Source of the DNA: a virus
Lineage: Duplodnaviria; Caudoviricetes
IMG/VR virus record: IMGVR_UViG_3300024247_000672
Span: 1 to 33,256 of that record
Direction: 5' to 3' (one strand)
DNA: 33,256 bases
Below the pieces are notes generated by a model. It was not told the origin of the DNA and made no database searches. It was given only the letters and a program-made list of their open reading frames with translations. Shown here piece after piece: positions 1 through 33,256 of this stretch. Made by a program: the position numbers and the translations under genes. Every line of letters starts with the position of its first letter. Within the stretch, counting starts at the first letter, position 1.

Positions 1-1004
1 TACTGTGTAACTACACCATTCATATAAGCTAACATAAAGTATAGATCTGCTACACTAAATTTTCCATCATTATTAACATCCATTCTCCAGTAGTCTTTAG
101 AGTTGTAAACTCCACTGATTAATTTATTAGTAAAGTAACTGACATCACTTAGGGTAGGTATTGATAATGCAGGTTGTACTACATCAATAGTGTAGTCATA
201 GCTATTATAATCTAAAGTAGTGTTAAAGGAGTAATAACCATTTGAATCTGTTGTTGTAGTAGCTTGTGTTGTATATGAGAAACCAACTTGATTTTTATTT
301 TGAGTTTTTAGCTGTACTGTAACTCCGGCTAAAGCTTCTTCTTCTGCTCCGTAAACATATCCAGTATGAGTTATAGGTTCAGTATTAGGATTAGTATTAG
401 TCCATTCTGCAAATGGATGATTAGGACTAAGTTGGTTGTATGTATTACTACTTGGTATTTTATATTGAAAATTTGCAGCACCTACACCACCAAAATTTTG
501 AATTCTATATTCAAACTCATACCATGTATTTTTGTCTAGTGTTGCCGTACCATAAGCCCATGTATTCCACCCATACCATTTAGTAACTATATCATTAGTT
601 TTACCAATACCTTTAATCATAAACTCATGTGAGTCATCTGTATATGTTCTGAACCCGTATGTACCTGATTTGTTAGGTTTAAACCAACCTGTATAGATGA
701 TTGCGTATCTTTGAGTACCGGCTCCACCCCATCTTGGTGGATTCCATAGTTGTTGAGGAGTATGATTACCACCTCTTGGTCCTTCGTAACTTGTTATATC
801 TACCGTTGTATCTAAATAAAGTGTAGTACCACCATCAGCAAGATTAACCATGTTATCAAATTCTGTATGGCCGTTAGCATTACCTGTATAATATTGACCT
901 GATTGGCTCCCACCATAGTGAGTCTTAAGTGAACGTACGTTTACTGTAGTCTGTGCATTTATAAAACCGCTAATTAGCACTAATAAGAAAGCTAATCTTT
1001 TCAT
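1..1004 (-). CDS. Secreted protein (3' end outside window): signal peptide + PA14-like domain + Cna-B/SdrD-like Ig segment + dockerin-type Ca-binding repeat
   Basis: Not in ORF track; translated by hand from ATG at 1004, open to the window edge: MKRLAFLLVLISGFINA|QTT..., YAIIYTGWFKPNKSGTYGFRTYTDDS (PA14 signature), LAGVTVQL...TTTTDSNGYYSF (Cna-B-like), DVNNDGKFSVADL (dockerin/EF-hand-like). Confidence 0.8.
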   Translation of the reverse strand, partial: MKRLAFLLVLISGFINAQTTVNVRSLKTHYGGSQSGQYYTGNANGHTEFDNMVNLADGGTTLYLDTTVDITSYEGPRGGNHTPQQLWNPPRWGGAGTQRYAIIYTGWFKPNKSGTYGFRTYTDDSHEFMIKGIGKTNDIVTKWYGWNTWAYGTATLDKNTWYEFEYRIQNFGGVGAANFQYKIPSSNTYNQLSPNHPFAEWTNTNPNTEPITHTGYVYGAEEEALAGVTVQLKTQNKNQVGFSYTTQATTTTDSNGYYSFNTTLDYNSYDYTIDVVQPALSIPTLSDVSYFTNKLISGVYNSKDYWRMDVNNDGKFSVADLYFMLAYMNGVVTQ

Positions 1005-1020
1005 ATAAGTAATTATTCAT

Positions 1021-1046
1021 AAAAAAGAGGGCTAATGCCCTCCTTT
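1021..1046 (-). terminator. Rho-independent terminator
   Basis: Minus strand GAGGGC-ATTA-GCCCTC followed by T6, just after the holin-like gene. Confidence 0.75.
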
Positions 1047-1066
1047 ATAAGTTACATTATTTTAGG

Positions 1067-1324
1067 TTACTTTCCCCTGTTGCCGAATACTTTACCGACC
1101 TCAGCTATTCCAAAAGCTCCTAATACTATCCACACAAAGGAGTCGTATATAAATTCGTTTATTACTAAATCTGTACCTATGTATCCAGTTACTAGATCTG
1201 CTACTGCAAAAATTACCATCACAGCAAATGCTAGAAAACCAACTACGGACTTTTCGTTAATATTATTATCATCGTCAAATAAGTTCTTGAATCCCATTAT
1301 TTTATCTTTAATATATTTAAACAT
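1067..1324 (-). CDS. Small two-TM membrane protein, holin-like
   Basis: Start moved to ATG 1324 because the longer ORF crosses a terminator; two hydrophobic helices and basic C-terminus. Confidence 0.6.
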   Translation of the reverse strand: MFKYIKDKIMGFKNLFDDDNNINEKSVVGFLAFAVMVIFAVADLVTGYIGTDLVINEFIYDSFVWIVLGAFGIAEVGKVFGNRGK

Positions 1325-1366
1325 AGTATAACATATTTGTGTGTAACGATTTAATAATAAATAGCT

Positions 1367-1392
1367 AAAAAAAAAGAGACCCGAAGGTCTCT
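1367..1392 (-). terminator. Rho-independent terminator with C(UUCG)G tetraloop
   Basis: Minus strand AGAGACC-TTCG-GGTCTCT followed by T-run. Confidence 0.85.
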
Positions 1393-1426
1393 CATTTATC
1401 AAAAAAGATTTTTGTGTTACTGTAAC

Positions 1427-1648
1427 CTATAGCTTTGTCACTTCTTTTGGAAGGAACTCTGCATTAACGTGTCCACAATCGGTACATGCAAAGACTGGGA
1501 TTGGAACGTACGTGGGCTTTCCTGTCCCTGTTAGTAAGCCTGAGGCTTTTCTAATTAACAGTACTTGCTGGAAATGTATATGTCCGCATTCTTCACATTC
1601 TACACCCTGTGTTTGATTAATATCGAAATTGACTTGAGGTTGTTGCAT
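1427..1648 (-). CDS. Zinc-ribbon protein
   Basis: CEECG...CTDCG pair in 73 aa. Confidence 0.75.
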   Translation of the reverse strand: MQQPQVNFDINQTQGVECEECGHIHFQQVLLIRKASGLLTGTGKPTYVPIPVFACTDCGHVNAEFLPKEVTKL

Positions 1649-1650
1649 CC

Positions 1651-2016
1651 TTATTTATTTTCTTTTTTGTTAGATCTACGTGTTTTCTTATTAGAAGGCT
1701 TACGTCCTCTTCTAGGCTTTCCTTTAGCAGCCTGTACTACATCGTCTGCTTGAGCTACTACTTCTTTAGCTGCATCAACAACGTCTTTTACTTCCTGTTT
1801 TACTCGTTTAGCTCTACGCTTTACTTCTTTTACAGTTTGATCAACATCTTCTTTGATGTCCTCTACCTTTTCTTTTACATCTTCGATAGTGTCTTCTATC
1901 TCGTCTGGAATATAATCTCCATCTCTGTCATTGATTTTACCTTGTTTGTAAAATCCAAAATAATAAACTCCTGCTACTATAACTAAGAGTCCTAAAATAA
2001 TTAAAATTGTGTTCAT
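1651..2016 (-). CDS. Membrane-anchored coiled-coil protein with basic tail
   Basis: N-terminal TM helix, DRDGDYIPD Ca-binding-like motif, heptad-rich middle, K/R-rich C-terminus. Confidence 0.7.
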   Translation of the reverse strand: MNTILIILGLLVIVAGVYYFGFYKQGKINDRDGDYIPDEIEDTIEDVKEKVEDIKEDVDQTVKEVKRRAKRVKQEVKDVVDAAKEVVAQADDVVQAAKGKPRRGRKPSNKKTRRSNKKENK

Positions 2017-2041
2017 GTTTGTTACTTAAGTTATTATTAAT

Positions 2042-2539
2042 TTATAAATATTCAATACCGTTTTTTCTAGGGTACTTTTCTGTAATATGGTAATAGAATT
2101 CTATCAACGTATCGTTAAATTCTACTAACTCATCTAATACTTTATCTTTAGCTAGACCTATCAATTCACTAAAGGACTTAGCTAAGCTTTCTAATTTTCT
2201 CTTTTCATCTGCTTCGTAGTCTTCTAGCAACCTTTTACGTCTTGCTCTATCTAAAGAAGTCTCTTCTACATACCTACCTATATCTTCATGTAGCTCAGCA
2301 AACTTACTATTCATCCTATGTTCTACTATCTCAGCTTCGAACTTAAACGAGGAGAGATCAAAGTCTCCGTTAAGTATTCTATCTCTCAACGGACTCCTAT
2401 TAGACATAGGTTTATTTTTTTCTACATAACTCCTCCACCAATGAAACCTATTGTAGGGTCTCTTATAGAAGTTCTCTTTAAAGTACTCTTCTAACCACTC
2501 TATTTTATGCGACGGACTATAAGGATTATTTATTTTCAT
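2042..2539 (-). CDS. Hypothetical protein
   Basis: 165-aa ORF directly downstream of a promoter motif. Confidence 0.7.
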   Translation of the reverse strand: MKINNPYSPSHKIEWLEEYFKENFYKRPYNRFHWWRSYVEKNKPMSNRSPLRDRILNGDFDLSSFKFEAEIVEHRMNSKFAELHEDIGRYVEETSLDRARRKRLLEDYEADEKRKLESLAKSFSELIGLAKDKVLDELVEFNDTLIEFYYHITEKYPRKNGIEYL

Positions 2540-2545
2540 ATAATT

Positions 2546-2556
2546 TAATATACGAA
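2546..2556 (-). promoter_or_regulatory. Promoter motif class A (TTCGTATATTA)
   Basis: Recurrent intergenic motif, TTTG about 16 nt upstream. Confidence 0.6.
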
Positions 2557-2564
2557 TAATAATC

Positions 2565-2849
2565 CTAATCGCAAACTTTTTTTACTGAAAGTTCATCTTT
2601 AGCTATGTTTAAAAGCAATGAGGGTTTCATATCTTTATACTGTCGCGCAATATTTGCCACAGTCTCTACCAACTCTAACTCAGTATAACTTTCAACAGAC
2701 TTGTGAAATTCTCTTTTCCTAATACTTATCCCTCCATCAGGAGATTCATAGATATATGTCTTAGGCTCGCTTTCACCGCCTATCTCCGGTACGTTATATT
2801 TACCCCCTTGGTCGCTAAGCTCGTAGTATTTTTTAACTGAATCACTCAT
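2565..2849 (-). CDS. Hypothetical protein (IYESPDGG motif)
   Basis: 94-aa ORF; IYESPDGG..I..R motif typical of small phage proteins. Confidence 0.65.
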   Translation of the reverse strand: MSDSVKKYYELSDQGGKYNVPEIGGESEPKTYIYESPDGGISIRKREFHKSVESYTELELVETVANIARQYKDMKPSLLLNIAKDELSVKKVCD

Positions 2850-2985
2850 AACTTTTATTTTTATGTTTAGGTTTGCGCTTGTATTGCTTTTTACTTCTAT
2901 GAGGTAGAGGTATCGTTAGTGCCTGTCTCCACTCCTGGTATGTTAGTACTACTGTCTGTAGTTTTTTCTTTATTCCATTCATCAT
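2842..2985 (-). CDS. Small basic peptide, ArfA/BrfA-like KH motif
   Basis: Start moved to ATG 2985/2982, downstream of the promoter at 3017-3027; RSKKQYKRKPKHKN. Confidence 0.45.
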   Translation of the reverse strand: MMNGIKKKLQTVVLTYQEWRQALTIPLPHRSKKQYKRKPKHKNKSYE

Positions 2986-3016
2986 TAAAGTATTCAAATG
3001 CTTCTGCCATATTAAT

Positions 3017-3027
3017 AAATATAAGAA
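3017..3027 (-). promoter_or_regulatory. Promoter motif class A (TTCTTATATTT)
   Basis: Recurrent intergenic motif. Confidence 0.55.
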
Positions 3028-3058
3028 AAATAAAATTGTATTCCTACTATTACTTGAT

Positions 3059-3066
3059 CTATTTAT
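3059..3066 (+). promoter_or_regulatory. Motif class B (CTATTTAT), putative late promoter
   Basis: In sense orientation 4 nt before the only plus-strand gene; the same motif precedes four minus-strand genes. Confidence 0.5.
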
Positions 3067-3070
3067 AAAC

Positions 3071-3397
3071 ATGAAGACACTCCTAACATTATTCCTCCTT
3101 GCGTTTACTTTACCGGCTACTGCACAACTATTAACCGAATACGACAAACAGTATCACTTTGCAGCAGGTGCTCTAGTTTCTGCCGGTACCTACACTCTTG
3201 TTTATACTAAGACGAAGAGTAAGAAAAAAGCATTGATATACTCCGTTGCTTCTTCTATCTTAATTGGTACATTAAAAGAAATTGTCGATAGCAGAGAGAA
3301 GGGGAATCGCTTTGATAAACGTGATTTATTAGCCACTACCTACGGAGGTCTCACCATTGGAGTAACATTCAACTTATTTACGAAAAAAAAGCCCTAG
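3071..3397 (+). CDS. YfiM/VanZ-like membrane protein with signal peptide
   Basis: ATA|Q signal peptide, DKQYHF..G, KE..D and FD..DL.A...G motifs, hydrophobic helices. Confidence 0.65.
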   Translation: MKTLLTLFLLAFTLPATAQLLTEYDKQYHFAAGALVSAGTYTLVYTKTKSKKKALIYSVASSILIGTLKEIVDSREKGNRFDKRDLLATTYGGLTIGVTFNLFTKKKP

Positions 3398-3412
3398 CGT
3401 TTCCGGAAGGGC
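3383..3412 (-). terminator. Probable terminator of the groEL unit
   Basis: GCCCT...AGGGC stem followed by T8 on the minus strand, in the convergent region. Confidence 0.5.
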
Positions 3413-3472
3413 CTTAATAATTCGCGCGTGGCGACTTCGTCGGAGAGAGAGAAACGCCCCCTCCCCTTGACC

Positions 3473-3646
3473 CTATCCTTTCACAGCATCCATATTAGCT
3501 TTCTTGTAAGGAGTAATTAATTTTTTAATCTCTCCTGCTGCTTTACGGGCTTTAGCTTGTGATGTCTTAGTTGACCCTTCGTTGTTTTCTTGAAGGATGT
3601 TAAACTGCTCTGCAATTTGTTCGAATAACTCTTGTTTTGCACTCAT
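3473..3646 (-). CDS. Histone H1-like (Hc1-type) nucleoid protein; in frame with an upstream 44-codon segment starting at 3778
   Basis: MSAKQELFEQIAEQF...SQAKARKAAGEIKKLITPYKKA matches my recollection of the Bacteroidota Hc1-like pattern (..RARKA..E..K....RK.S). Confidence 0.6.
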   Translation of the reverse strand: MSAKQELFEQIAEQFNILQENNEGSTKTSQAKARKAAGEIKKLITPYKKANMDAVKG

Positions 3647-3777
3647 AATTTTTGGTTTTTTATTTAACTTAGTTTTAGGGTAGGTCATTTCTGTCTTTAT
3701 TAACCTATCCCCTTCATACGTCCATTTATCTTTAAGGCCGTACTCATTTGTATATTCTCTAACTGTTATATTTGACA

Positions 3778-5412
3778 TTACATCATCATGTTAGGATCAA
3801 TACCTTTACTTTCTTTCTCTTTAATATTAGAGATAACCGTTTCTGTAATCAACATAGTACCGGCTACAGAAGCTGCATTCTCTAAAGCGAGTCTAGTAAC
3901 TTTTGTAGGATCAATTATTCCTGCCTCCAACATATTAACTACCTCTTCTTTTCTTGGGTCGTAGCCTGCCCATGTATCTCCTTCAGAAGTTAGAACTAAC
4001 TCTTCTACGTCACCTGCATTGACATTACTGTATCCTGCGTTTTCAAGTATCTGGAAGAATGGTTTTTCTATTGATTGAATAACTATATCATATCCTGTTT
4101 GTTGGTCTTTGACTGCTATATCTCCTATAATACCTGTAAGGTACTTTGATGCGTTGAGGAGAGCAATTCCACCTCCAGGTAGTATGCCTTCTTCTAATGC
4201 TGCTTTTGTTGCATGAAGTGCATCGTCAACCCTATCCTTCTTTTCTTTCATTTCCACTTCAGTATGTCCTCCTACATGTACAATCGCTACACCTCCAATA
4301 AATGCTGCTAACCTCTCTTGTAGATTTTCAACTTCATAGTTAGAAGAACTTTCATCAATTTGAGATTTTAACTCTTCAACTCTTAATTGAATAGCTTCTT
4401 CCTCTCCTTGTGCATCTATAATAGTAGCGGTATCTTTACCTACTACTACTTTTTTAGCTGTACCTAACCAAGTAGAGTCAAACTTATCTAATCGCATTCC
4501 TTTATCAGGTGAGATAACTGTTCCTCCTGTTAGTACTGCAATGTCTTCTAGCATTGCTTTCTTACGATCACCGAATGCAGGAGCTTTAATTGCTACTGCT
4601 TGTAGTATACCTCTCATCTTATTCACTACTAAAGTAGATAACGCTTCTCCGTCTATGTCATCAGCAATAATTACTAATGATTTATTTTGTTGGGAAACTG
4701 CTTCTAAGATAGGTAAAATCTCTTTTACTTGGTTTAATCTTTTATCTGCAATAAGAATTAACGGATCTCGAAGAACAGCTTGCATTGTATTATTATCTGT
4801 AACAAAATAAGGAGACTTATAACCTCTGCTAAATTGCATTCCTTCTACCGTTTCTAGGTAGGTTTCTCCTGTTCTTGATTCTTCGATAGTAATTACACCG
4901 TCGCGTCCTACTTTATCCATGGCTGTGGAAATTAACTCACCAACTTCTGTATCGTTGTTAGCTGATATGGTAGCGACTTGTTTTAACTGTTCTTCGTCCG
5001 TAATATCTTTTGAATACTCTTTTAAATAATCTACTGTCTTTTCTACTGCATCGTCGATACCTCTCTTGATATCTACAGCATTTACTGCATTGTTCATTCT
5101 CTCGATACCCTGCTTGTAAATTTCTCTTGCTAATAGTGTTGACGTAGTAGTTCCGTCTCCGGCCTGATCAGCAGTCTTAATAGAAGCTTGTTTAACTAAT
5201 TGTGCTCCTATATTTTCTACTCTATCTTCTAAGTCTATAGATTTAGCAACTGTAACTCCATCTTTAGTTGATACCGGGTTACCTTGATCTTGTTCTATTA
5301 TAGCGTTACGTCCTGATGGACCTAATGTAGCAACAACTGCATCTGCTAATTTATTAACTCCTTTAAGTAGTTCTTCTCTTGCTTCTGATGAAAATATAAT
5401 CTTTTTATCCAT
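3778..5412 (-). CDS. groEL: Chaperonin GroEL
   Basis: [34 protein letters not shown] motifs; 544 aa. Confidence 0.98.
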
Positions 5413-5713
5413 TTACTTCTTCTTTAACTGTTGCTAAAATTTCTCTATCCTGTACTATGAAATACTCTTCTCCTTCAAAGTCAATACGTAATGTACCAAT
5501 TTTAGGGACTAATACTATATCTCCAACGGATACATTTACTGAAATAAACTGGCCAAATTCTGATTGTCTACCAGAACCTATTGCAAGCACTTCGCCCATT
5601 TCAGGTTTTTCTTTACCCATATCTGGGATTACTATGTTCCCATACATCTGCTCGCCTTCATCTATTGGCTTAAGTAGTATACGGTCGTTTTGTGGAATAA
5701 GTCTTTTACTCAT
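5405..5713 (-). CDS. groES: Co-chaperonin GroES
   Basis: LIPQNDRILL, IVIPD..KEKP..GEVLAIG.G, VGDIV, EILA motifs; adjacent to groEL. Confidence 0.96.
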   Translation of the reverse strand: MSKRLIPQNDRILLKPIDEGEQMYGNIVIPDMGKEKPEMGEVLAIGSGRQSEFGQFISVNVSVGDIVLVPKIGTLRIDFEGEEYFIVQDREILATVKEEVNG

Positions 5714-5738
5714 GTATAACTGTTTTTATTTATTAAAT

Positions 5739-5749
5739 TAATATACGAA
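5739..5749 (-). promoter_or_regulatory. Promoter motif class A upstream of groES
   Basis: TTCGTATATTA with TTTG upstream. Confidence 0.6.
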
Positions 5750-5767
5750 CTATTTTTCGAAAATCAA

Positions 5768-6264
5768 ACCCTAGAGCGGATAAAACCTATTTAATTTTCA
5801 AAGATCTTGGTGCAGATCCTTTTGCAAACGGAATATCAATCTTCAACAAACCGTTTACAAAGTTTGCTTCAGCTTTTGATAAGTCGTATTTGCTATCGAT
5901 TTTCCATCCTAGGTTAAAGGAACGTTTCGCTATACCTCTGTGTAGGTATTTTGTTTCTTCCTTAACTTTGGATTTTTCGTAATTTACCTTAAGGTTGTTT
6001 CCATCTACAATAATCTCAATTTCTTCTTTTGGGATTCCTGTACAAGCAATATCTATCTGAACTCCGGATGGAACTTCGATAACGTCTACTGGATGGGCTA
6101 CTTTGGTGTCGTGTGCTAGCGGAGAAAATTTGCCAGCTTCTTGAAAAAGATTTCTAACTAAAATGTCGAACGGAGACCGTTCATTTAAAAATAATGTACT
6201 CATATCATATAGTGTTGCGAGTGCCTAAGCTACTCATGTTAATAAAAAAAAATCGCTCTAGGGT
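5768..6264. repeat. 11-bp perfect inverted repeat flanking hsp20
   Basis: ACCCTAGAGCG at 5768-5778 and CGCTCTAGGGT at 6254-6264. Confidence 0.8.
5787..6203 (-). CDS. Small heat-shock protein (Hsp20/alpha-crystallin)
   Basis: YLHRGIAKRSF and A.FVNGLLKIDIP motifs. Confidence 0.95.
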   Translation of the reverse strand: MSTLFLNERSPFDILVRNLFQEAGKFSPLAHDTKVAHPVDVIEVPSGVQIDIACTGIPKEEIEIIVDGNNLKVNYEKSKVKEETKYLHRGIAKRSFNLGWKIDSKYDLSKAEANFVNGLLKIDIPFAKGSAPRSLKIK

Positions 6265-6300
6265 CAATTCTCTTTAGTATAAATAGACCGTGATTTACTT

Positions 6301-8610
6301 TTAATGTCCTTCTTTCCAATTGTCAGCTATTTCAGGAGGTGCTTTCAACGTAACTCCAGGTAGTACTAGGTTATTCTCCATTATCTCTTGTACTATAGGA
6401 GCAAAGTCTTTTGCTTGATCTTCTCTAATATTAATTATAAGTTGATCATGAACCTGCGCTTGTACGATTGCATCGATTTTCATCTCTTTAGCTTTACGGT
6501 TGATCTTAAGTGCTGCTCTATTCACTACAGATGCTGCTAATGACTGAAGTTGAAAGTTTAAGCAGTTATTCAAGCCGTTTCTATAATCTCTATATACCTG
6601 CAGTACTTGGTCCTTACCGTATTGCTCAGATAGTTGATTTCTAAATCTCCAGTCCATTATTCTTTCTCCGAACTTCTCATATATTTTAGTAACCTTAGGT
6701 AAGTGTCTAATACGTCCTACATAGTTTTTAATGTACCCATGAGCTTTAACTTGTAATCTAGAATCTTCTCTCCATTTCTTTAGATCAGGAAAACCATCTA
6801 GATAACCTGCTACTAGTTTTTCTGCTTCTTTAGTAGGGATACCTAATGTCATACCTAAAGCATACGCCTCCATTCCGTATGCAATACCTAATGAATAGGC
6901 CTTAGCTTGATTACGTTTGACAGGATCTAACTTCTTTAAGTAGTTGTCAGCTTTTTTATCCGGCGATACTCCTTTCAGTTCTTCAGTTTGTATAGCTACG
7001 GTTGAGTAGAAATCCCAGCCATTATTAAATATCTCCTGTAATTTAAGATCCCCTGTAACTGAAGCAAAGCAATGAGGCTCTAATGATTCGTAATCCGAAT
7101 CTATTACCTTTCTATCTTTTCCAGCAATTAAAAATGCTCTAACAATATTAGTATATTTAACAATGATCGGAGCATCTTCTCCTTCTTCTTTAGGTTTAGG
7201 GAGCTGTTGAGCATCCGAACCGTAACGACCTGATACAGTACCGTGTTGTTTAAAGTAGAAGTAGTATCTACCGTCTTCGCTATTATCTATAAACCTATCA
7301 ACATACGTAGATTTAATCTTAAGTAGTTTATTATATATTCTCAAGTTTTCAGCCCAAGCATAGGTCTTAGCTAAGCTCTCTAACATATCCATATCAAACT
7401 GAGCTTGACCTTTTCTAGTCTTACTCTTAGCTTTAATACCCATATAGTTAAATACAATCTCACCTAAGTGTTTTTTAGATTGTATATTGATATACTCTCC
7501 ATCATTCTTCTCTTTCCAAAGCGACATAGAAATACGGGCTATTTCTATTTCCTCTAATACTGAATTGTCACCTGTTAGTAGGAATTGCTTTGCAGGACTA
7601 TCTTCTAGCTCTTCGATATTCTTTTGAGTAAGAGAATATTTACCAGTCTTTTCCGATTTAGGTAAAGATAGTGAATATCTTTCAGCAAGCTTTTGAGCCC
7701 AGCTACCTTTATGGTTAGGAGGAAAATTATCGAATGCAGTATTCATAACCCATTTTTTAGCTTCAGAAGTTGCTAATAAGCTCTTCATAACTACTCCTTT
7801 ATTCTCCTGTAAGTCTTTAACTATATTATCATGAGTTTCTTGTAATAGGTCCATATCTAAGTCTACTCCGTAGTTTTCCATAGGAATAGTAACTTCTCTG
7901 TATATCGGCATTACCTCATCTTCAAAAAAGAACTTCTCTAGATTCTCTTCCTTAAGTTTAGTAAGGAAGTAGTTACATAAGCGAAGAGTTAAATCCGTAT
8001 CCGCAGATGCATACTTAGATAGTATATCAAGATCTGCTTTATAAATTTCAAAATTAGTTTTTGTAACCTCTCCTCCGTTTTTCTTTATAGAATCCTTAAG
8101 TTCTATTTGCTCTTCATTAGCTGCTTTTTCTACATCTAATCCTATATGCTCCTGTACTGATATAGCTAAGGCTTTTAAACCGAATACTCCCATACCAGCG
8201 CCTTCTTCCTGTACAGTATGAACTAGTAGTAACGTCTCTACCCACAGATCTTCTAATAAATCTACTCCAAAGTAGTTATTAATAAACCTACAGTCAAATG
8301 AAGCATTATGCATTACCAGCTTCTTACCTTTTAACATTTTAAGTAGGTTCTTAGAAATCACTTCTGTACTTTGTCCGTTAATTTCCTGTACTTGCAATTC
8401 ATTTGCTTCATGACTCCATACAAGAGTCGGTAGGTAAAACCCTATACCTTCTGCTCCGGAAATAGACCACCCGACTATCTTTCCTTTTCTCATATTTAAC
8501 GAAGTCGTTTCCGTATCTATAGCAATCACTTCTGATTCTTCTATATGTTGGAACATTAGCTTTAACGTCTCTGAGTCCTGTACTGTGTAATACTTTTTTT
8601 CTATTTGCAT
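6301..8610 (-). CDS. polA: Family A DNA polymerase with 3'-5' exonuclease
   Basis: ExoI AIDTETT, ExoII HNASFD, ExoIII YASADT; motif A DYESLE, motif B RNQAKAYSLGIAYG, motif C VHDQL. Confidence 0.96.
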   Translation of the reverse strand: MQIEKKYYTVQDSETLKLMFQHIEESEVIAIDTETTSLNMRKGKIVGWSISGAEGIGFYLPTLVWSHEANELQVQEINGQSTEVISKNLLKMLKGKKLVMHNASFDCRFINNYFGVDLLEDLWVETLLLVHTVQEEGAGMGVFGLKALAISVQEHIGLDVEKAANEEQIELKDSIKKNGGEVTKTNFEIYKADLDILSKYASADTDLTLRLCNYFLTKLKEENLEKFFFEDEVMPIYREVTIPMENYGVDLDMDLLQETHDNIVKDLQENKGVVMKSLLATSEAKKWVMNTAFDNFPPNHKGSWAQKLAERYSLSLPKSEKTGKYSLTQKNIEELEDSPAKQFLLTGDNSVLEEIEIARISMSLWKEKNDGEYINIQSKKHLGEIVFNYMGIKAKSKTRKGQAQFDMDMLESLAKTYAWAENLRIYNKLLKIKSTYVDRFIDNSEDGRYYFYFKQHGTVSGRYGSDAQQLPKPKEEGEDAPIIVKYTNIVRAFLIAGKDRKVIDSDYESLEPHCFASVTGDLKLQEIFNNGWDFYSTVAIQTEELKGVSPDKKADNYLKKLDPVKRNQAKAYSLGIAYGMEAYALGMTLGIPTKEAEKLVAGYLDGFPDLKKWREDSRLQVKAHGYIKNYVGRIRHLPKVTKIYEKFGERIMDWRFRNQLSEQYGKDQVLQVYRDYRNGLNNCLNFQLQSLAASVVNRAALKINRKAKEMKIDAIVQAQVHDQLIINIREDQAKDFAPIVQEIMENNLVLPGVTLKAPPEIADNWKEGH

Positions 8611-8623
8611 ATATAACCTTTTA

Positions 8624-9058
8624 TTAATTTCGTTGCATGTTTAAAGCAGGTATATCGCCTACTTTATTAAAATAATCATGAAGCATAGCTTCTTCCAATC
8701 CTTTCTGGTAATTAATATAAAAAGAATAATCCAATAAACAAACTTTTTGTTTAGGAGTTTTAAAAGCATATATATCAACTGATTTATATTCCTCTTTAAT
8801 CTTTTTCCTAATTCTTATATTCCCTGAGTTGGAGATACATTTGTATTGAGTATTAATTCTGTGGTAGATATTAGCTGATTGGCCTATTTTCAAAACCTTA
8901 TCATCGTTAGAGCATATTAAATATACCCCAGGGTATTTATTCCAATCCTCTTTTTCTACTTCAAAATTTACATCTACACCTTGCTTAAGTCTATCGCTAG
9001 AAAAGATAGAGCCAATTTTTATAAAACCTTTTTGCTTCCAGTATTCTACTGTTTTCAT
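8624..9058 (-). CDS. GIY-YIG nuclease, T4 endonuclease II (DenA)-like
   Basis: GVYLI...LKIGQS...R, V..YA, LEE, P..N.Q; 144 aa with no extra DNA-binding module. Confidence 0.75.
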   Translation of the reverse strand: MKTVEYWKQKGFIKIGSIFSSDRLKQGVDVNFEVEKEDWNKYPGVYLICSNDDKVLKIGQSANIYHRINTQYKCISNSGNIRIRKKIKEEYKSVDIYAFKTPKQKVCLLDYSFYINYQKGLEEAMLHDYFNKVGDIPALNMQRN

Positions 9059-9076
9059 ATAACCTTATTTATAATT

Positions 9077-9110
9077 AAATATAAGAAAAAAGTTGCAATT
9101 AAGCAACTTC
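9077..9110 (-). promoter_or_regulatory. Class A promoter overlapping a terminator-like hairpin
   Basis: GTTG...TTCTTATATTT; AAGTTGC-TTAATT-GCAACTT hairpin followed by Ts. Confidence 0.55.
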
Positions 9111-9114
9111 TCTC

Positions 9115-9372
9115 CTAGTATTCTCCATAAAGATCAAACTTTTCTGGTATCGGTTCTTCTATGGTTACCTCTTCTGTCTTTATTGCATATAACTTTCCAT
9201 TCAAAGGTTCTAATCTATAGTGGCCTTTAAATTTAGTCTTTCTCATATACTGAGTAAGGGTAGGTACTAAGCCATCAATAAGGGTTTCCTTATCAATGAC
9301 TAGTTCCCATTTATCTCCTGGAGGTATTCTTTCTGCTATAAGCTCGTTATGCTCTACTATTTCTTTTTGCAT
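9115..9372 (-). CDS. Hypothetical protein
   Basis: ORF in the operon with typical gene overlap. Confidence 0.65.
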   Translation of the reverse strand: MQKEIVEHNELIAERIPPGDKWELVIDKETLIDGLVPTLTQYMRKTKFKGHYRLEPLNGKLYAIKTEEVTIEEPIPEKFDLYGEY

Positions 9373-9613
9373 CAAAATATTCTTTTAAGAATTCTTTTCT
9401 ATATAACATCACTTTACCTGTATACGCTTTGTTGCTAACCTCTCGTACAGCTGTTGGTTCTTTTTCTCTTAATGCTGTTTTATATACGTCTTTTCCTAGC
9501 TCAGGACCTGCTTTTTGTCCTAAGTAATCAAAAAGTGAAAATGTTGCATCTAGTACTGATTTACCCTCAAATTTTAAACTAGCAAGTTCTTCCTGTAATT
9601 TTATATTTTCCAT
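9347..9613 (-). CDS. Hypothetical protein
   Basis: 88-aa ORF abutting queF. Confidence 0.7.
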   Translation of the reverse strand: MENIKLQEELASLKFEGKSVLDATFSLFDYLGQKAGPELGKDVYKTALREKEPTAVREVSNKAYTGKVMLYRKEFLKEYFDAKRNSRA

Positions 9614-9614
9614 A

Positions 9615-10526
9615 TTACTGTCTTAAAGTTTTTTCTATTCTATAATCTGTATTTGTAAAGAAGTCTGGTATTAAACTTTGATGAGTTGCTCTTATAGGAT
9701 TAATATCTAATCCACCTCTTCTAGTATATAGACATGATACCATTAACTGTTCCGGCTTATAAGCATCCATTAAGTGTTTAAACACCATTTCACAAATCTC
9801 TTCATGGAAATGACTTACAGTCCTATGACTAACAATATATTTAGCAAGTGCATCTGCTGCAGGAATATCTCTTCCTTTAATTTTAATAAATACATCTCCC
9901 CAATCTGGCTGGTTAGTTACCCTACAGTTAGATCTAAGTAAGTTAGATTTTAACTTAATCTCTATAGGTTCATCAACTCTATCTTCTATTAATAGTTGAG
10001 AAGAATCTGATTTATATTGTATAAAATCTATTTGATCTAAATCTACTATGTCTCCAAGATCTGAGTAGCCTTCAAATGATATAGCTTTACCTTCATCTGA
10101 AGACTCATAAAAGGAAACTGTAGTACTAGTTTCTAGTAACTCATCTAAATCTCTTTTTACTCTAGCTTCTATAACTGCCATACAGTCTGCTGAGTTATCT
10201 CCTATATGGGTCATATTAAATGAGTTGAGATATAATTTAATTGACTTCGATTCTACGTGGTATTCACTATCCGAAGGACATACAATTTTTAACATACCTG
10301 AAACCGGTAATCCTTTAGAAGTAATTGCTGATACTTCATAACAATTCCAAGTATCTACTCCTACAAAGCTTTCAGATGTAAGTCCGTAACCTTCTCTATT
10401 TAAGTACCTAGGTACTTTTACTAATAATTCAGGAGAGTAAGTATCCTTATAACCATCTCCTCCTACTTTTCCTAAATGCTTAGAAGCAATATCAACTACT
10501 TCTTGATAATTTTTAACGTCTGCCAT
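9615..10526 (-). CDS. queF: NADPH-dependent preQ0 reductase QueF (bimodular, E. coli type)
   Basis: VESKSIKLYLNSF QueF motif, SNCRVTNQPDWG catalytic Cys/Asp, FHEE, YTRRGGLDINP. Confidence 0.95.
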   Translation of the reverse strand: MADVKNYQEVVDIASKHLGKVGGDGYKDTYSPELLVKVPRYLNREGYGLTSESFVGVDTWNCYEVSAITSKGLPVSGMLKIVCPSDSEYHVESKSIKLYLNSFNMTHIGDNSADCMAVIEARVKRDLDELLETSTTVSFYESSDEGKAISFEGYSDLGDIVDLDQIDFIQYKSDSSQLLIEDRVDEPIEIKLKSNLLRSNCRVTNQPDWGDVFIKIKGRDIPAADALAKYIVSHRTVSHFHEEICEMVFKHLMDAYKPEQLMVSCLYTRRGGLDINPIRATHQSLIPDFFTNTDYRIEKTLRQ

Positions 10527-10530
10527 AATT

Positions 10531-11049
10531 TTAATTAATATATTCTAATATTTGTTCAACTCTCTGCAATGGTGACCCTGTTACAGTTAGGTAGGGTTTT
10601 CTTACTCCATCAAGAAGTAATTTAAATTCTTTATCAATCTTTACTCTCCACTCTTCATTAACGCTCCTTACTCCGTCGTCAACCGATTTAAATTCAATAG
10701 GAAAGTAAATATAATGTGTATATTGTTTTTTAACTCTATTCCAAGTATCTTCAATATACGAGTGACTTGGAGCATCTATACCTGGCATAAAATTAGAATA
10801 TACCATTAGGTCCATATAACATCTATCAAGTAGTAAGTCTCCTGGACGTAGTAAAGCTTCTAAATGAAAGCTACTAATAGCAAGCTGAGTTTTTGAAGTG
10901 CCTTTCTCGTTAATAGGAAATCCATACTCTGCTACTGATCTAGTCGATTCATTTATGAACTCGTATTTAGGTAGTTTATTTTTAAGTAATTCGTAAACCG
11001 TAGTCTTACCCGTACTACTTGCTCCTACTAATGCAACTCTATTTACCAT
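10531..11049 (-). CDS. P-loop nucleoside monophosphate kinase (AAA_28/NadR/TMK-like)
   Basis: VALVGASSTGKTT Walker A; LLLDRCYMD. Confidence 0.8.
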   Translation of the reverse strand: MVNRVALVGASSTGKTTVYELLKNKLPKYEFINESTRSVAEYGFPINEKGTSKTQLAISSFHLEALLRPGDLLLDRCYMDLMVYSNFMPGIDAPSHSYIEDTWNRVKKQYTHYIYFPIEFKSVDDGVRSVNEEWRVKIDKEFKLLLDGVRKPYLTVTGSPLQRVEQILEYIN

Positions 11050-11071
11050 AAAACCTTTTATTATTTATATA

Positions 11072-11082
11072 TAATATACGAA
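11072..11082 (-). promoter_or_regulatory. Promoter motif class A
   Basis: GTTG...TTCGTATATTA upstream of the kinase-queF unit. Confidence 0.6.
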
Positions 11083-11090
11083 ATTATAAA

Positions 11091-11633
11091 TTACTTTCCA
11101 ACTACTTTATTAAGAAAATCTACCCAAAGAAATAGAGATCTATCCCTAGTTACCTTCCACATCTCTTCTTCCGTAATATTGAAAGCATTAAATCTTTCCT
11201 CTGCTAGTATTTTACCTTCGTCTACTCCTGCATCTACTTTATGGAGTACGCATCCCATAACTGGGTATTTACCTTCAAATGCTCTAATCTGTGGATCTTT
11301 ACCTTTAAGTTCCGGATACACTGTAATAAGTCCTGGATGTCCATTAAATATGCTGTACTTTTCACATATAGAAGGAGGCATAATTCTTAACCATCCGTGT
11401 AGTGTTATTATAGGATCCTTATAGAAACCTATAACTTCTTCATAATCCTCTACTAGGGGCTTATTTATTGTTGTTGCTAATAAATTCTGTTCTAGTAAAT
11501 CGCTATTAATCTTCCTAATATTTGAAGGCCTTTCGTTAGTTATTATAGCATCAGGCCAGTAGCCTAATGCATTAGCTATGTCCACTATTTCCGAACCAGT
11601 TTGACTGAAGAATGCTATCCAGGGTTTTCTCAT
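11091..11633 (-). CDS. dpdN: PurN-like formyltransferase, putative dPreQ1 formyltransferase DpdN
   Basis: FSQTGS, LHGWLRI, NGHPG, GCVLHKVDAGVDEGKIL (GAR transformylase fold); located between dpdA and queF. Confidence 0.75.
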   Translation of the reverse strand: MRKPWIAFFSQTGSEIVDIANALGYWPDAIITNERPSNIRKINSDLLEQNLLATTINKPLVEDYEEVIGFYKDPIITLHGWLRIMPPSICEKYSIFNGHPGLITVYPELKGKDPQIRAFEGKYPVMGCVLHKVDAGVDEGKILAEERFNAFNITEEEMWKVTRDRSLFLWVDFLNKVVGK

Positions 11634-11821
11634 TTTATTATATTTTCTATACCTTCGTAAGAAACAGGGTACAGGTGTCTTCCACTTCTTATACTATATT
11701 TAGTATTAAAATTAGAGAAGTTCACATTACCTTCGCTTATTGTTTCTATCACTCCTACTTCTACTTGGCCAATAAAACTAAATTTTACTTTATCTCCTAC
11801 CTTATACTGCTCTCTTTCCAT
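11630..11821 (-). CDS. Small hypothetical protein (SH3-like, YKVGDKV)
   Basis: 63-aa ORF overlapping both neighbours. Confidence 0.6.
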   Translation of the reverse strand: MEREQYKVGDKVKFSFIGQVEVGVIETISEGNVNFSNFNTKYSIRSGRHLYPVSYEGIENIIK

Positions 11822-12602
11822 TTGTAAGCCATTTAAATTTATGAATATTATTTAAAATCAAATTCGTATCTTCCACTTCAAAATTAATAAGCTCATGAAG
11901 CTTTTGTCTTTCTTTTGAGAATAATCCATCTGAACCGTATGGTATACCTTTAATGCCATGTACGACAGGATTACTAGTATCTAGAGAATAAATCCAAGGG
12001 TATTGAGAATAGTATGAAAACTCTTGAGGTAAGCCACAGCCTAGTAAGTGATGAGGTTTATTTTCATTTATAATACCGTCTCTTACTAAATCTCCTAGTA
12101 GCTTAATACGTCCTAGCATCCAACTAACGTACTTGTTAGGATGAGGTATAGAATCGGTATAATACGAATAATCAAAAGATATTGCGATCATATCTACATC
12201 GGCAATTTTATCCATATATTCGTAACATGCTACTATCTGCTTGTATGTCTTACCCTGTACTACACCTATCTTTTTACCGTACACTGATTTTGAATAGTGC
12301 ATATTCCAGCTAGCCATCTGACTCATAGTTTTCTTAGTATCTTCTAATGCATCAGGTACTATGTACCAAGTTGGCCTTAACTCATTAATCCAGTTTGCAA
12401 ACTTATCAGCATCAAATGCTTCTTCTAATTCAAAAATAGAGTTATCTAATATAACTTCTCTACCTTTTTTAACTGCTTCTTTAAACTGGTCTAAGTACTC
12501 TTCATCTTCTTCTAATAAATGTACTAATGCGTAATCATAGTCTGTGTACTTCTGTACATCGTTAAAAATACTTTTAGGACTTTCATGAGCTATTTTAATC
12601 AT
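11802..12602 (-). CDS. dpdA: TGT-fold 7-deazaguanine transglycosylase (DpdA, probably DpdA3-type)
   Basis: ILDNSIFE, IVPD, GVVQG, HHLLG, SLDTSNP match TGT barrel motifs; lies in the que cluster; subfamily is inferred. Confidence 0.8.
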   Translation of the reverse strand: MIKIAHESPKSIFNDVQKYTDYDYALVHLLEEDEEYLDQFKEAVKKGREVILDNSIFELEEAFDADKFANWINELRPTWYIVPDALEDTKKTMSQMASWNMHYSKSVYGKKIGVVQGKTYKQIVACYEYMDKIADVDMIAISFDYSYYTDSIPHPNKYVSWMLGRIKLLGDLVRDGIINENKPHHLLGCGLPQEFSYYSQYPWIYSLDTSNPVVHGIKGIPYGSDGLFSKERQKLHELINFEVEDTNLILNNIHKFKWLTNGKRAV

Positions 12603-12783
12603 CTAATTTTATATCGTTTATTGAGTTACGTAATTCTGCCATTGCTTTTTCAAACTCCTCTGCATACTTTTCTACTTCTGGAGTACTTGCTTCTTTAACT
12701 GCTTTAATTGCTATAGATAGAGGAACCATATCCATTTTATGGCTATCTACATATATTATATGATCCTCTAACTTAATTGGCAT
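12595..12783 (-). CDS. Hypothetical protein
   Basis: 62-aa ORF coupled to neighbours. Confidence 0.6.
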   Translation of the reverse strand: MPIKLEDHIIYVDSHKMDMVPLSIAIKAVKEASTPEVEKYAEEFEKAMAELRNSINDIKLDD

Positions 12784-13300
12784 TAAACAACTTTTTTAGG
12801 TTCGGTCTAAAGTAGTTGATAGACTTCATTACTTTTTTGTCCCTAGATCTATAAACGACGTATCTACTATTAACCTTTTCATAATGACACGGCTCACCCT
12901 GTTCTTTAGCTCGTAAGGTGACAGTCTGTAAGGCTTCTTCCTCAGTAGTGCAAGATTTTGACATATTACTGTCTTGTACCTCTTGATACGCTGGCCATAT
13001 CTGATCCTTAAGGCCGTGTAGCATAACACCGTTCCCAAGGGACACATAAGTAATATCGCACAAAGCATCCAAAACTTCCACGATGTCTCCGTTTTCGCAA
13101 GCTTGTCTATATTCCTCCAATTCTTCGAGTATAAAGTCGTAAACGAATTGCCATTCTTTTTTTTCTGGGATTGTTGGTCCATAGTTGTTCGGTTTTCCAA
13201 AAGTAGTATTAAATGTTTCTACTTCGCTAACAAAAGGTACATAGTCTTTTTCAGACATAGCATCTAATATAGGGAATAATGTTAATTGCTTTCCTTTCAT
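12773..13300 (-). CDS. MazG-like / PRA-PH family NTP pyrophosphohydrolase
   Basis: ILEELEEY, EVLDALCDITYV, EVQDSNMSK. Confidence 0.85.
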   Translation of the reverse strand: MKGKQLTLFPILDAMSEKDYVPFVSEVETFNTTFGKPNNYGPTIPEKKEWQFVYDFILEELEEYRQACENGDIVEVLDALCDITYVSLGNGVMLHGLKDQIWPAYQEVQDSNMSKSCTTEEEALQTVTLRAKEQGEPCHYEKVNSRYVVYRSRDKKVMKSINYFRPNLKKLFNAN

Positions 13301-13301
13301 T

Positions 13302-13505
13302 TTAGTATACTTTTATAATTCTTGATTCTGCAAGGCTAATAATCTTAAAGTTCGTTTCACTTAACTCTTCTAGCATCTTATATGTTTTAGCTTCTGCTTC
13401 TGTTCCTGTCATTGCATCTACTAGGTATATTTCTTTTACTTTCTGTACTCTTCCTCTATCGTTTTCTCTTTCGAATTGAGTAGTAACTTGCCAATAGTTT
13501 GTCAT
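13302..13505 (-). CDS. DUF4494-like protein
   Basis: G..QKVKE.YLVDA.T.TEAEA pattern of the Bacteroidota DUF4494 family. Confidence 0.7.
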   Translation of the reverse strand: MTNYWQVTTQFERENDRGRVQKVKEIYLVDAMTGTEAEAKTYKMLEELSETNFKIISLAESRIIKVY

Positions 13506-13520
13506 AATTTAATTTATTTA

Positions 13521-14234
13521 TTAATGTTTACAAATACTTGCTAATTCTATATTTTTATAGAACTCTGCTTTTGCTGAGTCTTCGTTAAGAAATGCTCCTG
13601 TTAATTTCGCTGTTTGCATAGATGCTCCTCTATGTTTAACTCCTCTACATGATACACAAGCATGAGTTGCATTAATCTGTACTGCTACTCCTAGATTTCC
13701 TTCACATATCTTATCTACAGCATTATGAATAGCTACAGTTAACTGTTCCTGTATAGCTCCTCTTCTACCGAATTGCTCTACTATTCTATTTAACTTAGAT
13801 AACCCTACTACTTTACCGTCTTCTGAGGCTATATAGGCAATACTGACTGTACCGCTAATGGCTTGATGGTGGTGTGAACACATAGAGGTTACAGGTATAT
13901 TACTTTCCTGTACAATACCATCGTATCCATCTGATGGGAATGCTGTAATTCTGTCTAAAGGATTATACCTTCCTGCCCATAGGTCGTTTACGTAAGCTTT
14001 AGCTACTCTAAATGGAGTATCTGATGAGTTAGGATCTTCTTTATAGTCACAGCCTAGAGCGGTTAAAAAATCTGCATAAGCTTTTGCTGCTCTTTCTATA
14101 ATTACTTTCTTTTCATGTTCAGTTAACCTAGCTTCAGGTCCTTCTAATTCTTGCTTTGCAGCTAATTGACTTGATATACCATTTGCATATCCTGCTTTTA
14201 CTAATTCTGTTCCGTCTATAAACTTTTTAGGCAT
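13521..14234 (-). CDS. folE: GTP cyclohydrolase I
   Basis: DTPFRVAK, SMCSHH, VGLSKLNR, IQEQLT, HACVSCRGV; start moved to ATG 14234 because the upstream 12 codons overlap a riboswitch-like leader. Confidence 0.96.
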   Translation of the reverse strand: MPKKFIDGTELVKAGYANGISSQLAAKQELEGPEARLTEHEKKVIIERAAKAYADFLTALGCDYKEDPNSSDTPFRVAKAYVNDLWAGRYNPLDRITAFPSDGYDGIVQESNIPVTSMCSHHHQAISGTVSIAYIASEDGKVVGLSKLNRIVEQFGRRGAIQEQLTVAIHNAVDKICEGNLGVAVQINATHACVSCRGVKHRGASMQTAKLTGAFLNEDSAKAEFYKNIELASICKH

Positions 14235-14242
14235 AAATTTTA

Positions 14243-14269
14243 ATTGTTTTTTTGAGGTTCTACGACTCA
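14243..14269 (-). ncRNA. preQ1-I riboswitch-like aptamer in the folE leader
   Basis: UGAG-UCGUAGAAC-CUCA-AAAAAA-CAAU: P1 stem, U...AG..C loop, A-rich tail ending in C. Confidence 0.7.
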
Positions 14270-14281
14270 TTAATATAATAA

Positions 14282-14292
14282 TAATATAAGTA
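14282..14292 (-). promoter_or_regulatory. Promoter motif class A upstream of the folE leader
   Basis: TTTG...TACTTATATTA. Confidence 0.55.
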
Positions 14293-14299
14293 ATTTATT

Positions 14300-14704
14300 T
14301 TAATTCTCCAAATAATTTTGAATAGTATTTGAATCTTTTTTCTCCCAAGGGTACACTATCCATCCAAAATCATCGTCTATTTCCTCTGCATAGTAGTCGG
14401 GTTTGAATACCGAAGTATTTTTATAATGTAGTGCTGCATACTTAGGAGTATCCAAGTCTTTTTCTAATTCCTTAAATGTTTTTCCTGTATCTGCTATATC
14501 ATCTATTATAAGCATATTAGGGTAGTGGTTACTCATATAGGGCATGTACTGTATGTCAAACCTATGTGAAAACATTATTGCTAATATCGTACCTCCTCTA
14601 GGTACACCTGTAACTAAGCTTACCTTTCCTTTACATTTATCGTATACTTTATCTAATAGTTCGTTAACCTCATCCCAGGTTATAAAGATTTTCTTTGTTT
14701 CCAT
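14300..14704 (-). CDS. Type I purine phosphoribosyltransferase (Gpt/XGPRT-like)
   Basis: ITWDE, GVPRGG, LIIDDIADTGKT (PRPP loop), WIVYPWE. Confidence 0.88.
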   Translation of the reverse strand: METKKIFITWDEVNELLDKVYDKCKGKVSLVTGVPRGGTILAIMFSHRFDIQYMPYMSNHYPNMLIIDDIADTGKTFKELEKDLDTPKYAALHYKNTSVFKPDYYAEEIDDDFGWIVYPWEKKDSNTIQNYLEN

Positions 14705-14706
14705 AA

Positions 14707-14877
14707 TTATGATACGTTAGTTGTCCATTTTTCACTATCAATAGTGTACCTAGTTGTTGTTCCGGAAATGCTCTTAACTTTATCTTTTAAGAACTGCCAC
14801 TGCTTTGGTGATACTGAATACGTATGTACTCCGTCCACATATCCTCTTATCCAGTCAATAAATTCTTTCTCTGTCAT
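14707..14877 (-). CDS. Small hypothetical protein (56 aa)
   Basis: Not in ORF track; MTEKEFIDWIRGYVDG...KQWQFLKDKV; fills the gap exactly. Confidence 0.7.
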   Translation of the reverse strand: MTEKEFIDWIRGYVDGVHTYSVSPKQWQFLKDKVKSISGTTTRYTIDSEKWTTNVS

Positions 14878-14879
14878 TT

Positions 14880-15461
14880 CTATTCTATTAAGTAATCAAT
14901 CCAATTTGTTCCTGATGTGTTGGTGTTAGGGAATCTAAATTTTAAGTTCTTATCACCGAATTTTATTGTCTTGATAAATTCTTTAGGTATTGCTGCTCCT
15001 GTTGGCACCCTTCTTACTTTATCGTCAAACAATACTTCTATTGTTACTTCAACTTGATAGAAATTAGCTAAACTTCTTTCGAACTGTTCTAATCTATTCC
15101 ATACCCCTCTATTCAAGCTTTCATGTTGAAGAACACAATTGAAATACATAAATGTTTCTCTTAACATCTCCTTAGTACAGCTAAATGCTGCTGCAGGTGC
15201 TAGATGACCTTTGTCCCATATGTTGTTTGAATAGTCTTCTGCTGTAGATGTTACTATATTAGGAACTGTTCTAAAGTCCATACCTGCTCTATCAGCATCC
15301 CCTTTAGGGCACTGTACTGTATAACTAACTTCAAGAGGTTGTTTTAAATCTTGATCATATAGTACTTTATAAATCTTTGTTTCAACTTCTATTACTTGAC
15401 TAACCCCGATAAAAGGTACTATTATTAGTAATGCGACAATACTAATTGTTCTTCTTCCCAT
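14880..15461 (-). CDS. DNA/RNA non-specific endonuclease (His-Me finger, NucA-like) with signal peptide
   Basis: WDKGHLAPAA, Q...LNRGVW..LE; hydrophobic N-terminus ending VS|Q. Confidence 0.88.
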   Translation of the reverse strand: MGRRTISIVALLIIVPFIGVSQVIEVETKIYKVLYDQDLKQPLEVSYTVQCPKGDADRAGMDFRTVPNIVTSTAEDYSNNIWDKGHLAPAAAFSCTKEMLRETFMYFNCVLQHESLNRGVWNRLEQFERSLANFYQVEVTIEVLFDDKVRRVPTGAAIPKEFIKTIKFGDKNLKFRFPNTNTSGTNWIDYLIE

Positions 15462-15724
15462 TTATAACTTTTTATTGTTTCTTGATCTGCTTCTGTTTTA
15501 AACTTTACTGAATCGAAAGGTATAAAGCTTTCAATTATATACTTTCTCAACTCTCTTAAAGTTACGTACTCTTCTTCTACCCCATCCCAAGGGTCTTCTG
15601 ATATAAGGAATACAGTGTGTACGTCCCCCATTTTATAATCCCAAACTGGGCTTCCTTCTATAGTAACCGTATGATCTAGTCTACCTGGACCTGCTGATTC
15701 TATTAATTCTTTTAAATTAACCAT
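15425..15724 (-). CDS. Hypothetical protein
   Basis: 99-aa acidic ORF in the operon. Confidence 0.65.
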   Translation of the reverse strand: MVNLKELIESAGPGRLDHTVTIEGSPVWDYKMGDVHTVFLISEDPWDGVEEEYVTLRELRKYIIESFIPFDSVKFKTEADQETIKSYKWEEEQLVLSHY

Positions 15725-15851
15725 TCTCTAAGTATTTTTTTAATTTATCACATAAAACCAAAACATCATCTGGTTCCATAGTAATTGCGCAACATGTATT
15801 AATGTTTTCTGCTATTGTTTCTAATATTTCTAATGCTTCTTCTTGATTCAC
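15717..15851 (-). CDS. Small hypothetical protein (44 aa, GTG start)
   Basis: Not in ORF track; MNQEEALEILETIAENINTCCAITMEPDDVLVLCDKLKKYLENG; overlaps the queE stop and the next start. Confidence 0.55.
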   Translation of the reverse strand: MNQEEALEILETIAENINTCCAITMEPDDVLVLCDKLKKYLENG

Positions 15852-16639
15852 TATACTTCACGTTGATCTTCGAATGCAATAATGTGCGGTCTCCAAGTCA
15901 TTCTGTAACCGTTATCTCTTACCCAATCGAATACTAATGGGTAGGATTTAAATAACCCTTCTCTAGAATCTCCAGCTGGCATAAACCATACTTTCTCTTG
16001 AGGTACATCCATAATCTTAATAAAATTAAGAATTTCTTCTAATGAACCTTTATCCTTACCGTCCCATACTGGCTTAATATGGTAATCTGAATGGTATGAT
16101 ATTGATTTAGATATAGCATCATAATTAAGTCTAAACTTATTATGTCTTTTTACCATTCTTTCGTCGGTAATGGATCCTTGAGGAGTTTCAACACCAACAA
16201 CGGGGACACTATTACTAAACTTAGGACTAATGCTAAGCAAATTAATAGGATAATCGGTAGGTAGAAAATGAGATCCCTCAGTTTCAATAGTAATGAATAT
16301 ATTGTTTTCATGTGCAAAGTGTGTTAATTCGTTTACTAGAGCAGGATGCATTGTTGGTGATCCACCGGTTAGCATCATTTCTTTTATATGAGGATTATCT
16401 TCATATGCTTTAATAATGTCTTTAAAATTAAAGTGTCCTTTTTCTGGATGTATACTTGTATACCAGCTATCACACCATCCTCCTTCTCCAAAGTAACATC
16501 TATGTGTACATCCTGTAGTTCTAATCACTACTGTTGGATAACCAGCTCTTGATCCTTCTGACTGTACTGCTGTATATATTTCTACGATAGGTAAATTTTT
16601 ATCGTAGTCTTCTATTCTTTTTAATTGTTTATGCGACAT
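15851..16639 (-). CDS. queE: 7-carboxy-7-deazaguanine synthase (radical SAM)
   Basis: EIYTAVQSEG..AG.P.V.IRTTGCTHRC...WCDS, LTGGSP, IETEG, SISPK. Confidence 0.93.
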   Translation of the reverse strand: MSHKQLKRIEDYDKNLPIVEIYTAVQSEGSRAGYPTVVIRTTGCTHRCYFGEGGWCDSWYTSIHPEKGHFNFKDIIKAYEDNPHIKEMMLTGGSPTMHPALVNELTHFAHENNIFITIETEGSHFLPTDYPINLLSISPKFSNSVPVVGVETPQGSITDERMVKRHNKFRLNYDAISKSISYHSDYHIKPVWDGKDKGSLEEILNFIKIMDVPQEKVWFMPAGDSREGLFKSYPLVFDWVRDNGYRMTWRPHIIAFEDQREV

Positions 16640-17093
16640 AAATTGCACTGTTTTTAGCGTGTTCTCTAAATTCTACTTTTGTTATCTTAACTCTTCCGTC
16701 AGTTTCTGCTTCGATAAATGGATTTATACTATCGTAAATAAATTTAGCAAAGCTCTCTGCTCCGGTAGCTGGAATAACTCGTACTTGAGCTACTTTAGCT
16801 AAATCCATTTGCATAAAAGATTCCTTAAATGGATCGTCTTCAGCTACTAAAAAGGTATGGTCAAACATATAATCCATCCATGCTTTAGGAGTCATCTTTT
16901 CTATAGTTCCTTTAGCTCTTTTCATTCCTCCGAAATCCCAGACCCAATTTCTCTCATCTAACTCCCCTTCAAACCATATCTTAAAAGATACTCCGTATCC
17001 GTGTAGTTTAGAGCAATGTGTTGTTGTTGCTTTCCATTGACGAAATACAGTAGAGTATCCGTCAAATACTTTTGTTGATTGAAATTTTCCCAT
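16629..17093 (-). CDS. queD: 6-carboxytetrahydropterin synthase
   Basis: HCSKLHGY, WVWDFG, FDH, AES.A, VEFRE. Confidence 0.92.
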   Translation of the reverse strand: MGKFQSTKVFDGYSTVFRQWKATTTHCSKLHGYGVSFKIWFEGELDERNWVWDFGGMKRAKGTIEKMTPKAWMDYMFDHTFLVAEDDPFKESFMQMDLAKVAQVRVIPATGAESFAKFIYDSINPFIEAETDGRVKITKVEFREHAKNSAIYVA

Positions 17094-17102
17094 AACTTTA
17101 AT

Positions 17103-17342
17103 TTAAACTAATTCTTCTATAATTCCTATTCCTTCACTCAATATGAGTAAACCTACTGCTATATCTAAACTATAACATAATGCAGCATAACCTAAAATAC
17201 GGATACCTGATTTGGCGAAGCTAATTTGTTGATGTAATTTTGGATCTGGAATCTTATGATCATTGATCTTGATTCCTTCGAAGTTCTCTCTTTCTTCTCT
17301 ATTGTAGAGTTCATTCATAACCTTTTTTCCTAATTTATTCAT
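17103..17342 (-). CDS. Small membrane protein, first gene of the queD-queE unit
   Basis: Start moved to ATG 17342; PDPKLHQQISFAKSGIRILGY...LILSEGIGIIEELV hydrophobic C-terminal half. Confidence 0.7.
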   Translation of the reverse strand: MNKLGKKVMNELYNREERENFEGIKINDHKIPDPKLHQQISFAKSGIRILGYAALCYSLDIAVGLLILSEGIGIIEELV

Positions 17343-17345
17343 ATT

Positions 17346-17373
17346 CGTGTTTTTAAAGTGGTGCTGTGACACT
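17346..17373 (-). ncRNA. preQ1-I riboswitch-like aptamer in the leader of the membrane-protein/queD/queE unit
   Basis: AGUG-UCACAGCAC-CACU-UUAAAAA-CACG, ending 3 nt before AUG. Confidence 0.75.
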
Positions 17374-17388
17374 GTACCTATATTATAA

Positions 17389-17419
17389 TAATATAGTGTT
17401 TTTTATTCTAATATGCAAC
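17389..17419 (-). promoter_or_regulatory. Variant class A promoter
   Basis: GTTG...CACTATATTA upstream of the aptamer. Confidence 0.5.
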
Positions 17420-17763
17420 TAATTTATAGAGTATATTAAATGTATTACCCATGCTACTAATCCGTTTAACTGTAGTATTACTAAATTCCACTGTCTACGG
17501 ACTGTTGTCTGAATCATTACACATAAGAACCCTATTATGAATAGATATGGATTCAATGTCCATTGTCCAGCTACTAGAAACCCAGCGCCCATATATCCAA
17601 CCCTACTTGATAGTCTTTCTAAAGGAGTAAGTTTACGTTCCCTTACCATTAACCTTAGGTAGTAGTGCCACCACTTAAACTCACATTTTCTGCAAGTCTG
17701 TTTTTCTCCGGTTTTGTATAAGAATCCCGGTTTTTCTTGCTTACATACGTTACACTTTTTCAT
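17419..17763 (-). CDS. Zinc-finger plus multi-TM membrane protein
   Basis: CNVC...CRKC followed by about three hydrophobic helices. Confidence 0.65.
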   Translation of the reverse strand: MKKCNVCKQEKPGFLYKTGEKQTCRKCEFKWWHYYLRLMVRERKLTPLERLSSRVGYMGAGFLVAGQWTLNPYLFIIGFLCVMIQTTVRRQWNLVILQLNGLVAWVIHLIYSIN

Positions 17764-18347
17764 AGTCCTAGATCTTTTCTAATATCTTCTTTAACTATTC
17801 TCAAATACTTTTTACGTTTCTCTTTTGATACAAACGGTACAGACCAGAATTGTTTTGTCTTAGTCCATCTGTTTATATTCCAGCCAAATACAAATGTATA
17901 TACTCCCATTACTAATCTTAATTTAACTGAGTTAAGGTATAGTGTTATTACCGGTAATTTGGGAGCTCCATGAGTAATGTATGTCCTTACTTTCTTTTTA
18001 CTAAAAAAAGGTTTCGGATAAGCGTACTTACCTACTACCGGTACAAACTTGTATGCAAAACCAGGTGTAAATACTTCATCAAAAAACATCTCTAATTTAG
18101 GCGTCAACCTAAACCACCATACAGGTGAAACAAAGTAGATATGTGTTGACCAAGTAACTAACTTCTTATAGCTTTTTATCAGATCTACTTTATCTCTATG
18201 TAATTTATCTTCATATAAATCTATAACTTTGTAGTTTGATTTATACTTATTCATCTGTCTAATAATTGTTCTGTATATGCCGTTATAACAGAATGACTTT
18301 TGATCTGGATGTCCTATTATTATAAGGTGTTTTGTCCCTTTTTTCAT
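17760..18347 (-). CDS. Flavodoxin-fold NAD(P)H dehydrogenase (Flavodoxin_2, MdaB/KefF-like)
   Basis: IIIGHPDQKSF, IDLY, PVWW...P.L..FFD.VF.PGFAY, ITHG. Confidence 0.88.
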   Translation of the reverse strand: MKKGTKHLIIIGHPDQKSFCYNGIYRTIIRQMNKYKSNYKVIDLYEDKLHRDKVDLIKSYKKLVTWSTHIYFVSPVWWFRLTPKLEMFFDEVFTPGFAYKFVPVVGKYAYPKPFFSKKKVRTYITHGAPKLPVITLYLNSVKLRLVMGVYTFVFGWNINRWTKTKQFWSVPFVSKEKRKKYLRIVKEDIRKDLGL

Positions 18348-18348
18348 T

Positions 18349-18948
18349 TTATAAATTTAAAGTATATCCTCCGAATTTTCTCATGTAAGTTGTAATTCGT
18401 ACTCCATTACCGTCTTTTCTTACTCTACCTGATCTAAACCACTTTTTAACACTTCCTTGGCCGCCTAAATGTGCTGCTGCTAATAGTCCTGATTCTGTAA
18501 CTAGTACTCCATGTACGACTTTACCATCAAACTTATTTATAAGTTTTTGCAATCGTTTTTTATTATGTTTAAGTAGAGCAAACATAGCTTGTTCCTGCAG
18601 AAGTGTATCTTTAAGGAACTTAGAGCGACTAGCTCTTATCTTTAGCGTTTTTAAAGTAGATTTTCCAAACTGGTATCTTCCCATATATCCGTACCTGTTA
18701 ACTACACTGTATCTATTGCCTGATTCTTGATGACCTAAATCATTTAAGAATAATTGGTGGTCTTTAATAACTATTTCAGGAAGTATAGATGAATCTATAG
18801 TAGTTGTTATTTTAACTTTTTCAGGTTTAAGTACATTAACTTTAACAGTACCTCTTTTTAATTTATATACTGATGTAAATGCCATTATAGAAAATAACAT
18901 TATAGCAATTAAAATTAACCTAGAGATACTGTCAAGTTTAGTTTTCAT
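18349..18948 (-). CDS. Membrane-anchored lysozyme-like / lytic transglycosylase-fold protein
   Basis: N-terminal TM; QESGNRY..VN..GYMGRYQF, LLAAAHLGG.G. Confidence 0.75.
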   Translation of the reverse strand: MKTKLDSISRLILIAIMLFSIMAFTSVYKLKRGTVKVNVLKPEKVKITTTIDSSILPEIVIKDHQLFLNDLGHQESGNRYSVVNRYGYMGRYQFGKSTLKTLKIRASRSKFLKDTLLQEQAMFALLKHNKKRLQKLINKFDGKVVHGVLVTESGLLAAAHLGGQGSVKKWFRSGRVRKDGNGVRITTYMRKFGGYTLNL

Positions 18949-18958
18949 AACTGTTTTT

Positions 18959-19105
18959 TTAGATAGAGCGGTTCCTTCTTTTACCGTCCCATTGTACTTT
19001 TTTAGTGTTCCCTAACATAATGTACCTGCTTACTCTTTTATTAAAAGTGTTTCTGGTATCATTAGTATGTGGTTGACCGTTTTGTTGATCGCTTGTAGTA
19101 CTCAT
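18959..19105 (-). CDS. Small basic hypothetical protein (48 aa)
   Basis: Not in ORF track; MSTTSDQQNGQPHTNDTRNTFNKRVSRYIMLGNTKKVQWDGKRRNRSI; fills the gap. Confidence 0.55.
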   Translation of the reverse strand: MSTTSDQQNGQPHTNDTRNTFNKRVSRYIMLGNTKKVQWDGKRRNRSI

Positions 19106-19133
19106 TTTTTTATTTTAATTATTTAACATGAGC

Positions 19134-19922
19134 TTATAAATATGCAGATAAAACGTTTTCAACGTGTTTTCTTGCTACCTCGTAATCAACTTCTCCAGTT
19201 TCATCCTCATACTGTACGGGATCCTTTCTGCCAAGAGCAATAAAAGCCTCAATCCTCTCAACACTAGAAGCAGACTTATAATCACTATTTCCCGAAGGAT
19301 AAGGCTTATAAGAAGTATTTGTTCTTTTATATACTTCATTAAAATCAATTTTTAATTTAGCGCATAGTATTTCTCCATCTTGCAAAATACCAAATTTATC
19401 AGTATTTAAATAAGGTGTAAAGTAGCCTACTCTATCCGCATCCCAATTTCCCATTCTAAAAGCTGCATCATCTGCATCTCTAAATTCTTGTCTACAATCA
19501 GGATAAACTGCATGGTCACCAGCATGAATACCTAAAGCAATATCACAAACACCTTCTGTTTTATTTGCTACAGATAATGCTACTGCTTGAGTAATAGAAG
19601 CAAACATTTTATTTCTATTAGGAACAACTGTTTCTTTCATATTATCTTGCTCATAATGTCCTTCAGGTACATCTTTACCGCCTTCAGTTAATGCTGAATC
19701 TAATAGATCTACTAATCCATCTAATTTAATTTGACGATAATTTACTTTGTGACCTTTAGTTGCAAGGTAATCAATTAATTGTTGAGCTCTTTCAAGTTCA
19801 ACTCTATGTTTTTGACCATAGTCAAATGAGATACCTGTTACTGTATCATACTCCTCGATAGCTCTTAACAATAGGGTGCTGCTATCCATTCCACCACTTA
19901 AACTAACTACACAATGTGCCAT
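19134..19922 (-). CDS. queC: 7-cyano-7-deazaguanine synthase
   Basis: SLSGGMDS PP-loop, FDYGQKH, VVPNRN, YPDCR. Confidence 0.95.
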   Translation of the reverse strand: MAHCVVSLSGGMDSSTLLLRAIEEYDTVTGISFDYGQKHRVELERAQQLIDYLATKGHKVNYRQIKLDGLVDLLDSALTEGGKDVPEGHYEQDNMKETVVPNRNKMFASITQAVALSVANKTEGVCDIALGIHAGDHAVYPDCRQEFRDADDAAFRMGNWDADRVGYFTPYLNTDKFGILQDGEILCAKLKIDFNEVYKRTNTSYKPYPSGNSDYKSASSVERIEAFIALGRKDPVQYEDETGEVDYEVARKHVENVLSAYL

Positions 19923-19942
19923 AATTTACTTATTTAATTTTT

Positions 19943-19978
19943 GCCAGGTATTTTGAGCGTATAGGCCAACGCTTACCT
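19943..19978 (-). promoter_or_regulatory. Structured 5' leader of queC
   Basis: AGGUA/UACCU and AGCGU/ACGCU nested stems between promoter and start. Confidence 0.5.
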
Positions 19979-19979
19979 T

Positions 19980-19990
19980 TAATATAAGAA
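19980..19990 (-). promoter_or_regulatory. Promoter motif class A upstream of queC
   Basis: TTCTTATATTA. Confidence 0.6.
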
Positions 19991-20006
19991 ATATATTATT
20001 ATATTC

Positions 20007-20312
20007 CTACTCTATATTTGTAAAAGATGATATTTTCTCTTGTATTACTCTCCACTCACTTATATAATCTTTTATTGACCCGTAGTGTTTACTTTTACTA
20101 TTAAGTAACTCTCTACAAGCTGATTTTAGTGCTTGATTAAACGTTGCTGGGTAGCATACTGTTTTAATATAGTGTGTGTTGTTTTCCCCTTTAATGACTC
20201 TTTCATATAGAGTGTATCCTCCTGAGGTTGATTTAGCAATGAAAAACGGTTCCATAACCGCATCTTCAATAATTGTGTCCCCAGCGGGGATAGAATCTGG
20301 TCTTCTTAACAT
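20007..20312 (-). CDS. Hypothetical protein
   Basis: 101-aa ORF. Confidence 0.7.
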   Translation of the reverse strand: MLRRPDSIPAGDTIIEDAVMEPFFIAKSTSGGYTLYERVIKGENNTHYIKTVCYPATFNQALKSACRELLNSKSKHYGSIKDYISEWRVIQEKISSFTNIE

Positions 20313-20328
20313 AACTTAAATTTATTAT

Positions 20329-20673
20329 TTATTTCCAATATAACTGTACCATTACTATTATAAATGCTAGTAGTAGTGTAATTCCTGTTTTCATTGTAAT
20401 GCCTTCTCCTAAATGTACGTAAGTCAGTATCGCCATTATTATCATACCTGTAGAAAATCCTATTAATCTACCAGGCCATAATAATCCATTAAATCCTGCT
20501 ACGACATATCTTGAAGCATAAATTAAAATGTAACTAATAGGTATCCCTAAACAAGCCATAAGCAGTGGTCTTTCCTTAACCCAGTTACTAAAGAACTGAG
20601 AGTTAGTCTGGTACCATATCATTCCTTGGGCTATCATAAAGAGTATAAACGCTATAACTACATTTCTATTCAC
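20329..20673 (-). CDS. Four-TM small membrane protein, SMR/DMT-like
   Basis: 114 aa, four hydrophobic helices, LGEGITMKTGITLLL resembles the DMT TM3-TM4 motif. Confidence 0.6.
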   Translation of the reverse strand: MNRNVVIAFILFMIAQGMIWYQTNSQFFSNWVKERPLLMACLGIPISYILIYASRYVVAGFNGLLWPGRLIGFSTGMIIMAILTYVHLGEGITMKTGITLLLAFIIVMVQLYWK

Positions 20674-20926
20674 TACCTATAAATGCTTTTAACTTCTTTT
20701 CATCCATTCTACCGGGTTCTGACTTTACATTGTCTCCGTCTATAACAACAGTTGTTGGTATACCATTCACTTTATATTCTGCTGCTAATCCTGTTGTATC
20801 TTTTTCAACATTTATATTAACAAAGTCGTACTCATCTTTTAGTTCCTCAGATACTTTATCAAAGGTTTTAGCGTATACCTTACATGGTCCGCACCAATCT
20901 GCATAAAATTTAATTACTTTTTTCAT
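20666..20926 (-). CDS. Thioredoxin
   Basis: FYADWCGPCK, GIPT. Confidence 0.95.
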   Translation of the reverse strand: MKKVIKFYADWCGPCKVYAKTFDKVSEELKDEYDFVNINVEKDTTGLAAEYKVNGIPTTVVIDGDNVKSEPGRMDEKKLKAFIGSE

Positions 20927-21054
20927 TTTCTTCCTCTTTCTTTATAGGTATTAAATCTTGATTTTTTTCCTGAGGTGTTTAAAGTTTTTACTCCTCTTGT
21001 TTTTAACCACTCTACTGTTTGTGTATAGAGTTGTTTTGATGAATTTTTTGACAT
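20923..21054 (-). CDS. Small basic hypothetical protein (43 aa)
   Basis: Not in ORF track; MSKNSSKQLYTQTVEWLKTRG...; ATGA overlap with thioredoxin. Confidence 0.6.
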   Translation of the reverse strand: MSKNSSKQLYTQTVEWLKTRGVKTLNTSGKKSRFNTYKERGRK

Positions 21055-21079
21055 ATAACTTTGATTTATGATTATATAA

Positions 21080-21090
21080 TAATATAAGAA
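21080..21090 (-). promoter_or_regulatory. Promoter motif class A
   Basis: GTTG...TTCTTATATTA. Confidence 0.6.
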
Positions 21091-21109
21091 AAATAAAGCA
21101 TTTAAACAA

Positions 21110-21523
21110 CTATTTTACAGTGTTTCCATCTACTGTTATTTCATGCCAATGTACTCTTCCTTCCTCGATTGCCTTCTTAATATTCTTCTGCTTACCCATA
21201 AGAAACGCACTACCGCTTTTTACCTCTACGAAGTGAATTGAGCATTTAGTCTTGCTGCCGGTATCTTTAAAGGCAACATAATCAATTGGCATACCTAAGA
21301 ACGTACAGTCTTCAGGAGGGACAGGGAAACCGGGCATAAATGGAACGAAATGCTCTATCGTTTTTCCCCACTGTACTGCTCCTGATCTCTTCTTAGCATC
21401 CCTCCTAATTTCTGCTCTCTCTTTCTCAAATTGCTCTTGTAATAGTCTTACTTTCTTTTTAAAACGGTAAGAAACTCCTCCTAGTATTACTAAGAGGGTT
21501 CCTATCACTATTGTGTATAACAT
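21110..21523 (-). CDS. Membrane-anchored PD-(D/E)XK nuclease (Holliday-junction-resolvase-like, Endonuc_Holl)
   Basis: N-terminal TM; G...E...P, FLGMPIDYVAF, FVEVKSG. Confidence 0.8.
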   Translation of the reverse strand: MLYTIVIGTLLVILGGVSYRFKKKVRLLQEQFEKERAEIRRDAKKRSGAVQWGKTIEHFVPFMPGFPVPPEDCTFLGMPIDYVAFKDTGSKTKCSIHFVEVKSGSAFLMGKQKNIKKAIEEGRVHWHEITVDGNTVK

Positions 21524-21533
21524 ATTCTAATTT

Positions 21534-23249
21534 TTATCCATCACAGCTAAGACAATCTTCAGATGTCCTAGAACCTATATCTCCATTAATTACTGAATCA
21601 GTTCTAAGGTAATATAGTGTCTTAATTCCCAATTTCCAAGCTGTCTGGTGTACTAGGTTAATAAATTTAGGTGAATCGGTTGGATCAAAAGCTAGATTTA
21701 ACGACTGTGTCTGATCAATATACTTCTGTCTAACTGCTGCTTGTTCCACTAATGCTAATTGATTTACCTCTGCAAAAGTTAGAAAGATAGGCTTATCCTC
21801 TAAAGGCATAATGTCTTCTGGTAGGTTTGCTACAGACCCTCTATCTTTCATAATGGAATCCCATACTTCCTCTGTATTACACCCTCTTTCTTCAAAGTAG
21901 CTTTCTAGTGCCGAGTTTTTTCGTATAAACGTTCCTTTTGCTGAATTAAAAGTATATACATTAGCTGGTATTGGTTCTATGCCGGCTGATACTCCTCCTG
22001 AAATTGTACTATTAGATACAGTCGGTGCTATAGCCATTAAGTGAGTATTTCTCATACCTGTACCTTTACACCAAAGTGGCTCTCCGTACTCATCTGCTAA
22101 CTTTCTTGATGCTGCTTCTGCTTGATTTTTAATTTGAGAAAAAATCTGATGTGTGTATGATGTTGCTGCTATAGATGAAAATGGTATTCTTTCATTCTGT
22201 AATAATGTATGCCATCCTAGTACTCCTAGTCCAATAGCTCTACCTTTTTTTGCTGATCTATGAGCTCTAATAAGGGAGTCTCTTCCAGAAGTCTTAGCTA
22301 GAAATTCTTCTAAAACTCCGTCTAAAAAGTATATCGATGTCTCAATTAAATCTGAGTTTTTCCATTCATGCCATTTTGTTAAATTAACTGAAGATAAGCA
22401 GCAAATGAAGCTATGTTCTTCATCTGTATGTAGAGTTATCTCTGAGCATATATTAGTCATGCTTACATCTAAGTTATTTTTAACATAGGCTGGTGGATTG
22501 TCATTATTTACATTGTCTTTAAACATTATATATGGCTCTCCAGTCTCAACTCTAGATTTCAGGATTGTTACCCATGTATCCATAGCCTCAGGGTCTCTCC
22601 GCTCTAGTTTTTGCATAAAGTCATCATCCACTACGACGCATTGGTGTAGGTTTAGACACTGTCTATTAGGATCTCCTTTAGGTCTACGTATTTGTAAAAA
22701 TTCTTTAATATCCGGGTGGTTAATATCCAGGTTTACTGACGCTGCTCCTCTTCTAACTGCTCCTTGATTAGTCGCTAGTATTGTTGAATCGTAAATTTTA
22801 GACCACGGTATTACTCCTTCTGATTGGCCCATATCTCCGTTTCCTATTTCTACTCCTCTACCTCTAATACGGGATAACCCTATACCAACACCGCCGCCAA
22901 GGGAGGTAAGTCTCATTAGTTCGGCATTGGTGAGACCAATACCTCGAATTGAATCGGGCGTATCAATTCCAAAACATGAGATGGGTAATCCTCGGTCGGT
23001 TCCGGTGTTAGAAAGTACAGGGGAAGCTAAATTTAGCCATCCTTTCCACATATAGCGGAAAAACTTATTAGCTAGATCTGGTCTATCCAGTCTTTTTGCA
23101 ATTGTATCTGCTACTCTTTTATATGCTTTTTTAGGTGTTTCATCTGTCAGCAAATATCCTTTTGATATTGTTGCCAATGATACTTCGTTCATCCACTCTG
23201 GATAATCTTTACCTGCTTCCCATTTGGAAGTATCTACTACTATACTCAT
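21534..23249 (-). CDS. nrdA: Class Ia ribonucleotide reductase alpha subunit (no ATP cone)
   Basis: LPISCF, TNICSEI, AIAPT, KTLYY, C-terminal CLSC. Confidence 0.96.
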   Translation of the reverse strand: MSIVVDTSKWEAGKDYPEWMNEVSLATISKGYLLTDETPKKAYKRVADTIAKRLDRPDLANKFFRYMWKGWLNLASPVLSNTGTDRGLPISCFGIDTPDSIRGIGLTNAELMRLTSLGGGVGIGLSRIRGRGVEIGNGDMGQSEGVIPWSKIYDSTILATNQGAVRRGAASVNLDINHPDIKEFLQIRRPKGDPNRQCLNLHQCVVVDDDFMQKLERRDPEAMDTWVTILKSRVETGEPYIMFKDNVNNDNPPAYVKNNLDVSMTNICSEITLHTDEEHSFICCLSSVNLTKWHEWKNSDLIETSIYFLDGVLEEFLAKTSGRDSLIRAHRSAKKGRAIGLGVLGWHTLLQNERIPFSSIAATSYTHQIFSQIKNQAEAASRKLADEYGEPLWCKGTGMRNTHLMAIAPTVSNSTISGGVSAGIEPIPANVYTFNSAKGTFIRKNSALESYFEERGCNTEEVWDSIMKDRGSVANLPEDIMPLEDKPIFLTFAEVNQLALVEQAAVRQKYIDQTQSLNLAFDPTDSPKFINLVHQTAWKLGIKTLYYLRTDSVINGDIGSRTSEDCLSCDG

Positions 23250-23260
23250 AAATTATTTTA

Positions 23261-24244
23261 TTAAAACATTGTTGCTGCATCCCATTCCATATGCCCTTTG
23301 GCGTAGTTTGTTACTCTGTTCGCAAAGAAATCTGTATGCTGTTTACCTGCAATTACTGCGTCAAACCATTTCATTGTTTTTAGAGCACCCTTATCTATTT
23401 CCTCAGAAGGAACAATAGGCTTTAAACCTAAATCTCCCATTTTAGTATTCACTCTATGGCGAATAAAGTTCTTTAATTCGTCTTTCTTTAAGTTCTCTAA
23501 ATCTCCCATCTCAAATATCTTATCAATGAAATCGAATTCTAACTTCAAAGCATCTTTAGCAGCTGATTCAATATCTGCTATTAATTCTGGTGTTTTGAAT
23601 TCTGGATGTTCTTCCATAAGTGTTCTGAATAGCCAGCATCCAGCATCAGAATGTAAGCTTTCATCTCTTACTGACCATTCAACTATCTGCCCTACTCCTT
23701 TAAGCTTATTTCTCATTTTAAATGAAAGAAGTACTGCAAAAGAACTAAATAGATTTACCCCTTCGGTAAAAGCAGAAAATATAGCTAGAGACTTTGCTCT
23801 ATCGTGCCAATTAGGAGAACCATCATGACCGTCTCTCACTTCCATCAGACTTTCAATCTTAGCCATAGTTGCTTCATCTTCTAAAAACTCAGCAAAGTTG
23901 TCTAATCCTAATTGTTCGTTCAATAGGGAGTATGCTTCTGCATGAATAGTTTCACTAGAACCTAGTGTTGTACCCATCATAATAATTTCCGGTTTTCTAA
24001 ACCACTTAGTTACTAAAGTAGACCAGTAATCATTTACTATAGTTTCTGTTTGAGCAAATCCTTTTAAGATTCCTCCAATCACATTTTTTTCGTGATCTTT
24101 TAAATTACTCGCCCAGTCTGTCACATCTTGTGACATTGGTACTTCTGTATGTAGCCAGTGAGCTTGTTGTTGTTTAAGCCAAAAATCATATGCTTTTGGG
24201 TATTCGAAAGGTTTGTAGACAATGCGTTCGTCGAGTAAACTCAT
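23261..24244 (-). CDS. nrdB: Ribonucleotide reductase beta subunit
   Basis: ETIHAEAYS, EGVNLFSSF, RDESLH, DFF..RVTNY. Confidence 0.96.
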   Translation of the reverse strand: MSLLDERIVYKPFEYPKAYDFWLKQQQAHWLHTEVPMSQDVTDWASNLKDHEKNVIGGILKGFAQTETIVNDYWSTLVTKWFRKPEIIMMGTTLGSSETIHAEAYSLLNEQLGLDNFAEFLEDEATMAKIESLMEVRDGHDGSPNWHDRAKSLAIFSAFTEGVNLFSSFAVLLSFKMRNKLKGVGQIVEWSVRDESLHSDAGCWLFRTLMEEHPEFKTPELIADIESAAKDALKLEFDFIDKIFEMGDLENLKKDELKNFIRHRVNTKMGDLGLKPIVPSEEIDKGALKTMKWFDAVIAGKQHTDFFANRVTNYAKGHMEWDAATMF

Positions 24245-24267
24245 ATTTTTTAATTAATTAATTAGAC

Positions 24268-24308
24268 AAAAAAAATCTCCAGAGTAAGCTATAGATGCTA
24301 TTGGAGAT
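24268..24308 (-). terminator. Terminator-like hairpin between helicase and nrdB
   Basis: ATCTCCA...TGGAGAT stem followed by a T-run on the minus strand. Confidence 0.55.
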
Positions 24309-24332
24309 GTTTCCATAAATAGCATATATATT

Positions 24333-25679
24333 TTACTTTTTGTCAAAAAGTTCTGACATTTTTTCTCTGGATAATGTAAATGTTGGACCATCGCCGGAAT
24401 TTAAGTGCTCATCTATATCAGCTTTACCCTCGAATTCGATATGACCGTTATTAGTATCCATTTTAAGGTTATAAGTCATACCGTCTTGACCGTATCTATT
24501 TTTCATAACATGCCACCTACCGGTACCGAGTACTTTATCTTCTTTCATTCTGGATAAAGAAAAGCACATATCTGCTACCATCATTTTATCATACGAACCA
24601 GCAGCTTTATCTCCTTCGATGACCGAATCTTTAGCACCCATTCTATTTACTTGAGAAGGTGTTATAACCGGTATCTTAAGTTCTTTAGCTAACCCCTTAG
24701 TAGCGATGAATACATCATCTATTTCGTCTTTACGTTCTGAGAATTTACCTTTAGATGGTGCTCTCAAGTAATCAACGTAATCGATAACAACTAAATCTGG
24801 TTTATGTTCCATATCTATACACTTTTGTATATGGGACTTAATTGTATTGACTGTAGCTCCTTTTGGTGCGTATTCTTTAACTATCAACTTACCTTTTAAG
24901 TTATCTACTACTTTCTGCACTTCTTTTCTGTGGTTGTTAACCTCGTCAATAGAGTATCCTGTAAAGTAGCAGTCGAAACGTTTTCCTACATAGTCTTCAC
25001 CTAATTCTAAAGTATAGTAGTTAACTTTATATCCCATTTTAACAGCATGTGCTGCCATTGCAACACAGGTCCAACTTTTACCTCCACCCGGGTTACCAAA
25101 GACGATAGCTAAATCTCCAGGACCGAATCCTCCTTGAATTCCTTCATTTAGCTGTGCCCAAGGAGTTGGAATTGTAGGTCTATAATCTGTCCTATACCTT
25201 GATTCTACATCTTTATTGTATTCGTGTCCAATATTCTTATCCATTCCAGCTTTCATAGCTGTTTCTATAGTATTCCTAATACCATCAAAATCTCCTGCTT
25301 TTAATAGATCGGTAGAATTAAGAATCGCTTGTTTCATTTCTTGATTCTTACAGAAAGTTGTAAATTCTTCCTGTACATAATCTAAATCATCTTGAGATGC
25401 TTCGTAGGAATTACGTAACTCTTCTTTTAATGCTACTTTAAGAATATCGTTATCGATTTTCTGTAATTCAACCTTAAGTACATCCATAGTAACAGTAGTA
25501 TGATACTTATCAAAGTAATTAACTAACTGATTTATAATCCACTTGTGTGCGTCTGAGTCAAAGTACTCTTCTTGCAGTACATCTCGTACATTTAGAAGGA
25601 AGCTTTTATCCGTTAGCAATGAGCCCAATACCTTCAGCTGGAAACCTTTTCCATACTGATTCAATGCTTTTAATGTCAT
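24333..25679 (-). CDS. Replicative helicase (DnaB/T4 gp41-like)
   Basis: GNPGGGKS, TLEL, VVIDYVD, SQVNR, KNRYG. Confidence 0.93.
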   Translation of the reverse strand: MTLKALNQYGKGFQLKVLGSLLTDKSFLLNVRDVLQEEYFDSDAHKWIINQLVNYFDKYHTTVTMDVLKVELQKIDNDILKVALKEELRNSYEASQDDLDYVQEEFTTFCKNQEMKQAILNSTDLLKAGDFDGIRNTIETAMKAGMDKNIGHEYNKDVESRYRTDYRPTIPTPWAQLNEGIQGGFGPGDLAIVFGNPGGGKSWTCVAMAAHAVKMGYKVNYYTLELGEDYVGKRFDCYFTGYSIDEVNNHRKEVQKVVDNLKGKLIVKEYAPKGATVNTIKSHIQKCIDMEHKPDLVVIDYVDYLRAPSKGKFSERKDEIDDVFIATKGLAKELKIPVITPSQVNRMGAKDSVIEGDKAAGSYDKMMVADMCFSLSRMKEDKVLGTGRWHVMKNRYGQDGMTYNLKMDTNNGHIEFEGKADIDEHLNSGDGPTFTLSREKMSELFDKK

Positions 25680-25683
25680 ACCC

Positions 25684-26718
25684 TTATTTTTTTAAAACCG
25701 TTAAACCTCTAAAGTTCTCTAACCAACCTTCAGTATTCTTAGTAATCCCTTCGATCTTATCTTGATCTAAAAGATGTAGAAATGCCCCTGATTGTAGATT
25801 GGGAATGTCACTCTTTATTATATCTAATATATGATCTTTTTCCTTACTATCCAACGAAGTCACATGTAAATCCATTAATTTAAAATTAGTTTCTACACGA
25901 TCCCATTCCGTTATAATCTTAGGGAAGATCTTTTTAAATTTCTTTTCCTCTAATTTAGCTGCACATACATCGTAAACGTATTGTAAAGTCATATTTGGTT
26001 TATCTACCAACTCAGGAAACTCTGATATTATAGTCTTTATCCCTAATCCTTTAACGCCTGCTAAATTATCTGAGTTATCTCCCAGTAACGCTTTGACAAC
26101 GTTATAATTTTCAGGTAGTACCTTCAATTCGTCGAATATATTACCTTCAGTAAACACTTTCTTCTTAATAGGAGCATATACTTCAACTGTATCATCTACT
26201 AACTGCAAGAAATCCTTATCAGACGATACTATAGTACATTTTTTAACTTTAGATACTGATGCTCTTTTTGCTATGTATGCTATTACATCGTCAGCTTCTA
26301 GTTTTTCCATACTAATTTGCTGTACTGGTAGACATTCAAGGTAATCTTGTGTCCTAAATAACTGTCCTATAAGAGCTTCTTGTTCTTCTGCTTTAGAATC
26401 ATATAAACCCCAATGGGTTATTCTTGATGTTGCCCGCTGTGCTTTGTAATTAGGATCTATATTTTTCCTATTTGCTGACCCTCCTTTACCGTCCCATACT
26501 ATTATTACTCTTGTTGGATCAAAGGTTCTTGTTACAAACCCTAGTGATCGCATAAAACCAACCAGGCCGCCAATATGATGGCCTGATGGATTCATTGCTT
26601 TGAGTAATGAAAAGCTACGAATTAACATATTCATAGCATCAATCACAAGGATGTGATCGTTCAACTCTCTGGGAGGGCGTTCTTTTAGGCCGTCTAGTAA
26701 TTGATCATATTTAGCCAT
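25684..26718 (-). CDS. 5'-3' exonuclease / flap endonuclease (T4 RNase H-like)
   Basis: VIDAMN, VWDG, YKAQR, EADD, SSDKD, GDNSDN..GV.G.G.K. Confidence 0.93.
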   Translation of the reverse strand: MAKYDQLLDGLKERPPRELNDHILVIDAMNMLIRSFSLLKAMNPSGHHIGGLVGFMRSLGFVTRTFDPTRVIIVWDGKGGSANRKNIDPNYKAQRATSRITHWGLYDSKAEEQEALIGQLFRTQDYLECLPVQQISMEKLEADDVIAYIAKRASVSKVKKCTIVSSDKDFLQLVDDTVEVYAPIKKKVFTEGNIFDELKVLPENYNVVKALLGDNSDNLAGVKGLGIKTIISEFPELVDKPNMTLQYVYDVCAAKLEEKKFKKIFPKIITEWDRVETNFKLMDLHVTSLDSKEKDHILDIIKSDIPNLQSGAFLHLLDQDKIEGITKNTEGWLENFRGLTVLKK

Positions 26719-27791
26719 TAATCTAGTATATTTGGAGTTATAGTTTCTTCTTCTAAGTCTCCTTCTTCGATTAAGTCGAAATCTATACTACCTACTAGCT
26801 TTAGCCAATGCTCTTTATGTGCATCTCTATATTTATCAATTGCCTTTTTATCGTCTTCTATAAAACCGTGAGAGGTCATAACTACCCTTCCTCTTGACTG
26901 TACTCCCCCAATGTGGTTTTTCTCTATCTGAATGTTAGTTCTTTTAGCAAATTCCACTTGAAGTCCGTTCTTTACAGCTTTAATTTTAGAGGTACCTGGG
27001 TTAGTAATATTACCAAAGGTTACAACCAACGTAGCATCGTACCACATAGACATTCCTCCTTTGTTCTGTAATTTAGGTTGACCCATTGGGTGTTCAGGTT
27101 TCATTGTCCATACCTTATTAATAGCTACTAGCGTATTTGTGTAAGGTGAGTTCTCTTTCCTAGATAATAATATCTTTTGGTTAAGATTATTACCGAATTG
27201 AGTTGACATTGCTCCTGCATTCCATTCATTATTATTCTTATTAGAACGTACTGATAGATCGCAAGGGATAGAACCGATTGAATCCCAGAAGAAGCACATA
27301 TCATGAGGTAAGTTACCTTTTGTTTGCTCATCGATTAAGTCAGCCATATGTACAGCAACTTCTTCAATAGTATTTAAAGTACCTCTATCCGCATATAGGA
27401 AGAAACCTTCGTAATCTGTTACTTTTCCGTTTTCATCTAATACTTCTGTAAACTCAAGTCCCATCTCTTTAGCATGTTCCCATGACCATTTCATCTCTGA
27501 AATAATAAATACTGGAAGTACTCCTTGCTTTTGTGCATTTACTGCAGCTTCTAGTAGAGCAGTTGTTTTTCCTGTATCACTATGACCTCTTAATAGGGTA
27601 ATATGCCCTGTAGGGATACCTGGAAGAGAAGTTATATCTTGGAATGCCTTCGATAGTGGAATCCATCCTTGCTCTTTAAACTTTACAGATGCGTTAGAAA
27701 AACCCTTCTTCTTCTTAAAATTACCTAAATTAAAGCCCTTCTTTACTGCCGCTGATGCGGCTGCTTTTACTTCTTTTCTCTGTTTTGCCAT
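26718..27791 (-). CDS. RecA/UvsX-like recombinase
   Basis: GHSDTGKTT Walker A, WDSIG Walker B, GG..M.Y.A, IEKN. Confidence 0.88.
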   Translation of the reverse strand: MAKQRKEVKAAASAAVKKGFNLGNFKKKKGFSNASVKFKEQGWIPLSKAFQDITSLPGIPTGHITLLRGHSDTGKTTALLEAAVNAQKQGVLPVFIISEMKWSWEHAKEMGLEFTEVLDENGKVTDYEGFFLYADRGTLNTIEEVAVHMADLIDEQTKGNLPHDMCFFWDSIGSIPCDLSVRSNKNNNEWNAGAMSTQFGNNLNQKILLSRKENSPYTNTLVAINKVWTMKPEHPMGQPKLQNKGGMSMWYDATLVVTFGNITNPGTSKIKAVKNGLQVEFAKRTNIQIEKNHIGGVQSRGRVVMTSHGFIEDDKKAIDKYRDAHKEHWLKLVGSIDFDLIEEGDLEEETITPNILD

Positions 27792-27793
27792 AT

Positions 27794-28597
27794 TTACTCG
27801 TTGAATAAGTCATCAAATTTACTAACTGTGTCTTTGTTGCCAGCCGTAGCTGTTTCCAAAGTAAAGTCCGTTTTCTGTTGACCTAAGCTTTCTGGCAGTT
27901 TATCTCCTTCTTTAGTTTCAGTATTGTTTGTCTCTTCTACTGCATTAGGATCTAAATATAATTGTAATTTCTTTTTTATAAAGTCGTAGTCGTACTGTGT
28001 ATGTACTTCTACAGGATTTGGTTGATCTTTTAACCAAGTATCAACTAATTCATTATTATCTGATAGTGGTGTTTGTTTAGGTTTAATCCTTACTGTTGTC
28101 TCAGGGTAAGGGTTTCCTTTTTGTTGTTCAACTACCATATCCCATCCGTTAATAACATCGGTAAAGTCTCCAATATCTTCGTCTTCTGCTAAAGCAAGTA
28201 ATGCTTTATAGATTGTAACTCCGAATCCCCATAATCTAACTCCTTTATCTTCTTCTCCTCTTACTATAACTGGTGCAAATACACGAGTTTTAGGTGAGAT
28301 CTTGCCTGATAATGACCAGTTGTCCTTATCGCTTGTCTTCCTTAACTCTTTAACAAACTCCTCAATTGGATCCTGCTTACCAAAATTGGAAAGTGCTACC
28401 ATTGGAAATTTACCAATTCCGTAATGAAACTTAAGTTCTTTAAAAGGAAAGCTTGGGTCAGAAGCAGACGGTACAATACGTACTGTTTGTTTACCTAATT
28501 CCGGTTTCCAAAAGATTTTAGTGTAGTCTGTTTTTTCTCTCTCCTGACCATTAGAGTTTAGAGCATCTAGTTTCGCTCTGATCGCATTGATATCCAT
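27794..28597 (-). CDS. Single-stranded DNA-binding protein (gp32-like)
   Basis: FWKP..G...VRIVP, GV.LW.FG, D...G.D pattern; acidic tail FDDLFNE; next to the recombinase. Confidence 0.82.
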   Translation of the reverse strand: MDINAIRAKLDALNSNGQEREKTDYTKIFWKPELGKQTVRIVPSASDPSFPFKELKFHYGIGKFPMVALSNFGKQDPIEEFVKELRKTSDKDNWSLSGKISPKTRVFAPVIVRGEEDKGVRLWGFGVTIYKALLALAEDEDIGDFTDVINGWDMVVEQQKGNPYPETTVRIKPKQTPLSDNNELVDTWLKDQPNPVEVHTQYDYDFIKKKLQLYLDPNAVEETNNTETKEGDKLPESLGQQKTDFTLETATAGNKDTVSKFDDLFNE

Positions 28598-28627
28598 ATA
28601 ACTGATTTTAAAATTATAACTTATTAG

Positions 28628-28638
28628 TAATATAAGAA
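28628..28638 (-). promoter_or_regulatory. Promoter motif class A upstream of the SSB gene
   Basis: GTTG...TTCTTATATTA. Confidence 0.6.
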
Positions 28639-28657
28639 TAATAAATTAAAGCGCCAA

Positions 28658-29110
28658 CTAAAGCTCAATAATTTTATATAACTTTGTATTAACTCTCTTT
28701 AATTCTGGACCTTTAGTAAGTAGTACGCAATTACGGTAATCAGGCCAGTTTATTCTATAACTTGTATCCAATACACCTCCATTAAGATCCTTAATTAGTG
28801 TATTAAGTGCATTTATTGTGTATAGGGTATTTGTTTCTTTTTTTCTATGTACTAGTATAGTATTGTCTATAAAAGCTCCTACATTTCCAAAGTCTACGTT
28901 ATATGTACACATATACTCATCTTGACTTTTAGAATAAAGTACAAATATTTTATTATATATAATTTTATATCTCTCTTGAATAGAAGTTAATACTTCTTCA
29001 AGTCCTTCTTCTGTAGAAAAGGTGCAAAACAACTTATTACTCATATCGTCGCTGGTAAAAATAGGTTCAATATCGTAGTCGAACCGTGGTAATGTTAGAT
29101 TTGTTATCAT
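28658..29110 (-). CDS. Hypothetical protein (alternative start at 29044)
   Basis: ORF between the second polymerase and SSB; VHRKKETNTLYTINALN motif. Confidence 0.75.
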   Translation of the reverse strand: MITNLTLPRFDYDIEPIFTSDDMSNKLFCTFSTEEGLEEVLTSIQERYKIIYNKIFVLYSKSQDEYMCTYNVDFGNVGAFIDNTILVHRKKETNTLYTINALNTLIKDLNGGVLDTSYRINWPDYRNCVLLTKGPELKRVNTKLYKIIEL

Positions 29111-29130
29111 ATATAAATAGTTGTTCTGTT

Positions 29131-30456
29131 TTATAACACTAAATTTGTGCTGTATTTAAATTTTACAGGGTATTTCCCTTGTTTTTCCATTATTGTTTGT
29201 ATCTCTGAGAGAGTATCTTTACCGTCTTCTTTACTAAAGTCAAATAAAATTGCATCGTAGGTATATAACGTAATAAATGTCTTTTTATCTCTGAGATATT
29301 TTAGTATATCTTTTAATATAGTGATATTATTTGAGGTTTCCAACGATTGCATCATATAATTCATTAGCTTAGCTGGGTTCATATCCTGGAGTTTATTAGT
29401 AAATGCTTTTCCAGATTGTGGGTTATGTACTTGCCCTGTTTCAATATATAGCTTCCACATTGCATCTATATATTCCTGTACTTCTTTAAATATTTTAAGA
29501 TTTTTATGTTCTTCTGGTATCTTCCCGTATATAGCATGAAAATTAATCTGTTTTGCTCTATTGTACTCTTCTTCGGATATATCCTGCTTACCGAAATACT
29601 GTTTAGCTAACTGTTTATGAGCAGATTCATTAGTTAAGGGGTAATCTAACTGTTCAGCTAATAGTCTTAAGTGGTACCCGTCGAAGTCGAATTCTACAAA
29701 GAAGTCATTCTGCGGTTTAAAACACTGTCTATGTTCGGGTGTTTTAGGAATTGCTGCAAAATTAACAGAATTAAAAGTATTTGTCGGCCTGGAGGTACTA
29801 TTGTATAGGTTGTATTCGGTATAAACAGTATTATCTTCTGTATTATAAAGTGGATTTTTAGGTTTAAATAATTCATTAAATCCATCGTATACAATTCCTA
29901 CACCGTTCTGCTCCAATAGGTAAAATACATTTGTGGTTGTATTATTATAAAAGTCAAAGCCGTCTGGTATTGGAAGTTGTAGGTGTTGTTCTATCTGATT
30001 AAATATATTCTCACATCTCTCGTAGAGTTTGACTATAGGGATTATTCTATTTATGTTATTCTTCTCACTATGTGTACGGTAGTACCAGTCGATAGTTGTA
30101 TTTGAAGTAGAGTACTCTAACCTTTTGTAATTATTCATAGAATATACTAAAGATATATCTATAGCTCTCTGTAGATTAAAGTAGTAGAGAAGTGTTTTCT
30201 TATTTAATGTATAAAGTGTTTGTGCTTTATTTAGAATGTTGTAGATACGTTCTTTATCTACATTAAGTCCATCCTCATGAGATATAGGAACAAAGTACCC
30301 TTGCTTATCTCCTACAACTCTAACATACACTCCTACTGTGGAAGTTAATTTAGAGTGGTAATAGAAGTTGGTACTAACTACATCTACGTATAGAGGGGAA
30401 TTAGTTTGACTTTCTAACCGGTCGATTTGATCTTTTGATTCTAATATATAAAACAC
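29131..30456 (-). CDS. Second, divergent family A polymerase-like protein (degenerate exonuclease domain)
   Basis: TSRP (TGRL-like), motif A EFDFDGYHLRLLA, motif B AKQINFHAIYG, NYMMQS, motif C YTYDAILFD. Confidence 0.82.
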   Translation of the reverse strand: MFYILESKDQIDRLESQTNSPLYVDVVSTNFYYHSKLTSTVGVYVRVVGDKQGYFVPISHEDGLNVDKERIYNILNKAQTLYTLNKKTLLYYFNLQRAIDISLVYSMNNYKRLEYSTSNTTIDWYYRTHSEKNNINRIIPIVKLYERCENIFNQIEQHLQLPIPDGFDFYNNTTTNVFYLLEQNGVGIVYDGFNELFKPKNPLYNTEDNTVYTEYNLYNSTSRPTNTFNSVNFAAIPKTPEHRQCFKPQNDFFVEFDFDGYHLRLLAEQLDYPLTNESAHKQLAKQYFGKQDISEEEYNRAKQINFHAIYGKIPEEHKNLKIFKEVQEYIDAMWKLYIETGQVHNPQSGKAFTNKLQDMNPAKLMNYMMQSLETSNNITILKDILKYLRDKKTFITLYTYDAILFDFSKEDGKDTLSEIQTIMEKQGKYPVKFKYSTNLVL

Positions 30457-30475
30457 TTGTTTGTAACCTTTATTA

Positions 30476-30498
30476 TAATATACGAAAATATTTCGTAT
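30476..30498 (-). promoter_or_regulatory. Class A promoter overlapped by the palindrome ATACGAAA-ATA-TTTCGTAT
   Basis: TTCGTATATTA at 30476-30486 with GTTG upstream; 8-bp inverted repeat. Confidence 0.55.
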
Positions 30499-31179
30499 CT
30501 ACAACTCTTTTCCCGGTGAAGGTATAATAATATCTTTAATCTGAGATTTATATTCTATAGATGATGGTATAAAGGTATCTTCTACGTACTCAAGGGGACT
30601 TTTAATCAGCCCCTCTATTACCGGAATGGTTTTTTTAATTTGCTGTATAGTTCTGTTATTTACAGTCTCTAGCCCTTCTAAAAAGTACCCATTTACGGTT
30701 CTATCTTTAGCGGAACCTTTAATATACCATTCTGCTATCGCTAATTCAGTACATAGGTCCTTGTCCATAGATAAATTATTGAGCTGTACTTTTGATATTT
30801 CTAATGCTTTTCCAGTACACTTATTGTAGTAAAAACATCTTTGCATTATGCCCTTCTTTTTGTCAGCTGTAGTCGGTGGCAATTTTAAAGAAACTGTTTT
30901 TCCTGATGAGTTTAATTCTGGGGTATCTTTATCAGATTCGTACCCAGGCTGGTCTCTTGATTCAGCTTCTTCTGGTGTTCCTGTTGAAAATAGTTCTAGT
31001 GCTTTAGAAAAATCTCCTTTGTCGAAATCAATACCTGCTTTATCAAACATAGTGCCAAAGGAAGTTAATACTACTTGCTTGTTTGAATTAATAAAGTTTC
31101 CTAGACGGTCAACTACATCCTTTACGTTGGGAATGTCTTTAACTTTAGTTAGTTTATATTGTGATTTAGGTAAATACAT
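30499..31179 (-). CDS. Hypothetical protein (possibly virion/baseplate-associated)
   Basis: 226-aa ORF following the hub-like gene; function suggested by context only. Confidence 0.65.
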   Translation of the reverse strand: MYLPKSQYKLTKVKDIPNVKDVVDRLGNFINSNKQVVLTSFGTMFDKAGIDFDKGDFSKALELFSTGTPEEAESRDQPGYESDKDTPELNSSGKTVSLKLPPTTADKKKGIMQRCFYYNKCTGKALEISKVQLNNLSMDKDLCTELAIAEWYIKGSAKDRTVNGYFLEGLETVNNRTIQQIKKTIPVIEGLIKSPLEYVEDTFIPSSIEYKSQIKDIIIPSPGKEL

Positions 31180-31191
31180 TTGTTTATAGTT

Positions 31192-33255
31192 TTATGCTGG
31201 TCCATAGTATTCGAAATGCCATACTTCCTCCATACTCCTACCGTCAGACAGCCTCCAAGGGTTATACCAACCGTATTTTGCTCCTATTTCAGCCATTTGT
31301 TTCCATACTGGTTGCTGTATTCTTGCATTCTTATTCGGTACAGCAGTTGTTGATCCTCCTACTAAACGGTAAAGAGTTGCGAAATCTACTGCAATTCCGT
31401 ATCCGTGTACTCCTCCACCAACATTGCTACCAAATCTTAAAGCAGAAGAGACTCTAAACTTTATTCCTGCTGTTACCATTTCGTTGTACCATGCTACAAA
31501 TTGAGATGCTGCTTTTGTTTCAAGATAGTATGACCCGTTAACGTTAGATGATGCTCCTGAACTCCAATCTGCTCCTGGAGTTCCTGGTCCACCGATAGGG
31601 GCAAATATTCCGTCAGCTGCTCCTTTTATTACATCAGATTTGCTGTACGACCTTGCTTTACTTCCCCATGCTTTAACTAGTGGCTTACTTGCAATTACCG
31701 GTGCCATTCCTTTTGAAGAGTAAGGTTTCCTACTACCGAGTTTATTTGGGTTAATTATTGGTGCAGGATCTTCTCCGTCTGCAACTACAATTTCACCTTG
31801 TTCTCCTAATACTGCTCCAGCAGTAGTAACACTTCCTGAATTTCCTCCTGATGCTGGGTCTGCTGAAGGGTTGTTTCTATACGGTGCTGATTTAGTGCTA
31901 TGTTTCTCGTTAAAAAAAGCTATTTCTTCTGCTGTGGGTGGTCTAGTTGAATAAAACTGCGTTTTGACATCTGTTGTCCATTTTCCTTCTGCTATATTGT
32001 GTGACAATCCCGTTATAATAAACCCAAAATTTTCTGAGTATTGGAAGGGTAGTACCCCTTCTTCCACTAAGAATGCTTGACCAATTTTCAATCCTCCTAT
32101 ACCCATAGTGGTAAACGATAGTTCTACAGGAATAACCCCAGGTGCTGGTAAAGGGTTTTCTTTATCTTTACTTCTTTTTTCAACAACCCATTTCTGGCAC
32201 CATTCTTTATGGTATCCTTTAATATTGGAAACTGCAGCTCGATCGTAGTCTCCATTGTCATTGAAAATTCCTGCATTACCATTAAGTTCTTCCCAGTAGT
32301 TAAAATATGCTAAAGTCCATTTTTTTAATCTCTCATCTTCAGGAGTCTCTCTGTTTTCTTTTACTTGCCCGTTATCATCTGTATTCTTCTGAGCTTTATG
32401 AATAATATGTCTATCTAAGAGTCCTCTGTTCCATTCTAACAGTGGTGCTATATTATCTTTGGTATGTCCTCCAGTACCCTGTGCAGCAATTGAGATCATA
32501 CTTCCGATCTTTGAGCTGATTTTGCTGGATATACTTAGTTTAGTAATGGTTGATCTAACTCCTGTTAAGCTTATTGTCGGCAGTATGTTACGTAACGCAG
32601 GAGTTACTTTTCTATCGACTATGTAAAACATATCGTCCTGTTCATCGTATATAGTTTCAAAATCGTTAATACCTCCTAAAGCCTCGTTTAATGCCTTCAG
32701 TATAACTCTTATAAACGATACCATATCGTTACCTTCGTTTTGATCTGAGTCTTTATTACTTTCTACTATTTTATCTAACTCTTCTTGGAGTAGTTGACAG
32801 GAAACAAGTATATTTAAGATATCGTCTGTTTCTCCTCTCATTAATCCTCTTTCTAGTGCCTCTATTACATTTTTATGAAAGCCATTTTTATATAAAAGTC
32901 CAGGTGCATAAGACTGTTCATCTTTAAAGACCCAATTTTTTGTCCAGGGTACTACTTGCTTCTTAGAGTCGTAGATTGTTTGATTTTCCACTGGTCTAGG
33001 GAGTACACAAACCATAGGGTCTATTGAAAAATGCAATTCGTTAGTAAGAAATTTACATTCTTTTTCGTACTGTTTTTTTGTATCGTCTTTATCTTGGTAC
33101 CCTGTGTAAAACTCTGTTAATTTACGACCAGGAGTATTTGTTCCTTTCTCCGGCTCCGCTGTTGCATCTAGTATACTTACATACTGATTATATATATCCA
33201 GAACAACGTACAATGGTATCCAGTATTCATTTAAATTATCATTGTCAAACGTCCC
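31192..33255 (-). CDS. Baseplate hub/tail-associated protein with C-terminal M15 (VanY-like) peptidase; 5' end outside window
   Basis: Frame open to the right edge; IPVELSFTTMGIGG.KIGQAF...FIITGLSHNI...WTT hub-like end; peptidase motifs SS..R, HGYGIAVD, EVWHFEY. Confidence 0.75.
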   Translation of the reverse strand, partial: GTFDNDNLNEYWIPLYVVLDIYNQYVSILDATAEPEKGTNTPGRKLTEFYTGYQDKDDTKKQYEKECKFLTNELHFSIDPMVCVLPRPVENQTIYDSKKQVVPWTKNWVFKDEQSYAPGLLYKNGFHKNVIEALERGLMRGETDDILNILVSCQLLQEELDKIVESNKDSDQNEGNDMVSFIRVILKALNEALGGINDFETIYDEQDDMFYIVDRKVTPALRNILPTISLTGVRSTITKLSISSKISSKIGSMISIAAQGTGGHTKDNIAPLLEWNRGLLDRHIIHKAQKNTDDNGQVKENRETPEDERLKKWTLAYFNYWEELNGNAGIFNDNGDYDRAAVSNIKGYHKEWCQKWVVEKRSKDKENPLPAPGVIPVELSFTTMGIGGLKIGQAFLVEEGVLPFQYSENFGFIITGLSHNIAEGKWTTDVKTQFYSTRPPTAEEIAFFNEKHSTKSAPYRNNPSADPASGGNSGSVTTAGAVLGEQGEIVVADGEDPAPIINPNKLGSRKPYSSKGMAPVIASKPLVKAWGSKARSYSKSDVIKGAADGIFAPIGGPGTPGADWSSGASSNVNGSYYLETKAASQFVAWYNEMVTAGIKFRVSSALRFGSNVGGGVHGYGIAVDFATLYRLVGGSTTAVPNKNARIQQPVWKQMAEIGAKYGWYNPWRLSDGRSMEEVWHFEYYGPA

Positions 33256-33256
33256 C

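Follow-up and report, generated by a model that had tools for sequence, protein, structure and literature searches.

The stretch of viral DNA considered here (the window, 33,256 nt; Duplodnaviria, Caudoviricetes; IMG/VR record IMGVR_UViG_3300024247_000672) places a dpdA3 gene among genes for nucleotide-handling enzymes, and thereby raises the question of whether the guanine of this phage is exchanged for a 7-deazaguanine in finished DNA or on a free nucleotide. In print, every 7-deazaguanine modification of phage DNA is at present taken to be post-replicative, a view extended to DpdA3 without an accompanying activity, and the characterised TGT and DpdA enzymes of the literature each act on a polymer; a pool route was earlier proposed for Campylobacter phages. 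The reading favoured here, with a probability of roughly 0.55, is that DpdA3 would swap guanine on dGMP, a kinase would phosphorylate the product, and PolA would incorporate it.

The predicted formyl-preQ1 locus and its DpdA3

All of the named open reading frames lie on the minus strand in a single closely packed run of genes, and their order from the phosphoribosyltransferase (PRTase) gene to polA is the same as that of gp60–72 in Flavobacterium phage immuto_2-6A, in which 100% of G is replaced by fdPreQ1 and for which post-replicative insertion was proposed (PMC10516641). The complete fdPreQ1 set is encoded: folE for GTP cyclohydrolase I (13521..14270; PF01227), queD (16629..17093; PF01242), queE for CDG synthase (15851..16648; profile matches), queC for preQ0 synthase (19134..19922; PF06508), queF for a bimodular preQ0 reductase (9615..10526; PF14819 and PF14489), dpdN for a PurN-like protein whose role as a preQ1 formyltransferase is a published prediction (11091..11633; PF00551), and the dpdA3 orthologue (11802..12602). 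Identities with the immuto_2-6A proteins are 78% for DpdA3 (full length), 74% for the MazG-like protein, 70% for PolA (gp72), 69% for the kinase, 64% for QueF and 53% for DpdN (gp67). Small frames are interspersed, namely a DUF4494 gene (13302..13505; PF14902) in a position shared with immuto_2-6A, a 62-aa frame kept in part of the clade (12595..12783) and a 63-aa frame that is patchy across it (11630..11821). The locus is an ordinary member of the known DpdA3/DpdN system, and on account of its orthology to immuto_2-6A the window phage is predicted to carry formyl-preQ1 in place of its guanines, as fdPreQ1 for dG in the virion DNA.

The 266-aa DpdA3 gave no match in a Pfam search, and single-sequence PDB searches with it, the MazG-like protein and the kinase returned nothing significant. 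Its AF2 model (pLDDT 90) is a TGT-type TIM barrel matching TGT and DpdA folds with Z scores of 17.6–18.9, among them the bacterial DpdA 7UI4 (PMC10164549; Z 18.0, rmsd 3.2 Å over 235 residues). Residues D53, D84, G117 and D208 are invariant in the DpdA3 alignment, the three aspartates corresponding to Asp95, Asp130 and Asp256 by motif position rather than by residue-level superposition, and these motifs match those of the DNA-acting DpdA1, DpdA2 and bacterial DpdA. By way of contrast, about 180 of the 413 residues of the bacterial DpdA are without a counterpart in the window enzyme, which consists of the barrel only, with a net charge of −9; the DNA-acting enzymes have sliding clamps, polymerases and ParB-like genes as neighbours rather than kinases; and they give partial substitution, reported as no more than 30% against 100% in the DpdA3 phages. 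The DpdA3 group is more acidic than DpdA1/2 (15 against 13 proteins, p 0.005), the overlap in ranges making this a weak discriminator, and small size, considered as a mark of DpdA3, fails against DpdA1 (240–433 aa).

Among the matches listed (the best 150, 4 and 120), DpdA3 was found fused to DpdN (2; P0193 and P0213), to QueF (2), to the dATP/dGTP diphosphohydrolase domain PF18909 (1; P0368), to a NUMOD3 endonuclease-like part (1) and to other or unassigned parts; fusions of DpdA3 to a kinase did not occur among these listed matches. A PF18909 scan of five clade genomes was uninformative, the control having also matched nowhere, and an IMG/VR scan seeded with Youna2 gave no match.

That the fold of DpdA3 is nearest to those of TGT and DpdA, and that the tested members of both families are all polymer-acting, are points in keeping with the post-replicative exchange of Cui et al. 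(2023), according to which DpdA3 swaps preQ1 into finished DNA, DpdN formylates it, and the genes for the kinase, the dUTPase and the PRTase, clustered with replication genes, have the usual functions in nucleotide supply and salvage. This explanation is considered rather unlikely: complete substitution would presumably require each G to be flipped ahead of packaging, and the literature holds no demonstrated activity of DpdA3 on DNA, the enzyme having been inactive in an E. coli DNA assay.

A nucleotide kinase in the company of dpdA3

Between dpdN and queF, where the sequence-only reading had placed an NMP kinase, lies a gene (10531..11049; PF13521; phrog_2107) whose product is indeed a P-loop (d)NMP kinase by profile, predicted to accept the deazaguanine nucleotide. 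Its best PHROG is a thymidylate kinase (E 7e-24), and its profile matches extend to deoxynucleoside and NadR/ribosylnicotinamide kinases. Such breadth would suit some other arrangement at the pool level, with dGTP, dGDP or deoxyguanosine as the substrate of DpdA3, or with DpdA3 accepting DNA as well as nucleotides, and the kinase serving as a nucleoside kinase or a recycler of modified nucleotides; ADG nucleoside has been reported in the cytoplasm of CP220-infected cells, a finding that counts in favour of the dGMP route as well, and action on dGTP would make a dedicated dGTPase, not evident here, unnecessary. The DNMK and gp1.7-type replacements described below are, against this, annotated as monophosphate kinases, and these arrangements are judged improbable.

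The gene co-occurrence check suggested at the outset for kinase and dpdA3 gave a positive answer: of the 26 evaluable DpdA3 clusters, 22 have a kinase gene no more than 3 kb from dpdA3, and of the 12 DpdA1/2 clusters 1 has such a neighbour. The clusters were drawn at 70% identity, are phylogenetically non-independent, and were searched with kinase HMMs built from DpdA3 loci. In a family-blind test for the P-loop motif, 18 of the 26 DpdA3 clusters were positive and none of the 12 others (Fisher p 5e-5); with clustering at 50% this test was positive for 7 of 11 DpdA3 clusters and for none of 8 DpdA1/2 clusters (p 0.013), and in a metagenome scan the kinase was present at 42 of the 45 dpdA3 loci having at least 1.8 kb upstream. 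Loci with dpdA3 but without dpdN retain the kinase.

The occupant of the kinase slot varies: AAA_28 in the window, immuto and CP220; AAA_18 in the phiST group (fused to DpdL in L085 and L086); phrog_761 in Youna2; a DUF3310/gp1.7-type gene, between dpdN and queF, in L177; and DNMK, some 6 kb from dpdA3, in StAshley, which was not evaluable in the cluster count and whose kinase would fall outside the 3-kb cut. The four DpdA3 clusters of the 26 without a kinase inside 3 kb are the L207 group, where it is displaced by about 7 kb and still adjoins dpdN-queF, L190, a 140-kb fragment in which an AAA_28 search found no match, L239 and L243. DUF3310 also occurs at one DpdA1 locus and 7–10 kb past polA in many window-type loci, and is therefore weaker as specific evidence. 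Kinases are common phage genes, homologues of the window kinase being present also in 89 Streptomyces phage records, and a DpdA3–kinase complex prediction (score 0.01) carries no weight either way. A dpdA3-free clade control, sought through PolA relatives, was absent from the sample: of the 80 relatives covered out of 213, all those whose upstream sequence extended far enough had a dpdA3 gene.

The kinase and DpdA3 are exchanged together as a cassette. Relatives that share this PolA, at 69% identity, carry Dcd/Dut, dpdL, an AAA_18 kinase, folE and dpdA3 instead; the MazG-like gene and a kinase of the window type are present in 3 of 3 complete fdPreQ1-type genomes, and both are missing from the complete dDG-type sister genome (G007). 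Since the kinase gene accompanies dpdA3 but not the genes for DpdA1/2, and is swapped along with it as part of the cassette, these data support a pool-level route with DpdA on dGMP, an option of the sequence-only reading that is here upheld on grounds of comparative genomics; the presence of a nucleotide kinase beside DpdA3 in most sampled lineages likewise makes it likely that the swap takes place on free nucleotides, ahead of replication. Post-replicative exchange leaves unexplained both this selective tracking and the exchange of the kinase with the DpdA3 cassette, as well as the PF18909 fusion.

Phosphoribosyltransferase, pyrophosphatase and polymerases

The expected Gpt-like purine PRTase gene (14300..14704; PF00156, E 3e-6) was confirmed beside folE, at a gap of 29 bp. 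Its 134-aa product fell under the equivalog cut-off of the xanthine PRTase model NF006613 (E 2e-10), has purine PRTases as its nearest solved structures in the PDB, and has R36, G37, G38, D68, D69, D72 and G74 as invariant residues (type I PRPP loop). This enzyme had been put forward as a point of entry; in one such scheme, a preQ base and PRPP would yield a ribonucleotide for subsequent handling by the kinase, the phage RNR and a polymerase, with DpdA3 in a secondary role. A DpdA3-type gene is present in 11 of the 14 phage records matched by the window PRTase, an HPRT-like type holds the slot in some loci, and an RNR gene (21534-24244) lies 7–10 kb from the locus. Entry through the PRTase is nevertheless very improbable: a PF00156 search of the whole records of CP220 and Youna2 gave no match, PRTases occur at a DpdA1 locus and a DpdA2 locus as well, and DpdA3 retains its invariant aspartates. 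The gene is, moreover, fast-evolving and the least conserved enzyme gene with respect to immuto (40% to gp60, against 53–83%), and it stays outside the exchanged cassette; several dDG-type loci lack it in the interval from queE to the cassette. Its absence from CP220 and Youna2 and its presence at DpdA1/2 loci thus argue against an entry enzyme; the PRTase is likely an accessory for guanine salvage, the alternative that had been offered and the better fit, for which guanine freed from DNA by post-replicative exchange would serve equally well.

The MazG-like gene (12773..13300; PF01503, E 9e-10) lies upstream of dpdA3 as claimed, although the 62-aa frame between them means that the two are not adjacent. 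Its product is an all-alpha NTP pyrophosphatase (PRA-PH/DR2231-like) with invariant acidic residues E59, E60, E63, D78 and D82, and is a candidate dUTPase and/or dGTPase. Because its nearest solved relative, DR2231, is a weak match (E 0.011) and the gene is mutually exclusive with trimeric dUTPases, removal of dGTP is a possible role, and one as a pool sanitiser is at least as likely. NTP pyrophosphatases are common phage genes, 264 records being matched by this query, and within 5 kb of dpdA3 no dNTPase was detected in 9 of 23 evaluable clusters. The 14 clusters counted with a dNTPase still include CP220, whose HD-domain gene adjoining dpdA3, considered as a dGTPase, is fused to an AAA_33/polynucleotide-kinase domain and was for that reason left out of the argument. 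The dUTPase-like behaviour of the MazG-like gene, and the frequent proximity of ThyA or ThyX to the locus, are again compatible with post-replicative exchange.

The claim of an RNR and two polymerases nearby holds for the family A polymerase PolA, the likely replicase (6301..8610; PF00476 and PF01612), at about 2 kb, and for the RNR at its greater distance. It does not extend to a second PolA-like gene (441 aa; 29131-30456), which is 14 kb away and matches PolA in part only. This gene was not counted with the system: all 5 of the clade genomes inspected have it, whatever their modification module. A selective polymerase like that of the 2-aminoadenine phages is not indicated, since DpdA3 occurs alongside PolA, PolIII-alpha and PolB-like replicases; tested as a DpoZ, the window PolA scored 64.9 and 19.1 bits against cut-offs of 500 and 350 (NF038380 and NF038381).

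A proposed route through dGMP and its counterparts

In the favoured reading, DpdA3 would replace the guanine of dGMP with preQ1, the adjacent kinase would phosphorylate the dPreQ1 nucleotide, and the phage PolA would build the modified triphosphate into DNA, DpdN formylating either preQ1 or dPreQ1-MP. The released guanine may be returned by the PRTase to GMP/GTP and so feed FolE, and the MazG-like protein would be the phage dUTPase, perhaps also converting dGTP to dGMP, which would both deplete dGTP and provision DpdA3. Action of DpdA3 on dGMP would explain complete replacement, and also the failed E. coli assays, where the cognate kinase and dGTP depletion would be missing; the TGT fold would gain a small-molecule substrate, and a short gene set would become available for fully deazaguanine-substituted, restriction-resistant DNA in vivo.

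The main text of PMC10516641 has no occurrence of either 'kinase' or 'phosphoribosyl', and set aside phiST CGPG_00066, which by position is the kinase discussed here, as not common to other phages. In two other DpdA3 phages, Cellulophaga phiST (dDG) and Campylobacter CP220 (dADG), 100% of G is replaced in print, and a P-loop kinase gene adjoins dpdA3; base and replicase differ from those of the window, and phiST combines its AAA_18 kinase with a PF03819 MazG and a PRTase 17 kb off.

The 2-aminoadenine (Z) pathways, PurZ/MazZ/DatZ and DmtZ/DutZ/DUF5664 (PMC8342488, PMC12884076), provide a model by analogy, with pool-level synthesis in which a dGTPase provides dGMP, dUTPase homologues are broadened to dATP/dGTP, DmtZ exchanges the base on a dNMP, and unrelated enzymes take the same role. 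The window differs in having no PurZ, in a TGT barrel where DmtZ has an NDT fold, and in a PolA far below the DpoZ cut-offs. The odds are put at about even for the broader proposition that DpdA3 has moved off polymers to swap on dGMP and forms, with the kinase and a dGTP-cleaving dUTPase homologue, a portable G-rewriting cassette, so that the fdPreQ1, dDG and dADG genomes of Bacteroidota, Campylobacter, Bacillus and Brevundimonas phages would constitute a pre-replicative purine-pool system parallel to that of the Z-genome.

Organisation of the window locus

The window record (33 kb, ~20% complete) carries its deazaguanine cluster on the minus strand, where queC (19134–19922) is followed in transcription order by queD, queE, a nuclease gene, the PRTase gene (14300–14704), folE, a DUF4494 gene, the PRA-PH/MazG-like gene (12773–13300), a 62-aa ORF, dpdA (11802–12602), a 63-aa ORF, the formyltransferase gene (DpdN; 11091–11633), the P-loop kinase gene (10531–11049), queF, three short ORFs and polA. 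The gene calls of the sequence-only reading were upheld, except that the MazG-like gene, placed there just upstream of dpdA, is upstream but separated from it by one ORF. The second polymerase reported nearby corresponded to a partial PolA match (441 aa; 29131–30456, minus strand) with altered motifs (DFDGYHLR, KQINFHAIYG, TYDA), but lies 14 kb away and, since all five clade genomes checked carry such a PolA-like gene (51–65% conservation), is not specific to the deazaguanine system. Immediately downstream of polA are groEL, groES and Hsp20 genes (3778–6203, minus strand), and groES and groEL occupy the matching position in Flavobacterium phage immuto_2-6A.

The window DpdA shares 78% identity with its DpdA3 counterpart in immuto_2-6A, a phage with the same gene order from PRTase to polA and with DNA in which dG is absent and only fdPreQ1 is found (Cui et al., bioRxiv 10.1101/2023.04.13.536721). 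The window locus is a new member of an already known DpdA3 system.

The PRTase, which resembles purine PRTases, is tied to the deazaguanine pathway because 11 of the 14 records matching it, from 50,697, carry a DpdA3-type gene. It is an accessory component: no PF00156 match was recorded in Campylobacter phage CP220 or Weizmannia phage Youna2, identity with the immuto_2-6A orthologue is 40% (other enzymes, 53–83%), an HPRT-like type takes its place in 33 of the 216 main-cluster loci, and PRTase genes also occur at the DpdA2 locus of BUCT-ZZ01 and at one DpdA1 locus. The earlier proposal that it converts preQ base to nucleotide is consequently not supported, its position outside the exchangeable cassette also counting against it, and a pool route with the PRTase as entry enzyme is very improbable. 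The alternative of guanine recycling fits better: released guanine would be salvaged into the GTP used by FolE, which suits pre- and post-replicative modification equally. At the BUCT-ZZ01 locus (Synechococcus phage; L277:6828–8171), a glycosyltransferase-like gene between folE and the DpdA2-like gene makes a glycosylated deazaguanine possible.

Searching with the window PRTase also uncovered unannotated DpdA3-like genes in Brevundimonas phages (hhalign probability 94.8%): StAshley (ON529865.1, STASHLEY_00090; L278:6975–7775), where the gene lies between queC-queD-queE and polA, and MaInes (ON529866.1), of the same layout. RNR, dNMP kinase, folE and PRTase genes follow in both, and highly substituted deazaguanine genomes are predicted for these cultured phages. 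Unannotated or mis-annotated dpdA3 genes also occur in Youna2 (L004:7935–8705) and Bacillus phage BSP7 (L279:7001–7789; also BSP19 and BSTP5/8/10/12), cultured phages that hold queC-queD-queE-folE, a kinase gene, the DpdA3-like gene and polA together; the Bacillus group offers easy hosts for testing the pool model. One T4-like locus (L172:6572–8231) contains two tandem dpdA3 paralogues of 265 and 289 aa.

Kinase linkage and cassette exchange

Gene co-occurrence, suggested earlier as a check, was assessed with 307 DpdA3 loci (the same contig sometimes repeated), which form 38 clusters when grouped at 70% identity, and with 30 DpdA1/2 control loci (14 clusters), the latter comprising 9g, all 17 IMG/VR loci from one search, 10 hand-picked from 50 listed of 245 records, VH7D and BUCT-ZZ01, with both DpdA2 assignments our own, by position and motif. 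Among evaluable clusters, those with 3 kb of flank either side of dpdA, a kinase gene lay no more than 3 kb away in 22/26 DpdA3 clusters versus 1/12 DpdA1/2 clusters, so that the kinase tracks DpdA3. A family-blind P-loop motif gave 18/26 versus 0/12 (p = 5e-5) and, at 50% clustering, 7/11 versus 0/8 (p = 0.013), p values that overstate independence since the clusters are mutually related. A later metagenome scan placed a kinase at 42 of 45 DpdA3 loci that had 1.8 kb or more of upstream sequence. The clusters lacking one within 3 kb were L190, L239, L243 and the L207 group, in which a dpdN-kinase-queF block is displaced ~7 kb from dpdA3. DpdA1 loci have sliding clamps, polymerases and ParB-like genes in place of kinases. 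Counting against kinase specificity for DpdA3, 89 Streptomyces phage records (H30–H84) contain homologues of the window kinase although the DpdA3 similarity search gave no match to them; there the AAA_28 kinase often lies beside a 'methyltransferase'.

Different families serve as occupant of the kinase slot: AAA_28 in the window, immuto_2-6A and CP220; AAA_18 in the phiST group (L085/L086 have it as a fusion with DpdL); phrog_761 in Youna2, with an annotated putative thymidylate kinase at the same position in the BSP7 group; DNMK in StAshley; and, between dpdN and queF of T4-like loci, a DUF3310 gene, classed by PHROG as 'nucleotide kinase' and linked elsewhere to T7 gp1.7 (PMC9339283). Between dpdN and the kinase gene lie a second small NTP pyrophosphohydrolase gene (phrog_4856; L092:9509–9799, also L008–L010 and L013, close relatives) and, in L237 (6139–7359), a GNAT-domain gene; DpdA3 proteins P0122 and P0227 have additional unassigned parts that look GNAT-like by eye, and such additions make further acylated preQ1 derivatives possible.

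Many relatives sharing the window-type PolA (L344, L346 and others) carry an alternative cassette of Dcd/Dut-like, dpdL, AAA_18 kinase, folE and phiST-type dpdA3 genes, this dDG-type cassette being exchanged into an Immutovirus-like backbone at L344:6261–9019 and in L362, L370, L383, L398 and L416; some exchanged loci retain two folE copies, resident and incoming. The complete genome G007 lacks the window-type kinase and MazG-like genes genome-wide, and all three complete fdPreQ1-type genomes retain both. Kinase and dNTPase lie inside the exchanged cassette and the PRTase outside it. Joint travel of kinase and dNTPase with DpdA3 matches the prediction for a base-specific kinase, although hitch-hiking of the block could give the same pattern.

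The MazG-like gene admits more than one role. Among solved proteins its profile comes closest, though weakly (E = 0.011), to DR2231, a dUTPase. In immuto_2-6A and complete genomes G004–G006 the gene is present and a trimeric dUTPase absent; in G007 and L328 (record 29% complete) a trimeric dUTPase-fold gene fills the slot with no MazG-like match, and dUTPase is the simplest function common to the occupants. A dGTPase role is also possible because in 2-aminoadenine phages dUTPase homologues (DutZ), like DUF5664, cleave dATP and dGTP (PMC12884076) and MazZ acts as a (d)GTPase (PMC8342488), and because one phiST-type DpdA3 (P0368; a single cluster, 5.4-kb contig) carries at its C terminus PF18909, a domain for dATP/dGTP diphosphohydrolase (E = 1.5e-28). 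A dNTPase gene lay within 5 kb in 14/23 DpdA3 clusters versus 1/5 evaluable controls, and R26L has a Pfam dNTPase match beside DpdA1.

DpdA3 structure and the level of base exchange

The AlphaFold model of the window DpdA3 (pLDDT 90) is a bare TIM barrel whose best 50 Foldseek matches were all TGTs. VIA-align gave Z 18.9 (rmsd 2.8, 235 aligned) with archaeal TGT and Z 18.0 (rmsd 3.2, 235 of 413 aligned) with bacterial DpdA 7UI4, versus Z ≤15.5 with unrelated barrels. D53, D84, G117 and D208 are invariant in 11 diverse DpdA3s and, by motif position, D53, D84 and D208 correspond to the DpdA aspartates that serve as acid/base, in base binding and as nucleophile (PMC10164549), so that the base-exchange chemistry looks intact. 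The insertions that build a basic DNA surface in bacterial DpdA apparently have no counterpart in DpdA3, but short length is not peculiar to it (some DpdA1s have 240 and 266 aa), and its lower, more negative net charge (15 DpdA3s versus 13 DpdA1/2s, p = 0.005) falls in overlapping ranges. As modelled, the structure is neutral, neither demonstrating nor excluding a nucleotide substrate.

The most likely mechanism (probability about 0.55) is that DpdA3 exchanges preQ1 onto dGMP and that the product is phosphorylated and incorporated by PolA. FolE, QueD, QueE and QueC together with QueF would supply free preQ1, DpdN would formylate either base or nucleotide, phosphorylation to the triphosphate used by PolA would fall to the kinase together with host NDK, and a dNTPase may convert dGTP to dGMP. 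Since DpdA3 co-occurs with PolA, PolIII-alpha and PolB-like replicases, control in the nucleotide pool is likelier than in a special polymerase. Fusions of DpdA3 to DpdN and to QueF show coupling, not timing. Post-replicative exchange, which Cui et al. proposed for every such deazaguanine modification (bioRxiv 10.1101/2023.04.13.536721; PMC10516641), is a less likely alternative, which leaves the kinase linkage unexplained. A pool route at another nucleotide level is unlikely. Exchange by DpdA3 on dGMP would resemble that by DmtZ of 2-aminoadenine phages, which exchanges Z on dAMP using a different fold (PMC12884076).

Relation to known systems

Cui et al. (bioRxiv 10.1101/2023.04.13.536721) reported full substitution in DpdA3 phages versus ≤30% with other DpdAs, ADG nucleoside in the cytoplasm of CP220-infected cells, complementation of E. 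coli queF by phage QueFs and unsuccessful DpdA3 trials in E. coli, and named DpdN, its role a prediction. 'Kinase' and 'phosphoribosyl' each have no occurrence in the main text (PMC10516641). Targeted literature searches, largely outside subscription papers, turned up no publication that names a nucleotide as the substrate of DpdA3. The pool idea itself is not new: according to Hutinet 2019 (PMC6884629), Crippen 2019 had put forward a modified-dGTP route in Campylobacter phages, and the idea was set aside in 2023. What is new, relative to the literature searched, is the proposal that DpdA3 is a transglycosylase working at the level of dGMP and paired with a cognate kinase that can be exchanged.

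Follow-up and report, generated by a model that had tools for sequence, protein, structure and literature searches.

A putative compact class I preQ1 riboswitch upstream of the 7-deazaguanine genes of a marine phage

Gene content of the locus

The stretch of DNA analysed here (hereafter the window; 33,256 nucleotides, IMG/VR record IMGVR_UViG_3300024247_000672) is a fragment of a large Flavobacteriia-type marine phage and encodes the complete set FolE-QueD-QueE-QueC-QueF-DpdA3-DpdN, all on the minus strand. The set comprises QueC (19134..19922; PF06508, phrog_1550), QueD (16629..17093; PF01242, phrog_2389), QueE (15851..16648; PF04055, phrog_2076; 82.6% identity to QueE of phage immuto_2-6A), FolE (GTP cyclohydrolase I; 13521..14234; PF01227), a DpdA3-type DNA guanine transglycosylase (11802..12602; 78% identity to the annotated DpdA of immuto_2-6A), a DpdN-type formyltransferase (11091..11633; PF00551; 53% identity to YP_010114479.1, which is called DpdN in PMC10516641) and a bimodular QueF (preQ0 reductase; 9615..10526; PF14819 and PF14489). 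The QueF translation contains the NADPH motif as given in PMC10516641 (section 12), and this enzyme is the predicted source of free preQ1. It should be added that folE has a phosphoribosyltransferase and a MazG-like pyrophosphatase on its flanks (12773-14704, minus strand) and that dpdN and queF have a thymidylate-kinase-like gene between them, both as in immuto_2-6A. Besides a full DNA polymerase at 6301-8610, a second ORF at 29131-30456 (minus strand) also matches DNA_pol_A, though weakly (E 7e-10).

Upstream of queD, on the same strand, lies a gene for a hypothetical phage protein of 79 amino acids (ORF79, 17103..17342), whose stop codon precedes the queD start by 10 nt. Its C-terminal half is hydrophobic; no Pfam or PHROG match was obtained, and the Atlas matches were to unnamed viral clusters only. 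Many of its 285 homologues are exactly 79 amino acids long, which supports the start at 17342. In many of these phages ORF79 stands at the head of queD or next to it, and its product may belong to the pathway as a small membrane component.

The element and its second copy

Directly in front of ORF79, at positions 17346-17373 of the minus strand, we found a 28-base element consisting of a 4-bp hairpin with a 9-nt loop and an A-rich tail. The 5' strand of the stem (P1) occupies 17373-17370, the loop 17369-17361, with the predicted specificity C at 17361, and the 3' strand of P1 17360-17357; then follow a 7-nt, A-rich L3 (17356-17350), the tail C at 17349 and the last three bases (17348-17346). 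Three nucleotides separate the end of the element from the AUG of ORF79 at 17342. The letters and the P1 pairing are exactly those given in the preliminary description of this DNA, and the pairing between loop and tail proposed there is likewise possible, through the predicted P2 pairs G17364-C17349 and C17366-G17346. The same description placed the element upstream of queD-queE: it does head that gene run, however the gene immediately next to it is ORF79. A second copy, with a different P1 and a 6-nt L3, lies at 14243-14269 (minus strand), and there the tail C is 11 nt from the AUG at 14234, the probable folE start.

A class-I-like descriptor, composed with the finding already in view, returned exactly two sites in the window, namely these two copies, and none of 500 dinucleotide shuffles of the window reached two sites (mean 0.006), in agreement with the earlier claim that the only two such elements in the window are not due to chance. 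The 9-nt loop pattern by itself was at chance level (two seen, 1.24 expected). Calculated folding energies showed the hairpin to be marginal and no better than shuffled sequences (z between -1.2 and +1.0), and the predicted minimum-energy fold of the copy at 17346 has another register, in which the specificity C is paired. Such poor stability fits a fold stabilised by its ligand, yet gives no support for that fold.

Conservation and covariation in relatives

Among 120 loci fetched via QueD or ORF79, a relaxed descriptor produced 67 matches, all of them on the coding strand and, except for one at a contig end, all just upstream of ORF79, queD or folE. A scan of the collection with a pattern of loop, tail and closing G-C pair only (127 of about 380 stretches listed) gave 106 distinct matches among those listed, of which 35 could form a 4-bp Watson-Crick P1. 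L3 was 7 nt long in each of these 35 listed stem-bearing matches, and 33 of them were located directly before folE (11), ORF79 (19), queD (2) or queE (1), the remaining two being unplaceable; none of the 71 listed stemless matches had a que gene in its locus. With a tighter scan the stem was present in 85 of 90 matches, 80 of these 85 being placed, and of the 90 stem-bearing matches on metagenome contigs, 81 could be assigned a place in front of ORF79, folE or queE. The sequences are related, so that the scan matches are not independent of each other.

Two of the four P1 pairs covary, while the closing G-C pair was fixed by the search patterns. In 49 distinct sequences the outer pair was A-U in 33, G-C in eight, U-A in seven and unpaired in one, and the third pair was U-A in 37 and A-U in 12. 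Doubly changed cells numbered 33, against 6.9 in shuffles (0/500), and slid controls were far lower. The P1 arms take five forms among the relatives, while the asymmetric loop and the tail stay constant. The statement that P1 changes and still pairs thus holds both between the two copies of the window, the stem arms of which differ, and in the wider set. It should be noted that alignment A1 left out seven non-que matches, one of them the chance match L207, and that A2 left out L454.

The folE leaders fetched by protein alone (n = 45) offered a view in which loop length, AC, AG, A-run and C were none of them demanded. A 4-bp hairpin was present in 31 of them and a 3-bp form in one, 12 had none and one was cut off; the element was accordingly lacking in 12 of the 44 untruncated leaders. 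In all 31 hairpin-bearing leaders the loop was 9 nt long with AC at its end, loop positions 10-11 read AG, and 6-8 nt past the stem came a C preceded by an A-run, which bears out the conserved loop and tail of the preliminary description. Immuto_2-6A carries the element before folE (NC_055915, 32363-32392) with a third stem sequence.

No bacterial source of the element emerged from an exact scan covering 185,579 species genomes, which returned six matches. Two of these were on a contig with the phage genes inside a MAG, two were antisense within an amylase-type gene and two were without full stem or que neighbour. A looser pattern matched 91 of 401 Bacteroidota-group genomes, which by inspection of the table was below the reversed control and concerns pattern matches only. 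A contig filed in a Verrucomicrobiales MAG (L388/L389) has an ORF79-queD-queE-folE block with both copies of the element and is probably a misbinned phage contig. Finally, 18 seawater RNA runs contained part of the stretch, and in three of the four inspected the element was covered into the upstream gene; these contigs, which may be DNA, are silent on strand, level and 5' end and were not counted as evidence.

Pseudoknot and a variant form

The P2 pair between loop G11 and the tail C is possible throughout the 49 sequences, where it is invariant by construction. The outer P2 pair was U-A in 25 of them, C-G in six, U-G in six and unpaired in 12, and the C-G form may represent a single event. 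In record G516 (L561), which is positive for QueF and DpdN, the folE leader near 2216 (minus strand) has the same stem and a variant element: the loop starts with UU, A replaces G11 and the tail C has become U, so that the G11-C pair is read as A-U and P2, in our reading of the sequence, consists of four Watson-Crick pairs and is fully complementary. This variant was missed by model R1. A search for further variants with UU and A-U left G516 as the single example, 14 of the 15 stem-forming matches to the variant pattern having no que-cluster gene adjoining. Exceptions to the common form are CC in L016 and U7 in L832, L844 and G516.

Position relative to translation and transcription starts

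In 101 of 102 contexts the tail C stands 4-12 nt before an AUG, and in the same proportion (101/102) the tail covers the initiation region. The length of L3 stays within 6-8 nt while the distance to the AUG ranges from 4 to 12 nt, which ties the tail to the hairpin. A Shine-Dalgarno (SD)-like word was present in none of 101 contexts, and the A-run overlapped positions -14 to -11 in 100 of 101. In F. johnsoniae, adenines at -3, -6, -12 and -13, together with low structure, favour initiation (PMC6847099).

Two observations had been named beforehand as speaking against a riboswitch, namely translation through the element from GTG 17372 and a transcription start downstream of the aptamer, and neither was borne out. 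Among the 75 contexts containing the GTG, an open in-frame reading from it exists in only six. The ATG at 14270, in frame in the window, is likewise probably not the folE start, being in frame and open in one of 16 contexts having it. With regard to transcription, 64 of the 102 contexts have a predicted promoter-like motif 11-26 nt ahead of P1. Its sequence is similar to the Bacteroidota -7 element over the first six bases, without the last two, and it has 17 minus-strand copies in the window, eight of them in the 4.3% that is intergenic (spacers at 30484, 28636, 19988, 14290, 11080, 9085, 5747 and 2554). In F. johnsoniae the -7 promoter element lies 4-5 nt before the transcription start (PMC6847099). 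Upstream of the 17346 copy there is a weak promoter-like site at 17388..17395 (minus strand; six of eight bases of the Flavobacterium -7 consensus), from which we infer a transcription start near 17383, upstream of P1. This site does not match the stricter motif of the folE and queC leaders, and the exact host -7 consensus is absent from every spacer. A sigma-70 promoter scan, the wrong promoter type for Flavobacteriia hosts, was at chance level (33 vs 33.0). Terminator-like sites were not present near either copy.

A second motif before queC

Another motif was detected in the queC leader (19941..19974, minus strand), with a covarying stem of 4-5 bp and a possible bulged pseudoknot. Its stem reached at least four pairs in 78 of 112 distinct matches to the loop and tail pattern, and the motif stood directly before queC in 73 of these 78, compared with one of the 34 other matches. 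Three stem pairs covary across the 78 sequences. Two 3-bp helices flanking a bulged CCU could form between loop and tail, the bases concerned being fixed by the search pattern. No Rfam family matched. The motif is present in 39 of 50 records examined (one being a chance match), including the complete QueF-less genome G510 and immuto_2-6A. It is a candidate for a new riboswitch class, possibly sensing CDG or preQ0, or for a QueC operator. The complete, QueF-positive genome G503 has neither motif and shows a different long hairpin just before queC (L071).

Association with QueF

In the same 50 records, which were hand-picked with long contigs favoured and are mostly fragments, element and QueF occurred together in 30, the element alone in one, QueF alone in three and neither in 16; the element was thus found in 30 of 33 QueF-positive and one of 17 QueF-negative records. 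Many records had been found via the element itself, and so the positive cell is inflated. The single record with the element only (G484) is a contig that ends about 1 kb past it, and the three with QueF only include G516 and the near-identical pair G503 (complete) and G504. The 16 double negatives include the chance locus L405, which was left out of the tree, and the truncated G514. Neither the complete QueF-less genome G510 nor phiST, which has no QueF, carries the element, and it was seen in none of the ten QueF-less records in which the folE leader could be read; truncation alone does not therefore explain the pattern.

A tree of 49 rows built on QueC, QueD and QueE shows eight changes of state for the element and ten for QueF. 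Across six independent pairs QueF changed in the same direction as the element in 5.3 on average and never in the opposite one (median p 0.0625). Though short of significance, the association favours preQ1 or formyl-preQ1 over preQ0 as the ligand. In immuto_2-6A guanine is replaced by formyl-preQ1, and the QueF of two other tested phages makes the free preQ1 base (PMC10516641; the latter in section 12).

Proposed switch and alternative explanations

Our overall reading, to which we assign a probability of about 0.7, is that the element acts as a compact class I preQ1 riboswitch whose ligand switches off translation of the first gene of the 7-deazaguanine transcripts. As far as sequence comparison goes, the riboswitch proposed in the preliminary description is upheld by the covariation of P1, the class I pocket bases, the pathway genes and the tracking of QueF; the Rfam PreQ1 check suggested there did not detect the element, even at E 10. 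Without ligand, the weak hairpin would leave the A-run and the adenines before the AUG free, and these free adenines would serve as the initiation signal used by Flavobacterium ribosomes. Free preQ1, supplied by the phage QueF, would pair with the last C of the loop and stack on the closing G-C pair, whereby the A-run and the tail would be drawn into a small H-type pseudoknot and the initiation region hidden. Repression of queD-queE at this locus would have to pass via ORF79, by translational coupling or polarity. The benefit might be feedback on the GTP-consuming first steps during replacement of guanine by formyl-preQ1. A type I switch still represses with its SD moved up to 10 nt off (PMC11625349, section 9), and this tolerance makes control without an SD plausible. 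With regard to size, an engineered 30-nt E. coli type III aptamer, the outer P1 pair of which is unformed in the crystal, binds with a Kd of 52 nM (PMC10622847).

Alternative explanations differ in the ligand, in the nature of the binding partner or in the level of control. The same fold and switch might respond to another guanine-like ligand, be it preQ0, formyl-preQ1 or guanine expelled in bulk by DpdA3, which we regard as unlikely. Type II pockets bind preQ1 > preQ0 > guanine with a preference in Tte of only 17-fold, the shorter P1, L2 and L3 could shift selectivity, and the phages encode DpdN, whose substrate may be the base or DNA; QueF and DpdN occur jointly in all 17 records checked, for which reason the QueF association cannot separate preQ1 from formyl-preQ1. 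However, the floor G that bonds the aminomethyl group is retained, and preQ0 is an unlikely main signal given that the QueF-less relatives with FolE, QueD, QueE and QueC have no element in the folE leaders read (10/10). That a phage protein (a pathway enzyme, DpdA3 or ORF79) binds the hairpin loop as a translational operator, with no small-molecule pocket, appears quite unlikely to us, although the hairpin is small and weak, its loop is conserved, the start codon adjoins it and the element is confined to one phage group and not found in bacteria. What stays invariant is the set of positions in contact with preQ1 in solved structures, whereas other parts of the loop vary; the tail C keeps a constant distance from the stem, and the scan of the genes brought up no candidate RNA-binding regulator.

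Binding of preQ1 could also act on transcription, by pseudoknot-dependent pausing or polarity; for the type II switch of B. subtilis, effects on both pausing and termination are described (PMC11625349, sections 9 and 11). No more than about 15 nt separate the element from the predicted 5' end, and queD, placed behind ORF79, would be more simply controlled through RNA; with no terminator-like site near either copy and the initiation region covered by the tail in all contexts but one of 102, we nevertheless judge this very improbable. Least credible of all is an origin of the pattern in DNA or in coding sequence, that is, an inverted repeat bound by a regulator as an operator or promoter part, or the coding start of a longer ORF. 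A 4-bp inverted repeat does lie just downstream of the promoter-like motif, and GTG 17372 and ATG 14270 are both in frame in the window, yet the arms vary in five forms around a constant asymmetric loop and tail, the descriptor matches are on the coding strand in 67 of 67 cases, and the internal starts are in frame in only 6/75 (GTG) and 1/16 (ATG) contexts.

We further propose, tentatively and at rather less than even odds, that these phages run the guanine replacement of their whole genome under a two-sensor RNA circuit of their own, made up of the preQ1 aptamer and a candidate new riboswitch class in the queC leader. The aptamer, with 27-28 nt below the natural aptamers in the cited literature, would gate the SD-free initiation of folE and queD-queE, and the queC motif, kept in QueF-less relatives, would sense an earlier intermediate (CDG or preQ0).

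Were the preQ1 riboswitch real, a lytic phage would meter its own DNA-modification pathway through a metabolite-sensing RNA, and the size limit of natural aptamers would drop to 27-28 nt. The ligand also bears on which pool accumulates in the fdPreQ1 pathway, free preQ1 or formyl-preQ1. Immuto_2-6A on Flavobacterium sp. LMO8 is a cultured phage-host pair with both motifs and would be cheap to test. A phage preQ1 riboswitch was not found reported in the phage-riboswitch literature; McCown 2014 and the supplement of Weinberg 2017, which lay outside the scope of that search, could list these sequences, perhaps as the 'que-2' motif. In the accessible text of the phage paper PMC4342423, the word 'riboswitch' occurs in the references only. 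A translational riboswitch in an organism not using SD, as this one would be, has been predicted and called hard to find (PMC11625349, section 11).

Comparison with known riboswitches

The element shares several features with class I. Its P1 covaries and is closed by a G-C floor pair, the closing G-C being demanded by the searches; the specificity C and the tail A-run are present in all 31 hairpin-bearing folE leaders, the U at the loop start being demanded; and it is situated in the 5' leader of preQ1 synthesis genes, as far as the predicted transcription start allows. These agree with the class I pocket features described in PMC11625349 (sections 4 and 8), which match those kept in the folE leaders. 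P1, however, has 4 bp in 85 of 90 contexts and exceeds this in none, with a possible fifth pair in only a few sequences, as against 5-6 bp in the three solved types (PMC10622847).

Rfam scans of the window and of both leaders, or with RF00522 and RF03081 alone, gave nothing near the cut-off. RF00522 is strict, in that only one of its 16 matches at E 0.01 in 81 Clostridia genomes was above its own cut-off; model R1, in turn, found none of these 16 matches at their sites. The element has neither the UU loop start nor the UC before the 3' strand that belong to the two-ligand pocket of type I, and it lacks the platform of types II and III, which is SD burial or an intrinsic terminator. With a P1 of 4 bp, no such platform and RF00522 blind to it, we have not filed it in a named type; judged from its bases, it would work like a class I type II aptamer while sharing the 9-base loop of type III.

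The likeness to preQ1-I type II (T. tengcongensis, B. subtilis; RF00522) extends to the closing G-C floor, a loop starting with U then C, C at loop position 7, AC before the 3' strand of P1, the predicted pair between loop G and tail C, the A-rich L3 and the location in a preQ1-gene leader. A Clostridia match to RF00522 (L519; 31 bits) has nearly the same loop and tail as the phage element, from which it differs in P1 (5 vs 4 bp in the phages), loop (10 vs 9 nt) and L3 (9 vs 6-8 nt). Unlike type II, the phage element has no SD or terminator, is phage-carried, would serve DNA rather than tRNA modification and is missed by RF00522. With type III (E. coli yhhQ leader, PDB 8fza) it shares the nine bases between the floor pair G5-C15, the AC and the compactness, and the G516 variant comes close through its UU start and fully complementary P2 with an A-U pair. 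In contrast to type III, the common phage loop begins with UC and has purines, P2 hides no AAGG, and the length is 28 nt vs 36 nt (wild type) or 30 nt (engineered); furthermore, type III is almost confined to gammaproteobacteria, whereas the element is found in phages.

DUF805 RNA (RF03081) likewise has a 4-bp stem followed by a very similar A-rich tail, matching the window at 17323-17377 (minus strand), but its loop is different and the match scored 12.9 bits vs a cut-off of 51.1; RF03081 had no match at E 1 in two whole records. The resemblance hints that this small fold may extend to DUF805 RNAs. For comparison, phage immuto_2-6A has the same gene set and the same order from queD to queF, with DpdA 78% and QueE 83% identical; the main text of PMC10516641 makes no mention of a riboswitch in it. 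It carries one copy of the element, before folE, where the window has two.
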